From: Ruminococcus sp.
GTDB taxonomy: Bacteria; Bacillota; Clostridia; Oscillospirales; Acutalibacteraceae
DNA: 64,000 nt
Direction: 5' to 3'
Assembly (NCBI GenBank): GCA_045541275.1
Contig: JAZQIX010000014.1
Location: 32,877-96,876, forward strand
The translations under genes were made by a program, and so were the position numbers. This document shows, piece by piece, positions 1 through 64,000 of this stretch. Below the pieces are notes generated by a model. It was not told where the DNA came from and ran no database searches. It saw nothing but the letters and a program-made list of their open reading frames with translations. Each line of letters begins with the position of its first letter. Positions within the stretch are counted from its first letter, which is position 1.

Positions 1-334
1 AAGGATACGTCGTTCCATAACCTCCGTACCAGTACCATGTTTCTGTACGTGGAGTAACAAGGCCATTTTGGTCAACGGTAACAGACTCCCCCTCAGCCAC
101 ATACCAGTACACTGAATCTGCTGATGTATTAAGCTGAAGCTTCACAGATGCAGGATACTCAGAAGGTATCTCACCGATAACTGCCTTGTAGTCATCATCA
201 AGCACATAAATCTCAGACCTGTCACAATTGAGGCTTAGACTCTCCTGAGCACTGACAGGCATCATAAAGGCAGTCAGCATAACCAATACAAGCATCAGTG
301 CAAATACCTTTTTACAATTAAATATATTTTTCAA
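1..334 (-). CDS. exported protein of unknown function (N-terminal part only; gene runs off window start)
   Basis: Minus-strand frame is open from the window edge to TTG at 334-332, with an AGAGGGGG RBS 7 nt upstream. The N-terminus LKNIFNCKKVFALMLVLVMLTAFMMPVSAQE looks like a Sec signal peptide. It is absent from the ORF track because it is truncated. Confidence 0.45.
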   Translation of the reverse strand, partial: MKNIFNCKKVFALMLVLVMLTAFMMPVSAQESLSLNCDRSEIYVLDDDYKAVIGEIPSEYPASVKLQLNTSADSVYWYVAEGESVTVDQNGLVTPRTETWYWYGGYGTTYP

Positions 335-461
335 AGCAATAACCCCCTCTTATTTATTATAACAATCCAATTGAATATTTCAAGATAATATAATATAAAC
401 AAAAAGCAATGTATATACAAACCAGTACACACATTGCTCTATTTCAAATTTTTATTGATTT

Positions 462-989
462 TTAGTTTGTAAACATTGGCAGTTTTTTCAGCATAAAGTA
501 AAAGGGAATTCCTAACACAATACACACTCCAAATTCCCCCAGTGCCACAGTTGCCGCCTGAAAAAGAAATCCTATGAAGGTAAAATCGCCTTCGATGTAG
601 AAAATCTCCAGTTCCAAACCGATTATCACAGCATTGAACACAACAGGCATCAGCAGAGATAAAACAGGCACAGAGAACACTTTGATATTTCTGAGGTAAT
701 AGGCACACACCGCCGCCAAAAAGGTTGCCAATGTACCCAGCACCATATCAAGAGGAAGCACTCCCACTGACACAATATTTGACAGCAGACATCCTACAGT
801 CAGTCCGGGGATAGCCGCAGGGGTAAACACCGCCAAAGTACACAGCACCTCGCTGACTCGAAACTGCACAGGACTTATTGACGATGTAGGCAGTATCATC
901 TCCTGAGCAAAGTTTATGGCAACATACAACGCCGCCACAATTGCCGCCTGCACCATATACAGGGTAGCAGACTTTTTAGTTTTGTTCAT
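462..989 (-). CDS. queT: QueT-like queuosine-precursor transporter (polytopic membrane protein, ECF S-component type)
   Basis: 175-aa multi-TM protein. Overall similarity to the QueT family was recognised by eye (N-terminal ...ATLYMVQAAIVAALYVAINF..., PLDMVLGTLATF). A GGAGG RBS is present. Confidence 0.6.
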   Translation of the reverse strand: MNKTKKSATLYMVQAAIVAALYVAINFAQEMILPTSSISPVQFRVSEVLCTLAVFTPAAIPGLTVGCLLSNIVSVGVLPLDMVLGTLATFLAAVCAYYLRNIKVFSVPVLSLLMPVVFNAVIIGLELEIFYIEGDFTFIGFLFQAATVALGEFGVCIVLGIPFYFMLKKLPMFTN

Positions 990-995
990 CTTAAA

Positions 996-1054
996 TTCCT
1001 CCGTAGTTTTGATTTGAGATTTTTAAATCTCTGTCAGGATTTTGCGAACTGACA
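996..1054 (-). promoter_or_regulatory. candidate preQ1-I-like riboswitch in the queT leader
   Basis: Minus strand reads GUCAG-UUCGCAAAAUC-CUGAC, then a small hairpin GAGAUUUAAAAAUCUC, then an A-rich tail AAAUCAAAACUACGGAGG that runs into the SD. A 5-bp P1 plus an AAAACUA tail resembles preQ1-I, but the inserted hairpin and the missing loop UAG are atypical. Confidence 0.3.
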
Positions 1055-1119
1055 TAGTTATGAATTGTATAATAAATTATACTATAAACCGTCCTTTATT
1101 GCAATACACAAGAAGAGAA

Positions 1120-1300
1120 CAAGGCGATACACCTCGGCCTTAGCTTTCACGCCTCGTATGCTCTCCGCTACTCCTTAAAAAGGCTCACAGTCCTCTGATT
1201 TGCCTGTACGGATTTTTGAAGTATCAAATCCGTACTTTTCGGCAAATCCTCCGTCCCATGGCATTTTTAAGGGCTCCGAGCCTCGTCGCTTCTGACAAAC
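1120..1300. repeat. GC-rich structured intergenic repeat, copy 1 (related to 47215-47450)
   Basis: Long imperfect hairpin. It has a perfect 10-bp inner inverted repeat (GTACGGATTT 1206-1215 / AAATCCGTAC 1226-1235) and TTTGCC...GGCAAA outer pairing. It shares the 12-mer TTCGGCAAATCC and the CTAC.CC..CAGTC..TTTGCC context with the element at about 47380-47420. Confidence 0.4.
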
Positions 1301-1327
1301 AAAAACACCGCCTGTATACAGACGGTG
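1296..1327 (-). terminator. intrinsic terminator downstream of 1387-1650
   Basis: Hairpin CACCG(C/T)CTG-TATA-CAGACGGTG, followed on the minus strand by TTTTTGTTTG. Confidence 0.5.
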
Positions 1328-1386
1328 CTTTTGCTTTTTAGGTTTTTGAAATCAACGTGAAACGAAGTTATCGTGGTTTGATAAGT

Positions 1387-1650
1387 TTACGCAGTCTTTG
1401 TTACCACTTCGCCGTACAGACCGAATCTGAACAGCTTGCTCTCATCCTCCTGATTGTCACAGAGAATGTAAGCCTCAGTGATCTTACCGCCCTCGATCAG
1501 CTGTGTTAAGCCGATGAGCTGACAAAGCTTGCTTTTAAGGTTGAGGTGATCTCCCTCACGGGTTACAAGATATACATTGCCCTTGCAAGTGTCAAGCACG
1601 GTGAGGAACTTATCAACATCGATGTTGTGCAAACTGATGACTGTAGTCAT
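1387..1650 (-). CDS. small hypothetical protein (87 aa)
   Basis: ORF-track frame trimmed to the ATG at 1650 (MTTVISLHNIDVD...), which follows AAAGGAGGAAACAGT. No family was recognised with confidence. Confidence 0.55.
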   Translation of the reverse strand: MTTVISLHNIDVDKFLTVLDTCKGNVYLVTREGDHLNLKSKLCQLIGLTQLIEGGKITEAYILCDNQEDESKLFRFGLYGEVVTKTA

Positions 1651-2104
1651 ACTGTTTCCTCCTTTTATTAATATAAAATTTTCGTGCTGCCATTTACCAT
1701 TTGGCATGTTCCTAAAATACTGACTGATTATTGAGATTGTGTATAGTCAGTAATCAGGTGGACTTTTAACCTGACAACTTCATTATATTCATTTTTTCGT
1801 GATTGTCAACAACAAATTGTATTTTAAGTTGTGCATATTGCTATTTACGTTATAATATTTCACTATCTCCAACTGCCATTTTTAGTTATTTTGCACACCA
1901 TCTCGTTGTTACTGATTTTTATGATTTTTCTTATTGTAGTCACTTTATACCGAAATTCAGATTACAACCTCTCTGTTTTTAATAAAATCTCCGAAAGTGA
2001 GGATTTGACTCAGATTTAATGAAAAACATCGTAAAAATGTGGTTGTGAAGTGCCTTTCTTTAATGTATAATAAGCTTATACATAAAAAACTCGGAGGATT
2101 TATT

Positions 2105-3607
2105 ATGCTTAATGACTTTTATAAACAGTTCAAAAGCGGTACCGATATCCGCGGAATAGCCAGTGAAGGCGTAGAGGGCGAAGTCCTCAATATGACAAAC
2201 GAAGCCGTAAAGGATATGACAGGAGGCTTCTGCCGTTGGCTTATGGATAAAACAGGCAAGAATGCAAAAGAACTTACTGTGTCCGTAGGCCGTGACAGCA
2301 GAATCTCAGGCGAGAGAATTGCTTCAGTTGTAACCGAGACTCTTTCTTCTTTCGGTGTAAAGGTTATCTACTGTAACCTTGCATCCACTCCCTCAATGTT
2401 TATGACCACAGTAGATTTAAGCTGTGACAGTGCTGTGCAGATTACTGCAAGCCACCATCCCTTTAACCGCAACGGACTTAAGTTCTTCACACGACAGGGC
2501 GGACTTGAGGGCTCTGACATCACAGCTATCCTTACAAACGCAAGTGATAAATGCTTCCCCGAAGAAGCACAGAGCGGAGTTATTGAAGCAGTTGACTATA
2601 TGACTCAGTATGCAGAGCACCTTTGCGACATTATCAAAAAGGGCGTTAATGCTGAAAATTACGACAAACCCCTTGAGGGCTTTAAGATTTGCGTAGATGC
2701 AGGCAACGGCGTAGGCGGTTTCTATGCTGACAAGGTCCTTGCCGTGCTGGGTGCTGATACTAAGGGTAGCCGTTACCTTGACCCTAACGGAATGTTCCCC
2801 AACCACGTGCCCAACCCCGAGTCCCCTGTAGCTATGAAGGCTATCTCTGAGGCTGTTGTTGATGCAGGGGCAGACCTTGGAGTTATCTTTGACACCGACG
2901 TTGACCGCGGTGCTGTAGTTGACAGCAAGGGAAATGAAATCAACCGTAACAGACTGGTAGCTCTGGCTTCTGCCATTGCACTGGAAAACTGCGAGGGCGG
3001 TACAATCGTTACCGACTCTATCACATCTGACGGACTCCGTGAGTTTATTGAGGAAACTCTTCACGGAAAGCACTACCGCTACCGCAGAGGCTACAAAAAT
3101 GTTATTGACAAGGCAATTGAGCTTAATAAAGAGGGAATCCCCTGTCCCCTTGCTATTGAGACATCAGGTCACGCCGCAATGCAGGAGAACTACTTCCTTG
3201 ATGACGGTGCTTATCTTTGCACAAAAATCATCATCAAAGCCGCACAGCTTCGTAAAGAAGGCAAGGACATCTCCGACCTTATAAGCACACTCAAAGAGGC
3301 TAAAGAGGAAAAGGAAATCCGCATTAAAATTTTAGAGGAAGACTTCCGTGCCTGCGGAGAGAGAGTCATCGCACAGCTTCTGTCCTATGCAGAAGAAAGA
3401 GCGGACTGGCACATTGCTCCCGACAACCGCGAGGGTATCCGCGTATCCTTTGATAAAGAAAACGGCGACGGATGGTTTTTACTCCGTCTTTCTGTTCACG
3501 ACCCCATTATGCCTCTTAATATTGAAAGCAACAGTGTAGGCGGTACAGGGGTCATCCTCTCTCACTTAAACGAATTCTTCAAAACCACAAAGGGACTGGA
3601 CATCTGA
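2105..3607 (+). CDS. phosphoglucomutase/phosphomannomutase family protein (alpha-D-phosphohexomutase)
   Basis: Active-site loop TASHHPFNRNGLKF, metal loop FDTDVDRGAVVD and sugar loop ETSGH. Start trimmed to the ATG at 2105 behind a GGAGGA RBS. Confidence 0.85.
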   Translation: MLNDFYKQFKSGTDIRGIASEGVEGEVLNMTNEAVKDMTGGFCRWLMDKTGKNAKELTVSVGRDSRISGERIASVVTETLSSFGVKVIYCNLASTPSMFMTTVDLSCDSAVQITASHHPFNRNGLKFFTRQGGLEGSDITAILTNASDKCFPEEAQSGVIEAVDYMTQYAEHLCDIIKKGVNAENYDKPLEGFKICVDAGNGVGGFYADKVLAVLGADTKGSRYLDPNGMFPNHVPNPESPVAMKAISEAVVDAGADLGVIFDTDVDRGAVVDSKGNEINRNRLVALASAIALENCEGGTIVTDSITSDGLREFIEETLHGKHYRYRRGYKNVIDKAIELNKEGIPCPLAIETSGHAAMQENYFLDDGAYLCTKIIIKAAQLRKEGKDISDLISTLKEAKEEKEIRIKILEEDFRACGERVIAQLLSYAEERADWHIAPDNREGIRVSFDKENGDGWFLLRLSVHDPIMPLNIESNSVGGTGVILSHLNEFFKTTKGLDI

Positions 3608-3753
3608 GAAAATCCAGTGTTTATGGGCTTTTTGAGGTTTCGCAACCAAGAGTTGCGGATATGAAAACCAGAATATATAGCGTTTTTTGTTGGTTGCGGC
3701 TATAATGAAATCACAGTCAGACAAACACAAACAACTGGTTTTCGGAGGTAAAT

Positions 3754-4572
3754 ATGAACATTGAAACAGCAAACAGACTTCTTCAGTACAGAAAGAAATC
3801 AGGTCTTTCTCAGGAGGACTTAGCAGAGAAAATCGGAGTCAGCCGTCAGGCAGTTTCCAAGTGGGAGCGTGCCGAGGCGTCCCCCGATACTGATAATCTT
3901 ATTATACTTTCAAAGGTTTACGGAGTATCACTTGACGAGCTCCTCAATGTAAATCCCGAGGAAGAAAAGGAAAATCCCGAACCTCAGACAGAAGAAACAG
4001 CCGACTCAGAATCCCAGCCCAAGGGCAAGGATTCTGTAAGCTTCCGTGACGGTATTCACGTTAATGCTGAAAACGGCGACAAGGTAGACATCAGCTTCAA
4101 GGGCGGAATTCACGTTGATTCCAAGGACGGCACCCACGTCCACATAGGAAACGGCAAAATCCATGTAGATGACCCAAGACGCAACACAAGCTATCACAGC
4201 GACACAGCACCTTGGATAATAGGTCTGCTGTATATCCCCTTCCCTGTTATCATCACAGCCTGTTTTCTCCTTTGGGGTTTCAGCGGAGTGTACGGAGGCT
4301 GGGGCACTGCGTGGATGAGTTTTCTCACAATTCCCCTGTTCTACTCTCTGATAGACGCAATCCGTTACAAGGACGCACAGCGCTTTGCATTCCCTGTACT
4401 TGCAGTGCTTGTGTTCTGTGCAGTGGGACTTTTCCTTAACATCTGGCACCCCACATGGGTTGTATTCCTGTTGATTCCGGTTTACTATATGGTTTGTACT
4501 GCAATCAAAAAAGCAGTCAAGGGTGAGCCTGAGGTAACAGTAGTTACAGACACTGATGAAGTAACCAAATAA
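3754..4572 (+). CDS. XRE-family HTH transcriptional regulator with C-terminal multi-TM domain
   Basis: N-terminus LLQYRKKSGLSQEDLAEKIGVSRQAVSKWERAEASPDTDNLIILSKVYGVSLDELL is a classic Cro/C1 HTH. The C-terminal about 110 aa are hydrophobic helices. Confidence 0.8.
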   Translation: MNIETANRLLQYRKKSGLSQEDLAEKIGVSRQAVSKWERAEASPDTDNLIILSKVYGVSLDELLNVNPEEEKENPEPQTEETADSESQPKGKDSVSFRDGIHVNAENGDKVDISFKGGIHVDSKDGTHVHIGNGKIHVDDPRRNTSYHSDTAPWIIGLLYIPFPVIITACFLLWGFSGVYGGWGTAWMSFLTIPLFYSLIDAIRYKDAQRFAFPVLAVLVFCAVGLFLNIWHPTWVVFLLIPVYYMVCTAIKKAVKGEPEVTVVTDTDEVTK

Positions 4573-4592
4573 ATAATATTTTACATAATATC

Positions 4593-4627
4593 AAAGCCTG
4601 TGTACTTTTGCGGTACACAGGCTTTTT
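4593..4627. terminator. bidirectional intrinsic terminator between convergent genes
   Basis: AAAGCCTGTGTAC-TTTTGCG-GTACACAGGCTTTTT: 12-bp stem flanked by an A-run and a T-run. Confidence 0.6.
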
Positions 4628-5283
4628 CATGCCAGCATCTTCTCACGAAGTGACAGCAGTATCTTCTTTTCTCTTCTGCTTACCTGCACCTGAGTAAGCC
4701 CAAGCTCCTTTGCGGTTACAGACTGGGTCTTGCTTTTAAAATACCGCAGGTTAATAATCTCCCTATCCTGTTCGGGCAACTCTCCGATTAACTTATGAAG
4801 TGTCATTTTTTCAGTTATACTTTCTTCCTGAGAGTCCACCGCCACATCTATCTGACGGCTTTCTTCCTCAGTTTCATAGGAAAGTGACAAAGGAATACGT
4901 GATGCTTCCATAGCCTGTGCCGCATCTTCAACTGATATTTCAAGGATATCTGCTATCTCCTTAACCGTAGGTGCACAGCCCTTTTCCATCTCATATTTTT
5001 CGCAGAATTTTGTGACTTTCAGGCTTAATTCCTTGAGACTTCTGCTCATTTTTACAGCTCCCCCATCTCTAAAAAACCGCTTTATCTCTCCCAGAATAAC
5101 AGGCACAGCATAGGTGGAAAACCTATACCCTAAACTCTCGTCAAAGTTATCCGCTGCCTTTACAAGCCCCACACAACCGCAGGAGAACAGGTCATCATAT
5201 TCTGCACCTCTGCCCAGAAATTTTCTGGCACAGGCATGGACAAGCCCTGTGTTTTCCTCAATAAGCTTACTGCGGTCTTTCAT
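4627..5283 (-). CDS. sigF: sporulation sigma factor SigF
   Basis: Sigma-70 regions 2-4 (DDLFSCGCVGLVKAADNFD, RFSTYAVPVILGEIKRFFRD, TQSVTAKELGLTQVQVSRREKKIL), immediately downstream of spoIIAA-spoIIAB. Start placed at the ATG at 5283 (17-nt overlap with spoIIAB). The track start at 5352 would overlap by 86 nt. Confidence 0.85.
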   Translation of the reverse strand: MKDRSKLIEENTGLVHACARKFLGRGAEYDDLFSCGCVGLVKAADNFDESLGYRFSTYAVPVILGEIKRFFRDGGAVKMSRSLKELSLKVTKFCEKYEMEKGCAPTVKEIADILEISVEDAAQAMEASRIPLSLSYETEEESRQIDVAVDSQEESITEKMTLHKLIGELPEQDREIINLRYFKSKTQSVTAKELGLTQVQVSRREKKILLSLREKMLA

Positions 5284-5716
5284 TCTGTGCACATCGGATA
5301 ATAGCTTTTTCCATTGTAACGGTTGTGCCCCTTGAGGGAGCTGAGCGGACACTAACCTTGTCCATGAAGCTTAGCATTACAGCAAAGCCCAGTCCTGCAC
5401 GCTCCTCTCCTCCTGTGGTATAAAGTGGCTCCATTGCCTGCTTTACGTCAGGAATTCCGCAACCCTTGTCTCGGATTTTTATGATAACCTTATTAGTGTC
5501 TGTAATTTTTGCGTTTATGTATATAGTACCGCCCTGATATCCGTAAGCGTGAACAATGCAGTTTGTCACCGCTTCAGACACAGCAGTTTTAATATCAGAT
5601 AGTTCAGCTATTGTAGGGTCAAGGCACAGTACAAAAGAAGCTATGGCAGACCGTGCAAAGCTTTCGTTGATGCTCTTTGCACTGAAATTTAAGTTCATTT
5701 CGTTTACAATATTCAT
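5267..5716 (-). CDS. spoIIAB: anti-sigma F factor (serine kinase) SpoIIAB
   Basis: GHKL kinase motifs (AVSEAVTNCIVHAY, IRDKGCGIPD, ERAGLGF) and position between spoIIAA and sigF. Confidence 0.9.
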   Translation of the reverse strand: MNIVNEMNLNFSAKSINESFARSAIASFVLCLDPTIAELSDIKTAVSEAVTNCIVHAYGYQGGTIYINAKITDTNKVIIKIRDKGCGIPDVKQAMEPLYTTGGEERAGLGFAVMLSFMDKVSVRSAPSRGTTVTMEKAIIRCAQNERPQ

Positions 5717-6027
5717 TCCATTACCCCCAAACTCTCAATTCCTGAAAGGCGGAACACCCTGTCAATGTTCTCCGACACATTTACAACTTTAAGGCGACCT
5801 CCCAAGAGAGACATTTGTCTGTATCTACCCATCACAAGTCCCACTCCTGAGGAGTCCATAAACTGAACACGTGAGAAGTCAAGCACTAAAAGCTCAGGTC
5901 TTTGGCTGTCTGCGCGGGCATCAATCTTCTTTCTTATAACAGCACAGCGGTGATGGTCAATATCACCCGAAAGAATGGCTGTCATAACATTTCCGTTATT
6001 TTCAATTTCAACCATCTGTTCCTCCAC
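5713..6027 (-). CDS. spoIIAA: anti-sigma F factor antagonist SpoIIAA (STAS domain)
   Basis: STAS motif LDFSRVQFMDSSGVGLVMGRY with the phosphorylatable Ser. 4-nt overlap with spoIIAB. Confidence 0.85.
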   Translation of the reverse strand: MEEQMVEIENNGNVMTAILSGDIDHHRCAVIRKKIDARADSQRPELLVLDFSRVQFMDSSGVGLVMGRYRQMSLLGGRLKVVNVSENIDRVFRLSGIESLGVME

Positions 6028-6132
6028 AGTTTAAATCTGCATTATTACATAGCTTGTACATAAAAAAAGCCAACACCTATATTGTAATAAGTGTTGGCAA
6101 AAATTCCTGTATTATTCAGTTGTCGTAAAAGT

Positions 6133-7422
6133 TTATTCTCTGACCGCTTTAAGGATATAAGGTCGGATTTGCGATGCAAGATACAGAGACCCGCACACAC
6201 ACAGGTGTGTGCCCTCAGTCCTTGCCTTATCAAACGCTTTCTTTAATGCATATTCCGACTCCTCGCAAGCCTCCGAATCATCAAAATATGAACTGCATAT
6301 TTCAGCAAGCTCTTTTGCGCTCATCGCTCTGGGATTATTGATATTTACAGTGTACACCTTGCTGAACATTCCTTTAATGTATTCAAGGGATGTTTGTACA
6401 TCCTTATCTTTAAGCATACTAAACACAAGAACACCTTTTTTATCAGGTAGTAGACTTTTTAGAGTATTTGCAAAAGTCCTCATTCCCTCAGGGTTGTGTG
6501 CTCCGTCAATTATTACTGTGGGATATTCCCCTACCACCTCAAACCGAGCAGGATTCTTTGCGTTTTTTATCCCCTCTCTTATACTGTCAGAAGTGATGCT
6601 CTCAAAACTTTTGCTTTTTAAAACATCAAGCACACAAAGAGATACACTCAGATTATCAACCTGATGCTTTCCTAAAAGAGGCAGAGTGTATTCTTCGCCT
6701 TTGTATTGAATTTCTGTACCCAAAAGGCTTTGATTCAAGACCTGTATACTCTTTGTGTCTGCATACATAAACGGCACGTTTTTCTCACAGCAGGTTTCCT
6801 CAAGCACCCTTTGCACATCATACTCCTGAAGTGCTGATACCACCTGTGTACCCTCCTTGATGACACCGCATTTATGCTTTGCAATTTCAGTGAGCGTCTT
6901 ACCAAGTACACCTGTGTGGTCAAGGCTTATGGGTGTAAGCACTGCACACAGAGGACTCTTTATCACATTAGTGCTGTCAAGGAGTCCTCCCATTCCCACC
7001 TCAAGGACTGTAACATCACAATTCTTCCTGCAGAAAAACTCAAAGGCTGCCGCCATAGTAAACTCAAACTCAGTGATGATAATTTTCCTTTCAAAGAGTC
7101 TGTCCGAAAACGCAAATACATATTCCGCAATTTCCGCAAATTCCTCCTCGGAAATCATATTCCCGTTCACTTGAATCTGCTCGCGTAAATCCGTGATAAA
7201 GGGAGAGGTGAAAAGTCCCGTTGTGTACCCTGAAGCCCCCAGCACCGAGGACACCACAGCACATACCGAGCCTTTGCCGTTAGTGCCTGCAACGTGCAAA
7301 AACTTAAGCTTGTCCTGAGGATTGCCCATCATATCAAGGAGCATTCTGACTCTTTCAAGCCCCGGCTGAGAGCCGTACTTCCTCAAATCTTCGATTTTAC
7401 CCAGAGCCTCTTTATATTCCAT
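6133..7422 (-). CDS. folC: bifunctional folylpolyglutamate synthase / dihydrofolate synthase
   Basis: Mur-ligase P-loop HVAGTNGKGSV, plus VLEVGMGG and DGAHNPEG motifs. Confidence 0.85.
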   Translation of the reverse strand: MEYKEALGKIEDLRKYGSQPGLERVRMLLDMMGNPQDKLKFLHVAGTNGKGSVCAVVSSVLGASGYTTGLFTSPFITDLREQIQVNGNMISEEEFAEIAEYVFAFSDRLFERKIIITEFEFTMAAAFEFFCRKNCDVTVLEVGMGGLLDSTNVIKSPLCAVLTPISLDHTGVLGKTLTEIAKHKCGVIKEGTQVVSALQEYDVQRVLEETCCEKNVPFMYADTKSIQVLNQSLLGTEIQYKGEEYTLPLLGKHQVDNLSVSLCVLDVLKSKSFESITSDSIREGIKNAKNPARFEVVGEYPTVIIDGAHNPEGMRTFANTLKSLLPDKKGVLVFSMLKDKDVQTSLEYIKGMFSKVYTVNINNPRAMSAKELAEICSSYFDDSEACEESEYALKKAFDKARTEGTHLCVCGSLYLASQIRPYILKAVRE

Positions 7423-8255
7423 TACATCAATTCCCTGTAGATATCGTTCTTCTTAAGTCCTGTGATGTTTGCCGCTTTCTTAGCCGCCTCTGTGGGCTTT
7501 TCGCCCCCGTCTATGAGATTCTTTGCAATCTCCACTGCTTCCTCAAGGGTATACTCCTGCTTTTTCACCGCAGTATCACCCTCAAGTATGAGCACCATCT
7601 CACCCTTGAGTGACCCGTTGCCAAACTGCGTAAGAGCTTCTTTTGTGGTGGTGCGGATAATCTCCTCGTGAAGCTTTGTAAGCTCCCTTGCAATGGTGAG
7701 CTTTCTGTCCCCGAAGGTCTCATAAAAATCCTTTAAAGTGTTGCTAAGCTTGTGAGGTGCTTCGTAAAAAATCATAGTCCGCTTTTCGTAAACAAGTGAC
7801 TCAAGGTGCTCACGTCTGCTCTTTTTATTAACAGACAGAAAGCCCTCAAAGGTAAACCTGCCTGTAGAAAGTCCCGACACACACAGAGCGGATATTACCG
7901 CCGAGGGACCGGGGACAACCTCTGTCTTTATGCCAAAGCCTGCACACTGCTTAATAAGCTCCTCGCCGGGATCGGATATACAGGGCATACCTGCATCTGT
8001 GACAACAGCACAGCTCTCACCCTCAAGGATTCTCTTACAAATAACCTCGCCCTTGAACTGCTTGTTATGCTCAAAGTAGCTTATCATAGGCTTCTTGATT
8101 CCTAAGTGATTCAGAAGCTTCACTGTAACTCTGGTGTCCTCTGCAGCAATAAAATCCACATCAGAAAGCACCTGAGCCGCTCTGGGGCTTAAATCCGACA
8201 GATTGCCGATGGGTGTGCCCACAACGTATAAAATTCCTGTATTCTCCATACTCAT
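7422..8255 (-). CDS. rsmI: 16S rRNA (cytidine1402-2'-O)-methyltransferase
   Basis: LYVVGTPIGNLSDLSPRA, IAAEDTR and DAGMPCISDPG motifs typical of RsmI. Confidence 0.9.
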   Translation of the reverse strand: MSMENTGILYVVGTPIGNLSDLSPRAAQVLSDVDFIAAEDTRVTVKLLNHLGIKKPMISYFEHNKQFKGEVICKRILEGESCAVVTDAGMPCISDPGEELIKQCAGFGIKTEVVPGPSAVISALCVSGLSTGRFTFEGFLSVNKKSRREHLESLVYEKRTMIFYEAPHKLSNTLKDFYETFGDRKLTIARELTKLHEEIIRTTTKEALTQFGNGSLKGEMVLILEGDTAVKKQEYTLEEAVEIAKNLIDGGEKPTEAAKKAANITGLKKNDIYRELM

Positions 8256-9001
8256 TTACTCCCTGCACCGTCCTTGTATGTGCCATAAATATCGTCCATC
8301 TCCTGAGTAAAGCCCCCCTCGTCCTTCTCTACAATAAGTGTAGGAAGCACCACAAGGTTGCCTTTCTTTGAGCCTCTTTTGCCCTCAAGCAAAAACAGCT
8401 TAGGGGATTTATGGCTTTTGCCCTGCACAAGCCGCAGTCTCTTAGGCTCCACGTCATATTTACGCATTAATTCCATTGCATCAGTAAGCCGTTCGGGACG
8501 CTGACAGATACACAGCCTGCCTGAAAACTGCAGAAGCTTAGCACCTATGGATATTACATCCTCAAGGTTGCACATATTCTCGTGCCTTGCCACCAGCTCA
8601 TGGCTCTCCTCGCTCTCTATCCCTCCCCCTGAAAGCTTATACGGGGGATTGCAGGTCACAAGGTCAAAGTAACCGAAAGGAAGCTTTCCTTTCAAGTCCT
8701 TAATATCTGCACACACAGGCTTTATTATATGAGAAAGAGAGTTGTGCTCAGCTGTTCGCTTAAGCATATCCGCACCCTCCTCAAATATTTCAACTGCATA
8801 TACCTCTTTTGGGGGATTATTCCTCATCCACAGCATAGGAATAGTACCGCAGCCTGTACAAAGGTCAACTGCCTTGTCAGTCTTTCTGTGATTTGCAAAA
8901 TGGCTGAGTAAAATTGTATCAGTTGTAAAGTGAAAGTCTCTGCTTACTATAATCTCAATCCCTGAGCCTAAGGGCTCAAGGTGTTCTGAACTTTTAAGCA
9001 T
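8252..9001 (-). CDS. SAM-dependent N6-adenine methyltransferase (TrmN6/YabB-like)
   Basis: SAM motif DLCTGCGTI and catalytic VTCNPPY. The conserved Firmicutes neighbourhood upstream of rsmI supports the call. Confidence 0.7.
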   Translation of the reverse strand: MLKSSEHLEPLGSGIEIIVSRDFHFTTDTILLSHFANHRKTDKAVDLCTGCGTIPMLWMRNNPPKEVYAVEIFEEGADMLKRTAEHNSLSHIIKPVCADIKDLKGKLPFGYFDLVTCNPPYKLSGGGIESEESHELVARHENMCNLEDVISIGAKLLQFSGRLCICQRPERLTDAMELMRKYDVEPKRLRLVQGKSHKSPKLFLLEGKRGSKKGNLVVLPTLIVEKDEGGFTQEMDDIYGTYKDGAGSK

Positions 9002-9099
9002 TTCTTTACACCTCCAAAAAACATCCTATATAGAAGAACAGCACCCCAAACAGGCAAATCGTAGCCTGCGGGGTGCAGTTACATTCCTCTTTAAGAGAA

Positions 9100-9270
9100 T
9101 TACTCCTCGTTGGGAGCACCTACGGGACAAGCATCAGCGCAAGCACCGCAATCTGCGCAGAGGTCTGCGTCAATAACATACTTGCTGTCGCCCTCGGAGA
9201 TAGCACCACAGGGGCACTCATCTACGCATGCGCCGCAGGAAATGCATTCATCATTGATAACATATGCCAT
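9100..9270 (-). CDS. 2x[4Fe-4S] ferredoxin (56 aa; below ORF-track size cutoff)
   Basis: Hand translation of the minus strand gives MAYVINDECISCGACVDECPCGAISEGDSKYVIDADLCADCGACADACPVGAPNEE. It has two CxxCxxCxxxCP clusters and an AAGGAGG RBS 8 nt upstream. The plus-strand track ORFs here are shadows. Confidence 0.85.
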   Translation of the reverse strand: MAYVINDECISCGACVDECPCGAISEGDSKYVIDADLCADCGACADACPVGAPNEE

Positions 9271-9405
9271 GGGAGGCACCTCCTTTAAATTTCTAAATAT
9301 AATTGTAGCACACTTTTCAGAAAAAGCAATTATTTTGTCGCAATTTTCTGAAATTCCCTGTAAAAACTAAATTTTTCTACATAGATGTGCGTATATACCC
9401 CAATA

Positions 9406-10272
9406 TTACTCAAGGTCTTTAAGCTCTGCAAGCTCTTTTTTATCTACACGGATGGCACCGTCCTTGATAATTTTAACTTCCTTAACCTTAAAGGACTGGG
9501 GTGCCGCCTCAGGTGGAGTGTTGTCCATCTTAACTTTCAGCATACCTGTAAGGAGGCTCACCTCAACAACTGTACCCTTGCCCTGAGGAGTCTTAACAAT
9601 TGCTCCGTACTTAGGTGTATTCCTGAGCAAGTCAGTATATGCATCCTGCTCGTATTTAAGACAACACATAAGTCTGCCGCATGTGCCTGAAATCTTCACA
9701 GGAGAAAGGGACAGTCCCTGCTCCTTAGCCATTTTAATGGAAACAGGTGCAAACTCTCCCATAAAGCTTGAACAACAGAACTGCTTACCGCAAACGCCGA
9801 GTCCTCCCAGCATCTTTGCCTCATCACGGACACCGATCTGTCTAAGTTCTATTCTTGTTTTGAACACAGATGCCAGATCTTTTACCAGTGCTCTGAAATC
9901 AACTCTGCCGTCAGCAGTAAAGTAAAACAGCACCTTGCTTCCGTCAAAGGTATACTCCACGTTTACAAGCTTCATTTCAAGCCCGTGTTGTTCTATCTTT
10001 TTCATGGCAATATCAAAAGCCTTCTTCTCAAGTGCTTTGTTGTTTTCAAGCTTCTTAAGGTCATCTTCTGTTGCCTTTCGGATAATGTTTTTGAGTGGAT
10101 GCACAATCTCCTCATCAGAGACAACCTTGTTGCCTGCGGCAATCACACCGCACTCAACGCCTCTGGCTGTTTCAACTATAACCCTGTCTCCAATAGAAAA
10201 CTGCTCCTCGCCAGGTGCAAAATAATATATCTTGCCCACTTCTTTGAAGCGGACACCTACTACATCTGCCAT
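9406..10272 (-). CDS. ricT: PSP1-domain protein RicT/YaaT (stage 0 sporulation-associated)
   Basis: MADVVGVRFKEVGKIYYF... with the Cys-rich segment CGKQFCCSSF...GTCGRLMCCLKYE typical of YaaT. Start trimmed to the ATG at 10272. Confidence 0.8.
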   Translation of the reverse strand: MADVVGVRFKEVGKIYYFAPGEEQFSIGDRVIVETARGVECGVIAAGNKVVSDEEIVHPLKNIIRKATEDDLKKLENNKALEKKAFDIAMKKIEQHGLEMKLVNVEYTFDGSKVLFYFTADGRVDFRALVKDLASVFKTRIELRQIGVRDEAKMLGGLGVCGKQFCCSSFMGEFAPVSIKMAKEQGLSLSPVKISGTCGRLMCCLKYEQDAYTDLLRNTPKYGAIVKTPQGKGTVVEVSLLTGMLKVKMDNTPPEAAPQSFKVKEVKIIKDGAIRVDKKELAELKDLE

Positions 10273-11126
10273 GATATCCTCCTGTATTCTCCGCAAAGCC
10301 AGGTTGAAAGAAGCACCGGGCTAACATTGCGGTTTGTTTTATTTATGGCGTCACTTGTAACATCAATGAGCCTTATTATCTTATTCTTTGTAAGTCTCTG
10401 CCGAAGTTTTGAGGCAAGCTCTTCATCAAACAAAGCCTTAGCCCCTACAGATATACTCAGTGCATCGCACAGAACTGTCCTTATAACAGGCAGTATCTCC
10501 AGAGATTTCTGTCTGGTACTAAGAAGGCTTGTGGCTTTTAAAAGGTTCAGCTCGCTTGAATCTATAATTCCAAGGAGAATAGCCTTTGCCGCCTCTTTTG
10601 TTTCTTCAGACAGTTCCCTTAGTGACTCCAGAGTAAGACAAGTACAACGGGAAAGTATGGTCTGAGGTACAGCCTTTACATTTTCCGCCGTCAGTATAAA
10701 GAGTATGTCCTGCATAGGCTCTTCCAGAGTCTTCAGAAATGCGTTCATAGACTCGTTGCCCATACGCTTGTCAGCGTCTTTGAGCACATACACCTTTTTG
10801 TATGCCTCGTGAGGCATAATGGCTGTGTCTCTGGTGATATTTCTTATCTCTTCTACAGAAATAATATCCGTCTTTCCTGAGCCTTTGGCAAAGTATATAT
10901 CAATATGATTTTTACCCTCCGCCTTGTGGCACTGAGGACACTCACCGCAGGGACGTTCACTGTCTGCAGTACACACACACCACTTGCACAGAAAATCCGC
11001 AAAAGCACTGCGTGTACTCTCGCTGCCTCCTGTGATTATAAGGGCGTGGGGCATTCTGTGGCTTTTCTCCATAGCTTCAAGCTGATTTTTAAGTCCTTCT
11101 CCTAAATCCAATCCGAGAAAATTCAC
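10260..11126 (-). CDS. holB: DNA polymerase III subunit delta'
   Basis: HALIITGGSES..., zinc module CGECPQCHK, TAENVKAVPQTILSRC (SRC motif). Conserved position upstream of ricT. Confidence 0.8.
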   Translation of the reverse strand: MNFLGLDLGEGLKNQLEAMEKSHRMPHALIITGGSESTRSAFADFLCKWCVCTADSERPCGECPQCHKAEGKNHIDIYFAKGSGKTDIISVEEIRNITRDTAIMPHEAYKKVYVLKDADKRMGNESMNAFLKTLEEPMQDILFILTAENVKAVPQTILSRCTCLTLESLRELSEETKEAAKAILLGIIDSSELNLLKATSLLSTRQKSLEILPVIRTVLCDALSISVGAKALFDEELASKLRQRLTKNKIIRLIDVTSDAINKTNRNVSPVLLSTWLCGEYRRISWQM

Positions 11127-11185
11127 AGTACCTCACCTCGCCTTTTGATTGTATCATAAAACATTTAATTTTTCCACAGAAAAAA

Positions 11186-11656
11186 TTATCTTGTAATTTT
11201 CACAACATTTGTCAATACCCCTGCAGGAGTAATATCAATAAGCCCGTAGGAGCCTTCATATCCCATAATACTGCCTGGGTTAAAGAGGTAAATTCCCTCG
11301 TCATAAATTTCCAAAGCCTGATGTGTATGTCCAAAAACGGCGATATCTGCCTCAGCCTCTCTACAAGCACAAGAAAGGTTATACAATCCGCTCTTTACGT
11401 TGTAAAGATGCCCGTGCGTAATAAACAACTTCTTACCCTCAAGGGTGATTGTTTCTATGTTGGGATTTTCTGTACAGAAATCGCAGTTACCTCTCACTGC
11501 AATTATCGCTCTGTCTGTAAACTCTCTTTTGATTTCTTCAATATCAGAAGCACCGTCACCGCAGAAAATTATAACCTCGGCGTCACTGTGTTTCATAACC
11601 GCACGCCTCATACTCTCATACATTCCGTGGGAGTCTGACATAACTAAAATTCGCAT
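11186..11656 (-). CDS. YfcE/MJ0936-family metallophosphoesterase
   Basis: MRILVMSDSHG, CGDG, GNCD, THGH and GHTH motifs. Confidence 0.8.
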   Translation of the reverse strand: MRILVMSDSHGMYESMRRAVMKHSDAEVIIFCGDGASDIEEIKREFTDRAIIAVRGNCDFCTENPNIETITLEGKKLFITHGHLYNVKSGLYNLSCACREAEADIAVFGHTHQALEIYDEGIYLFNPGSIMGYEGSYGLIDITPAGVLTNVVKITR

Positions 11657-11715
11657 AATCGCCTTTCTGTCATAATATATAAATGACTTTCATAATATAA
11701 AGCGAGGTGTTATCT

Positions 11716-11949
11716 ATGGAAAACAAGCAGAACGAATTTCTCTCTATGCTTTCAGGGAAATTAGGCAAATCTCCTGAGGAGATAAAGAAAAGTGCACAGA
11801 GCGGAAACCTTGATTATCTTACAAGCAATCTGTCCTCTGAACAGCAGAGCAAGGTGAAAGCAATTCTGTCAGACCCCAATGAGACAAAAAGAATAATGGA
11901 AAATCCTCAGGTGCAAGCCCTCATACGGATGCTGAACTCAAATGGATAA
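11716..11949 (+). CDS. small hypothetical protein (77 aa)
   Basis: ATG at 11716 behind a GAGGTG RBS. First of three tightly packed small genes. Confidence 0.5.
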   Translation: MENKQNEFLSMLSGKLGKSPEEIKKSAQSGNLDYLTSNLSSEQQSKVKAILSDPNETKRIMENPQVQALIRMLNSNG

Positions 11950-12379
11950 TCTGCAGGATATTTTTTCATCTGTTCTGTCAAATCCTGAAGCTGTCAGCAA
12001 ACTTCGCTCCTTAGGCAAGGAACTGGGACTAAGCACCGGCACAGATAACACATCAAAGGAAAACACAAAAGCTGTACAAACAGGCAACCCACCCTTTGAT
12101 ATATCAGCTTTATCTTCTCTCTTATCATCTAAGGAAAGCACCCCACAGCCTGTATCCTCATCTGGTTTAGGTTCTTCCCTGTCGCCTGATTCATTAAGCA
12201 GTATTACAAAATTGATGCCTCTGCTGTCAAGCCTGAACAGCGAGGACGAAACCACCGTACTACTCAATTCTCTGCGACCCTTTTTGTCAGGAGAGAAACG
12301 CCGCCGTCTTGAGGATGCAGGCAAAATTCTGAGAGTAATGCGAATACTGCCTAAACTCAAGAACACTGGTATATTCTAA
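11942..12379 (+). CDS. hypothetical Ser/Leu-rich protein (145 aa)
   Basis: Overlaps the previous gene by 8 nt, which suggests translational coupling. No family recognised. Confidence 0.5.
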   Translation: MDNLQDIFSSVLSNPEAVSKLRSLGKELGLSTGTDNTSKENTKAVQTGNPPFDISALSSLLSSKESTPQPVSSSGLGSSLSPDSLSSITKLMPLLSSLNSEDETTVLLNSLRPFLSGEKRRRLEDAGKILRVMRILPKLKNTGIF

Positions 12380-12392
12380 GGAGGTACAGCAG

Positions 12393-12746
12393 GTGGACTC
12401 AATCGAATACGAAGCTTTGAGACGTGCTCAGGAAATGCAGAGAGGTCAAAACCAAAACCGCAGTCAAAGACACAATCAGAGCCAAGGTGAAAACCAGACC
12501 CACAATCCCCAAAAAAGAGAACCAGAACATTCTCCCAAGCCTGCACAAAAATCTGCTGACAATCCTCAGACACAAGGATATTCTCCTTTGCAATCTCAGC
12601 CTGTTCAAACTCAAAACAGCGATTTACTGGGGACTCTCTTTGAGGACAAAGAAAGGCTACTAATCCTTGCCCTCATACTGATACTCTCAGGAGAGGACTC
12701 AGGGGATCCTGCCCTGATTTTAGCACTTCTGTATCTTATAATTTAA
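12393..12746 (+). CDS. hypothetical Gln/Asn/Pro-rich protein with C-terminal hydrophobic helices (117 aa)
   Basis: GTG start 8 nt after an AAGGAGG RBS. Low-complexity QNQ-rich N-terminal half and an LLILALILILSG...ALILALLYLII tail. Confidence 0.5.
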   Translation: MDSIEYEALRRAQEMQRGQNQNRSQRHNQSQGENQTHNPQKREPEHSPKPAQKSADNPQTQGYSPLQSQPVQTQNSDLLGTLFEDKERLLILALILILSGEDSGDPALILALLYLII

Positions 12747-12757
12747 CATCCAAATGC

Positions 12758-14005
12758 TCAGACTCTTACCTGACCATTGCCTTTGATAATAAACTTCATG
12801 CTGGTGAGCTCGTTAATACCCATCGGGCCTCTGGCATGGAGTTTTTGTGTTGAAATACCAATTTCGGCACCCAAACCGAACTCTCCGCCGTCAGTAAAAC
12901 GGGTGGAGGCATTTACATAAACTGCCGCAGAGTCTACCTCTTTTGTAAACTTGTTGGCATTATTATAATTCTCTGTAACAATACATTCACTGTGGCCTGT
13001 AGAGTGCTTAGCAATATGAGCAATTGCATCATCAATAGAATCCACAACCTTAACAGCAAGGATGTAATCGTGATACTCTGTGTAGTAATCCTCATCAGTT
13101 GCAGGCACAACACTATCACCAAGAATAGCCTGTGTCTTTTCACAACCACGGATTTCTACGTTCATCTTGTCAAGCTCAGCCTTCATTGAGGGCAGTGCTG
13201 TATCGGCAATGTTCTTATGTACAAGTACGGTCTCAATGGCATTGCACACAGAGGGACGGGAGGTCTTTGCATTGAAAACAATCTCTGATGCCATCTGTAC
13301 ATCTGCAAACTCATCAATATAAACGTGGCAGTTACCTGCACCTGTTTCAATCACAGGCACCTTTGCATTCTCAACAGTAGCCTTTATAAGTCCTGCACCA
13401 CCTCTGGGAATAAGCACATCAAGGTAGTCTGTAAGACCCATAAGCTCAATACTGCTCTGACGTGTTGTATCCTCTACAAGCTGAATTGAGTCTGCTGGTA
13501 TTCCCGCTTTCTCCACAGCTTCACGCATAACCTTTGCCACTGCCATATTGGAGTTAATTGCTTCTTTACCGCCTCTGAGAATTACAGCGTTACCTGACTT
13601 CAGACACAGAGCAGCTGCATCAGCAGTAACATTGGGACGAGCCTCATAAATAATACCGATAACTCCCAAAGGAACTCTCACCTTTGTAACTTCAAGTCCA
13701 TTGGGCAGTGTATTGCCTGAAAGCACCGTGCCTACAGGGTCTGGGAAGGCTGCTACCTGACGTGCACCCTGTGCCATAGAGGTTACACGTGAAGAATTCA
13801 ATGCAAGTCTGTCAAGAAGTGCATCGCTCATTCCGTTTGCTCTTCCTGCTTCTAAATCCTTTTCGTTTTCACTAAGTATATAGTCACAATTTGCTTCAAG
13901 TGCATCAGCTAAAGCAAAGAGAGCTTTTGTCTTTTCGTCACTTTTTGCACAGGAAAGCACACGGGAGGCTTCCTTTGCTCTTTTTCCCATCTCTGTCATA
14001 GTCAT
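12758..14005 (-). CDS. proA: glutamate-5-semialdehyde dehydrogenase
   Basis: Full-length similarity to ProA (IYEARPNVT, CNAIETVLVH, HSTGHSE). Confidence 0.9.
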   Translation of the reverse strand: MTMTEMGKRAKEASRVLSCAKSDEKTKALFALADALEANCDYILSENEKDLEAGRANGMSDALLDRLALNSSRVTSMAQGARQVAAFPDPVGTVLSGNTLPNGLEVTKVRVPLGVIGIIYEARPNVTADAAALCLKSGNAVILRGGKEAINSNMAVAKVMREAVEKAGIPADSIQLVEDTTRQSSIELMGLTDYLDVLIPRGGAGLIKATVENAKVPVIETGAGNCHVYIDEFADVQMASEIVFNAKTSRPSVCNAIETVLVHKNIADTALPSMKAELDKMNVEIRGCEKTQAILGDSVVPATDEDYYTEYHDYILAVKVVDSIDDAIAHIAKHSTGHSECIVTENYNNANKFTKEVDSAAVYVNASTRFTDGGEFGLGAEIGISTQKLHARGPMGINELTSMKFIIKGNGQVRV

Positions 14006-14044
14006 AATATGTAATCTCCTTTAGTAAAAAAAATCTAAGAAAAA

Positions 14045-14827
14045 TCAGTTTTTGCAGAAAAGCGTACCCACAGATTTGCCGTCTGTTACATCATAAATAC
14101 GCTGTGGGTCGTCACCGCATACAACATAGCAGTCAATTCCTGCCGTAGTCACATACTTAGCCGCCTGAAGTTTGGTGGTCATACCGCCTGTACCGCGGTT
14201 AGAACCTGAGCCTCCTGCCATATTCTCAATTTCCTCAGTAATCTTTTCAACTCTTTCAATACGTTTTGCATCCTTGTTATTTCTGGGGTCTGAGTCGTAA
14301 AGTCCGTCTATGTCTGTAAGAATCACAAGAGCATCTGCAGACACAAGCTTTGCAACAATAGCAGAAAGCATATCGTTGTCGCCGAAGTTATGTCCCTCCA
14401 GCTCATCAATAGCAACTGTGTCGTTTTCGTTTACAATGGGGATAATGCCCATAGAAAGCAGGGTATTGAAAGTATTGAGCACATTCTGCTTTCTGTGCTC
14501 AGAGTCCACCGCATCACGGGTGAGGAGCACCTGTGCCACCATATTGTTGTATTCACCGAAAAGCTTGTCGTACATAAACATCAGCTCACACTGGCCAATA
14601 GCAGCAAGTGCCTGTTTTTCAGGGGTGGAGTCAGGTTTTTTTGCAAGCCCCATCTTACCCATACCAACTCCTATAGCACCTGAAGAAACAAGAATAATTT
14701 CTCTGCCCTGATTGTGCAAATCAGACAACACCTTGCACAGCTTGTCAATTCTTCTGAGGTTAGCTTTTCCGTTTTCATATGTAAGGGTGGAAGTACCCAC
14801 CTTGACAACAAATCTCTTAAGGTTCAC
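14045..14827 (-). CDS. proB: glutamate 5-kinase (short form without PUA domain)
   Basis: VVKVGTSTLT, ILVSSGAIG, NENDTV and GGMTTKL motifs. Adjacent to proA. Confidence 0.9.
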   Translation of the reverse strand: MNLKRFVVKVGTSTLTYENGKANLRRIDKLCKVLSDLHNQGREIILVSSGAIGVGMGKMGLAKKPDSTPEKQALAAIGQCELMFMYDKLFGEYNNMVAQVLLTRDAVDSEHRKQNVLNTFNTLLSMGIIPIVNENDTVAIDELEGHNFGDNDMLSAIVAKLVSADALVILTDIDGLYDSDPRNNKDAKRIERVEKITEEIENMAGGSGSNRGTGGMTTKLQAAKYVTTAGIDCYVVCGDDPQRIYDVTDGKSVGTLFCKN

Positions 14828-14970
14828 TTAATACATCCCCTAATAAAAATATAATCAAGTAATTATACCATAAGCACACAGTACACATCAAGTATTTTGC
14901 ACAAAAAAGCTCCCTCAACGAGGAAGCTGTGTTTGTCATAGTCAATATTTATAAGCAAATTGAAGCTGTC

Positions 14971-15810
14971 TTATGCGTACTCTTTGCAGAAATCCGCAAG
15001 ACAAAGTTCAAACTTAACGCCGTACCAGTGATTTTCTTTATCATCCATTGTAGCCTTGATGCACTTAACGGTAAAATCCGTAGCAATCTGCGCCGCTTTC
15101 TCAAAGCTATATCCCTTAGTATAAGACGCGACAAAGGAACTTGCCCACACATCTCCTGTGCCGTGGAACATACTCTCAATCCGCTCTCCCTGATAGTAAG
15201 TGTACTCACCTGTAAGTGAATCATAGCAGGCAACTCCCAACCGTTTCTCGTCAAAGCTGACCCCTGTGAGTATTATCTTCTTTGCACCTAAAGCTGCAAG
15301 CTCGCACAAAAGCTCCTTTATGTATTCTTCGCTGTAGCCTTCTCCCACATATTGTCTGCCTGTGAGAAAAGAAGCTTCTGTCAGATTAGGTGTGATAATA
15401 TCCGCTCTTGCACAGAGCTTTCTCATTTCCTTAGGAAACTCCTCTGTAAAATTTGTGTACAGCCTGCCCCCGTCTCCAAGCACAGGGTCAATTATAACTG
15501 CCGTATTCTCACCCTTGAAGCGGTCAATAAAATTCTCCACAAGCTCAATCTGCTCCAAAGAACCTAAGTAACCTGAGTAGATGGTGTCAAACTTCTCTCC
15601 CCGAGTCTGCCAGTGGTCGGAAATAGGCTTAATCTGGTGAGTTAAATCACAAAAAGTAAAGCCCTCAAAGGCAGTATGAGCTGACAGCAGTGCCGTGGGC
15701 AGTACCGCACACTCTATACCGAGTGAGGATATTATAGGCAGTGCCACTGTAAGAGAACACTTGCCTATGCAGGATATATCGTTAATTGCAACTGCTCGTT
15801 TCAATTTCAT
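14971..15810 (-). CDS. pdxK: pyridoxal/pyridoxamine kinase (ribokinase superfamily)
   Basis: AINDISCIGKCSLTVALPI, SGYLGS, DPVLGD and HGTGD motifs. Start trimmed to the ATG at 15810 (MKLKR). Confidence 0.75.
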   Translation of the reverse strand: MKLKRAVAINDISCIGKCSLTVALPIISSLGIECAVLPTALLSAHTAFEGFTFCDLTHQIKPISDHWQTRGEKFDTIYSGYLGSLEQIELVENFIDRFKGENTAVIIDPVLGDGGRLYTNFTEEFPKEMRKLCARADIITPNLTEASFLTGRQYVGEGYSEEYIKELLCELAALGAKKIILTGVSFDEKRLGVACYDSLTGEYTYYQGERIESMFHGTGDVWASSFVASYTKGYSFEKAAQIATDFTVKCIKATMDDKENHWYGVKFELCLADFCKEYA

Positions 15811-15994
15811 AAAAAATTCACCACTTTTCCCGAAATAACACATAAAGATTATAGCACACAGACGGATAATTTCAACCTTAAATGTTTACAAATAAACAAG
15901 GATATATTATAATTTTATTATTAATGTCCATTTACCGAGGAATAAATCACCTCATATGCAAATCAAACATTAACTCTACCTAAGCGAGGTAATT

Positions 15995-17245
15995 ATGGAA
16001 CTTATAGAAACCACTGAAAAAACAGACAGAGCCCTCCTTGTATCCGTTGACACAGGTAACTTTGACGCAGAGAGTTCACTCTCAGAACTGTTTGAGCTTG
16101 TAGAGTCTGCAGGTGCAGAGCCTGTTGCCTCCATAAGCCAGAAGTTAGAGCGTCCGGACACAGCCACCTGCGTAGGAAGCGGAAAGCTCATTGAAATAAA
16201 AGAATACTGCGAAGCAGAAGAAATCGACCTTATTATTTTTGACTGTGAGCTAACCCCTACCCAGATACGTAACATTGAGAAGGAGACTGATGTCAGAGTA
16301 GTAGACCGCACCACCCTTATTCTTGATATCTTCTCTCAGCGTGCCAGATCAAAAGAAGGTAAGCTACAAGTAGAGCTTGCACAGCTTAAATACTCCCTGC
16401 CCCGCCTTACCGGTAAGGGTATAGCCCTGTCCCGTCTTGGCGGCGGTATCGGCACCAGAGGTCCAGGTGAAACAAAGCTTGAAACCGACAAACGCCACAT
16501 CAGACGCCGTATGGAAACCGTCAAAGCTCAGCTTAAAGACGTTGAAAGCCATAGAGCAGAGCTGAGAAGAAGACGTGAAAAGAACTCAGTTATAACAGTT
16601 GCAATAGTAGGCTACACCAACGCAGGCAAATCCACACTGATGAATTATCTCACTGAAGCAGGAGTGCTTGCGGAAGATAAACTCTTCGCAACCCTTGACC
16701 CAACCTCACGCTCACTTAAGCTTCCTGAGGGAGTCACCGTTATGCTCATTGACACAGTAGGATTTGTAAGACGCCTTCCCCATCACCTTGTAGAAGCCTT
16801 CAAATCCACTCTGGAAGAAGCCGCTCAGGCAGATATTATCCTCAACGTCTGTGACATAAGCTCAGAGGAAGCTCAGCTTCATCTGAGTGTTACCCGAGAC
16901 CTTTTAAAGGAGCTTGGTTGCGGAGACACACCTATTATCAACGTGTTGAACAAATGTGATCTGCTTACAGAGAGATTAGAGGAAATTGACCTGGGCACCA
17001 GTGTGCGTATTAGTGCAAAAACAGGAGAAGGTATAGACAAGCTCCTGAGGGCTATTGAAGAAAACCTACCTGTAAGAGTTAAAAAAGTAAAAATCCTTGT
17101 GCCCTTTGCAGACGCAGGACTTATTGCGGAAATCCGCAAGACTGCTACTTTAATCAGCGAAGAATACACCGCTCAGGGGATTCTTGCGCAAGCTATAATT
17201 GACGAGAAATTCTGGCACAGAGTCCGCGATTATGTTCAGGAATAA
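15995..17245 (+). CDS. hflX: GTPase HflX
   Basis: HflX N-terminal domain, then G-domain motifs GYTNAGKST, DTVGF and NKCD. Confidence 0.9.
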   Translation: MELIETTEKTDRALLVSVDTGNFDAESSLSELFELVESAGAEPVASISQKLERPDTATCVGSGKLIEIKEYCEAEEIDLIIFDCELTPTQIRNIEKETDVRVVDRTTLILDIFSQRARSKEGKLQVELAQLKYSLPRLTGKGIALSRLGGGIGTRGPGETKLETDKRHIRRRMETVKAQLKDVESHRAELRRRREKNSVITVAIVGYTNAGKSTLMNYLTEAGVLAEDKLFATLDPTSRSLKLPEGVTVMLIDTVGFVRRLPHHLVEAFKSTLEEAAQADIILNVCDISSEEAQLHLSVTRDLLKELGCGDTPIINVLNKCDLLTERLEEIDLGTSVRISAKTGEGIDKLLRAIEENLPVRVKKVKILVPFADAGLIAEIRKTATLISEEYTAQGILAQAIIDEKFWHRVRDYVQE

Positions 17246-17264
17246 GTGCACAGGGAGTAAAATT

Positions 17265-17453
17265 ATGAACATTAAAGTCGGAGATATTTTAGAGATGAAA
17301 AAGTCCCACCCCTGCGGAAGCAAAACCTTTCTTGTTACCCGTGTGGGAATGGACTTCAAGATGGTTTGTCAGGGCTGTGAGCATCAGGTAATGCTTCCCC
17401 GCTCAAAGGTTGAAAAGAACATCAAAAAAGTAATCAGTGCAGACAATGCCTGA
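17265..17453 (+). CDS. DUF951-family small protein (62 aa)
   Basis: MNIKVGDILEMKKSHPCGSKTFLVTRVGMDFKMVCQGCEHQVMLPRSKVEK with a CxxC/HPCG zinc-ribbon-like pattern. ATG at 17265 after GGGAG. Confidence 0.6.
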   Translation: MNIKVGDILEMKKSHPCGSKTFLVTRVGMDFKMVCQGCEHQVMLPRSKVEKNIKKVISADNA

Positions 17454-17476
17454 TTACTGCCAAAGGATTTGATATC

Positions 17477-18550
17477 TTGTTTGATAAAATCGAAGTATTT
17501 GTGAAACGTTATGAAGAGCTGAGTAAAATGCTCTACGACCCCTCTGTTGCCTGCGACAACGAGCGGTATACCGCTATTATGAAAGAGCTTCATAGCATAG
17601 AGCCTGTTGTGCTCACATATAAAGAATATAAAACAGCCAAAGAAACTGTAGATGACTCCCTTGCAATCCTCTCTGACCCTGAGTCTGACGAGGAGCTTAA
17701 GGCTATGGCACAAGAAGAGCTGAGCCAAGCCAAAGAGGACATTGTAAACCTTGAGGGAGAGCTAAAAATCCTACTGCTTCCCAAAGACCCTAACGATGAC
17801 AAGAATGTTATTGTTGAGATACGTGCAGGTGCAGGCGGTGAGGAAGCCGCTCTGTTCTGCTCAGTGCTCTACCGAATGTACTCAATGTATGCAGATGCAA
17901 GGGGCTACTCCACTGATACCATCAACATATCTGAAACAGGCCTTGGAGGTATCAAAGAAGTTTCCTTTATGATAGAAGGTATGGGTGCATATTCAAGGCT
18001 CAAGTTTGAAAGCGGTGTGCACCGTGTACAAAGAGTACCGGAGACTGAGTCGGGAGGCAGAATCCACACCTCCACCGTCACTGTTGCAGTCCTGCCCGAA
18101 GCAGAGGATGTAGAAATTGACATAAACCCCAATGACCTGAAGATAGACACCTTCCGTGCCTCAGGTGCAGGGGGGCAGCACATCAACAAAACCTCCAGTG
18201 CAATCCGTATTACCCATCTGCCTACAGGCACTGTGGTGGAGTGTCAGGATGAGCGAAGCCAATACAAAAACAAGGACAAAGCTATGAAGGTGCTCAAATC
18301 CCGACTTTTAAGCGAAAAACAGCAAGAGCAGTCGGGAGCTATTGCCGCTGAACGTAAATCTCAGGTCGGCACAGGTGACAGGTCTGAGCGAATCAGAACA
18401 TATAATTACCGCGAAAACCGAGTAACCGACCATCGAATCGGACTTACTCTTTACAGGCTGGACAGCATTCTGGAGGGCACTCTGGACGAGGTGATAGACC
18501 CCCTCATCACTGCCTACAGGGCAGAACAGCTCAAAGACCAAAACAACTAA
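17477..18550 (+). CDS. prfA: peptide chain release factor 1
   Basis: PET/PxT-type region and GGQ motif (RASGAGGQHINKTSSAIRITH). TTG start. Confidence 0.95.
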   Translation: MFDKIEVFVKRYEELSKMLYDPSVACDNERYTAIMKELHSIEPVVLTYKEYKTAKETVDDSLAILSDPESDEELKAMAQEELSQAKEDIVNLEGELKILLLPKDPNDDKNVIVEIRAGAGGEEAALFCSVLYRMYSMYADARGYSTDTINISETGLGGIKEVSFMIEGMGAYSRLKFESGVHRVQRVPETESGGRIHTSTVTVAVLPEAEDVEIDINPNDLKIDTFRASGAGGQHINKTSSAIRITHLPTGTVVECQDERSQYKNKDKAMKVLKSRLLSEKQQEQSGAIAAERKSQVGTGDRSERIRTYNYRENRVTDHRIGLTLYRLDSILEGTLDEVIDPLITAYRAEQLKDQNN

Positions 18551-18560
18551 GGAACTAATT

Positions 18561-20189
18561 ATGAAAACACAACTTCTCACAACTAAACAGGAGGATATAA
18601 AAACTGCCGCACAGATTCTCAAAGACGGCGGTCTTGTGGGTATGCCTACAGAAACTGTCTACGGACTTGCCGCCAATGCACTCTCAGGTGAAGCTGTAAG
18701 CGGTATTTTCAAAGCCAAGGGCAGACCCTCCGACAACCCTCTGATTGTGCATATAAGTGCCCTTGAGGATATAGAAAAATTCAAGCTTGTCAGCGATTTT
18801 CCGAAAAGTGCCCAGCTCCTTGCAGAGAACTTCTGGCCGGGACCTCTCACCATAATTATGCCAAAGGGAGATTGTATCCCCAAGGAAGTCACAGGAGACC
18901 TGAACTCCGTGGGAATCCGTCTGCCTGCACATAAGGGTGCAAGGGATTTAATCCGCGAGGCAGGTACTCCCCTTGCAGCACCCTCTGCAAACCTTTCGGG
19001 CAGTCCAAGTCCCACCACTGCTCTGCACGTAATGAACGATCTCGAAGGTAAAATCCAAGCTGTAGTTGACGGGGGCGAAAGTGACGTTGGACTTGAAAGC
19101 ACAGTTATTACTGTATGTACAAATCCTCCTATGGTGCTCCGCCCGGGTGGTATTACCCTTGAGGATTTGCGTGAGGTTTTAGGCGAGGTTGCACTCTCAG
19201 ATGCAGTCCTTGAAAAGCTCAAAGAAGGCGAAGAAGCCGCCTCTCCGGGTATGAAATACAAGCACTACTCCCCTAAGGCTAAGGTTTACCTTGTGCGAAG
19301 TACAGACACACAGTTCTACACCTTTTTGAATTCAAAGGACGCAAAAGAAACAGTAGCTTTGTGCTATAACGAAGATGTCCCCCATCTTAACACCCACACA
19401 CTGCCCTTAGGCGAAAAGCAGGACTATGGTACACAGGCACACAATCTTTTCTCCGCTCTCAGACATGCTGATGAGATAGAAAATGTAACCACTGTCTACG
19501 TCCGCTGTCCTGACACAAAAGGCTTAGGAATGGCACTTTTTAACCGTCTTATCCGTGCCGCAGGCTTTGAGATTATAAATCTTGAGGAAGAAAAAAGCTA
19601 CACTCTCATAGGACTTACAGGCCCTACAGGTGCGGGTAAAGGAGAAGTCAGCAAAATACTCACTGATGCAGGCTGTGCTGTTGTTGATGCAGACAAAATC
19701 GCCCACAAGGCACTCACAGTACCCGAATGTATAAGGAAGCTTACAGAAGCATTTTCTGAAGATATTCTGAATTCTGACGGCTCTGTAAACCGCAAAGTTC
19801 TTGCAAGCCACGCCTTTAAGGATGAAGAAAGCACAAAACTTCTCAACTCTATAACCCATCCTGTAATACTCAGCCTTGCAAAAGAAGAATTTGAGCGATT
19901 AAGTAAAGAGGGATTCAAAAACATAGTATTTGACGCACCTACACTCTTTGAGTCAGGAAGCCACAAACTCTGCGATATAATAATTGCAGTTGTCGCTCCC
20001 AAAGAACTGCGTCTTAAGAGAATCCTTGCCCGTGACGGCATTACAAAAGAGCAAGCTCTCTCCCGCATAAGTGCACAAAAAAACAATGAGTTTTACGCAG
20101 ACAGGGCAGACGCAGTTATTACAAATGACGGAAATCTTGAAAGCCTAAAAGCTCAGACAGAAGCTGTAATTACGGAGCTTTGCCTATGA
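18561..20189 (+). CDS. fusion protein: L-threonylcarbamoyladenylate synthase (Sua5/YwlC type) + dephospho-CoA kinase
   Basis: The N-terminal about 340 aa have YrdC/Sua5 motifs (TETVYGLAANA, KGRPSDNPLIVHI, SANLSGSPSPT). The C-terminal about 195 aa are CoaE-like (IGLTGPTGAGKG P-loop, VDADKIAH, ITHP, FDAPTLFESG). Confidence 0.8.
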   Translation: MKTQLLTTKQEDIKTAAQILKDGGLVGMPTETVYGLAANALSGEAVSGIFKAKGRPSDNPLIVHISALEDIEKFKLVSDFPKSAQLLAENFWPGPLTIIMPKGDCIPKEVTGDLNSVGIRLPAHKGARDLIREAGTPLAAPSANLSGSPSPTTALHVMNDLEGKIQAVVDGGESDVGLESTVITVCTNPPMVLRPGGITLEDLREVLGEVALSDAVLEKLKEGEEAASPGMKYKHYSPKAKVYLVRSTDTQFYTFLNSKDAKETVALCYNEDVPHLNTHTLPLGEKQDYGTQAHNLFSALRHADEIENVTTVYVRCPDTKGLGMALFNRLIRAAGFEIINLEEEKSYTLIGLTGPTGAGKGEVSKILTDAGCAVVDADKIAHKALTVPECIRKLTEAFSEDILNSDGSVNRKVLASHAFKDEESTKLLNSITHPVILSLAKEEFERLSKEGFKNIVFDAPTLFESGSHKLCDIIIAVVAPKELRLKRILARDGITKEQALSRISAQKNNEFYADRADAVITNDGNLESLKAQTEAVITELCL

Positions 20190-20788
20190 GTCAGAGACGC
20201 AGAAAAAAGAAAAAAGGATGCGGTTGCTCAGGACTTCTTGTTACCGCCCTTGCCTTTATACTCTTAGCCTGTATTCTAATTTTCACTGATGTGCTCACAG
20301 TCCTCAGGCAAAAAATCGAAATGCAGCTGTATCCTCTTAACTACAGAGAAGAAATTCTGAAAGCCTCAGAGGAATACAACTTAGAGCCTGAGTTCATCTG
20401 TGCAGTTATCCATACAGAAAGTGGGTTCAAATCAGATGCCCAGTCTGTGGCAGGTGCTCAGGGACTTATGCAGATTATGCCCGAGACCTTCCTCTGGCTT
20501 TGTGATTTAAAGGACGAGGACTACAGCCCTGAGGCTGTCTTCATTCCTGAGGTTTCCATTGACTACGGTTGCTTCTACCTCAGACGTCTTACAGACGCAT
20601 ACGGCGATGAATATACCGCCTGCGCCGCATATAACGCAGGAGGTGTTGTAGACAGCTGGCTCCAGAATCCTCAGTACAGCTCAGACGGCATAACCCTTTA
20701 CTCTATCCCCTACACTGAAACCTCACAGTATGTAGAAAAAATCCGACACGCAGAGCAGATGTATCAGAAGCTCTACTTCGATGTATAA
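20186..20788 (+). CDS. membrane-anchored lytic transglycosylase (SLT domain)
   Basis: ATGA overlap with the upstream stop. N-terminal basic stretch plus TM, then SLT motifs IHTESGF, GLMQIMPET and AYNAG. Confidence 0.75.
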   Translation: MSQRRRKKKKGCGCSGLLVTALAFILLACILIFTDVLTVLRQKIEMQLYPLNYREEILKASEEYNLEPEFICAVIHTESGFKSDAQSVAGAQGLMQIMPETFLWLCDLKDEDYSPEAVFIPEVSIDYGCFYLRRLTDAYGDEYTACAAYNAGGVVDSWLQNPQYSSDGITLYSIPYTETSQYVEKIRHAEQMYQKLYFDV

Positions 20789-20940
20789 CACCAACACCCT
20801 ACCTTGTGAGAGAGTAAAAAACAATTATCCGTAAATAATAACAATCATATTGAAAACTTTTTGCACTCGTGGTATGATTAAAATAGGAATTAATAGGGTG
20901 CACTTACCCTGTCCAATATATAAACAGGAGGAATAAATTT

Positions 20941-22338
20941 ATGTCAGACACAAATGCTGCAAAAGCAATGAAAGAACAGATATTAATGGACCCCAAGCCC
21001 GGCATCTCAAAGCTCAGCGAAGAGGAAATCAAATCCGCAGATGCATTCTGCGAAGGCTACAAGCCTTTCCTTGATTACTCACGTACAGAGCGTGATGCTG
21101 TAAAGTACTCTATTGAGCTTGCCGAGAAGGCAGGTTTTGTTGAGTTTAACCCCGAAAACACCTACAAAGCAGGCGACAGAGTATATGTCAACAACCGTGG
21201 CAAAGCTCTTATGCTGGCTGTAATCGGAAAACAGGGTGTTAAAAACGGTGCTCAGCTTGCAATCGCTCACATTGATTCCCCCAGAATTGACTTAAAGCCC
21301 AATCCTCTCTACGAGGCAAATGGTCTTGCTCTTTTCAAGACTCATTATTACGGCGGTATCCGCAAGTATCAGTGGCTTGCAATGCCTCTGGCTCTTCACG
21401 GTGTTGTATGTCTTAAGGACGGCACATCAGTAGATATCCGCTTTGGGGATGACGAGTCAGAGCCCTGCCTGTGCATTTCCGATCTTCTTCCCCACCTTGC
21501 TTACGAGCAGGTTGAAAAACCTCTTAAGAAAGCATTCAACGGTGAGGACCTGAATGTTATCGTTGGCTCTCGTCCTTTCTCAAACGATGACGAAGCTGAC
21601 CTTGTAAAGCTTAATGTTATGTATATCCTCAACAAAAAGTACGGCATTACCGAAGGTGACTTCCTCTCTTCAGAGCTGTGCCTTGTTCCCACCTACAAGA
21701 CCCGTGACGTTGGCTTTGACGGCGGACTTATGGGCGGTTACGGACACGATGACAGATGCTGCGCATACCCTGCTCTTATGGCTGCTATTGATGCAAAGGC
21801 ACCTGAAAAAACCGCAATCACAGTTCTCTGTGATAAGGAAGAAACAGGCTCAGACGGCAACACAGGTATGCAGAGCGACTACCTCCGTTACTTTATTTAT
21901 GACCTTGCAAAGATGGACGGCGTAGAAGGCTATCATGCACTCTCCAAGTCAAAGTGCCTCTCTGCAGACGTTAACGCTGCCTACGACCCCACATACGCAT
22001 CCTGCTTTGAAGCAAAGAACAGCTCCTACCTTAACGAAGGTGTTGTAATCAGCAAGTACACAGGTCACGGCGGTAAAGGCGGCACCTCCGATGCTTCTGC
22101 CGAGTATATGGGCGAAGTCAGAGCAATGCTTGAAAACAACAACATTCTCTGGCAGGTTGGCGAGCTTGGCAAGGTAGACCTTGGCGGTGGCGGCACCATT
22201 GCAAAGTACGTTGCAAATATGAACGTTGACGTTGTAGACCTTGGCGTTCCCGTGCTCTCTATGCATGCACCTTTTGAGATTATCTCCAAAATTGACATCT
22301 ACATGGCATACCGTGCATTTAGTGCTTTCTTTGAATAA
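20941..22338 (+). CDS. M18-family aminopeptidase
   Basis: 465 aa. HIDSPRIDLKP, GHDDRCC, DKEETGS and SMHAPFE are typical M18/M42-type metallopeptidase signatures. Confidence 0.75.
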   Translation: MSDTNAAKAMKEQILMDPKPGISKLSEEEIKSADAFCEGYKPFLDYSRTERDAVKYSIELAEKAGFVEFNPENTYKAGDRVYVNNRGKALMLAVIGKQGVKNGAQLAIAHIDSPRIDLKPNPLYEANGLALFKTHYYGGIRKYQWLAMPLALHGVVCLKDGTSVDIRFGDDESEPCLCISDLLPHLAYEQVEKPLKKAFNGEDLNVIVGSRPFSNDDEADLVKLNVMYILNKKYGITEGDFLSSELCLVPTYKTRDVGFDGGLMGGYGHDDRCCAYPALMAAIDAKAPEKTAITVLCDKEETGSDGNTGMQSDYLRYFIYDLAKMDGVEGYHALSKSKCLSADVNAAYDPTYASCFEAKNSSYLNEGVVISKYTGHGGKGGTSDASAEYMGEVRAMLENNNILWQVGELGKVDLGGGGTIAKYVANMNVDVVDLGVPVLSMHAPFEIISKIDIYMAYRAFSAFFE

Positions 22339-22360
22339 TCAATATTCTTACAATCTACTC

Positions 22361-22394
22361 AGGACTTCCAATGTTCGGAAGTCCTGTTTTTTTC
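22361..22394 (+). terminator. intrinsic terminator after aminopeptidase gene
   Basis: AGGACTTCC-AATGTT-CGGAAGTCCT followed by GTTTTTTT. Confidence 0.6.
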
Positions 22395-22469
22395 AATATA
22401 GTGAAGCACTCAATCAAGTACAACACGAAAAACAAATAAACTTTAAACACAAAAAACTGAAATTTCCTC

Positions 22470-22498
22470 TTGACATTCGCCCTCAAATGTAGTATTAT
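22470..22498 (+). promoter_or_regulatory. sigma-A-type promoter for tRNA-Pro
   Basis: TTGACA (22470-22475), 17 nt, TATTAT (22493-22498), about 20 nt upstream of the tRNA 5' end. Confidence 0.55.
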
Positions 22499-22519
22499 AT
22501 TCAAGTCGCAAAACGACAT

Positions 22520-22596
22520 CCGGGTGTAGCGCAGTTTGGTAGCGCGCTTGAATGGGGTTCAAGAGGCCGCAGGTTCGACTCCTGTCACTCGGACCA
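22520..22596 (+). tRNA. tRNA-Pro (anticodon GGG)
   Basis: Hand-folded cloverleaf. Acceptor CCGGGTG/CACTCGG (C1-G72), D arm GCGC-AGTTTGGTA-GCGC, anticodon arm CTTGA-AT GGG GT-TCAAG, T arm GCAGG-TTCGACT-CCTGT, discriminator A and encoded CCA. Confidence 0.9.
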
Positions 22597-22597
22597 T
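22549..22597. repeat. attL: 49-bp direct repeat (3' part of tRNA-Pro)
   Basis: tgaatggggttcaagaggccgcaggttcgactcctgtcactcggaccat is identical base-for-base to 57864-57912. The flanking bases differ on both sides. Confidence 0.9.
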
Positions 22598-22600
22598 CTA

Positions 22601-22647
22601 AAAGTCTTGAAAAACGCAGTGTTAATGCGGGTTTCAAGACTTTTTTA
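22601..22647 (+). terminator. island-borne intrinsic terminator now serving the tRNA
   Basis: AAAGTCTTGAAA...TTTCAAGACTTTTTT (12-bp stem, T-run), directly after attL. Confidence 0.5.
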
Positions 22648-22798
22648 TTTGCTAAAAAGGGTCTGAAAACAGACGTTTTCAGACCCTTCGGTGTAATATT
22701 GGTGTAACTGGAGCAAAAATCGCTCTTGACTTATTCCATAATATATGGTTATATTTAAGTATAGGTAATTCTGAATTTATGGAAAGTACGGTGAATAT

Positions 22799-25744
22799 AT
22801 GAGCGTAGAGTTTGAAAAAGCAGATATGATCGAAAAATTCAATATAATAACTGAGTGTTTAAAATTTCCAGATTCTCATTTTCGAGAGTTGAATATTTTC
22901 TTGAGCTACCTTTATGTAAGCACAGAACAAATGAAACCCTTTGGCTATTGGTATCACAATATGCCCGACAGAGCTTACAATAGCAATTATTCTCAAAGAG
23001 ACCTAAAAATCTTAATTCAAGATTTTCCTGAGATTCAAATTGATAGAACCTCTGCTGTTGAGATATGGGACTTTCTTGGTACACTTTCCATATACGTTTT
23101 TCTAACTATGTTTAGTGACAAATTAAAAATCTCTTTGGTTGATGTTGTTTGCTCCATTTTGGAGACAGCATATTCTTCAAGATATGCGGCAATTCTGAAT
23201 TTATATCTCGTGCTATATTGCGGAAACTGCGATTATGAGTGGTATATTTCTCTTTATGATAGGATAACCACTGAACTTGACAAAAAGAATAACATAGGCA
23301 ATCCACTTTCGGAGGAAAGTTATTCATATCTCTTTAATGCAATATATCACTCCTGTACTAATCTTACCCATGAAACAATTACGCCTGGAAATGCAATTGA
23401 GTTGTCAGATTTGATATGCAATATTGCTACCTCTAAAAAGCAAAGATTAGAGTTGTTCTATCAATACAAAGAGTTATCGAAGGATACTGAAAGTGATGAG
23501 CGATATATTTTGCTTGCAAAAGATGTAGCGGCATCTGATTTTATCATTGCACAAGATTCAATAGGCGAAGCAGAAATAGAATGCAATATGCTATTTGGAA
23601 GAGTTTTCAATAGACGAGCAAAAAGAATTTTTGTTGTTAACCCTTCGATTGAGCTAATTCGATTACTTAATCGAAAATGTAAAGAAGTAAATAACTACCG
23701 TGATAAGTTAGATCGAGAAACAGACAGGACACCTTTGCAAATTTATGTAGTTACTGATACTGACATAAAAGCAAAGTTGCTAAGAACAGAGTTTAAAAAT
23801 ATCATCTTTTTTTCTTATGACAAATTTTTAGGATTAAAATCTGTTGATTCAATATATTTCAGCGCTACCGACAAAAACACATTTAAGAAACTTAGCGATA
23901 TTTTGGATAAGATTGTCGGACTACAAAACGAAGAGTCTTTGTGTAGCATAGTTATTGGCGATACATCAAAAAAAGATCTATTGAATATGGCCGAGAAATA
24001 CAATCTTTGCATAACTCGAATTGATAGCATTCCCAGTGGAATTACCGATACCGATCCCAAAAAGAAGAGTGTTATTTATTTCATGATTAACAAGGTGCAA
24101 AACGAATCAATATCACTTCGAGAGTATTCCTTGTGTGAAAACGGAAGCAAAGAAATGATACTTAGTAAGGAAGTATTCGTTTCTAAAAGCGATTTGTTTT
24201 CAGACGCATCTTTTTCCAATTTGCTCAAAGAGCGATTTGTTAGATCACCTGTATATAACAAATCTTTGGAAATGATATTCTCAAACGAATTATCAATTTT
24301 CTATAAATGTTATTCTTATAGCGATAAAGCTGATTCATACAGAATTATAGCTTTTCTGAAAGAAAACATTAAAGAAGGCTCCAAAGCTAAATCCGGAAAA
24401 AAGATTAGTAGCTCCGAGAAAGAAAAAAGACTCCACTGCAAAGAATATGAATTATCAGGTTTAATAGAAAAATGGTTAATTCGTGAATATGTGTTGGATT
24501 CAAAAGTATGCGATGATGCAATCAGGTTAATTAAAGAAAAATCACCCCATAAATCCCCTATGTCTTTTAGAAGCTATTGGCTTATCAAGCGACATCTGCT
24601 TTATAAAACAGATGTGGAACTTCTTAACGCACTGGATGAATTGGCGTTTGAAAATCACATTGCAGGACTTATAGTTGGTGAAGCTTCAGGCAAGGATTTC
24701 GAAAATGCTATTTTGAAATATTTATCTCATGATAATTTCAACTTATACTTAGAAGCACTCGAAGAATTTTTTGAGTTTGCGAAAAGAGAGAAATTATATG
24801 AGATAAATCCTATAACAGAGATTTTTCATATTAAGAGAAAAGAAAAGGCTGATTTCGATTCAATAAGATCAGCTATGACTAAAAAGACTTTTTCGAGATA
24901 TGAAGAATCAAAATTAGTGAAACGATTGATAAACAAAGCTAATAGCGACCCGTATGAACTTGCTGTTTTACTTGAACTTTTCACGGGACTATCTGCAAAC
25001 GAAATTGCTGCGCTTAAAGTGAAGAATTTCGAAAAGCGTGGCAGTGGCGAGTGCTATCTAACTGTTTATAGTGCTTTAAAGAAAGAAAACGGAGAATGCA
25101 AACTGATTGTCCATAAAAAGAAAGAGAAACATAGAAGAACTCCTATTATTCCCCTTGTGGCAAAATTTTTTTGTACTGCAGATAAGGATAAAGAGGGTTT
25201 CTTGCTTACCAAGATAAATTCAAACGAACCATTAGATCCGTGGAAAATTTCTGAAACATTAAGAAAAGTCATTAAAGAAGAGTTGGATATCAAAGAAGAT
25301 TTAATCATATTGCCCGACAAAGACGGCAAAGGCAAAACGACTGATTTAAATGTATATTATGGAAATCTGTTAAGATCAAACTACCGATATCAACTGATAA
25401 ATATTTGTAAGATGGAAGAAATGGAGTGCGATTACTTACTTGGCAACCAAAGAAAAGCTGCATACGGTAAAAACTATTGTGACTTTTCAAACAAATTTAC
25501 TCAATTGAGGCTTTATAAGAAGCTTCTCAGATGGGAGGCGCATTATTTACAGATTGATCTTATCCCGGAGACAAAACGTATAAACGTAAGAGGTATTCAT
25601 CTTAGCAAAAAAGGAACCAGAGTCGCAATATCTGCTCAAATTAGCGTTAATGACACAACGCGTATATGCGTTACCAGTAAAGATGGAATTAGCGGAACTG
25701 TATATATAAAGCGAGGTGAGCAAAATGAAAACAAAGATTCCTGA
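22799..25744 (+). CDS. large (981 aa) protein with C-terminal degenerate tyrosine-recombinase-like domain
   Basis: The C-terminal about 300 aa keep the integrase layout, but several catalytic positions are altered: TGLSANE (Arg-I to Ser), HKKKEKHRRTPI (beta-hairpin Lys region), NLLRSNY (His-II to Asn, Arg-II kept), YLLGNQ (His-III to Asn), AAYGKNY (Tyr candidate). The N-terminal about 650 aa are unrecognised. Confidence 0.55.
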   Translation: MSVEFEKADMIEKFNIITECLKFPDSHFRELNIFLSYLYVSTEQMKPFGYWYHNMPDRAYNSNYSQRDLKILIQDFPEIQIDRTSAVEIWDFLGTLSIYVFLTMFSDKLKISLVDVVCSILETAYSSRYAAILNLYLVLYCGNCDYEWYISLYDRITTELDKKNNIGNPLSEESYSYLFNAIYHSCTNLTHETITPGNAIELSDLICNIATSKKQRLELFYQYKELSKDTESDERYILLAKDVAASDFIIAQDSIGEAEIECNMLFGRVFNRRAKRIFVVNPSIELIRLLNRKCKEVNNYRDKLDRETDRTPLQIYVVTDTDIKAKLLRTEFKNIIFFSYDKFLGLKSVDSIYFSATDKNTFKKLSDILDKIVGLQNEESLCSIVIGDTSKKDLLNMAEKYNLCITRIDSIPSGITDTDPKKKSVIYFMINKVQNESISLREYSLCENGSKEMILSKEVFVSKSDLFSDASFSNLLKERFVRSPVYNKSLEMIFSNELSIFYKCYSYSDKADSYRIIAFLKENIKEGSKAKSGKKISSSEKEKRLHCKEYELSGLIEKWLIREYVLDSKVCDDAIRLIKEKSPHKSPMSFRSYWLIKRHLLYKTDVELLNALDELAFENHIAGLIVGEASGKDFENAILKYLSHDNFNLYLEALEEFFEFAKREKLYEINPITEIFHIKRKEKADFDSIRSAMTKKTFSRYEESKLVKRLINKANSDPYELAVLLELFTGLSANEIAALKVKNFEKRGSGECYLTVYSALKKENGECKLIVHKKKEKHRRTPIIPLVAKFFCTADKDKEGFLLTKINSNEPLDPWKISETLRKVIKEELDIKEDLIILPDKDGKGKTTDLNVYYGNLLRSNYRYQLINICKMEEMECDYLLGNQRKAAYGKNYCDFSNKFTQLRLYKKLLRWEAHYLQIDLIPETKRINVRGIHLSKKGTRVAISAQISVNDTTRICVTSKDGISGTVYIKRGEQNENKDS

Positions 25745-27209
25745 AATTGATATATCCGAATATAATGGTAAAATAGGTAATCAAATGACCTTTCATTGTG
25801 TTGTGAAAGAGTATTATGATAAGGGTATATCCAAGGGTTGGCATGCAGATTCAACACATAGGAGCTATATTAACGACTATAATAAAGTTCTTTTTCCTAT
25901 CATTACAGATAAGGTTTCATTAGCAAATTTAAGCAAGGAGTATTTTGACGAGATTATAGATAAAATATCCGATAATTATTTTACTAGTGAACACAAACCA
26001 ATCTCAGAACCCAGGCGTCGACACTTTCGTCATCTTATTCGAAGAGTTGTTGAAACAGGTGCGCAAAATGGTATATGCGACGACTATCTTTGGGGTACAG
26101 TTTTTGCTCCGGATGAGGGCGATTCCATTGAGGGAGATGAACCGAACAAAGATAAATTGCAGATTATACAAAAATCTTTAACTCCTGTTCAAGAACTTAA
26201 AATATACAATCACATAATGATATCTCCTTTACAAACAGGACAGAAAATGGGACTTGCTATTATGTTCTGCAGCGGGGTCAGGAACGAGGAGGCATGCGGA
26301 CTAAACTTTGAAGATTTAATTGTAATTCCTAATCACAAGGGATGTTATTGCATAAGAATATTTAAAACAACTTATCAGTACTCAAATGAACTTAAAGGAA
26401 AAGGAAAGACTACAAATGCATATCGTATCTTGCCTGTTCCGAAAGCATTATCAGATTTAATTTTAGCCCGCAAAGAATACTTACAAAGTTTATTTGAAAA
26501 AGGCGAAATTAAAACACCTGTAGAAAAATTACCGATTGTGTGCGTTGGCAATGATTACGAAAACAGATGTATTGCCGATCATCTTACCTCTGCAGGTAGA
26601 CAACTATTCAAAGATATCGAGGTAGATGAAAAACTCGTTCGTTCTGCTGAGGAGGAACTTATTGATATTTTTACAGCGGCGATAGATATAGATGATGAAG
26701 TAGTTCTAAAAAAACAAGCCACAACGTATCTATTAAGGCGAAATTATGCTACCCACCTTCTTATCTTAGAATTAGATGATGTGGAGATTCACTATCTTAT
26801 GGGACATCAAATAGAAAATCGTTCTTTTAACAGAAATGATTTGAATAATCCCGATAAGTTATTTGCTATGTATAAGAAACTAAATCAACGACCTTTGGTG
26901 GGAACACCGGATTATGGTACTTGTATCATAGAAACCGTTGAAGATATCTCCATAAATATCAAATCGAAAACAAGCTTTGAATTTGATGTATGCGGTGAGG
27001 TCTACCTTCAATTAACCACCTCTGAGCCAAACGATAAAATATCAATAAGGTTTAACAAACCAGAAGATGTTCTTCTTGAAGGAACATACACTATTTTACC
27101 TGTTAATGAGGAATACACTAAAAACATAAGTGTACTTTCCGAGTATCATGCGGAGTATATAAAACTTGAAAGCAAGAAGGAATTATTACACTCCATAGAT
27201 GGAAAATAA
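25725..27209 (+). CDS. tyrosine-recombinase-like protein (about 494 aa), atypical
   Basis: ATG at 25725 after a GAGGTG RBS, overlapping the upstream gene by 20 nt. Motifs: CSGVRNEEACGL (Arg-I), GKGKTTNAYRILPV, TYLLRRNYATHL (Arg-II present, His-II to Tyr), YLMGHQ (His-III). The nucleophile Tyr is not confidently placed. Confidence 0.6.
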   Translation: MKTKIPEIDISEYNGKIGNQMTFHCVVKEYYDKGISKGWHADSTHRSYINDYNKVLFPIITDKVSLANLSKEYFDEIIDKISDNYFTSEHKPISEPRRRHFRHLIRRVVETGAQNGICDDYLWGTVFAPDEGDSIEGDEPNKDKLQIIQKSLTPVQELKIYNHIMISPLQTGQKMGLAIMFCSGVRNEEACGLNFEDLIVIPNHKGCYCIRIFKTTYQYSNELKGKGKTTNAYRILPVPKALSDLILARKEYLQSLFEKGEIKTPVEKLPIVCVGNDYENRCIADHLTSAGRQLFKDIEVDEKLVRSAEEELIDIFTAAIDIDDEVVLKKQATTYLLRRNYATHLLILELDDVEIHYLMGHQIENRSFNRNDLNNPDKLFAMYKKLNQRPLVGTPDYGTCIIETVEDISINIKSKTSFEFDVCGEVYLQLTTSEPNDKISIRFNKPEDVLLEGTYTILPVNEEYTKNISVLSEYHAEYIKLESKKELLHSIDGK

Positions 27210-27240
27210 TAAAACAATATTTATACATATCAGCAAGCAA

Positions 27241-27276
27241 AAAAGGAAGCAGAGTCTTTTGCCTCTGCTTCCTTTT
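27241..27276. terminator. bidirectional terminator between convergent genes
   Basis: AAAAGGAAGCAGAG-TCTTTTGC-CTCTGCTTCCTTTT. Confidence 0.55.
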
Positions 27277-27475
27277 ACTTATTATTATCTCTATCAATTG
27301 TTTCGTTTATTGCGCGCTTGATAAAAGCTGCAACACTTTCACCGGTTTTTTGGGCGTGATCCTGCACAGCTTTGTGTTCTTCGGGTTTAAGTCTGATTTT
27401 TACATCGCTGAACTGAGACAGATATTTCTTTGTTGCTCTGAGCTGAGAATCCGCAGTTTTGTTCTTATTTTCCAT
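27275..27475 (-). CDS. ribbon-helix-helix (CopG/Arc-like) small DNA-binding protein
   Basis: 66 aa from the ATG at 27475 (GAAGGA RBS). ...VKIRLKPEEHKAVQDHAQKTGESVAAFIKRAINETI fits a beta-strand plus two-helix RHH pattern. Confidence 0.55.
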   Translation of the reverse strand: MENKNKTADSQLRATKKYLSQFSDVKIRLKPEEHKAVQDHAQKTGESVAAFIKRAINETIDRDNNK

Positions 27476-27513
27476 ATAAAACAATCCTTCTAAAAAATTT
27501 TTAAAAAAAGGTA

Positions 27514-27542
27514 TTGACCTATGGGGTCATATATGTTATACT
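27514..27542 (+). promoter_or_regulatory. sigma-A-type promoter of xis-int leader, overlapped by a TGACC-N5-GGTCA palindrome
   Basis: TTGACC (27514-27519), 17 nt, TATACT (27537-27542). The inverted repeat TGACCTATGGGGTCA overlaps the -35 and spacer. The RHH gene is divergent from this promoter. Confidence 0.5.
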
Positions 27543-27707
27543 GTGGTTACAGAAATAAAAGTAGCAGCACACAGGAGCGGCAACTCCCATGTGCCTACGC
27601 AGGTGAATTCGGCACCGTGCATAACAGCAATCGCTGCACTACAAAGAAAGTATAACTTATTAACCTCTTTTTTGCAAGGGTTATTATATATTCTTTTTTA
27701 GTTCAGA

Positions 27708-27745
27708 GGCGCTATGCGGGTCCTTCCTGCATGGCGCTTTTTTTC
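27708..27745 (+). terminator. intrinsic terminator inside the xis-int leader (27 nt before xis)
   Basis: GGCGCTATGCGGG-TCCTTC-CTGCATGGCGC followed by TTTTTTT. Confidence 0.55.
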
Positions 27746-27771
27746 TGAATAAAAAAGAAAGGTGTGTTTAT

Positions 27772-27987
27772 ATGAAAAACACAGCAAAAGAAACTTTGAG
27801 TCCCTTTATGACAGTTGAGGATGTAAGATGTTATCTTAATCTCAGCACCTCGAAAGCCTACGCTCTGACACATCAGAAAGGCTTTCCCGTATGCCGTTTC
27901 GGTAGCAGTATCAGAATACCCAGAGATGCTTTTCTCCTTTGGGTACAGCAGATGTCCAGCATTCCTGAGAATCTGATTGTTGCGTAG
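27772..27987 (+). CDS. xis: excisionase-type helix-turn-helix protein
   Basis: MTVEDVRCYLNLSTSKAYALTHQKGFPVCRFGSSIRIPRDAFLLWV matches the MerR-like/excisionase HTH_17 pattern. It lies directly upstream of int. Confidence 0.65.
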   Translation: MKNTAKETLSPFMTVEDVRCYLNLSTSKAYALTHQKGFPVCRFGSSIRIPRDAFLLWVQQMSSIPENLIVA

Positions 27988-27998
27988 GAGGTGTTTAT

Positions 27999-29096
27999 AT
28001 GGGAAGAAAGCGTTCTAATGGTGAAGGTAGCATTACTAAACGCAGTAATGGTACCTGGCGCGGTCAGTTAATGGTAGGCTACAATGATGATGGTTCACCT
28101 CGTCGTGTAAACTTCAGCGGCAAAACAAAGGCGGAAGTTCTTGATAAAATCCGTGATTATAAAAACAAGGCTGATGCTAAACTCAGCGATGCAAGTAATC
28201 TTACATTCAGTGCTTGGGCTGATACCTGGTATCAGAATTACGAAACTCAGGTTCAGGCATCAACATACGATGGCTACAAGTACACGCTAAAACTTCTAAA
28301 AGAGGGGTTGGGTGGCAAGAAACTCCAGAGCATTATCCTTATGGATGTGAATGCTTTTCTGGATAATCTGCGTCAGCGAAATTACTCTATGTCTGCAATC
28401 CGTAAATGCCGAGCAATGCTCCTGCAGATTTTTGATTACGCAGAGGATAACAATCTGATTATGCGTAATCCTGCTCAGCGCTCAAAACTTATGAAATCTC
28501 AAAGCGAAGATTTGTTTTCCGTTAGTGATGATAAAGATGCATTCACTGATGAGGAAGTTGCAATTCTTGAAAAAGAACTGTCAAATGATTTGCTTGGAAA
28601 CAGTATTCTTTTTATGATTTATTCGGGTATTCGCACACAGGAGTTGCTTGCTCTCACAATATCGGATATAGCCGAGGATGGTTCATCTGTTACTGTAAAC
28701 AAGGCAATCAAGACAGTTAAAGGTAAGCCTACAATTGGTCCTCCTAAAAGCAAGTCCAGTTATCGTCAGATTCCTATTCCCGAGGATAAACGCAAGTATG
28801 CTCTTTATCTGAGAGAGCACGCAAAGCATGATTTGATATGGAGTCATTCGGGAGATAAGCCCTACGGTGTAGGCTCATTTAGACGCCGTTATTATACAGC
28901 GATTAAACCTCTCCCTGTACGTAAACTCACACCCCATTGTTGCAGACACACTTATGTAACAAGATTACAGGCAAAAGGTGTGCCCCTTGAGGTTATTGCC
29001 AAACTCGTGGGACATTCCGAAATCAAGACAACGGGCGTATATTTGCACACAGCATTTCCCACACTGCAGGACGCAGTTACAGTACTTAATAAATAA
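27999..29096 (+). CDS. int: site-specific tyrosine integrase
   Basis: SAM-like N-terminal domain plus a complete catalytic set: SGIRTQELLAL (R), KSKSSYRQIPIP (K), HCCRHTYVT (H-x-x-R), LVGHSEIKTTGVYLH (H, Y). Confidence 0.9.
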   Translation: MGRKRSNGEGSITKRSNGTWRGQLMVGYNDDGSPRRVNFSGKTKAEVLDKIRDYKNKADAKLSDASNLTFSAWADTWYQNYETQVQASTYDGYKYTLKLLKEGLGGKKLQSIILMDVNAFLDNLRQRNYSMSAIRKCRAMLLQIFDYAEDNNLIMRNPAQRSKLMKSQSEDLFSVSDDKDAFTDEEVAILEKELSNDLLGNSILFMIYSGIRTQELLALTISDIAEDGSSVTVNKAIKTVKGKPTIGPPKSKSSYRQIPIPEDKRKYALYLREHAKHDLIWSHSGDKPYGVGSFRRRYYTAIKPLPVRKLTPHCCRHTYVTRLQAKGVPLEVIAKLVGHSEIKTTGVYLHTAFPTLQDAVTVLNK

Positions 29097-29117
29097 AAGA
29101 AAGATGAGGTTAATATT

Positions 29118-30071
29118 ATGAATCACCAGTATATTAAAGACTTTATGTATGGCACAACTGTAGCAAGTTGCTACATTCTTCAGGATTTTCGTGTTGGCAC
29201 AACCAAGAATGATACTAAGTATCTGAGTGCAACTCTTAAGGATAACTCCGGAACTATTTCCGCAAAGCTCTGGAGTTATTGCGATTCAGTAAATGCAAAT
29301 GATGTCGGTAAAATTGTGTTTGTTGAAGGTAGTGTTGACATTTATCAGAATAATCCACAGATTGTTCTTTCAGGTATTCGAAGCATAACCTTGGATGATA
29401 TGGAAGGGCTCGATGACTTATCTGCATTGGTTCCTATGGCGCCAATTGATGTTGATGATGAAATGCATAGTATCAGTTGGACAATTTACAGTATGACAGA
29501 CGAGGATTACAAGGCTATCTGTAAAGAGATGATTAGCAGATACGAAAAGGAAATCAGAGTTTTTCCTGCCGCAAAGAGTGTTCATCACAGTTTTCGTTCA
29601 GGTCTTCTTATGCACACAACGAATATGCTTATATTAGCAGAGTACATTGCTGATATTTACAAATCTCATGTTAATCGTGATTTGCTTTTAGCAGGTGTAC
29701 TTTTGCATGATATTGGCAAGATTAAGGAGTTTACCGTCAGCGAGTTGGGTTTGGTTACAGATTACTCAATTGAAGGAAAACTTATGGGACACGCCATTAT
29801 TTGTGCAGAGGAAATTACAGAGATTGCTGATGAGCTCGGTACTCCTGAAGAGAAGGTGCGACTTCTCAAGCATCTTATCCTTTCACATCACGGAAAACCC
29901 GAGCATGGCGCTGCAGTAGTTCCTATGTGTCTTGAAGCAGAACTTCTATCCTGTATAGATATGCTTGATAGCAGAGTGGAAATCTACAGCGAAGCCACCG
30001 CAAATATTTCACCCGGCGAGTTCTCTCCACGTATCTACGCTCTGGACAAGCAAGTATATAGACACAACTAA
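29118..30071 (+). CDS. OB-fold + HD-domain protein (YhaM-like 3'-5' exoribonuclease family)
   Basis: N-terminal OB-like region, then HD signatures LLAGVLLHDIGKIKEF and LILSHHGKPEHGA. Confidence 0.6.
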   Translation: MNHQYIKDFMYGTTVASCYILQDFRVGTTKNDTKYLSATLKDNSGTISAKLWSYCDSVNANDVGKIVFVEGSVDIYQNNPQIVLSGIRSITLDDMEGLDDLSALVPMAPIDVDDEMHSISWTIYSMTDEDYKAICKEMISRYEKEIRVFPAAKSVHHSFRSGLLMHTTNMLILAEYIADIYKSHVNRDLLLAGVLLHDIGKIKEFTVSELGLVTDYSIEGKLMGHAIICAEEITEIADELGTPEEKVRLLKHLILSHHGKPEHGAAVVPMCLEAELLSCIDMLDSRVEIYSEATANISPGEFSPRIYALDKQVYRHN

Positions 30072-30213
30072 TCTTAATATTAACTTAATAATATGGATTC
30101 GCAAAAAAGCTGGTGTTAAAATATTTAACTGAAATGATATAGTGATGGTAGACACAAAAAAGTGTCTACCATCACTTTTTATGTTAGAATAAAGAAAAGG
30201 AGTTGAAAAAAAG

Positions 30214-30573
30214 ATGGGAAGGCCAAAAGGTGGAACAAATAAGAATCATAGCAAAGAAGAAAAATTAGCATTGGTAAAACGAAATTTAGCAGGAGAACGA
30301 GCATCAGATTTGGAAAGAGAAACAGGAATATACCACGCTCAAATACACAAATGGACACAACAGTATTTAGAGGGTGGTGAAGCTGCACTTGTTAACAAGC
30401 GCAAACCGGGTAACCCGCTTGCAAAATATGCGCGTAAAAAAGAACTCACTCCAACAGAGCAATTAGAATACAAAATTGCACTATTAGAGCGAGAACTTCT
30501 AAAGAAAAACGGAGAAATTGTACGATTAAAAAAATTCATAGAACTGGAAAGGGGCGATGCCAAAAGAAAGTGA
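30214..30573 (+). CDS. IS3-family transposase OrfA (HTH + leucine zipper)
   Basis: 119 aa with an HTH (ERETGIYHAQIHKWTQQY) and a coiled-coil tail. The slippery site A_AAA_AAA lies in LKKF. Confidence 0.85.
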   Translation: MGRPKGGTNKNHSKEEKLALVKRNLAGERASDLERETGIYHAQIHKWTQQYLEGGEAALVNKRKPGNPLAKYARKKELTPTEQLEYKIALLERELLKKNGEIVRLKKFIELERGDAKRK

Positions 30574-31472
30574 TTCAGCAAATATATGCTTGTGTTGAAC
30601 GCGAAAGTGAACACCACTCAGTAAAGGAATTATGCGATGTGTATGAAGTATCCCGTTCAGGATATTACAAATGGTTAAAACGGAAAGGAACTTTAAATCG
30701 TTATGAACAGCAACAGCAAGAACTGGATTACTATGTTGCAGATGTTCATTCTCATTATCCGTCGCAAGGATACAGAAGTATAGCAGATACATTGTTAAAT
30801 GAATATGGTTGGGTAGTATCCGATGTTTCTGTGTTTAAATCTATGAGGCGGTTAGGAATTAGTGGATTTATTAGAAAGCAAAAGAATTCGGAACAAGACG
30901 GTTCTGGAAATGAACACGATAGATTCCCTAATATTCTCAACCGAAATTTTTATTCAGCCAAACCGATGCAAAAGATTGTCACCGATGTTACATACATTAA
31001 AAACAAAGGAAAGTGGTATTATCTTGCATGTTATCTGGATTTGTTTAACAATGAAATTGTGGATTGGGAATTAAGTGATACCTTTGACAATTTTCTTGTA
31101 ATGAAACCTGCCAAAAGAATTCTCGAAAAAGCAAAAAGTACTGCAACCCCTATCCTTTTGCACAGCGATCAGGGCGTACAGTACTCATCAGCAGGTTATT
31201 GCAACCTGCTTAAATCTTACAATACTATTCAAAGCATGTCAAGAGCAGGAAATCCGAGAGACAATGCTGTAATTGAATCTTTCTTTGGTAGATTCAAAGA
31301 TGTTATGTCATCACACTTCCAATATTGGAAGTGTGATGACATACACAAAGTTGTTGCCGACACTATTCATTACTTCAATTACATACTCCTGTTCGTAAAC
31401 TTAAAAGAAAGCCGCCAGTCCAATACAGAATTGAACTGGCAGCTTGATCTTTTGCTTTTTTGTGTCTACTAA
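30570..31472 (+). CDS. IS3-family transposase OrfB (DDE/rve integrase core), probably made as an OrfAB -1 frameshift fusion; 3' end possibly frameshifted
   Basis: rve motifs (VTDVTYI, HSDQGVQYSS, GNPRDNAVIESFF). The -1 frame is open from the A7 run. The conserved IS3 C-terminal tail (HTPVRKLKRKPPVQYRIELAA*) is found in another frame from about 31382. Confidence 0.75.
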   Translation: MIQQIYACVERESEHHSVKELCDVYEVSRSGYYKWLKRKGTLNRYEQQQQELDYYVADVHSHYPSQGYRSIADTLLNEYGWVVSDVSVFKSMRRLGISGFIRKQKNSEQDGSGNEHDRFPNILNRNFYSAKPMQKIVTDVTYIKNKGKWYYLACYLDLFNNEIVDWELSDTFDNFLVMKPAKRILEKAKSTATPILLHSDQGVQYSSAGYCNLLKSYNTIQSMSRAGNPRDNAVIESFFGRFKDVMSSHFQYWKCDDIHKVVADTIHYFNYILLFVNLKESRQSNTELNWQLDLLLFCVY

Positions 31473-31596
31473 CTATTGACTATTTCAGTTAAAATATTTA
31501 ACACCAGCTTTTACAATTTTGTTAGATATCTTTGCTCATATTATTTACACAACAAATTTTACTATATATGTAAAAATAATATAAAAACATATTATT

Positions 31597-32610
31597 TTAA
31601 CATACTATTTTAAACGCAGATATATACAATTCGTCAATTTGTCTTCTAATAAAGCTTTCAAAGTAACGACTCGTAGGAACCAATTTAGTAACGCCAACAT
31701 GCATTTCGTTAATACCCAAGTTGTTCGCAAGAGATTCTGCATGATCAGTATCCCTTGGTTCTCTATTAATTCTCAGAAGAAGATAATCTCCTTTATATTT
31801 CTCCCAAAATGTTGAATCAAAGTATTTGTTATCAAGATTACCTCGATCTCTATAAAACTTCAACTGTTCCTGGGGTGAAACATTAATGTTTTGACAGTCT
31901 GGATATTCAGTTTTTAAAAACCTATTCCATATATTAACGTAATTATCATAATCTATTTTCTTATGGTCGATTCTAGCAGCAAATGCAAAAGAGAAATATG
32001 AAGGCGATTCCTTTCTATCTATTAAGTAATAGCAACTATAATCGTTTTGATCCTTAATTCTATTATAAAAACCCAGTTTCAATTTGCTAAACTCTTGTTT
32101 CTGTTTTAAAGGCATTGTTGCTAAGTAGGAAACAGAATTAAACATAGCGATATCCAAAAAAATATCTACAGCTGCTGATATTTGATCTTTTTTATCAATA
32201 ATGATTTTTGCATTACCTGGAATTGCTTGATCTGAAACCATTACTCTCCGCTGTGGTGTTAATGTTTTAAAATTAATTAAGTGTGTGATATCTTCAATAT
32301 CAATCTCCTTTAGTTCTTCAAAGTCATTTATAGTCTTTGCTGAATCAAAGTCATTAATTATTATTCGTAACTTTGTATTATCCTTAACAACTCTCCTTAC
32401 AATTACAAATGGTAATACTCTCCCACCTACTATCGCATTAGTCTCTTGTATTGCCATCCAGAGTCTTTCATTGATTTCTTTGACAAACTTATCCTTCTCT
32501 TCATCGTCGGATGATGTATCGTCAATTAAAATATATCTTTCTAATGTATAATTAGAAAAATTTCGCATAGTAGCTTCTCTAAATGTATTTCTCATTTTGC
32601 GTTCAGACAT
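31597..32610 (-). CDS. hypothetical protein (337 aa), no recognisable family
   Basis: Long AT-rich ORF, 29 nt downstream of the DUF2971 gene on the same strand. Confidence 0.55.
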   Translation of the reverse strand: MSERKMRNTFREATMRNFSNYTLERYILIDDTSSDDEEKDKFVKEINERLWMAIQETNAIVGGRVLPFVIVRRVVKDNTKLRIIINDFDSAKTINDFEELKEIDIEDITHLINFKTLTPQRRVMVSDQAIPGNAKIIIDKKDQISAAVDIFLDIAMFNSVSYLATMPLKQKQEFSKLKLGFYNRIKDQNDYSCYYLIDRKESPSYFSFAFAARIDHKKIDYDNYVNIWNRFLKTEYPDCQNINVSPQEQLKFYRDRGNLDNKYFDSTFWEKYKGDYLLLRINREPRDTDHAESLANNLGINEMHVGVTKLVPTSRYFESFIRRQIDELYISAFKIVC

Positions 32611-32639
32611 AATTCTTTTTCCTTTCTATATTATAAACA

Positions 32640-33503
32640 TTAATCCATATGAATATTTATTAATCTACACCCATCAATAGTAAATGTAATTTTCTTCAAT
32701 TCACACAAATCTTCACATAACATACAAAGAATTCTTTCGTTTGTAGGATCTATTTTTTCGCCGACAACAACTCCAACAATAGCATCGTTACTACCATCAA
32801 TATCTAAATTCTTTTCGTTATATGCAAGATAGCGAAATTCTTTTTCACCTTTCCAATCATCCAATTTATGAAAATAATTATACTTAGTAAAATCGCAATT
32901 TTCTTTTATAAATGTATGGCACTGTATTTTAAATCCAGAGCTCTCTGGTGCTACCCCTAACAAGCTATCAATTTCCTTTATTGTTTCGTCGCTAAATTTG
33001 TATGTGAATAATTGATCCTTATACACAACATTCGAATGGTATAGGAGAAGCGAATTCAATCTTCTTTGAATTAAACGAGATAATTTATTTTTATCATACA
33101 CTAAACACACACCAGTATTATTGTTTGCATATTGTGCCCACATTCTAGGCATTGCAAATCCCCTTCCAGAATAATCTGAATAACGTGTACGTGAATCAAC
33201 ATTATTTTCATTAAGTTCATTGTCCATCGAAAAACACAACAATTGAAGATCCCCTGAGTAATTATCATTAAAAGAATGTATCCACTCAATTAGACGACGA
33301 TGTGTTTTTTGATTCATAGTCTCAAAATTAATTTTTAATTTAGACTCTAACGTATCGTTGGTGCGACTAATTTTCGAAAATCTTAATGAATTTCCATCTA
33401 AAATTTTAAACGCTTTATCTATATTTGTATAATGGTATAAATATTTACCAGTGTCAAAGTTATCGTCAAAAGCTGTAAGCCAAGCCATATTATCTATTAT
33501 CAT
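32640..33503 (-). CDS. DUF2971-family protein
   Basis: YLYHYTNIDKAFKILDGNSLRFSKISRTNDTLES matches the DUF2971 N-terminal signature. Start trimmed to the ATG at 33503 (AGAGGTG RBS). Confidence 0.6.
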   Translation of the reverse strand: MIIDNMAWLTAFDDNFDTGKYLYHYTNIDKAFKILDGNSLRFSKISRTNDTLESKLKINFETMNQKTHRRLIEWIHSFNDNYSGDLQLLCFSMDNELNENNVDSRTRYSDYSGRGFAMPRMWAQYANNNTGVCLVYDKNKLSRLIQRRLNSLLLYHSNVVYKDQLFTYKFSDETIKEIDSLLGVAPESSGFKIQCHTFIKENCDFTKYNYFHKLDDWKGEKEFRYLAYNEKNLDIDGSNDAIVGVVVGEKIDPTNERILCMLCEDLCELKKITFTIDGCRLINIHMD

Positions 33504-33656
33504 AAATTCACCTCTAATATATTGTATGTAAAACGCAAAAGATCTATTGAGCAAATATTATTAATGCAATATGTTTTTTACTGCTCTAAATGATATTTGA
33601 TATTTACGAGTTCATTATTAATAATTGGTAACCACAAATAACAAAGATAAGCTATC

Positions 33657-35354
33657 CTATGTTTTTGTTTGCCTTCGCATTGATTCTACTGCTGCACCAA
33701 TTAGATTGGGTACATTTTCTGATGCCCATGCATCCCAGAACTTAATTGTTGCACTATTAGGCTCAGGATTAGGCTTTTTTATAAGTATTCTACTAGGCAG
33801 CAGACAAGAATCACCCACTACTAAAGCTTCTCCTACATCAAGGATAGGCAACAGATCGCCAAAATTACCAATGCTATCAGGCAAAAGTCTTTTTATAACA
33901 TTTTGATCATCTGAATTGGTTAACCTCATTGCAACATAGTTACTACTTTGACTTAAAACAGTCCTGTCCACCTCAGATGGTCTCTGTGTAATAACAACAA
34001 GACCAACACCATATTTTCTTCCTTCTTTTGCAATTCTTTCGAAGCTCTGCAAACTCATTGATTCCATACCTGCATTAACATTTTGAGGGATATACAAATG
34101 AGCTTCATCGCAGAACAATGCAATTGGATGTATTTTTTCTTTTTCTATCCATTGCTGAACAGAGAATACAATTCGAGCAATAAGTGAAACGACCAGAGGC
34201 AATATGTCAGATGGCACTTCAGAAAAATCAATGATTTTTATTCCACCACCTCCAGATGCCGGTAGCATTAACTTTTCACATAATACACTCATATAGTCAT
34301 ACTTTAGCAAATTACAATCCTGAGAAAACATAAAGTTCAATCTTTTGTCGCTAGTTTTATTTTCTAACCTCTGAATAAATCTTGACAACACCCCATTATA
34401 GTCTCCCTTTTTAAGTTTTCCGCTTGATCCTGTAACCATTTCTGTATTAAACTCGTTAAATTTACTAATAACTGCAGGAATACTATAGGGGACCGGACAA
34501 TCGATTGTGATATTATCTAATATATCATCCATACCATTTTCGGCTAAAAATTCATTTTTCTTTTCCAAAACTGTTTTGCTAAAAATCATTGCCTGATTTG
34601 GAGCGTTATTATCTCCTCTGTCCAGCATCATTGACATCATCTCTTCATATGTCAACAACCAATATGGCAAGAATAAGACCTCATCAAAATAAATATCGCA
34701 TGGTCCCGCAATTCTATAATGCTTGATGTTTTCACCTATAATAGGTACATACTCCCCGTGTATATCAAATACAATTGCATTTGCAGATTTTAACAGAGCA
34801 GCTTGTTCGATAATTGTTGCAACTGTACATGACTTACCGGATCCTGTACTACCTACAACCACAGCATGCTTTTGAAAAAATTTATTCCCATCTAAATATG
34901 CATTTGCATGTTTACTCAATGCATAAGTTCCTATATTAAGTGGCTCTACTCCTTGTTGCGCAGTATTTGACAAGACACCCATAAAGTTTGCTAAATCATC
35001 ATCGTTCATTATATAACATTCTGAACTGATTTCAGGAACAGATTCTAAAGTTCTTTTAAAAACATTTTTGGCTGTACCTTCTTTGTCTAAAAGAGTACCA
35101 ATCAAATTAACCTTCACTATATCTTCTGTTGAAAATTCTTCGTCACTATCTATAAGCTCGTTATATTTTCTAACAATTTTAACGACCATACCTATAAGTG
35201 TTTGACGCTCCTTCGAAGCTTTTATAACAACAAGATTGTTAACTTTCACACTAGATAAAACTACCTCATTCTCAACATTTATTACCACACTAGCAGTATC
35301 AACAGCTTGCACTACACCTATACGTGAATTCTCTTCAAAACTAAATATTGACAT
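33657..35354 (-). CDS. herA: HerA-like (DUF87) ATPase/helicase of a SIR2-HerA defence pair
   Basis: Walker A VVGSTGSGKSCTV, Walker B IALFCDEAHLYIP, VVITQRPSEVD. ATG at 35354 is 6 nt after GGAGG, and the SIR2 stop TAG lies within the RBS. Confidence 0.8.
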   Translation of the reverse strand: MSIFSFEENSRIGVVQAVDTASVVINVENEVVLSSVKVNNLVVIKASKERQTLIGMVVKIVRKYNELIDSDEEFSTEDIVKVNLIGTLLDKEGTAKNVFKRTLESVPEISSECYIMNDDDLANFMGVLSNTAQQGVEPLNIGTYALSKHANAYLDGNKFFQKHAVVVGSTGSGKSCTVATIIEQAALLKSANAIVFDIHGEYVPIIGENIKHYRIAGPCDIYFDEVLFLPYWLLTYEEMMSMMLDRGDNNAPNQAMIFSKTVLEKKNEFLAENGMDDILDNITIDCPVPYSIPAVISKFNEFNTEMVTGSSGKLKKGDYNGVLSRFIQRLENKTSDKRLNFMFSQDCNLLKYDYMSVLCEKLMLPASGGGGIKIIDFSEVPSDILPLVVSLIARIVFSVQQWIEKEKIHPIALFCDEAHLYIPQNVNAGMESMSLQSFERIAKEGRKYGVGLVVITQRPSEVDRTVLSQSSNYVAMRLTNSDDQNVIKRLLPDSIGNFGDLLPILDVGEALVVGDSCLLPSRILIKKPNPEPNSATIKFWDAWASENVPNLIGAAVESMRRQTKT

Positions 35355-35364
35355 AACCAACCTC

Positions 35365-36354
35365 CTAAATAATCTTATTGAACCCTTCTATTGTCCAATA
35401 AACACCTTCTATAACAGTATCTGTCTTGTTAATAATGAATCGTGTTTGATTCTCTCCGCCGCTAATTACAACAGCATGTTTTTTACTATTACTAACTATC
35501 ATATCAAGTGCACTATCCGAAAGTTCTTTTGTGACAACAACAATGGGAACTCCTAACTTTATGCGAGAAATAATTTTACCTTGTATCTGGCTATCATTAA
35601 AGCCATAACCAATACAAAGGTAATTATTAGCTTTATCAATCAAGGTATCAGTGTTATGTAATATATCTCTATTAGTCGTTGTATTTAATATCGCTTCATA
35701 CTTATTTGTTCCTGGTGTAATTATCTCAGGCATAAATCCAATTGGAATATTCATCTGCAATGGTATTGATACACTTTCCTTTGTTTTTTCATCAACAAAA
35801 GAATCTAAGGAACCATGCACCTTCAATAAATTAACTATATTTCTTTCTCTTAACTGAGATATCTTTGATTTTTTGTAATACATTCCTGTATATCTGTTAT
35901 CGACTTGTGCATTACATCTATCACAGCAATATTCAATGTATCTATCGTAGTTTGTTGTAATAATATTAAGATTGTTGCTACTGGTTCTGAGCAACTTTTT
36001 AATCAAATCTGAAAATGGTAAATCATAACCAAACAAAACTTTCTCTCTAAACACCTTTAAATCAGCATCACTAATCAATTGCCATGTTGATCTTTTTATA
36101 TCATTTAACAAACTCTCACTCAAATTAATAGATGTAAGTGCTTTTTCTAAATCTTCACCTTCTCTTAACCTTTTCGAAACCTTAATCCAATCAGCATCTT
36201 CGAAATACTTATCTTCCAAATTATCCAATAAATATTGTGCTAACTCCTTCATTCCCGGAATCCCAACAGGAATAGAAGCACCCGTTCCTACAAGCATCAA
36301 AGGTACATCGGATAGGTATTCCTGAATAATCTTATAAATCTCTTCTTTATTCAT
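35365..36354 (-). CDS. SIR2-like (SIR2_2) NADase-type effector protein
   Basis: LMLVGTGASIPVGIPGM, IITTNYDRYIE and KVHGS are SIR2_2 hallmarks. Start trimmed to the ATG at 36354 (MNKEEIYK). Confidence 0.75.
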   Translation of the reverse strand: MNKEEIYKIIQEYLSDVPLMLVGTGASIPVGIPGMKELAQYLLDNLEDKYFEDADWIKVSKRLREGEDLEKALTSINLSESLLNDIKRSTWQLISDADLKVFREKVLFGYDLPFSDLIKKLLRTSSNNLNIITTNYDRYIEYCCDRCNAQVDNRYTGMYYKKSKISQLRERNIVNLLKVHGSLDSFVDEKTKESVSIPLQMNIPIGFMPEIITPGTNKYEAILNTTTNRDILHNTDTLIDKANNYLCIGYGFNDSQIQGKIISRIKLGVPIVVVTKELSDSALDMIVSNSKKHAVVISGGENQTRFIINKTDTVIEGVYWTIEGFNKII

Positions 36355-36424
36355 ATAAAACAACCTTTCAAAAGCAAGCACAATAATAGTGCTTGCTTTA
36401 TATATTCGTATTATTAACAAACAC

Positions 36425-36450
36425 CTTACAATAACTATTTATTATTGTAA
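36425..36450. repeat. lox/dif-like palindromic site A (CTTACAATAA-CTATTTA-TTATTGTAA)
   Basis: 26/26 identical to the reverse complement of site B. It lies 33 bp upstream of the 36483 start. Confidence 0.8.
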
Positions 36451-36482
36451 AAAACAAAAGAATGCTAATGGAGGATCAAATA

Positions 36483-37865
36483 ATGGAAACATCCTTAAGT
36501 AATTATAATCCTAGTGTTAATATATTAACCAATGCAGAAATCCTCAACACAGATAAATATAAGAAAAAAATTAGCTATCTAACTGTTCAAAGTAGTTTAT
36601 TTGCGGACTCGACATTTAAGAACTGCGATATTGTGGGATGTAAATTATATAATAGTAAATTCAGTAATGTTTCCCTAGACAATGCAGACATTATTTCGCT
36701 TCAAATATCAAATTGTTTATTTATAAATGTGAGTTTTGATGGAACATGTATAGAAGACATAGATTTTAGAAACTGTGTCTTTGATAGTTGTAGTTTTAAA
36801 AATTTCTCTATGAAAAATTGCTGTTTTTCAGGATGTGTGTTTTATAAGTTTAAACCTTCTTGCTGTTTGTGTGAATTAAATAACTATGTAGAGTGTACAT
36901 TCACGGACAGTACTTTTTCAAGTTCATTTCACTATCAAATTTTTAGTGATTGTACATTTAATAACACAAGTGTTGATTTAGAATTATTGGGATATAATTA
37001 TGGCTTGCTATCCAATAGTCAGATTATTATAGAAAACGGCAACATAAATGATTCTACGAACAGAATTGAGTATTTATATAACAATTATTTAGAACAAAAC
37101 TTATACGCTAATGCATTCATATTAAAAATTAATTTTGAATATGGTGAAAATCCATCTGTGTTATTATTATGGACTGATTTTTTGGAAATTATATTGAAAA
37201 ACGACATAATAATTAAATCCAATGAAATAGTTTTTATTAAAAACCTAATTTCTCTTTTCTCAAGAAAAAAACAGATTGCTCCCTTATTATTGTTTGTTTT
37301 GAATAACAAACTTATAAATACGCTTAATAAGTTTAATGTTGAAAATTCTAAAACTAGAGATGATATAATTCTGCTTGTAAACAATATTTATTTCGAATTC
37401 AAGAGCATTATCCAGGAGTTTTCTACACTAAAAGATAATTACTATTTTGAGAATAAGAGACTATTAATTGAAATAAAATACGTAGAAAAGCCTGAAAAAG
37501 ATTTGAGTCAAATATTAAATCAATTTGGCCTGGGTCACTGTAAACAAATAAAAACTGAGGCTGGTTCTTTTTATGAGTGGATTTCCTGTCCAGATAACAT
37601 GATAAAATGTTTGGAAGTTTTTTTGATGTTGTTGGGAATAGCCGCACCTATTGTTTATGATTCAATTAAAACTAAGAAAAAAGAAAAAGCAAAAAAGCCG
37701 ACAAATTTCTTGGATTTGTCAGAAAATACATCTATAAATGTAACTATCAATGTTACAATTAATAATGGATGTCAAATTTTAAATAATTGTAACTTTGTAG
37801 AAAACAACTTTTACGGCTATAACAATAAAAATGTTCAAAAAGTTAAGATATCTGTCGAGAAATAA
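36483..37865 (+). CDS. pentapeptide-repeat protein with C-terminal TM helix
   Basis: A run of A(D/N)LxX-type pentapeptides (FKNCDIVGCKLYNSKFSNVSLDNADIISLQISNCLFINVSFDGTCIEDIDFRNCVFDSCSFKNFSMKNCCFSGCVF) and a TM segment FLMLLGIAAPIVY followed by a Lys-rich stretch. ATG at 36483 is 7 nt after GGAGGA. Confidence 0.7.
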   Translation: METSLSNYNPSVNILTNAEILNTDKYKKKISYLTVQSSLFADSTFKNCDIVGCKLYNSKFSNVSLDNADIISLQISNCLFINVSFDGTCIEDIDFRNCVFDSCSFKNFSMKNCCFSGCVFYKFKPSCCLCELNNYVECTFTDSTFSSSFHYQIFSDCTFNNTSVDLELLGYNYGLLSNSQIIIENGNINDSTNRIEYLYNNYLEQNLYANAFILKINFEYGENPSVLLLWTDFLEIILKNDIIIKSNEIVFIKNLISLFSRKKQIAPLLLFVLNNKLINTLNKFNVENSKTRDDIILLVNNIYFEFKSIIQEFSTLKDNYYFENKRLLIEIKYVEKPEKDLSQILNQFGLGHCKQIKTEAGSFYEWISCPDNMIKCLEVFLMLLGIAAPIVYDSIKTKKKEKAKKPTNFLDLSENTSINVTINVTINNGCQILNNCNFVENNFYGYNNKNVQKVKISVEK

Positions 37866-38964
37866 ACTCAAGTAAAGCAGTCAACGCATTTCCAATAATA
37901 TGAGGATCTAACGATAAATTAATTCTAAACGAACAATTAGGATTCCCATTAAGAAAACCAGGAATGATTGAAACTAAAGTCTCCTTTATCATTTCTTTAA
38001 TAAAGTTTATTGAATCCAAGGGGATATCGGGAATGTAAATTGTTGCATAAGATCCTAAAGAATGAATTGTGTCTATTTTGGCAAATGGGTATTTCTTTAG
38101 CACTTCGATTATTATGGATTTGCTTTGTTCAAACCATATTTTGGCCCTTCGTTTACAAAGATCATAATTTGGGCTCAAAAAATGCTCTATAGCATTTATA
38201 CTACTTCCAGGTAAAGCTCCACCTATTACATCAATCCATTGTTCCAAAAAATCATCATTAGACTTGTCACAAATGATGGCTGAAAACTTAAATCCATTAA
38301 AAAACAAAGATTTGTGAGGACTATATATGCCAAATAAGTATTTATTTGGTTGCAAATCTCTAATAGTTTCAAAACCATTTATATTCAAGCTCTCATCAAT
38401 AATTACTAATCTTTTGTTGCTTGTTAATGTGTTGATACTTTGAATTGTCGATTTCCTCAACATACAGTTAGTAGAATATATTGGAGATGTAACCCATATA
38501 GCATCTGTCTCATTTGTTTTTAAGATTTCAGAAGGAAACATACAATTGGGTTCATATGAGATTTTTACAATCTCAAACTCGGCTAATTTACATGTTTCTT
38601 CTACAGAAAAATACGATGGTTGAAGAATGAATAGGCGACGATATTTATTCAGTTTTAGATAGTTAATGATATTTACTATTGCCAACGAACTATTAGGCAA
38701 AAGCATACACATCTGTGTCTTAGTCCGTTTTCCAGTAAGTTTTTCTATGATTGCTTCCCTTATCTCAATAGGAATATCATATGTATATACATAATCAAAA
38801 AGTCTTGATATAGATTGTGGTGTTAGTTCTTTTAACATCATATCCGTATATTCGTTTGATGGATTCCAGTAAGACAAGTTTGTAACAGGTTTGTTAGTAT
38901 GCAAAGATATATCTTTCTCAATTTCAAATATATTGTCCATAAAAAATATATCGTCAATAAACAT
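37843..38964 (-). CDS. PLP-dependent aminotransferase-fold protein (divergent)
   Basis: The order of class I/II aminotransferase landmarks is preserved: WVTSPIYSTN (NPxNPTG position), VIIDESLN (DEAY position), YSPHKSLFFNGFKFS (SxSK Lys loop) and CSFRINLS (C-terminal Arg). Each landmark is degenerate. Confidence 0.45.
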   Translation of the reverse strand: MFIDDIFFMDNIFEIEKDISLHTNKPVTNLSYWNPSNEYTDMMLKELTPQSISRLFDYVYTYDIPIEIREAIIEKLTGKRTKTQMCMLLPNSSLAIVNIINYLKLNKYRRLFILQPSYFSVEETCKLAEFEIVKISYEPNCMFPSEILKTNETDAIWVTSPIYSTNCMLRKSTIQSINTLTSNKRLVIIDESLNINGFETIRDLQPNKYLFGIYSPHKSLFFNGFKFSAIICDKSNDDFLEQWIDVIGGALPGSSINAIEHFLSPNYDLCKRRAKIWFEQSKSIIIEVLKKYPFAKIDTIHSLGSYATIYIPDIPLDSINFIKEMIKETLVSIIPGFLNGNPNCSFRINLSLDPHIIGNALTALLEFISRQIS

Positions 38965-38992
38965 TATACATTAAACCTTTCAATAATAATCC

Positions 38993-39018
38993 TTACAATA
39001 ATAAATAGTTATTGTAAG
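38993..39018. repeat. lox/dif-like palindromic site B (TTACAATAA-TAAATAG-TTATTGTAAG)
   Basis: Reverse complement of site A, 26/26. It lies 27-28 bp upstream of the 38964 start on the minus strand. Confidence 0.8.
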
Positions 39019-39237
39019 TTGTTTTCATAAATTATCAACTTTTGGTATAAAAAATAATGTAAAAAAGCACCACTCATAATAATTCCTAACCACAACTACC
39101 AACAATATTCAACAAATAAAAAATTTTCAACAAAAACTCGAAATTCAATTTTATGGATTACGAGTCTTTTCTTTTTTTAACAATGATAAACACGCATCTG
39201 AACTCATTAACCTATCCTCTCTCCTTTTACCATTACG

Positions 39238-39269
39238 TATAAACTTACAATAACAATAAATTATTGTAT
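39238..39269. repeat. lox/dif-like palindromic site C (CTTACAATAA-CAATAAA-TTATTGTATG core)
   Basis: 32/32 identical to the reverse complement of site D. It lies 66 bp upstream of the 39336 start. Confidence 0.8.
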
Positions 39270-39335
39270 GATAATAAGGGATCAAAAATATCATATACGA
39301 GCAGTTGTAAAAAGGGAAAGGAACAATGATTCACA

Positions 39336-40433
39336 ATGAATAAGATGGACATATATGAACGAGCAGTTCAAAGTATTATAGACTATAGTTCTGGAGATGT
39401 AACATCATGCTTGATGAAAGAATATGCGATTAAAGGAATGTATAATCTGCTATCTTGCTTGGATAACCTTGGTATGTGTGGGAAAGAGACAAAGTTAATT
39501 GCATTGCCCGATTTTACTTTTTCAAGAAACGATAAAAGATTTAACTCTTTTTTTCCTTACGGCTCTATAATACATATCGATACATCTGGTGAAATGTTTA
39601 TACCGCTGGGATTTAGACCCAATTGTTGTGGTATCACGATGCTTGAATTAACGAATACAGATGCAAACATTGATAAAATTAAAACAAATCTATACACTCT
39701 TGCAAAACTTGATTTTGGTATTGCAAGCGACGATTTGAATAGAGGCAATCATTTCATTGGTATATATGAAAATCAATCTACATCTCAAATGTATGCAATT
39801 ATTCATGGGTCATTTGACTTTGTTAAATCGGGACATAACGACATCCCCGGATTGTATATTGATAAAACAAATTATTGGGACGATAAATTATGTATATATA
39901 GTGAAAACGATGTCTACTTTCCTTATCTCGTTAGTGACAATGCGGTTCACTATTACAAGGCATACTTACAACATGAGCAGACAACAAAAGAACTACGTAG
40001 TAAAATTGCTTACCATCTGTTCCCGAATAGCAAAATTATTTTTAATGAAACGCATGAGGGGTTTTACCAACATAACACCATTACACTTGGAGCATATATA
40101 AAAAACACTTCTTTTACTGCACCCATTATGCTTTCAGCAGAATCAGATTTATCCATAATTAATGTAAATCGTCCGTTAACGGATATTTCATCAAACATAT
40201 ACGCCTGTCCACATGGAGGAGGTTATTCCTTAAAATATATAGTTAATGGACTGTATAATATTGACACTCATATTTATAAGTTGCAGTTTGAAAACAAGGC
40301 TGTGATGGAGACAACTGATATTCGCAAACTAATATATGATTATAGAACTAATACTGATCTTATTTGGTGTAAACATCATGCCTTCGGTAATATTACAAAT
40401 AAATACTCTACTGTATACAATCTTAAACTATAA
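39336..40433 (+). CDS. divergent RtcB-like (RNA ligase fold) protein
   Basis: RtcB motifs occur in the right order: ALPDFTFS (MPDxH position, His lost), RPNCCGIT (DxGCG), NRGNHFIGIY (GNHFIE), IIHGSFDF (HSGSRG), YQHNT (HHNY), ACPHGGGYS (HGAGR nucleophile His). Confidence 0.5.
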   Translation: MNKMDIYERAVQSIIDYSSGDVTSCLMKEYAIKGMYNLLSCLDNLGMCGKETKLIALPDFTFSRNDKRFNSFFPYGSIIHIDTSGEMFIPLGFRPNCCGITMLELTNTDANIDKIKTNLYTLAKLDFGIASDDLNRGNHFIGIYENQSTSQMYAIIHGSFDFVKSGHNDIPGLYIDKTNYWDDKLCIYSENDVYFPYLVSDNAVHYYKAYLQHEQTTKELRSKIAYHLFPNSKIIFNETHEGFYQHNTITLGAYIKNTSFTAPIMLSAESDLSIINVNRPLTDISSNIYACPHGGGYSLKYIVNGLYNIDTHIYKLQFENKAVMETTDIRKLIYDYRTNTDLIWCKHHAFGNITNKYSTVYNLKL

Positions 40434-43058
40434 CATCATCAGAAATGTAGATAACGCCTGTTTGTGATTGATTAAATCATCAATCATATCTACATTTATA
40501 TTGTTTGTAATAGTTTCATAAAGATAGGATTTATATAATTCCGTCATTTCTGCTATGTGATTCTCGGTAGATGATAATGCTTTAACCGCAGCTTTTTTTA
40601 ATTCAAAAAGGTTATATTCTTCGCACAGATCTATGATAGTTTTTAAACGATGTGCAAGATGCAATTTGCTTGCTTGTTTTATACAGAGTTTCAGAATACA
40701 TAATGCTTGTGTTGTTTGGTGAGCAGCCAAAAGTGCATAGGCATAGGTAATGCCTGTAGCAACTTCTTCTTTCTTTAAATTAAGTTGTTGTGCTTTTTTA
40801 TATGCTTCTTCGCCCCAGTATACAGTTTGAGGAATATCATGCATTTTATAATAGATTTGCGAATGCAATTTCATAGAGAATGTAAGGCCTCGTTGAGTGT
40901 TTAGAGATTTCTTTATTTCTATGCTTTTATCATTATACGCAATTGCAACATCATAATCTTCATTTCCCAACGCACATTTACTCAATCGATAATATGCAAA
41001 TGCTCGACGTTTGATGCTGACAAAATATCTTGTGTCCATTAATTGAGTAAGTGTTTGCATAGCGTTTTTGAACAATCCTGCTTTTTCCTCAATTATACAA
41101 ATTCTATGGATAGCTTTAGCCGAAAGATTTGATAAATTATTGCGTATAGCTAAATTGAATATATAATAATAAATTTCAACTGCTATTTTCATTTCACCAA
41201 CGACATAATAAGTTCGTCCAATTATAAAGAGAATTTGTAAATATAAATCTATAGGATAATGCTGATATTCAAAAATATTATCATAAAAATCCTTGAGTAA
41301 ATTTGTAAAATCACATTGAAAGTATCTCAATCTCAAATTCAAGTAATTCCACATATGGTAATCTTCGTTTGATTTGTCAATAATATCTTTTGTTATATTA
41401 ATGTAATTACTCAATAAATCATATTCAGATTTTCTTTCTAATAATATCATCTTTTTGATTAGAATAGATAACGAGTTTCTTTTGTTGAGTTTTTCTCGTT
41501 CTTGAAGAGATTCCAATAACATCACATCGTAGCCTCTGCTCAAAAGAAAATCAAATTTTTCTTTCAAAAGAGCATCATATTCATTACTTCTATTAGTTTT
41601 ACAACACAAATTCATAAGATCTATATATAAAAGTGAGTTTTCACTAGCACACAATTCTATTATATCGAATGCTTCTTCGGGAATTAAATGTAATAAATCT
41701 ACGATGTACTTCTTGTACATATCGTGCAGGACTATTACTTCACCTTCTAATTTTGTCAATCTTTTTTGAGTTAATTTTTCGAGAGCTGATCTATAGCTAT
41801 TTCTTTCTAATAGTTTTATCGGCAATGGAACTCTCGAGAATGCTAAAGAATAGAGCAGAGCTTTTTCTTTGTTTTCCATTAAAGAAATTAACGAATCAAA
41901 ATATGATGATAATCCTTCACAATTAACACACTCAAAGTTTGTTGGCAATATTTCTGCTAGACCCGGTAACCCATCGGATCTTTTTACGATTTCCTCCATT
42001 TCCTCTTCATTAAGAGCTTCATTATAAGATAATGCAATTTCTCTGATATGTTGCGGCGATAGGGGTTCGACATCCACAAATACAATTTTATTATTAACTT
42101 TCAAATCATGAATGTTAAAAATATTAAACCATCCAAGTAAATGCATCTTACTTCGTTCTATCTCGAGTAATTGAATTAATAATTCAATATACTGATTACT
42201 GTTACATTTGTGGATATCATCAATAAAAAACACGCAATCATAATTTGATAGCATAGTTTTAATTATATTAATAAGCGACGCAGTTAGATAATTACCATGA
42301 CTATTTAAATATTCATTTAATTCGTTTCTTTTTAATACACAAGCAAAAAATGTACCAAGTGATTCCAGAAAATTCTTTATTTGACACTCGCCATCTTGCA
42401 TTAATATTCTATGCCAAAATACAAAATACCCTTTGCTGTAATAGTGATGTGCAATGTTTTTTGCGAGTTGTGTTTTGCCAACACAAGATGGACCAACAAG
42501 ATAAAAACAATGTGTGTCAGATTCTAACAATAATTTCTTCTCTATTTTTCTATTAACCAAATTATGATTTGATGGTAAAATGCGAGATGTATATTCTAAT
42601 TCATATGAATGTTCTACGATGTTTAACAAGGTGTAAATGTGGTTTTTTAGCTCGAAAAACAATTGCTCTGTGTCTGTGTGATTAAGGCAAGTTATATACC
42701 TTTCTAACGAGGTTTCCTCTTCCCAAGCTACATTTAGTTTATATTGTTTTGAAATTGATAAAATGTAATCTTTAGTTGCAGGAGTAAGATAGGTATTCGT
42801 CCAAATGTAAAATAAATCAGGTTTTGTGGAAACAGCCCAATTTAACGATTCACATATATTTTTTTGTTTTATTGAAGATTTATGGTTTTTACACTCTACA
42901 ATAACCGTCTTAGATACACCGTTATATTCATATATTGCCACAATATCTTTGCCACGATCCGAACCACCTCTATAGAATTCTATGCTCTTTGGATGGGTTC
43001 TTTCTAAAATTGAAAAAACCAAATTTTCAAATTCATTCCCTTTTTGAGTTGTATTCAT
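40428..43058 (-). CDS. Mrr-like PD-(D/E)xK nuclease + STAND/AAA P-loop NTPase + TPR-like repeats (Avs-like defence protein)
   Basis: N-terminus GNEFENLVFSIL...GGSDRGKDIVA...VIVECKNHK (Mrr_cat pattern). Walker A YLVGPSCVGKTQLA, Walker B CVFFIDDIHK. The C-terminal about 400 aa are helical-repeat/TPR-like. Confidence 0.7.
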   Translation of the reverse strand: MNTTQKGNEFENLVFSILERTHPKSIEFYRGGSDRGKDIVAIYEYNGVSKTVIVECKNHKSSIKQKNICESLNWAVSTKPDLFYIWTNTYLTPATKDYILSISKQYKLNVAWEEETSLERYITCLNHTDTEQLFFELKNHIYTLLNIVEHSYELEYTSRILPSNHNLVNRKIEKKLLLESDTHCFYLVGPSCVGKTQLAKNIAHHYYSKGYFVFWHRILMQDGECQIKNFLESLGTFFACVLKRNELNEYLNSHGNYLTASLINIIKTMLSNYDCVFFIDDIHKCNSNQYIELLIQLLEIERSKMHLLGWFNIFNIHDLKVNNKIVFVDVEPLSPQHIREIALSYNEALNEEEMEEIVKRSDGLPGLAEILPTNFECVNCEGLSSYFDSLISLMENKEKALLYSLAFSRVPLPIKLLERNSYRSALEKLTQKRLTKLEGEVIVLHDMYKKYIVDLLHLIPEEAFDIIELCASENSLLYIDLMNLCCKTNRSNEYDALLKEKFDFLLSRGYDVMLLESLQEREKLNKRNSLSILIKKMILLERKSEYDLLSNYINITKDIIDKSNEDYHMWNYLNLRLRYFQCDFTNLLKDFYDNIFEYQHYPIDLYLQILFIIGRTYYVVGEMKIAVEIYYYIFNLAIRNNLSNLSAKAIHRICIIEEKAGLFKNAMQTLTQLMDTRYFVSIKRRAFAYYRLSKCALGNEDYDVAIAYNDKSIEIKKSLNTQRGLTFSMKLHSQIYYKMHDIPQTVYWGEEAYKKAQQLNLKKEEVATGITYAYALLAAHQTTQALCILKLCIKQASKLHLAHRLKTIIDLCEEYNLFELKKAAVKALSSTENHIAEMTELYKSYLYETITNNINVDMIDDLINHKQALSTFLMML

Positions 43059-43143
43059 AACAAACCTCCTAGGTGTATCATATCTTTTTAAAAAACCTCA
43101 AGTAACATGTATCGGTTATTTGATTATTGCATCCATTATTACA

Positions 43144-43175
43144 ATACAATAATTTATTGTTATTGTAAGTTTATA
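43144..43175. repeat. lox/dif-like palindromic site D
   Basis: Reverse complement of site C, 32/32. It lies 86 bp upstream of the 43058 start (minus) and about 60 bp upstream of the recombinase start (plus). Confidence 0.8.
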
Positions 43176-43236
43176 TTTATACTTACACCTCGAAATTTGA
43201 TAAAATAAGAAAAATAATATTTCAATGAGGTGTATT

Positions 43237-44148
43237 ATGAAAAATTTAAACAATCTAATTACTGAGTTTATTAATATAGCTCAGTCAACTAAAAATCTGT
43301 CTACTAAGACCACTACTGCCTACAAGTCTGATTTACACGATTTTGCAAACTATGTAGAAAGTAAATCAATAGGCGAAGACACAATATTAAATTACATACA
43401 AATACTATCTCAAAAAAGGAAGTTGAAAGATAGCACTATAAACAGAAAGCTCATCGTACTTAAAATGTTTTTTCAATTCTTGCAATCTCATAATTACATC
43501 AAGCAAAACTACTTTACTGCACACAATTTCAAGTTCAAACGAGAACGCAAACTTCCAAAAACGATATCCATAAAAGAGTCAAAAAAGCTTTTATCTTACT
43601 CTACAAATCTAACTATCACAGCAAAAAGTGACTTTGAGAAATGGAAATCTATTCGCAACCTAGCTTTGATTGATATACTAATAAGCACCGGAATTAGAAT
43701 TGCAGAAGCTTCCAATATAATGATGGAGGATATTATCACCTCTGAACACACCATACTAATTCATGGTAAGGGACGAAAGCAAAGGCTAATATACATTTCC
43801 TGTTCTCAAACATGGCAAAACTTAAATTTATGGATAAAATACAGAAACAAGCGAGTAACCACATCAAATAATCTGTTTGTCAACCGATACGGAGAACAAA
43901 TCAGTATTCACGGAATCGAATACATTTACAACTCACTTAAAACGGGAGCAAAAATCAATTTAAACTCAACACCACATTATTTAAGACATACCTTTGCAAC
44001 CAATCTTCTTGCAAATGGTGCTGATCTTCGTTCTGTTCAAGAAATATTAGGTCATAGTAGCGTATCTACAACTGAAATATATACTGAGGTTACTACAAAA
44101 CGAAAGATGCAAGTACTAAATAGATACAACTATAGAAATAAATTATAA
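43237..44148 (+). CDS. XerC/XerD-like tyrosine recombinase (complete catalytic set)
   Basis: [12 protein letters not shown] (R), [10 protein letters not shown] (K), [12 protein letters not shown] (H-x-x-R), [16 protein letters not shown] (H, Y). The start is either 43225 or 43237. Confidence 0.85.
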
Positions 44149-44162
44149 AACATACGGAAGCA

Positions 44163-45092
44163 TTAATCTAATTCTTCTTTATTTTTTATAACAACTACCA
44201 ACTCAGAATACTCTTCTTTAAACTCTTCAAAGCAAGCATTTACATATTCCTTGTTGGGCACAAAATCATTGCCACTGCTTATTACATTAAACAGTTCGAC
44301 ACCACAGGATGTTAAGAAATATGAATCAATTGATATAGTAGGAGCATTATCATTCTGCGCAATAACGAACACCACTGTATCTTTGTTATGCACAACCAGT
44401 GTCTTATCCGCAGAAAAATCAGTTGCAAGCGAATTATCAATAGATAACAATCCTGCTTCAATCAAAGGAATAATGTGAGTTGAATAAACATACCCTTTTT
44501 CGTCAATTATTTTTTTGCTCCTATGGTTCGAATCGTGAAGCTGATAAAAACCATTTGAATTGATAAAATAGCAATCACCGCTTACTAAAACCAATTGACA
44601 CAACTCGTTAAAAATCTCAGCTTCTTTTTGCGAAATATTTCTGATCACCTCTAATGTCCTCAAAGAAACATTGCCGGGATTTATTATTTCTCCGCATAAT
44701 ACCCTGCTCCACAACTTTTGCAACTCTTCATTACTAATACTTCCTACTGCATCAAAGAAGCGCATAATCCAATCAAAATCAACAGGGTTATCTGACACAG
44801 CTTCAACATTTTCCAAATACTCACTTGCAAAGCCTGCTGTTTTCACAAAATTTTTAAGTTTTGCCACCTCATACAAGGTAAAGGTTTGCTGTTCAAGTAA
44901 TTCTTCTTGCTGTCTTTGCCTGTAAATTTCAACATCAACTTCCGCCTTGCCTTTTTTCAGTGTTATGGTCGGCAGATACAATGTTTTAATCACATCTCCT
45001 ACAACATCTATAAGCTTTGCTAACACAGGAGATGCAGCAACAATCGGCAATCCGGTATTAATTAATTCTATTATCTGATTTTGATCAATCAT
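44163..45092 (-). CDS. DUF2806-like protein
   Basis: DFDWIMRFFDAVGSISNEELQKLWSRVLCGEIINPGNVSLRTLEVIRNISQKEAEIFNEL resembles the DUF2806 core recalled from memory. Start trimmed to the ATG at 45092 (GGAGGA RBS). Confidence 0.45.
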   Translation of the reverse strand: MIDQNQIIELINTGLPIVAASPVLAKLIDVVGDVIKTLYLPTITLKKGKAEVDVEIYRQRQQEELLEQQTFTLYEVAKLKNFVKTAGFASEYLENVEAVSDNPVDFDWIMRFFDAVGSISNEELQKLWSRVLCGEIINPGNVSLRTLEVIRNISQKEAEIFNELCQLVLVSGDCYFINSNGFYQLHDSNHRSKKIIDEKGYVYSTHIIPLIEAGLLSIDNSLATDFSADKTLVVHNKDTVVFVIAQNDNAPTISIDSYFLTSCGVELFNVISSGNDFVPNKEYVNACFEEFKEEYSELVVVIKNKEELD

Positions 45093-45167
45093 ATAATCCT
45101 CCAACAAGAACAATCCATACAAATTATATACATAATTTTATCATTCATTGTAGAACTTTTCACCAAT

Positions 45168-45202
45168 TTGGCATAGATGGTAGAAAAAATGGCGTAGTTG
45201 GT
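45168..45202 (-). promoter_or_regulatory. candidate LytTR-type binding site: 14-bp direct repeat with 21-bp phasing
   Basis: Minus strand reads TACCAACTACGCCA-N7-TACCATCTATGCCA (12/14 identical, start-to-start 21 bp), then 16 nt and TACAAT. The 45-nt block resembles 55606-55649 upstream of agrB. Confidence 0.4.
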
Positions 45203-45229
45203 AAATTCTGTCGATTGCTAATAACACAC

Positions 45230-45260
45230 AAAGACTCCATCGGATAGCGATGGAGTCTTT
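45230..45260. terminator. hairpin terminator downstream of the dGTPase-like gene
   Basis: AAAGACTCCATCG-GATA-GCGATGGAGTCTTT. Confidence 0.5.
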
Positions 45261-45359
45261 GTAATATTATTAATCTTTAAGCACACATATTGATAAACGC
45301 AAATTAACTATATTTTATCTGTTAATACTATAAGAGTCCACTTTTGTCCCTTAGCAAAA

Positions 45360-46586
45360 TCAGAAATACTCATGATACTGCAGTTTACCAATCAACTCAT
45401 CATTGATATGCAGATGCTTGCAAATATCAATAAAGTAGTCATCAGACATACTCGCGATAAAATCAGTAACAATTTCATTGGGATCTGCAATGATTGCTCT
45501 TGTAGCCTTATCACGATAGCAATCCCCTAATATGGATTTGTTAAGGTGATGAGCAAACACAGGAGAAGTATAATCCCTGTTTTTAACATCTTCTACCAAT
45601 CGTTCATAAAGTCCATGCATTAATGGTCTGATTATTTCATAATAAGGTACATTCAATTCTGTATCGCCATATATCTTATAGTTTTCTCTGATCAAATCCT
45701 CAAAATCATCAAAAACTTCTTTATCCATATTCAATGTAGGGGAATCAATACTATTCTTAATAATGTTAATAACAATATTGGAAATAATATCACTATTGCT
45801 TGTACCAATTAATCGCTTTTCCTTAAACTCCTCGGGAATCATTCCTGCTCTAAGCATATCCTGTCTATCCTTGCCTGCATAAGCAATTCTGTCGCTTATT
45901 CTTACAACACAGCCTTCAAGGGTATTAGGACGAAGCTTTTTGTGATAATTATTATCCAGATAGCAGTTCTCCAGAATTTCATCAAACTCCTCAAATGTGC
46001 TCAAGCTTGACGGTGAATACTCCTTATATCCTTTTTCACCGTTGTGCGATAAGATTCCGCTAAGTGTCTGCAACGAGAGGTTAGAGTCCAGAATATATCG
46101 AAACAATCTGGCACTATGTACATTATGATTAAAGTATCTTACTGGGTTGCCTGATTCTTCACAACCTTTCTGATAACATTCACTCAGAAACTCCTCTCCT
46201 TTGTGACCGAAAGGAGTGTGCCCCATATCGTGTCCAAGAGCAATTGCTTCGATGAGATCAAGATTGAGCTTCAACGCACGGCCGATTGTTCTGGCAATCT
46301 TTGATACAAACTGAACGTGCAAAGCTCTTCTGGTAATATCATCGTTCTTATAAAACGAAAACACCTGAGTCTTATCAGCATATCGATTGTATAGTGGATT
46401 ATGAATAATACAATCAATATCATAAGAATACTGAGGACGTATAATTCCATGTCTGGGACCTCTGGCCTTTCGTATTGTAGCTTCATCGTTTCTAGATGCA
46501 TAAACAGATAAATTATCGTCACACATCAGGTTAACAGATTCCAAATACTTCTTCTCACTCTCGCTAAAAGAAAAATAATCACTCAT
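45360..46586 (-). CDS. dGTPase-like dNTP triphosphohydrolase (HD domain)
   Basis: ALGHDMGHTPFGHKGEEF HD signature and Dgt-family length and layout (408 aa). Confidence 0.8.
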   Translation of the reverse strand: MSDYFSFSESEKKYLESVNLMCDDNLSVYASRNDEATIRKARGPRHGIIRPQYSYDIDCIIHNPLYNRYADKTQVFSFYKNDDITRRALHVQFVSKIARTIGRALKLNLDLIEAIALGHDMGHTPFGHKGEEFLSECYQKGCEESGNPVRYFNHNVHSARLFRYILDSNLSLQTLSGILSHNGEKGYKEYSPSSLSTFEEFDEILENCYLDNNYHKKLRPNTLEGCVVRISDRIAYAGKDRQDMLRAGMIPEEFKEKRLIGTSNSDIISNIVINIIKNSIDSPTLNMDKEVFDDFEDLIRENYKIYGDTELNVPYYEIIRPLMHGLYERLVEDVKNRDYTSPVFAHHLNKSILGDCYRDKATRAIIADPNEIVTDFIASMSDDYFIDICKHLHINDELIGKLQYHEYF

Positions 46587-47214
46587 TTCGCTTTTCCTTC
46601 TTTCTATTTGGATTTTTTGAAAATTGAATTAAGTTTCTGTGCTTTGTTCTTCTGTGAATATATAGAATATCAGTTAATATAATACAATAATAATCTAAAT
46701 CCACTAGTATTATAATATCACTTTATTCGACAAATAATAGACATTTGGCACTGTTGGTCGATATTTGGCTTTAATTTGTTGCTTTTATCAACAGCACCAC
46801 AGAAACCATGTAATAAAACATAAAGAGATATGGTTAACCACAAAGCTACAATCGAGTTGCTTTTTATTAGTTTTACAATCCTATAGAATCACAACATTAC
46901 CACGGAAAGTTAAGTTATAGTAACAATACGAAGGAATTGCTGTAGTTGATATAAAATACGCTAAGCATGCAGGTCTACCATATGCATCATAACTAAAATC
47001 AAATTTTGTAATCCTCTTATATTCAAAAAACATAAAACCCAACTTGTCTCAACCTTTTGTTTTACCATTCATTTATGACTAGGTAAAAACTCCTTGCCTA
47101 ATTTGGCAAAAACGATACAAAAAAGGTTTGATTCATTAGATTCGCATACAATTCATATTTTCATTCATTCCTTTGTATTACAACATAAAACAATAAAAAT
47201 CCACTGGCTTTGCC

Positions 47215-47450
47215 GTTGGTATTTCAGACGTACCTGAACGGTTTTGTTACAAGCAGCGCCTCAAGGCACATTTATATCCGACACTTGCATTTCCACGCTC
47301 ATCTTAACCATAACGCCCTTGCCTCCCTCTGACGAGGGAGGTGGATTTTGCGAAGCTAAAGACGGAGAGAGATTCATATTTTACTACCCCTCAGTCTTTG
47401 CCTTCGGCAAATCCAGCTACCCTGACAAGGGGAGCCACGAGATGGAATCC
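47215..47450. repeat. GC-rich structured intergenic repeat, copy 2
   Basis: A GC-rich patch in an AT-rich gap. Contains hairpins CCTCCCTC-TGACGA-GGGAGG and TTTGCC-TTC-GGCAAA. Shares TTCGGCAAATCC and flanking context with 1120-1300. The track ORFs over it look spurious. Confidence 0.4.
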
Positions 47451-47567
47451 AAAACTTCGTTGTTTCACTTATTTTTCAAAATTCGTTTGTATTCAACCAT
47501 TAATCTCATATTATCTCTGTTTATCGCTAATTTTTTTGGAACCCCGATACAATCGAGGGTGTTTGAC

Positions 47568-47607
47568 AAAAAATGCTGTGTCACTATTCTGTGACACAGC
47601 ATTTTTG
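47568..47607. terminator. bidirectional terminator downstream of the immunity gene
   Basis: AAAAAATGCTGTGTCAC-TATTCT-GTGACACAGCATTTTT (perfect 12-bp stem flanked by an A-run and a T-run). Confidence 0.65.
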
Positions 47608-47656
47608 AGGGATATATTCACCTATAAAATTAATATCTTTAGGAAAACAAAAAACA

Positions 47657-48622
47657 TCATAGCAAAGATAAAACATGTGTACTGAAGTGACACGGGTCTT
47701 TCCAAACACCATAAGACATATATCTCCCACTTCTTTCGAGACTTATAAACTCTGGCATTCCTTCAAGAATTTTTTTTGAAATTATAAATTTATTATAATA
47801 ATCAATTATCATCACATAAAAATCCAAACTTTCAATATCTTCTACACAACATATTAAACAACCCTTTACTTGATCCACTAATACTACCGTTGTAACTCTT
47901 TCTGTGCTTTTCAACAAAATCTTAACATCCAAAATACTCTCATATTTAAAAAGAGAATCAATGGAATGTATAATTAAGGATTGCTTCACCATAGAAATGT
48001 GCTGATTATTCTTGCTATCTAAAATCAAATCAAAATCTTCAACATAATTATTCGATGGTGCAATTTCATAACGCAAGTCAAACTTTCCTAAATCTTCCTT
48101 CCAGTCATACAAAGCAAAATACTCTGGTTGATAAAATTTATCCATTGACTTAATTCTTTTTTTGCATATCAGAATCGTATCTTTAAAACCATCTTTAATT
48201 CCCATATTATAAGCTCTATAAAAGGATTCTATTTGATATTTATTGTTTATCAAATCAATAACAAGAACTTTTGTCAATTCATTTTTTCGAATAAAAACTT
48301 GACTGCTAACAAGAAATATATAATTACCACTTCTTGAAAACTGAATACTATTAACTTCACGTATACCTTGAGTGCTATATTGAGTTAAGGTTTCATTTTC
48401 GATATCATATATCCATAATGTTCTCTTGTTATCTAATCCAGCTATTTTTTTACCATCCGAAGAGAATTCTAAAAGGTAAGATGATTTAAAATTAGGAACA
48501 ATAACCCCTTCATTGATATGGACAGAGTCTGATAAAACCAACTCACACTTCCGCGTCAAAAAAGCTACCTTTTGAGTTTTAGGGGAAAACAAAATTCTTC
48601 TTACATTATTATACAAACACAT
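47657..48622 (-). CDS. putative RHS-toxin immunity protein (beta-propeller-like repeats)
   Basis: Starts 15 nt after the RHS stop, with an AAGGTGA RBS. Repeated FSSDGKKIA / FSRSGNYIF-type strands. The immunity role is inferred from position only. Confidence 0.5.
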   Translation of the reverse strand: MCLYNNVRRILFSPKTQKVAFLTRKCELVLSDSVHINEGVIVPNFKSSYLLEFSSDGKKIAGLDNKRTLWIYDIENETLTQYSTQGIREVNSIQFSRSGNYIFLVSSQVFIRKNELTKVLVIDLINNKYQIESFYRAYNMGIKDGFKDTILICKKRIKSMDKFYQPEYFALYDWKEDLGKFDLRYEIAPSNNYVEDFDLILDSKNNQHISMVKQSLIIHSIDSLFKYESILDVKILLKSTERVTTVVLVDQVKGCLICCVEDIESLDFYVMIIDYYNKFIISKKILEGMPEFISLERSGRYMSYGVWKDPCHFSTHVLSLL

Positions 48623-48637
48623 ACAATCACCTTAGAA

Positions 48638-51600
48638 TCAATACGGAGATAATGAATTCAGTTGTTGTAATATAGAACGCATTATTCCCAAAGCCATAAC
48701 CACACCATACTTTTTCTCTGTTTTACTTTGACCACTATAGCAACAGATACTAAAAACACCATACAGAACATTATAGTACACATGAGAATTCAGTTTTCTG
48801 TGTATTCCTGTTTTTAGGATTATTATATTCATAGAATTATTAATAGAATATCCTGCGTTTATATAAATCTTTCTAACTTCCTGCGCTTTTGTGCTCCAAC
48901 TAATATTAGACCGAGGTACGATATGATGATACTCATACGGCTTTAGAGAATGATACTTCGCCACCGCATTTGTAAGCTCGAACAACAGTAATATAGTTCT
49001 TCTCAACCCGTTAAGTTCTGTATTTATAGCATTCTTTATTGCTGAGACAATAGTTTTTGAATATCGCTTACCAAACACATAAACAACATATGCTACTGCC
49101 ACAGTTATAATCGTAGCCAACACAGCTTTGAGAACACACAACAATGTAGCCTCTGCATAATAATTGCCGCAAAGATCAATATTGTTAACAGGATTATTAC
49201 CACAATACGAAAATAAATTATAGTCTACTATTTTTCCATTTGCTCCTAAAAAAGCTGTATCATCAGGATTAATAAATCTGCCAATCTCAGGATCATAATA
49301 ACGACTTCGGAGATAATAGAAACCTGTTTCATCATCGTATACATAGCCACGATAACGGAACGGATTGAGAAGTGCTATTGAAGTCTCAGATGTTATCTCT
49401 GCACCTGTGGAGTTTGTGATACTTAGGAGCTTGCCGTATGCATCATACTCATAGTTTGCAATTACTGTACCATGGTCAGACACTATCTTTACTATATCAC
49501 CCTGAAGATTCTTAACATAGTAATATCTTGTTGCAACATAGTTAGTATAGTGAGCTACTGACTCAGGCTGACCCTCAGTATCGTAATAGAACACAAGCTG
49601 AGTATCTCCGCGTTTGAGAGAAGTTAGATTATTGTTACCATCATAGAAATACTGAGTAACAGTTCCATCACTATTCTTCTCGGTACGCATACCATTGGCA
49701 TCATAGGTATAGCTTATTGTCTTATTATCCTTTGTCAGGGTTGCAAGCTCACGGCCGTTCTGCCAAGTCATTGTGATGTCATCACGATAGGTTAAGGGAT
49801 TACCCACTGTATCATAGGTAATAGCTTCACCGTTATACTCGGTTAGCAAGTCTTTCCACTCGGAATCGCCATAAGTATAAGATATATCACTTGCAACAGT
49901 TGTCGGATATCCGTAAGTTGGATGAAGATTTTGCACTAATTCCCTGACAATGTTTCCGCCATCATCATACGCATAGGTGGTATATGTGTTATTCACATAG
50001 TTGTTAACGTTTTTGAGCTGGTTTAAGCTATCATAAGTGTAAACATACTTGGTAACTCCGTTTTGGTATTCTCTTCTTATGTTACCGTTTGCATCGTACT
50101 CATAGGAGTAAGTTATAATATCCTTGCTACCACGCTTAACAGATATGCTGTCTACAAGTTCGGTTGTCGCATTATCATCGCTACCTGCCACATAGGTATA
50201 ATCAGTAGTAAATGCAGTAAGATTATTGGGAGAAGTCGACTTGTTTGTGATTCTGCCAAGAGAATCAAGCGCAACTGTAGTATTCCAACCGTCATTGTCA
50301 ACGTAAGAGTTATCGTCCTCATCTACTCCCTGTGTAACCACACGGGTAACATTACCTACAGAGGATACTGTAATCTGATTGCCGTCTGCATCTGTGGAGT
50401 CATTGGAATATGCCACCACACTGCCGTCACTCTGATATGTAGTTGTACCAAGTGCTAAGCCGCTTACATTATACCAATAGTCAGTTATTCTGCCGCTTGC
50501 ATTATCAATTATACGAGCGACATTGCCCTTCTTATTATACACATACTCGGCTAAAACATCTTCTTCGTTGCTGATTCGGATGATATTACCCAAATCGTCA
50601 TAGGTATAGTTAATCACATCACCATTACCGAATGTGGATGCTACAAGGCTGTAGTTATCATTTCCGTATGTGTTAGTAACGAGGGTACGGCTACCAATAG
50701 AGGTAGCTGTGCTATTACCGTAACTGTCATATGCAAAACTATAATTAAAGCCATTGTGGCTAATAGCAGTAAGATTACCTGTATCAGCATAGGTAAAGGT
50801 GTTGGTCACATCACCGCTGGTTTCAGACAGAACATTGCCAAAGGCATCGTAGGTATAAGAGGTCACGTTGCCCTTTGCATCTGTCACACTGTTAACTCTG
50901 CCGTTGTTTGCATCTACTGAGTATGTAACAGTATTACCGCGAGAATCAGTCTCAGAAGTTACATAATTTCCTGTAGAATCATAAACAGTACTTGTTGTAA
51001 TGTGAGTTTTTGAAGAATCAATGGTATCCTCACCATCAGTTGAAGGGATAACTGTACCCTGTGAGGAAGTCAGAACATTGCCATAACTATCATATGTGTA
51101 TGCATAGCCGTCATAAGGCTCTGTGCTGACAGTTTCCTCTGTTGTTTCTGTTGATTCTTCCGTTTCTTCTTCAGACTCTTCGACAGTATACATATTATCC
51201 TCAAAGTTGAGCATACAGTCATAAGCAGTCATTATACCAACATTATAATCGTAGACAAAGGAGAATGCAACTGTGGAAATCACAACATTACTCTTTTCAG
51301 GAGTAACAAACAGATTTACAGATTGCTTTACGGTTGTTGCCGCATTGAAGTTCTGCAGATGTTCCTCAGTGGTACCATCAGCATAATTGATAGTAAGTTT
51401 TATACCGAATGCTCTTTCATCATTATTCAGAGGCACAGAGGTTGCACTTGCAGTACCTGTGATATTAAAGGATACATTTGCTTTATTAATGCTTACAGTC
51501 TGAGTTCTAGTTCTAGTAACTTCTGTATTACCACTTAAATATCTTGATCCGTTCCAACTTCCGCTACCAGAAAAGTCACTGTTGTTAAGAATGTTAAAAT

Positions 51601-54600
51601 CATTCATACAGCTTGCAGACTCACACTGTAAACAGTCAAACCAAGCTGTACCTGTTGCATTCTGAATACCAACGCACACCTTAACAGTAGCGGTTGTATC
51701 GGGAACATTAACGGTAACACTGAACCTCTGCCAGTTATTTGTACCGAGAATAGTATAGCTCTCTTCTTCCTCAACAACTGCACCGCTTGCATCAAGACAC
51801 TGAATCTTTAAGAACGCTCCTGATTTACATTCGCTGAGAGGCGGTGTGAGTTCACTCGTCTTTACATATGAGGAGAAGGTTACATCCCCACCTGCAAGCT
51901 CAGTTGCAGAAATACTCTGAGTTGCCATAGTAATCTGAGAGTTATCTGTATTATTAATCTTAATAGATCTACTACCCAGATGTTGAACTTTCTCTCCGTT
52001 CACTTCTTCTGTTGAAGTATCGTAGGTGAAAGTTCCTGTTGATTCTGTATCGCTGTACTCAGCAACATATCCGCTTGCACTTGTTAAGTAAGAATTAGTA
52101 ATATAATTCTTCGTATAAGAATCTGAGCCCGTTGACAGATAATACCCCTCTGATCCACCAGTATTCTCCAGGTGGCCATCCGCATTGAGAACAGAAACAG
52201 TTCTTCCGTAGTTATCGAAAGTGTAAGTTTCACTTCTTCCCTGCTTGTCTTCTATCTTAGTAGTGTTATCGGTATTATAGTTCATCTGCAACCAGTTTCC
52301 GGATATCTGGTCTGTTATTTTACTAACAGTTCTATCGCTATTATAGGAATAAACCACCTTTGTACCGCAAGTGGACTGAACTGTGTTGATTTGCTTGGTT
52401 GTAACATCATAATAGAATGTAACTGTTTCTCTATCACTGTACTCAATCTTAGAAATCCAATTTTGAGTTTCTGAGCTTGTCCCATATGTAAAGGAAACAG
52501 TTGAACTGTCAGGAGAAGTAATCTTGCTTACCCTTAACTCACCTGTTACAGAATTTGTAGAATATGAGATTATATATTCTCTTCCCGCTCCGTCAGTAAT
52601 CTTAGTAAGGTTTCCGTCTGTGTATGTGTATGTGATTGTGTTGTTGTAATCGTCTACTTCCGATAATATCTTACCACCATTTGCAGGAAGTTCAAAATAT
52701 GCTTTAGTACCAGTTCCCGCATCAAGAATTATGTTTGTTGAAGTCTTTGTAATTGTGTAGCCGAATTCATTTTCATCGGTCCAACTTTCAACATAATCTT
52801 CTGCAGTTGCTTCTTCCTCAGTAACTTCAACCTTTGTAAAATAGTGGTTTGTTCCATCCTCATCAGTGTAGATATAATCGTAACCAAGCGCCTGCAATTC
52901 TTCGCTTGGCACACTTATATATCGATTAAACGACATCTGCCACCCGCAACCTGTAGGCGATCCGTTGCTGAAAAGTTCATCGAATAGTACGCTGTTGTAT
53001 GTGGCAGAAATTGACACAGGCATTCTGGAGCCGCTTTCCTGAACAAGTTCCTGTCGAAGCACTAATGTACCTAAAGCATCAGATACATAACCTGTTCCGT
53101 AGAGTCCTGTACCATGAGTACGGTAAGTTAAATCAGTCTCTGTTCCAACATAGTTCTTATATGTAATTGTAAACATAGGCTTGCAATCGGAGTAGTAACA
53201 AGCATGGCCGCCAAGCTCAATGCCAGCTAAATCATCTGTACTCAACATCACACCATAGTTTGAAGAAGGATCATTGTACCAATCCTTCATCAACTTTGTA
53301 ATATCAAAGGTTATAGCATCCAAACTATCTGCAGTTACTTTGGCATAATCAACAACAGTACTATCAAATGTAACATTATTGTATGTGGCAGTTGCAGTGG
53401 TCCAGTCTGATGTAACCTTATATGCTTTCAACTGCATAGCAAGTGAAGGCTGTGACATAGGATATACATTCAAGGAAGCGTTTACAATATAGTCACCATT
53501 ACTAAGTTCTGTCAGCTCATTTAGCTTAAACAATCCATTATTAACATTGCTATCAGTTTTAGACACATAGGCATTTGTGTGCTGGTTCATAATTTTATTG
53601 GGGTTAGCTGAACTGATATATGCACTAGATGTTTCAGTATAGCTTTCTCCATATTCAACACTAGGGTCAATGGTTACAGGATATACTCGTGATTTATCCT
53701 TAAGCCAATCCTTGTCAGCTGTGAGTTTTACAGACAACTTCCCCTTGTTATTCTGGAGAATTTTAAGCTCTACAGCTTCGCTCATCTCACCCTCTGCATC
53801 CACCATATATGGCGCAGAAATAGTGTATACAACTACTCCGTCAGCATCTTTGAGTTCAATTGTATGACTGTCTACACTTTCAGTTACAAGATCACCAATA
53901 TTGTATTCTATTTTGAAAACATTCTTTGTGTTGGAGGATTTGAGAATCAGATTCTCCTTAACTCCTACTGTTGAGTTAATAACCTCTAAGTCCACATTGT
54001 TGTATATATTTTCATACAATACTGTACTACTTAGATTTGGAAGGACCATAAAAGCATCGTTTCCAACAAGTTCTTCTGAGTTACTTTTCTGTTCCTGAGC
54101 TTCAACAATGTTTGCTCCCGAATATCCCCAGGAGATAGTATGGTTATCCCTTGTAATTTCTATAAGTTTCGCCTTGCCTGACTTCTTAAAATGAGAAACC
54201 TTTGAGTTACTCTTTTTGTTCGTAAAAGTATCCTCTGTTTCTTCAATAGTTCTGAGGCTATATGCGGAAACTTCGTCTGCAGTTACTTCATCCTCTGTTG
54301 CTTCTGAAATTGTCACCTGTGATGAAACCAGTGAATTATCAAAATCAACATATTCTCCGTTTGCATCTTTATAATGCACAGGCACAGCATACTGAGCGGC
54401 GATGGTTGTGCCTGCATCAGTAATGAAGTGCTTTGTATATTCATCACGTTTTGATGTATCTTCGCCAATAATATTTCCTTCGGATGTTGCATCTTCTTGC
54501 TGTATTGATTCTGAATCAGCTAAACCTTCAACCTCATCAGGGGTTGCTGTAGCAGCTACCTGTACAGGCAGAGTAAACGATATCAATACAACTAAAATAA

Positions 54601-54640
54601 TTGACAAAACAGATATCGTAATTTTTCTGAATTTACTCAT
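48638..54640 (-). CDS. RHS/YD-repeat polymorphic toxin with DNRLRE-like N-terminal domain and C-terminal TM + AHH/HNH-like nuclease tip
   Basis: Signal peptide (MSKFRKITISVLSIILVVLISFTLPVQVAA), many YxYDxxGN YD repeats, RHS core PFRYRGYVYDDETGFYYLRSRYYDPEIGRFINPDD and boundary NNPVNNIDLCG. The 175-aa tip has a hydrophobic helix and YEYHHIVPRS...NIIILKTGIHRKLNSH. Start trimmed to the ATG at 54640 (AAAGGAGAA RBS). Confidence 0.9.
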   Translation of the reverse strand: MSKFRKITISVLSIILVVLISFTLPVQVAATATPDEVEGLADSESIQQEDATSEGNIIGEDTSKRDEYTKHFITDAGTTIAAQYAVPVHYKDANGEYVDFDNSLVSSQVTISEATEDEVTADEVSAYSLRTIEETEDTFTNKKSNSKVSHFKKSGKAKLIEITRDNHTISWGYSGANIVEAQEQKSNSEELVGNDAFMVLPNLSSTVLYENIYNNVDLEVINSTVGVKENLILKSSNTKNVFKIEYNIGDLVTESVDSHTIELKDADGVVVYTISAPYMVDAEGEMSEAVELKILQNNKGKLSVKLTADKDWLKDKSRVYPVTIDPSVEYGESYTETSSAYISSANPNKIMNQHTNAYVSKTDSNVNNGLFKLNELTELSNGDYIVNASLNVYPMSQPSLAMQLKAYKVTSDWTTATATYNNVTFDSTVVDYAKVTADSLDAITFDITKLMKDWYNDPSSNYGVMLSTDDLAGIELGGHACYYSDCKPMFTITYKNYVGTETDLTYRTHGTGLYGTGYVSDALGTLVLRQELVQESGSRMPVSISATYNSVLFDELFSNGSPTGCGWQMSFNRYISVPSEELQALGYDYIYTDEDGTNHYFTKVEVTEEEATAEDYVESWTDENEFGYTITKTSTNIILDAGTGTKAYFELPANGGKILSEVDDYNNTITYTYTDGNLTKITDGAGREYIISYSTNSVTGELRVSKITSPDSSTVSFTYGTSSETQNWISKIEYSDRETVTFYYDVTTKQINTVQSTCGTKVVYSYNSDRTVSKITDQISGNWLQMNYNTDNTTKIEDKQGRSETYTFDNYGRTVSVLNADGHLENTGGSEGYYLSTGSDSYTKNYITNSYLTSASGYVAEYSDTESTGTFTYDTSTEEVNGEKVQHLGSRSIKINNTDNSQITMATQSISATELAGGDVTFSSYVKTSELTPPLSECKSGAFLKIQCLDASGAVVEEEESYTILGTNNWQRFSVTVNVPDTTATVKVCVGIQNATGTAWFDCLQCESASCMNDFNILNNSDFSGSGSWNGSRYLSGNTEVTRTRTQTVSINKANVSFNITGTASATSVPLNNDERAFGIKLTINYADGTTEEHLQNFNAATTVKQSVNLFVTPEKSNVVISTVAFSFVYDYNVGIMTAYDCMLNFEDNMYTVEESEEETEESTETTEETVSTEPYDGYAYTYDSYGNVLTSSQGTVIPSTDGEDTIDSSKTHITTSTVYDSTGNYVTSETDSRGNTVTYSVDANNGRVNSVTDAKGNVTSYTYDAFGNVLSETSGDVTNTFTYADTGNLTAISHNGFNYSFAYDSYGNSTATSIGSRTLVTNTYGNDNYSLVASTFGNGDVINYTYDDLGNIIRISNEEDVLAEYVYNKKGNVARIIDNASGRITDYWYNVSGLALGTTTYQSDGSVVAYSNDSTDADGNQITVSSVGNVTRVVTQGVDEDDNSYVDNDGWNTTVALDSLGRITNKSTSPNNLTAFTTDYTYVAGSDDNATTELVDSISVKRGSKDIITYSYEYDANGNIRREYQNGVTKYVYTYDSLNQLKNVNNYVNNTYTTYAYDDGGNIVRELVQNLHPTYGYPTTVASDISYTYGDSEWKDLLTEYNGEAITYDTVGNPLTYRDDITMTWQNGRELATLTKDNKTISYTYDANGMRTEKNSDGTVTQYFYDGNNNLTSLKRGDTQLVFYYDTEGQPESVAHYTNYVATRYYYVKNLQGDIVKIVSDHGTVIANYEYDAYGKLLSITNSTGAEITSETSIALLNPFRYRGYVYDDETGFYYLRSRYYDPEIGRFINPDDTAFLGANGKIVDYNLFSYCGNNPVNNIDLCGNYYAEATLLCVLKAVLATIITVAVAYVVYVFGKRYSKTIVSAIKNAINTELNGLRRTILLLFELTNAVAKYHSLKPYEYHHIVPRSNISWSTKAQEVRKIYINAGYSINNSMNIIILKTGIHRKLNSHVYYNVLYGVFSICCYSGQSKTEKKYGVVMALGIMRSILQQLNSLSPY

Positions 54641-54820
54641 TACAATTCTCCTTTCGACATACAAAATAAAAAGCGAGACATAACTATGCTCAGCACAGTT
54701 GCCCGCTTCTCTTTGGACAACTGCTGTCGTCCATAAATAGAAATTATGCTTTTTTGGGGGTGCTCCTGCCTTGGCGAGAAAATCGTAGAGAAATATACCA
54801 AGGCAGGATTATTAACAATC

Positions 54821-54961
54821 TTATTTGCGTAAAAGCTTTTTTAGATTGTTAGGCTCTTTTGGCTGATGGATTCCCCACCAAGATGCACTACCACAAGCGC
54901 TCTTTGCTGCCATTTTTGCAATCTTTGCAACAACATCAGCAGTTGTCTTTTTAAGTTTCAT
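54821..54961 (-). CDS. agrD: AgrD-like cyclic autoinducing-peptide precursor (46 aa; below ORF-track cutoff)
   Basis: Hand translation gives MKLKKTTADVVAKIAKMAAKSACGSASWWGIHQPKEPNNLKKLLRK. It has an amphipathic leader, a central Cys and an HQPKEP...KKL tail. The ATG is 2 nt after the agrB stop, with an AAAGGAGAA RBS. Confidence 0.7.
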   Translation of the reverse strand: MKLKKTTADVVAKIAKMAAKSACGSASWWGIHQPKEPNNLKKLLRK

Positions 54962-54963
54962 AA

Positions 54964-55545
54964 TCATTTCTCCTTTCTCAGTTTATTTTTTATTAGTCCG
55001 AAAACCATATAGATACTTGAAATAAAGTCCGTAACAATTATTATTTCTAATCTAAACCATCTGTTACACAACAACACAATTGCAATATGTATGATTAAAA
55101 TCCCCAAAGAAACATATCGAAACTTCAACCTATCTTTTTGCTCTATCTCTTTATTGGGATGACTCACAGGAGAGAATACTGCCGTAATAATAAAAGATAT
55201 TATTATCATCATCCCTAAAATCACATTGCAAGATGTAGTGTGAATAATTATATCTTTAAAAATAACTGCAACAATGAATGTAATTACAGTAGTAACATTA
55301 CACGCAACATAGGAATCACAGTGCAGTCCACCTGTAAACTGACGAAGTATTATAAAAGCCAGTAAAAACAGCACTCCACTCTCAAACACACCTAAAATAC
55401 AACTTGTCACTAAAACAAGAACTGCCCCTATAAGCGACGAGAGAAAAACTTTTACTCCATACACATAAACAGGTAGCATTTCATCTTCGAAGCATTTTTG
55501 ACGCAATAAAAAATCTGCTATACGCTCAGGCAAAGAATTAAGCAT
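54964..55545 (-). CDS. agrB: AgrB-family peptide-processing membrane protease
   Basis: 193 aa, polytopic. RQFTGGLHCDSYVAC matches the AgrB catalytic His/Cys region. Confidence 0.8.
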   Translation of the reverse strand: MLNSLPERIADFLLRQKCFEDEMLPVYVYGVKVFLSSLIGAVLVLVTSCILGVFESGVLFLLAFIILRQFTGGLHCDSYVACNVTTVITFIVAVIFKDIIIHTTSCNVILGMMIIISFIITAVFSPVSHPNKEIEQKDRLKFRYVSLGILIIHIAIVLLCNRWFRLEIIIVTDFISSIYMVFGLIKNKLRKEK

Positions 55546-55609
55546 ATCATCATACCCTTGTTTATCTTTGTCTTTAATATAGCAGATTTAAATATTATTT
55601 TGTTCAAAT

Positions 55610-55644
55610 TGGCGTACTTTGTAGTTTTTTGGACGCGGTTGGTA
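55610..55644 (-). promoter_or_regulatory. candidate LytTR-type box upstream of agrBD
   Basis: Minus strand reads TACCAACCGCGTCCA-A6-CTACAAAGTACGCCA in the histidine kinase-agrB intergenic region. Shares GTTGGTAAATT, TTGGC.TA and GTAG blocks with 45164-45207. Confidence 0.4.
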
Positions 55645-55651
55645 AATTAAT

Positions 55652-56977
55652 TTATCTTTTTCCTCTTTCAAGCATAATGCTAACATCGAAAATGTTATCA
55701 TTCTCAGAAAAAGATAAGTTTCCATTGTACTTTTTCACGATTTGCTTGACAATTTTAAGTCCATGCCCATGAAATCTTTTATCAGATTTTGTAGTTTCAA
55801 GTTCGGGATTTCTATAAATCACCGAACCTGATATACTATTCTTTACAGAAAACATATAATAATTATCTTTTTCAAATATGGTAATCTGTAAAAACCTATC
55901 TGACTTTAATTTATGCAAGGCATCAAATGCATTATCTATAAGGTTTCCCAGTAAGGAAATCAGGTCAGACTCATCTATATCTACAAGATTAGTCTTAATC
56001 GTATAACTAAATGCCACCTGATTATCAATACTCTTTTTATATGCCATATTAAGCAGTGCATTCAAATAAATGTTGTCTGTACTGAATATAGCCGGTACAT
56101 CACTTAGTTCACTCTCTACATCTTCACACATTTTCTGAGCTTCCTTTATACGACCTGATCGTAGGAGTTCCCTTATGCAAAACAGTTTATTCTTCATCTC
56201 ATGCTTTACACGCGATATATCCTCAATATAATTGCTTTGATTTACTATCTCTGTTTTATAAAGTTCCTGCTCCTTTACCATCATAGAATTAATTGCACTG
56301 ATCTCTGCCGATTTACCGATATGGTGCATTAAAGAAAACATCGCGAACGCTATAACAATTGCAATTATTACAATACACCCCAAATAAATCCTATTAAGTT
56401 CTGATGTTTTGTAGTCAGATAGCACCGCTGTTGCTAAAAATGTAATTGTCATTGTAAGCACAGGAATAACAAAACATGTAACTATATCTGTTGACTTTTT
56501 AAGATTTATCTTATTCTTATAAATCCGAACAATAAGATATAGAATGAAAAAATATGTCAGATTTGCAATTATCACATATATGTATCTATAAACTGTACTT
56601 TCTGTTACAACCTGTTCAACATTTTTATTAAACACAACAGACACAAAAGTAGTATAAATCATTGCTACGCACATCAATAATAAAAATGAAAGTATCGGCA
56701 AGAATATTTTCATATACACATTACCTTTGTGACACACAATAGAAAAGGGAATCATTATCAATAAATTGGCAACTATCTCAATATCAGCAATAAAGGAGAA
56801 GCAAGAATTAATTACCGTAATCGTTATAAACAACAACAAAACCACAGATGCGCAAATCATCAAATTTATAGACTTCTTAAATTTAGGAGTAAAAAACGAA
56901 TTACAAAACAACACAAAAGCAATCCCCTGAAACAAATTAATACTAAGATTAAATATTATATCAAAAGTTTCACTCAT
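55652..56977 (-). CDS. AgrC-like membrane sensor histidine kinase (GHKL)
   Basis: About 6 N-terminal TM helices, H-box SRVKHEMKNKL, and GNLIDNAFDA and HGHGLKIVKQIV ATP-lid motifs. Confidence 0.8.
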   Translation of the reverse strand: MSETFDIIFNLSINLFQGIAFVLFCNSFFTPKFKKSINLMICASVVLLLFITITVINSCFSFIADIEIVANLLIMIPFSIVCHKGNVYMKIFLPILSFLLLMCVAMIYTTFVSVVFNKNVEQVVTESTVYRYIYVIIANLTYFFILYLIVRIYKNKINLKKSTDIVTCFVIPVLTMTITFLATAVLSDYKTSELNRIYLGCIVIIAIVIAFAMFSLMHHIGKSAEISAINSMMVKEQELYKTEIVNQSNYIEDISRVKHEMKNKLFCIRELLRSGRIKEAQKMCEDVESELSDVPAIFSTDNIYLNALLNMAYKKSIDNQVAFSYTIKTNLVDIDESDLISLLGNLIDNAFDALHKLKSDRFLQITIFEKDNYYMFSVKNSISGSVIYRNPELETTKSDKRFHGHGLKIVKQIVKKYNGNLSFSENDNIFDVSIMLERGKR

Positions 56978-57662
56978 TTGCCTTCACACTCCATCTAAGA
57001 AATTCATCTTTAACAAATTTCACCTTTTGCCGACTTATAGGTACAACCTTTCCGTTTGTTAGTATTACTTCCTTTGAATTAATCAGTTTGATATATTCCA
57101 TATTTACTATGTATCCTATATGGGTTCTGACAAATCCATACCCATTAAGTAACTCCTCTGTCTCAGATATAGTTTTACGCATAGATATATCACCTGTAAG
57201 GGTATAGAGTATGACATTATGAGATAGTTTTTCAACATATATAATCTCCGAATATCTTACTCTTGTAAGTTCCGAGCTACTCTTTACCGTCAGATACATG
57301 GTACTTTGAGATTCACGGTGTAGTCTGTCGAGGACAATAGGTAAATCCTCCTCAATATTTGATTTTCTGACAAAGCCTAAAGTGTTAGTTGTGTTATAAG
57401 CTTCAAACACTAAATCGTCCCTGTTTGTTACAAACACAATGCTAATCATTTTATCTTTGTACTGTTTTGCAAGTTCCAGACCAGACATTCCGGGCATATC
57501 TATATCAAGAAAGACAACATCATATTTATAACCAGATTCAAGGAATCTTTCTGCAGTAGTAAAAACATCCAGTGACTTAATTGTATCGTTATACATATTC
57601 ACGAATCTGTTTTTGAAAGACTGCGCAAAAATCAAATTATCATCTACAATTGCAATTTTCAT
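56970..57662 (-). CDS. LytTR-family response regulator (AgrA-like)
   Basis: REC domain (MKIAIVDDN, FLDIDMPGMSG) plus a LytTR C-terminal domain (YVEKLSHNVILYT...FVRTHIGYIVN). 8-nt overlap with the kinase gene. Confidence 0.9.
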   Translation of the reverse strand: MKIAIVDDNLIFAQSFKNRFVNMYNDTIKSLDVFTTAERFLESGYKYDVVFLDIDMPGMSGLELAKQYKDKMISIVFVTNRDDLVFEAYNTTNTLGFVRKSNIEEDLPIVLDRLHRESQSTMYLTVKSSSELTRVRYSEIIYVEKLSHNVILYTLTGDISMRKTISETEELLNGYGFVRTHIGYIVNMEYIKLINSKEVILTNGKVVPISRQKVKFVKDEFLRWSVKANE

Positions 57663-57691
57663 ATCTACACCCCAAAATATACAATATAAAT

Positions 57692-57719
57692 ATTATATCA
57701 CATTTACCGATTATTTCAA
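57692..57719 (-). promoter_or_regulatory. promoter of the response regulator-histidine kinase operon (extended -10)
   Basis: Minus strand reads TTGAAA, 16 nt (ending in TGA), TATAAT, i.e. a TGnTATAAT extended -10, about 30 nt upstream of the response regulator ATG. Confidence 0.5.
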
Positions 57720-57775
57720 CTATCAAAGTATTGTTTGGTGCAATTGTGGTGTAACGAGAAAAATTTGTATAGAAA

Positions 57776-57836
57776 ATGCGGAAAATATGGAATCGTTTTT
57801 GCTGTTTTCAGCGCTTATATTCCATATTTTCCGCAT
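57776..57836. repeat. perfect 18-bp inverted repeat at the island right end (possible bidirectional terminator/insulator)
   Basis: ATGCGGAAAATATGGAAT (57776-57793), 25 nt, ATTCCATATTTTCCGCAT (57819-57836). T-rich on both sides. Confidence 0.45.
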
Positions 57837-57863
57837 ATTTTTCAGGTTAATATCTATTATTAA

Positions 57864-57912
57864 TGAATGGGGTTCAAGAGGCCGCAGGTTCGACTCCTGT
57901 CACTCGGACCAT
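57864..57912. repeat. attR: 49-bp direct repeat (duplicated 3' part of tRNA-Pro)
   Basis: Identical to 22549-22597. There is no tRNA 5' half upstream of it. Confidence 0.9.
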
Positions 57913-57960
57913 AAAAAACCGCATTGTTAGTCAGGAATGGCTTTACAATGCGGTTTTTTA
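57913..57960 (+). terminator. ancestral tRNA-Pro terminator, now separated from the tRNA by the island
   Basis: AAAAAACCGCATTGT...ACAATGCGGTTTTTT, directly after attR. Confidence 0.6.
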
Positions 57961-58098
57961 TATATTCACAATTTATGTCATAGCAAGACATAAAAACAGA
58001 TTTGCAACTAAAAATCATCTCGATTTTCTATAATTGCACACATATTGCACACAATTACGTATAATCATAAATATAGCATGATACAACTTTAGAAAAAC

Positions 58099-58131
58099 AA
58101 AAAACACCCAACGGATATTGGGTGTTTTTTG
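58099..58131. terminator. bidirectional terminator downstream of the lipoprotein gene
   Basis: AAAAAACACCCAA-CGGATA-TTGGGTGTTTTTT. Confidence 0.55.
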
Positions 58132-58178
58132 TTTGCATTTATGCGGGTAACTGTATTACTCATTTTCACCATATATTT

Positions 58179-58559
58179 TTAGCATATAGAGAACTCTGCA
58201 TGTGTAAGTTTGGTATCGTCTGTGATTATAGGTTCTGTTACAACCACATATTCCGTAGGTTCAGTCAGTTCATAGTTATTTGGTTTTTCATTTTCAACCT
58301 TCGGTGGATCTGTTTGGGGAGCAGTGACAGTTGTCACTGCAACAACCGCTTCTGTCACTGTTTCTGTCCAAACTGCGGTTGAAGATATTGCAGTGGTTTC
58401 AAGAACTTCTTTCGCTGATGTCACTGTTGTTACTGATGTTTTTGCTATAGGTTCTGTTACTGATGTGCTTATAGGTGTTACGTCTTTTTCATTGCAACCG
58501 CTTATACTCATGCATATCATAGCTGCAAAGATTATCATTGTCTGTATTCTCTTTTTCAT
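58179..58559 (-). CDS. lipoprotein, Thr/Val-rich
   Basis: Signal peptide with lipobox MICMSISGC and a low-complexity T/V/E-rich mature part. Confidence 0.7.
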   Translation of the reverse strand: MKKRIQTMIIFAAMICMSISGCNEKDVTPISTSVTEPIAKTSVTTVTSAKEVLETTAISSTAVWTETVTEAVVAVTTVTAPQTDPPKVENEKPNNYELTEPTEYVVVTEPIITDDTKLTHAEFSIC

Positions 58560-58561
58560 AT

Positions 58562-58843
58562 CTACACCTCAGGTATCTCCATTGTTTTCATAACCTCAAC
58601 CATAAGCTTAACCGCTATGGTGAAGCCTTGGGTGAACGCTTCGGTTTCAAGGTAGTCTGTAATTTCTGACTGACAGTCCTTGAACTTATCAAAGCTTTCT
58701 TTTTGCTTTTCAGTAAGTCCAAGTATCAAGTCATCTTCATTCTGGCAGAGGAGATTCATCAGGTTATCAAGCTTACTCCCTCTGACTATTGACCTCTCTG
58801 TTGGTCTTACATTTCCGTACCATAAATCTTCAAGTATTGTCAC
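58562..58843 (-). CDS. small hypothetical protein (93 aa)
   Basis: ORF with a 2-nt gap to the lipoprotein gene. No family recognised with confidence. Confidence 0.5.
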   Translation of the reverse strand: MTILEDLWYGNVRPTERSIVRGSKLDNLMNLLCQNEDDLILGLTEKQKESFDKFKDCQSEITDYLETEAFTQGFTIAVKLMVEVMKTMEIPEV

Positions 58844-58985
58844 AGTTTACACCGTCCTTTCCAGTACAAACACATAGCATAACAATCTTCACAAGTCCAG
58901 ATATTGTTTGTTTGGTTATCGAATAAATCGATAGTTGTATTCGAAAAGATTTATGGTGTTAATTGTGGTTTTTTATAAAATCTAC

Positions 58986-59014
58986 TTGACACTAAAGAAT
59001 TCTAGGAGTAAAAT
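58986..59014 (+). promoter_or_regulatory. sigma-A-type promoter of the ilvA-leu leader
   Basis: TTGACA (58986-58991), 17 nt, TAAAAT (59009-59014). Confidence 0.6.
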
Positions 59015-59039
59015 ACTCAACAAATTTAAAATTTTCTTA

Positions 59040-59500
59040 AAGGCTGTGACGAAAAACGGTCGAGGATATTTCATTTCAGAGAACCGATGTTTGGTGTGAA
59101 TCGGTATGACCCTGCCAAGACCTCTCCCTTCCGAGCCGGAAGCCTGAACTCATTTTAGTAGGGCGGCCCGTGTATGCTACGTCAGTGCATAGAGGTTAGA
59201 TGACTTCGAATTTTCAAAGGCGTCGATGAAGACGGAATCTATCAGTTGTTTTCCCAGAGAGTCGGGGGTGGTGCGATCCCGATAAAATGCATTAGAATTT
59301 CCTATCCCTTCTGAGCCGGAAGCCCCAAAGGTTCAAACACCCAGTAGGCGTTTCCCGTGTTTGCTACGTTAGTGTATAGAAGTTGTTGGACTTCGAAGAG
59401 GTGGCGGATTTTTGTATCCGCAATTTGAGTGGTACCGCGAGTGTAATATTTTAGATTTCACCCGTCTCAAAGCAATTTAGCTTTGAGGCGGGTTTATTTT
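59040..59500 (+). promoter_or_regulatory. T-box leader with duplicated Stem-I/Stem-II region and one antiterminator/terminator
   Basis: Two AGAGA + GGTG(T/C)GA distal-loop modules (about 59079-59106 and 59256-59282). T-box sequence TGAGTGGTACCGCGAG at about 59426-59441. Terminator CCCGTCTCAAAGC-AATTTA-GCTTTGAGGCGGG + TTTATTTTTT at about 59460-59500. Confidence 0.65.
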
Positions 59501-59541
59501 TTGTCTCAAAGCATACAGTATTATGTGAAAGGCGGAATAAT

Positions 59542-60732
59542 ATGTTATCTCTTGACAAAGTTTTTAATGCACAAACTATGCTGAAAGGCATTGTTCGTGA
59601 AACAAATGTTGTAAGAGCCTATGGTGTTGCACCTCATTGTGAGCTATACCTGAAACCCGAAAATCTGCAAATTACAGGTTCGTTTAAGGTGCGTGGCTCT
59701 GCATACAAAATTGCAATGCTCAGTGAAGAAGAAAAAGCAAAGGGTGTAATAGCCTGCTCCGCAGGAAATCATGCACAAGGCGTGGCTTTAGCGGCAACTA
59801 AGAATGGAATTAAGTCTCTTATCTGCTTACCCGACTCTGCTCCAATCTCTAAGGTTGAAGCCACAAAAAGTTTCGGTGCAAATGTGTGTCTGGTAGAGGG
59901 GTGCTATGACGACGCCTACAAAAAAGCATTGGAGCTTAAAGAAAAAGAGGGATACACCTTTGTGCATCCCTTTGATGATGAAAACGTTATTGCAGGTCAG
60001 GGTACAATCGCTCTTGAAATTTTAAACGACCTTGATAATATTGACGCAATTGTGGTGCCCGTTGGTGGCGGCGGACTTTTGGCAGGTATTGCGTATACTG
60101 TAAAACAGATTCGTCCTTCTGTGAAAGTTTACGGTGTTCAGGTCAATGGTGCACCAAGTATGTACAACTCTCTGAAAGCCGATAAAATACAGCGACTTAA
60201 ATCTGTGCATACAATTGCAGACGGCATTGCCGTTAAAGAACCCGGAGAGAACACCTTTGCTATTGCAAAAGAGTATGTTGACGATGTGGTGTTAGTCAGC
60301 GACGACGAGGTTGCAAGTGCAATCCTCGCTCTTATGGAAAAGCAAAAGATGATCTCAGAGGGAGCAGGTGCCACAGCGGTTGCGGCGGTTATGTTTAATA
60401 AACTACCCATTAAAGACAAGCGTGTTGTCTGTGTAGTGTCGGGCGGAAACATTGATGTAACAAGCCTTTCAAGAGTCATCGACAGAGGACTTCTTAATTC
60501 GGGCAGGTCATCAAGCTTACTTATTGAGCTTATTGATAAACCCGGTCAGCTCAAAGAAATCTCGCGGATCATTGCAGACTGCGGCGGCAACGTTACGGGT
60601 GTTCACTACGAAAAGGGCAACACCAAAAGCGTTAACGGTTGTTTCCTCAGAATTGAAATGGAAACCCGAGATTATGACCATGTTAATCTTATCACTCAGT
60701 CACTGAAGGCTGAGGGATTCAAAATAGTGTAA
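59542..60732 (+). CDS. ilvA: threonine ammonia-lyase (biosynthetic threonine dehydratase, single ACT-like domain)
   Basis: PLP Lys motif GSFKVRGS, SAGNHAQG, GGGGL, plus a C-terminal regulatory domain. Confidence 0.9.
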   Translation: MLSLDKVFNAQTMLKGIVRETNVVRAYGVAPHCELYLKPENLQITGSFKVRGSAYKIAMLSEEEKAKGVIACSAGNHAQGVALAATKNGIKSLICLPDSAPISKVEATKSFGANVCLVEGCYDDAYKKALELKEKEGYTFVHPFDDENVIAGQGTIALEILNDLDNIDAIVVPVGGGGLLAGIAYTVKQIRPSVKVYGVQVNGAPSMYNSLKADKIQRLKSVHTIADGIAVKEPGENTFAIAKEYVDDVVLVSDDEVASAILALMEKQKMISEGAGATAVAAVMFNKLPIKDKRVVCVVSGGNIDVTSLSRVIDRGLLNSGRSSSLLIELIDKPGQLKEISRIIADCGGNVTGVHYEKGNTKSVNGCFLRIEMETRDYDHVNLITQSLKAEGFKIV

Positions 60733-60749
60733 GAAAGAGGATAATTACA

Positions 60750-61124
60750 ATGACTAAAGTTTTAACAGATAAAGCACCATCAGCAATCGGTCCTTACTCA
60801 CAGGCCGTAGTTATGGGAAACTTTGTTTTTACATCGGGACAGATTGCACTTAACCCCGAAACAGGAGTGCTTGAGGGAGATACCATTGAGGTACAAACTC
60901 ACAGAGTATGCAAAAATCTTAAAGCTGTTTTAGATGCCGCAGGCTCAAGCCTTGCAAATGCAGTAAAAACAGTTTGCTACTTAACAAATATGAACAACTT
61001 TGCCACTTTTAACAGTGTGTACGGAGAATACTTCACCGAAAAACCTGCACGTTCCTGCGTAGCAGTTAAGGAACTACCCAAGGGTGCATTGGTAGAGGTT
61101 GAAGTTGTGGCAGAAAAGGAGTAA
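60750..61124 (+). CDS. ridA: RidA/YjgF-family reactive-intermediate deaminase
   Basis: APSAIGPYSQAV...GQIALNP...ARSCVAVKELPKGALVEVE, full-length RidA pattern. Confidence 0.85.
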   Translation: MTKVLTDKAPSAIGPYSQAVVMGNFVFTSGQIALNPETGVLEGDTIEVQTHRVCKNLKAVLDAAGSSLANAVKTVCYLTNMNNFATFNSVYGEYFTEKPARSCVAVKELPKGALVEVEVVAEKE

Positions 61125-61129
61125 GTCTT

Positions 61130-62803
61130 ATGATGGACTCAAGTAAATACCGAGTGGGATACTTCCCCGTAGATAAAAAGTACAATAAATGGGTAGAAAA
61201 AGACCATATTGAAAAACCGCCTGTTTGGTGCTCGGTTGATATGCGTGACGGCAATCAGGCGTTGGTTATTCCAATGAGTTTAGAAGAAAAGCTTGAATAC
61301 TACAAAGTGCTTCTGAATGTGGGATTTAAAGAAATTGAGGTAGGCTTTCCTGCGGCTTCTGAAACAGAGTATGAGTTTTTACGCACACTTATCGACAACA
61401 ATATGATTCCCGAGGATGTTACCGTACAGGTGCTGACTCAGTGCCGAGAACACATTATTCGCAAAACCTTTGATGCTTGTAAAGGTGCACCAAGTGCAAT
61501 TATTCATTTCTATAATTCCGTAAGTGTTGCACAGCGAGAACAGGTGTTCAAAAAGAGCAAAGAAGAAATCAAAAAAATTGCAGTTGACGGTGCAAAGCTT
61601 GTAAAAAAACTTGCAAGTGAATACGAAGGCAACTTCCGTTTTGAGTATTCTCCCGAATCCTTTACAGGCACCGAGCCTGAATATGCTTTAGAAGTTTGCA
61701 ACGCAGTGCTTGATGTTTTAGAGCCTTCTGCAAACAACAATGTAATCATCAACCTGCCTGTAACGGTTGAGATGAGTCTCCCCCACGTTTACGCCTCTCA
61801 GGTTGAGTTTATGAGTGAGAACTTAAAGTACAGAGAGTTTGTTATCCTTTCCCTCCATCCTCACAACGACAGAGGCACAGGTGTTGCAGATACTGAGCTT
61901 GCGCTTTTAGCAGGTGCTGACAGAGTAGAGGGTACACTCTTTGGTAACGGTGAGAGAACGGGTAATGTTGACATCGTCACTCTTGCTATGAATATGTACT
62001 CTCATGGAGTTGATCCAAAACTTGACCTTTCTGATATGACCACCTTGGTTGAAAAATATGAGCGTTGCACCAGAATGCATGTCTATGAGCGAGCTCCATA
62101 CGCAGGTGCATTGGTCTTTGCGGCTTTCTCGGGCAGTCACCAGGACGCAATCGCCAAGGGTATGAAATACAGAAGCAAAAACGCACTTCATCAGTGGAAT
62201 GTGCCCTACATACCTATAGACCCCAAAGACATAGGCAGAACATACGATGCAGATGTTATCAGAGTAAATTCCCAATCAGGTAAAGGAGGTATCGGCTATC
62301 TTCTTGAGCAGAGCTTTGGCTATAACTTGCCCGTGAAAATGCGTGAGCATTTGAGCTATTTGTGCAAGGATATTTCAGACAAAGAACATAGAGAGCTGAA
62401 ACCTGACGAAATCCACGACATCTTTACCGAACATTATCTGAATATTGACAGCGGAATTGAGGTAACGGACTTTGACTTTATGCGCGAAAATGACGCGGTT
62501 AAAATAAATATTACATTCAAAAAAGATGGAGAAGAAACCGAACTTGAAGCCGAGGGCAACGGCTCACTTAATGCCATCAACAATGCCCTTAAAGAATATA
62601 CAAACACAACCTACACTCTGCAGATTTTCACACAACACAGTATGCAGGGACAGGGCTCACAGAGTGTTGCCGCTTCTTATATAGGACTTGAAGATGAAAG
62701 TGGCAATATGTTCTACGGTGTAGGTACAGATACTGACGTTATCCATGCCAGCACAAAGGCTTTGCTCAGTGCTTTTCACAATATGACGAAAGAAGGTAAA
62801 TGA
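61130..62803 (+). CDS. leuA: 2-isopropylmalate synthase (long form)
   Basis: [29 protein letters not shown] and a C-terminal LeuA dimerisation/regulatory domain. Confidence 0.9.
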
Positions 62804-62804
62804 T

Positions 62805-64000
62805 ATGGGAATGACTATGACTCAAAAAATTCTTGCCGCACACGCAGGGCTTGATAATGTAGTGGCAGGTCAGCTTATCAGTGCAAAGCTTGACATTGTC
62901 CTTGGCAACGACATTACAACCCCAGTGGCTGTAAACGAATTCAAAAAAGCTGGCTTTGACAGGGTTTTTGATAAAGACAAGGTAGCAATCGTACTTGACC
63001 ATTTTGTTCCTAATAAAGACATTAAAGCGGCTCAGCAGAGCAAAACTTGCCGAGAATTTGCCTGCTCACATTGTGTCAGCCATTTTTACGATGTAGGCAA
63101 AATGGGAATTGAACACGCACTTCTGCCCGAGCAGGGAGTTGTCACCGCAGGCGACTGTATAATTGGTGCTGACAGTCACACCTGCACTTACGGTGCACTG
63201 GGAGCTTTCTCAACAGGCGTGGGCTCTACGGATATGGCAGCAGGTATGGCAACAGGTATGGCTTGGTTTAAGGTACCTTCTGCAATTAAATTCAACATCA
63301 TCGGCAAACTCAGACCAAACTGCAGCGGCAAAGATGTGATTCTCACCATGATTGGTATGATAGGCGTTGACGGAGCTCTTTACAAGAGTATGGAGTTTAC
63401 AGGCGAAGGAGTTAAGAATCTTTCAATGGACGACAGACTATGCATTTGCAATATGGCGATTGAGGCAGGAGCCAAAAACGGAATCTTCCCCGTTGACGAA
63501 GTAACAATGAAATATCTTGAAGGTAGAAGCGAAAGAAAGCCGGTTGTTTTCACCGCAGATGAAGACGCTGAATACGAAAAGGTATATGACATTGATTTAA
63601 GCCAAATTGTTCCAACGGTTGCTTGTCCTCATCTGCCTGAGAACACCCATCCTGCAAGTGAGCTTAATCACATTAAAATCGACCAGGTGGTAATCGGAAG
63701 CTGCACTAACGGCAGGCTTGAAGATATGAAGGCAGCCTTCGAAATTCTTAAAGGCAACAAGGTTGCAGAGGGTGTTCGTTGCATTATCATCCCAGGTACA
63801 ATGCAGATTTTAAGGGACTGTGTGGAAAATGGCTACTACACCGCCTTTATTGACGCAGGTGCAGTTGTTTCAACTCCTACCTGTGGTCCTTGCCTTGGCG
63901 GATATATGGGAATTTTAGCCGAGGGAGAAAGATGTATTGCTACTACAAACCGCAACTTTGTAGGCAGAATGGGTCATGTGGAAAGCGAAGTGTACCTTGC
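62805..64000 (+). CDS. leuC: 3-isopropylmalate dehydratase large subunit (runs off window end)
   Basis: Hand translation gives [15 protein letters not shown]...DHFVPNKD...[23 protein letters not shown]...GSCTNGR...CGPCLG (aconitase-family Fe-S ligands). It is not in the track because there is no stop codon in the window. Confidence 0.85.

Follow-up and report, generated by a model that had tools for sequence, protein, structure and literature searches.

Direct-repeat boxes upstream of a DUF2806 gene as a candidate operator for the agr-type LytTR regulator of a mobile Ruminococcus island

Two 14-bp direct-repeat boxes (site A) were found upstream of a DUF2806 gene in the stretch of Ruminococcus sp. 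DNA analysed here (the window, 64,000 nt), and a closely similar pair (site B) lies at the agrB promoter of the same genomic island. Site A is fairly likely to be an operator for the AgrA-like LytTR regulator encoded by the island, which would activate the DUF2806 promoter from it. The arrangement of the sequence suggests that the island probably turns on the DUF2806 gene and a toxin gene, and perhaps a dGTPase gene, at high cell density. An earlier note on this DNA had proposed that the agr circuit may act on the DUF2806 gene, and perhaps on the dGTPase gene, through a LytTR/AgrA-type operator. The first part of this proposal gains strength because six lineages of the regulator have such boxes next to a LytTR regulator-kinase pair, while the link to the dGTPase gene is weak.

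Site A and its surroundings consist of the following features:
45227..45263, minus strand: hairpin of 16 pairs at the end of the dGTPase transcript
45190..45203, minus strand: distal box of site A, TACCAACTACGCCA
45189..45183, minus strand: spacer of site A, TTTTTTC (N7)
45169..45182, minus strand: proximal box of site A, TACCATCTATGCCA, 21 bp after the distal box
45135..45143, minus strand: extended -10 element TGATAAAAT, 28 nt past the proximal box, of the proposed DUF2806 promoter
44163..45092, minus strand: DUF2806 gene (309 aa, ATG at 45092, GGAGG ribosome-binding site), the predicted target of site A

The whole of site A, TACCAACTACGCCA-N7-TACCATCTATGCCA, runs from 45203 to 45169 on the minus strand. 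Its two units are identical at 12 of 14 positions and lie 21 bp apart, start to start, as described in the earlier note, where the coordinates were one nucleotide off. The hairpin terminator upstream of site A ends the dGTPase transcript, and thus the DUF2806 gene has its own promoter.

Site B is located in the 106-bp spacer between the histidine kinase gene and agrB:
55610..55644, minus strand: site B, TACCAACCGCGTCC-AAAAAAC-TACAAAGTACGCCA
55576..55584, minus strand: extended -10 element TGCTATATT of the agrBD promoter, 28 nt past site B

In a gap-free alignment, sites A and B agree at 29 of 44 positions over the whole block, or 29 of 38 without the A6/T6 spacer (6 nt), and both contain the same 11-mer, AATTTACCAAC (GTTGGTAAATT on the + strand). 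Both the block alignment to the kinase-agrB region and the identical 11-mer had been noticed before and stand up to direct comparison, the correct span at site B being 55605-55648, a shift of one nucleotide. Site B was used as query against the 64-kb window, on both strands; the best match is site A (29/38), and the runner-up scores 22/38. The maximum averages 22.4 over 300 dinucleotide shuffles and is 25 at most, with none of the 300 attaining 29. A PWM dimer scan of the window also recovers these two sites, A at 40.2 bits and B at 35.9, and nothing else above about 11 bits. The likeness of the two sites is limited to the boxes and the -10, and the 28-nt interval differs. The period of 21 bp is seen at A, B, the weak site C described below and every related site. 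No box was found in the window upstream of the regulator-kinase genes.

The genes of the agr module and the toxin gene that follows them are arranged as follows:
56970..57662, minus strand: AgrA-like response regulator (REC + LytTR; Pfam LytTR 4.1e-18, Response_reg 2.8e-11), the presumed binder of the boxes
55652..56977, minus strand: AgrC-like (GHKL) histidine kinase (Pfam HATPase_c_5, E = 1.7e-27)
54964..55545, minus strand: agrB (Pfam AgrB, E = 1.3e-33)
54821..54961, minus strand: agrD (46 aa, MKLKKTTADVVAKIAKMAAKSACGSASWWGIHQPKEPNNLKKLLRK; TIGR04223, 45.7 bits against a cutoff of 19), with ...SACGSASWWGIHQP as the putative source stretch of an AgrD-derived thiolactone peptide
48638..54664, minus strand: RHS-repeat toxin gene (2008 aa, AHH-nuclease-like C-terminus), downstream of agrBD

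The LytTR regulator that the earlier note had placed at 56970-57662 is confirmed, as are the kinase, AgrB, DUF2806 and HD/dGTPase genes. The window proteins score far under the cutoffs of the NCBIfam AgrC and AgrA equivalog models, and thus the kinase and regulator belong to these families without being orthologues. The genes run regulator-kinase-[box promoter]-agrB-agrD and so depart from the canonical agrBDCA order. The closest public relative of the window is a Ruminococcus sp. MAG, GCA_045593025.1 (loci L001 and L005). Exact-protein look-ups of the window regulator and DUF2806 protein gave no match. Between the window and L005 of this sister MAG, the regulator is 98% identical, the kinase 72% and AgrB 55%. 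AgrD differs from that of L005 at three residues, including G30T just past the WW pair downstream of the conserved cysteine, which falls in the presumed mature-peptide region. The two strains thus show the pattern of specificity groups, with hypervariable AgrB, AgrD and AgrC sensor and a conserved regulator. No terminator-like site was found between agrD and the RHS gene, and the toxin gene is probably transcribed by read-through from the site-B promoter; in the related locus L002, the RHS gene directly follows a homologous box promoter.

The complete agr module and sites A, B and C all lie within a 35.3-kb island of low G+C integrated at tRNA-Pro, which is bounded by two direct att repeats:
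22549..22603, + strand: left att repeat, in the 3' part of tRNA-Pro(GGG) (22520-22596)
57864..57918, + strand: right att repeat, 96% identical across 55 nt

The cargo of the island also includes SIR2-HerA, a Mrr-STAND protein, two further integrases and an IS element. The agr regulator is the sole LytTR gene in the island. The island is mosaic, with the block 43145-46777 98% identical to L001 and the agr module 87% identical to L005. A XerC/D-like recombinase adjoins the DUF2806 gene, and neighbouring cassettes are flanked by palindromic sites. At another locus with a DUF2806 homologue (L043), an 81-nt promoter module is duplicated.

A fixed geometry emerges when 13 sites are lined up: a 14-nt box, 7 nt, a second 14-nt box, and then 27-29 nt to a -10 hexamer. 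In 10 of the 13, box and -10 are separated by exactly 28 nt, and an extended -10 with upstream TG (TGnTAnnnT) is present in 11. With box-7-box, 28 nt and TGnTAnnnT combined, the motif has enough specificity for annotating the regulons of this LytTR subfamily in metagenomes. With the family geometry and predicted starts, the 3' end of the proximal box lies at about -41, directly upstream of a poor -35; the boxes stop about 4 nt upstream of the expected -35 and leave the -10 and the transcription start uncovered. Site A fits this geometry through TGATAAAAT, and thus its boxes would lie upstream of the -35 and not on it, in disagreement with the earlier placing of the proximal unit at the -35 position. 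The TACAAT hexamer on which that placing was based is present 16 nt past the box (45152..45147). As the operative -10 of the DUF2806 promoter, however, the 28-nt spacing makes the extended -10 TGATAAAAT more likely than TACAAT, with a predicted transcription start near 45128. The TGATAAAAT promoter is also listed by a simple promoter scan (GTGAAA-17-TAAAAT, preceded by TG). A TACAAT promoter with a box at its -35 was set aside, as it would be unique, while only TGATAAAAT fits the geometry of the other sites.

A degenerate copy of the arrangement was found upstream of the dGTPase gene:
46746..46780, minus strand: site C (weak), AACAAATTAAAGCC-N7-GACCAACAGTGCCA
46712..46720, minus strand: extended -10 element TGATATTAT, 28 nt past site C
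45360..46586, minus strand: HD-domain dGTPase gene (PADLOC dGTPase E = 1.6e-35; NCBIfam dGTPase models), a possible weak target

By box score alone, site C (10.5 bits) is at background level, but with the promoter geometry taken into account it is significant. The composite scan of boxes and promoter used a matrix trained solely on sites from outside the window that are non-orthologous to A or B. In the window it picks out exactly three sites: A with 39.9 bits, B with 28.4 and C with 13.6. Shuffles give 0.013 matches per window, and 0.3% of them attain 13 bits. Two weak half-matches had been proposed earlier in this region. The one at 46746-46780 gains support from the composite scan, while the one at 47101-47145, which lacks a box score and runs into a hairpin (47112..47091), is not supported. 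Site C is plausibly a weak regulator site for the dGTPase gene. This assignment stays tentative because the boxes differ in the sister strain and miss the scan threshold there.

Boxes of the same kind were found at further loci. The following scores are from a PWM trained only on the two sites of the window (four half-sites), for which shuffle maxima average 8.5-9.7 bits:
L001 (sister MAG): second dimer upstream of a DACNH-domain gene, 33.9 bits
L005 (sister strain): agrB promoter, 30.7 bits
L002-L004 (DUF2806 86% identical, regulator 66%): upstream of the DUF2806 gene, 25.9 bits
L002-L004: one site before a 397-aa gene and another right after the regulator gene, before the RHS gene, 21.0 and 20.7 bits
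L010/L011 (Oscillospiraceae, regulator 40%): upstream of the regulator and after the kinase, 21.2 and 15.6 bits
L030: 34.5 bits

The combination seen in the window, a LytTR regulator gene nearby and a box at its presumed autoregulated quorum-sensing promoter, recurs in L005, L008, L009, L010, L011 and L030. In L008 and L009 (regulators 44-45% identical) the boxes come right after the kinase gene, and those of L008 precede an ABC transporter. In the composite scan of 594 kb of fetched loci, matches lie beside LytTR regulator-kinase pairs or before island genes of L001 and L002, with one doubtful exception (L018); the regulators beside the matches are 40-98% identical to that of the window. Six regulator lineages show the order regulator-kinase-[box pair]-effector, with different effectors: agrBD, an RHS toxin, an ABC transporter, an LRR surface protein and a 16-aa peptide ORF. 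No such boxes were found in L006 and L007 (regulators 47% identical), nor, apart from the doubtful L018 match, in the more distant LytTR loci L012-L023. A motif-only search of metagenome contigs gave 15 matches, about 10 of which seem to be chance or coding matches, and five of which represent one locus, where TACCAAGTATGCCT-N7-TACCAAGTATGCCA directly follows a LytTR regulator and kinase. A motif scan of viral contigs gave four matches, mostly coding, which is about the number estimated for chance.

The boxes keep a constant 5' half, TACCAAS, and their 3' half varies by regulator lineage: it is GCCA in the window and L030 and mostly GCCA-like in L002, L010/L011 have TAACA, and L008/L009 have CACG/CACT/CACA. 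The lineage variant of the 3' half is the same at A and B. The L002 DUF2806 promoter is about 80% conserved throughout, boxes included; as the whole promoter and not the boxes alone is conserved, this comparison gives no specific footprint.

The DUF2806 protein is assigned to its family by Pfam (DUF2806, E = 9.7e-32), and its similarity to Abi_alpha is weak and under cutoff. No match to it came from PADLOC (v2), PHROGs, or searches of the PDB by sequence and by fold. Its AF2 model, a confident one (pLDDT 80.7), has one match, to an unnamed phage protein. A DUF2806/Abi-alpha-like single-gene anti-phage system, Belisama, is reported from Vibrio chromosomal integrons (preprint 10.1101/2024.07.02.601686). 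DUF2806 homologues are found in defence islands and mobile elements, repeatedly beside RHS (toxin) loci, and the location in a defence island is borne out here by neighbours that include dGTPase, SIR2-HerA, Mrr-STAND, TIR, SIR2-STALD and patatin. This context and the one Belisama preprint suggest that the DUF2806 gene may be a defence gene. The dGTPase protein reaches 75.8 bits with the NCBIfam anti-phage dGTPase model, whose cutoff is 400. The pairing of boxes with DUF2806 is seen only in the closest relatives, in which the DUF2806 protein is at least 86% identical to that of the window. No TACCAAC boxes were found upstream of DUF2806 homologues that are 54-65% identical (L043-L051), and thus the box wiring is not general to the DUF2806 family.

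In the mechanism that we propose, AgrB would process AgrD to a secreted peptide, which at high density would activate the AgrC-like kinase and lead to phosphorylation of the regulator. The regulator would bind the two 14-bp boxes, 21 bp apart, as a tandem pair and, from its position just upstream of a weak -35, would activate the extended -10 promoter beginning 28 nt past the proximal box. The same operator would drive agrBD (site B) and the monocistronic DUF2806 gene (site A), and the dGTPase gene may be under a degenerate copy of it (site C). In this way a competition toxin and one or two candidate anti-phage genes of the island would come to depend on cell density. The boxes, their statistical significance, their fixed geometry and their company of LytTR two-component systems in other genomes are direct results. 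We infer that the regulator binds, that it activates and does not repress, that the signal is a peptide and that DUF2806 has a role in defence. Quorum control of a defence gene combines two such steps, one concerning regulator binding and the other gene function.

Three other explanations of the boxes were considered. The A-B resemblance may be a chance match in AT-rich intergenic DNA, as the region has a G+C of 30-35% and short T/A-rich spacers are common. However, the shuffles never attain the observed match, the composite scan finds three sites per window where 0.013 are expected, and the site recurs in independent loci, while viral contigs yield it only at about chance level; chance is therefore very unlikely. 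A different possibility is that the boxes are genuine LytTR sites with other wiring, such that site A serves a LytTR protein encoded elsewhere in the genome, or the island regulator acts as a repressor. LytTR-only proteins are indeed found near other DUF2806 genes, for example in L045, and the orientation of the boxes looks inverted relative to the general consensus. However, boxes ending about 4 nt upstream of the expected -35, off the -10 and the start, occupy an activator position as in AgrA (PMC5600425). Sites A and B moreover share the lineage-specific 3' half of the box, and the island has no LytTR gene besides the agr regulator. Such wiring is thus improbable, if less so than chance.

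Alternatively, the boxes may belong to a portable promoter module spread by recombination, without regulator-specific function, for example as UP-like elements or arm-type sites of a tyrosine recombinase. This would suit the mosaic island, with its blocks of differing identity to relatives (43145-46777 and agr), the XerC/D-like recombinase beside DUF2806 with palindromes bracketing neighbouring cassettes, and the duplicated 81-nt module of L043. However, A and B are alike only in the boxes and the -10; box pairs also lie beside LytTR systems with no recombinase nearby (L008, L010, L030), and the recombinase-associated repeats are of a different, palindromic sequence. We regard such a module as unlikely, slightly more so than other wiring. 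Activation of the DUF2806 promoter by the island regulator is the reading that we prefer.

A broader reading is possible, and is put forward only tentatively. The mobile tRNA-Pro island, with its polymorphic agr module, may place an RHS toxin and several anti-phage genes under cell-density control by way of a distinctive LytTR box, and cassettes exchanged at dif-like palindromes beside the XerC/D-like recombinase may bring their own quorum-responsive promoters. The genes counted here are the DUF2806/Belisama-like gene, the dGTPase gene and, in the sister strain, the DACNH gene. If true, this would be element-encoded, density-dependent immunity in Firmicutes. If the prediction for site A holds, the box sequence, the spacing and the three promoters make up a concrete, testable operator, of relevance to abundant, poorly studied gut Clostridia. 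One peptide signal would then join inter-bacterial toxin production and anti-phage immunity, and the case would point to defence cassettes being pluggable into the regulon of their host element via a portable promoter.

A LytTR/agr regulon is of a known kind; what is new is an agr module on a mobile island with an RHS toxin and defence-island genes as predicted targets, in a gut Ruminococcus. The sequence, orientation and spacing of the boxes are unusual. In the literature, no report was found of an agr/LytTR circuit directly driving dedicated defence-island genes, or of a mobile island carrying both such a circuit and its targets.

The boxes fit the LytTR consensus [TA][AC][CA]GTTN[AG][TG] poorly on the coding strand, at 4-7 of 8 positions, and at 5-8 of 8 on the opposite strand, where the register is constant (for example GTAGTTGGT; the L010 box ACAGTTGGT matches at 8/8). 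This orientation is presumably the inverse of that at S. aureus P2. The known AgrA sites are two imperfect direct repeats with 9-bp cores 12-13 bp apart, just upstream of the -35 (PMC5600425), and the 21-bp period and position of the window boxes agree with published LytTR sites (PMC5600425, PMC4227749). The boxes share with S. aureus AgrA P2/P3 a period of about 21 bp and a predicted place just upstream of the -35. In S. aureus agr, too, one copy serves the agrB/agrD promoter (autoinduction) and the same regulator also acts at effector promoters, as predicted here, and strain-hypervariable agrB, agrD and agrC are combined with a conserved regulator, as in the window and its sister strain. The window differs in its order, regulator-kinase-[promoter]-agrB-agrD as opposed to agrBDCA, in its box, TACCAAC..GCCA with no GTT core on the coding strand, and in a spacing to the extended -10 that is fixed at 28 nt. 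The effectors here are an RHS toxin and defence-island genes, not RNAIII, and the entire circuit lies on a mobile island at tRNA-Pro.

The VirR boxes of C. perfringens are also direct repeats every 21 bp with a CCA start, upstream of toxin genes and other effector genes spread over mobile elements. VirS responds to an AgrD-derived peptide. The consensus of the VirR boxes, which have a 21-bp period, is CCAnTT-N15-CCAGTTnnnCA (PMC4747519). In a hand comparison with VirR in the same orientation, 7-8 of the 11 positions of CCAGTTATGCA agree with the window boxes, and three of the four boxes have the CCA start. The strict VirR pattern is not found, as site A has CCAACT/CCATCT and site B CCAACC/CAAAGT where VirR has CCAGTT. 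The window regulator is only a distant LytTR relative, and the likeness to VirSR described here is one of boxes.

Quorum control of immunity is known in Gram-negative bacteria for CRISPR-Cas, via LuxR-type regulators, and for CBASS, via HapR (PMC12988980). The logic is the same, with immunity genes raised at high cell density. The window differs from these cases in its agr-type cyclic peptide and LytTR regulator (both predicted), in its gut Ruminococcus host, and in carrying the quorum-sensing module and its targets on the same mobile island. Belisama has the DUF2806 family in common with the predicted target of site A, a likeness at the level of the family, and the window protein differs in that its close relatives often lie beside RHS toxin loci.

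The agr module lies in a low-G+C island of 35.3 kb, bounded by 55-nt direct repeats, that also holds the RHS toxin, dGTPase and DUF2806 genes, a SIR2-HerA pair, Mrr-STAND, integrases and an IS element. One of the att repeats is the 3' part of tRNA-Pro(GGG) (22520-22596), and in the sister MAG the same att sequence adjoins the regulator gene (L005 9751-9799).

22549-22603 and 57864-57918: 55-nt att direct repeats
33657-36420: SIR2-like gene and HerA-like ATPase
40428-43058: Mrr_cat-STAND NTPase, 876 aa, same island

No terminator-like site is found between agrD and the RHS gene (54640-54820, minus strand). In the relative locus L002 a homologous box promoter, carrying the direct repeats presumed to be the operator of the LytTR regulator, stands directly 5' of the RHS leader, with agrBD absent between (687-1026), and the hairpin GGACGACAGCAGTTGTCC is conserved in the RHS leaders of the window and L002. 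These features make the RHS toxin a probable member of the regulon. SIR2 and HerA are a known defence pair; no LytTR boxes were found in the window upstream of the SIR2-like, HerA-like or Mrr_cat-STAND genes.

A 27-bp palindrome, CTTACAATAA-N7-TTATTGTAAG, is present four times in the window (0.02 expected), and also in the sister-strain locus L001 and in L002.

Window: 36425-36451, 38992-39018, 39244-39270 and 43143-43169, palindrome copies
L001: 6102-6126 and 8299-8323, palindrome copies
L002: 11987-12011 and 17124-17148, palindrome copies

Palindrome copies flank strain-variable defence-type genes, and the copy at 43143-43169 marks one end of the block that is 98% conserved between the window and L001. 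The XerC/D-like recombinase gene (43225-44148), which is convergent with DUF2806, has a copy immediately upstream in every case. The palindromes look like dif-like or attC-like sites delimiting exchangeable defence cassettes.

The confident AF2 model of the DUF2806 protein (44163-45092; pLDDT 80.7) is alpha-helical in the N-terminal half and mixed alpha/beta in the C-terminal half, and its linker at 41-69 is disordered. The model has no PDB neighbour, and its single match is to an unnamed phage protein, A0A291AUV8 (E = 9e-10). In a more distant island, L043, where DUF2806 is 58% identical and a LytTR two-component system is divergent from RHS, a box different from that of the window is found at three promoters, including that of the DUF2806 gene (0.01 expected). 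The same island also carries two copies of an 81-nt promoter module, before the RHS gene and before the peptidase S8 gene, in which TACC-type repeats are spaced by 21 bp.

L043 1914-1946, 9874-9906 and 16378-16410: shared box, TTTTTTTGY-N12-CACATTTTTGCAA
L043 2079-2159 and 12491-12571: duplicated 81-nt promoter module

In the human-gut locus L030 (6463-6600), a box promoter after the regulator-kinase pair is followed by an ORF of 16 codons that has a good ribosome-binding site (MCRKLSCMVTDFFIIR) and whose product could be a peptide with a signalling or antimicrobial role. Next to it, in convergent orientation, is a second agr system, which is complete.

The agr modules of the window (54821-57662) and the sister strain (L005 10001-12841) share 98% identity in the regulator, 72% in the kinase and 55% in AgrB. 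AgrD shows three residue differences. One of these, G30T, comes immediately after the WW pair that follows the conserved cysteine, within what is presumed to be the mature peptide. Divergence of this kind resembles that of the staphylococcal agr specificity groups (pherotypes).
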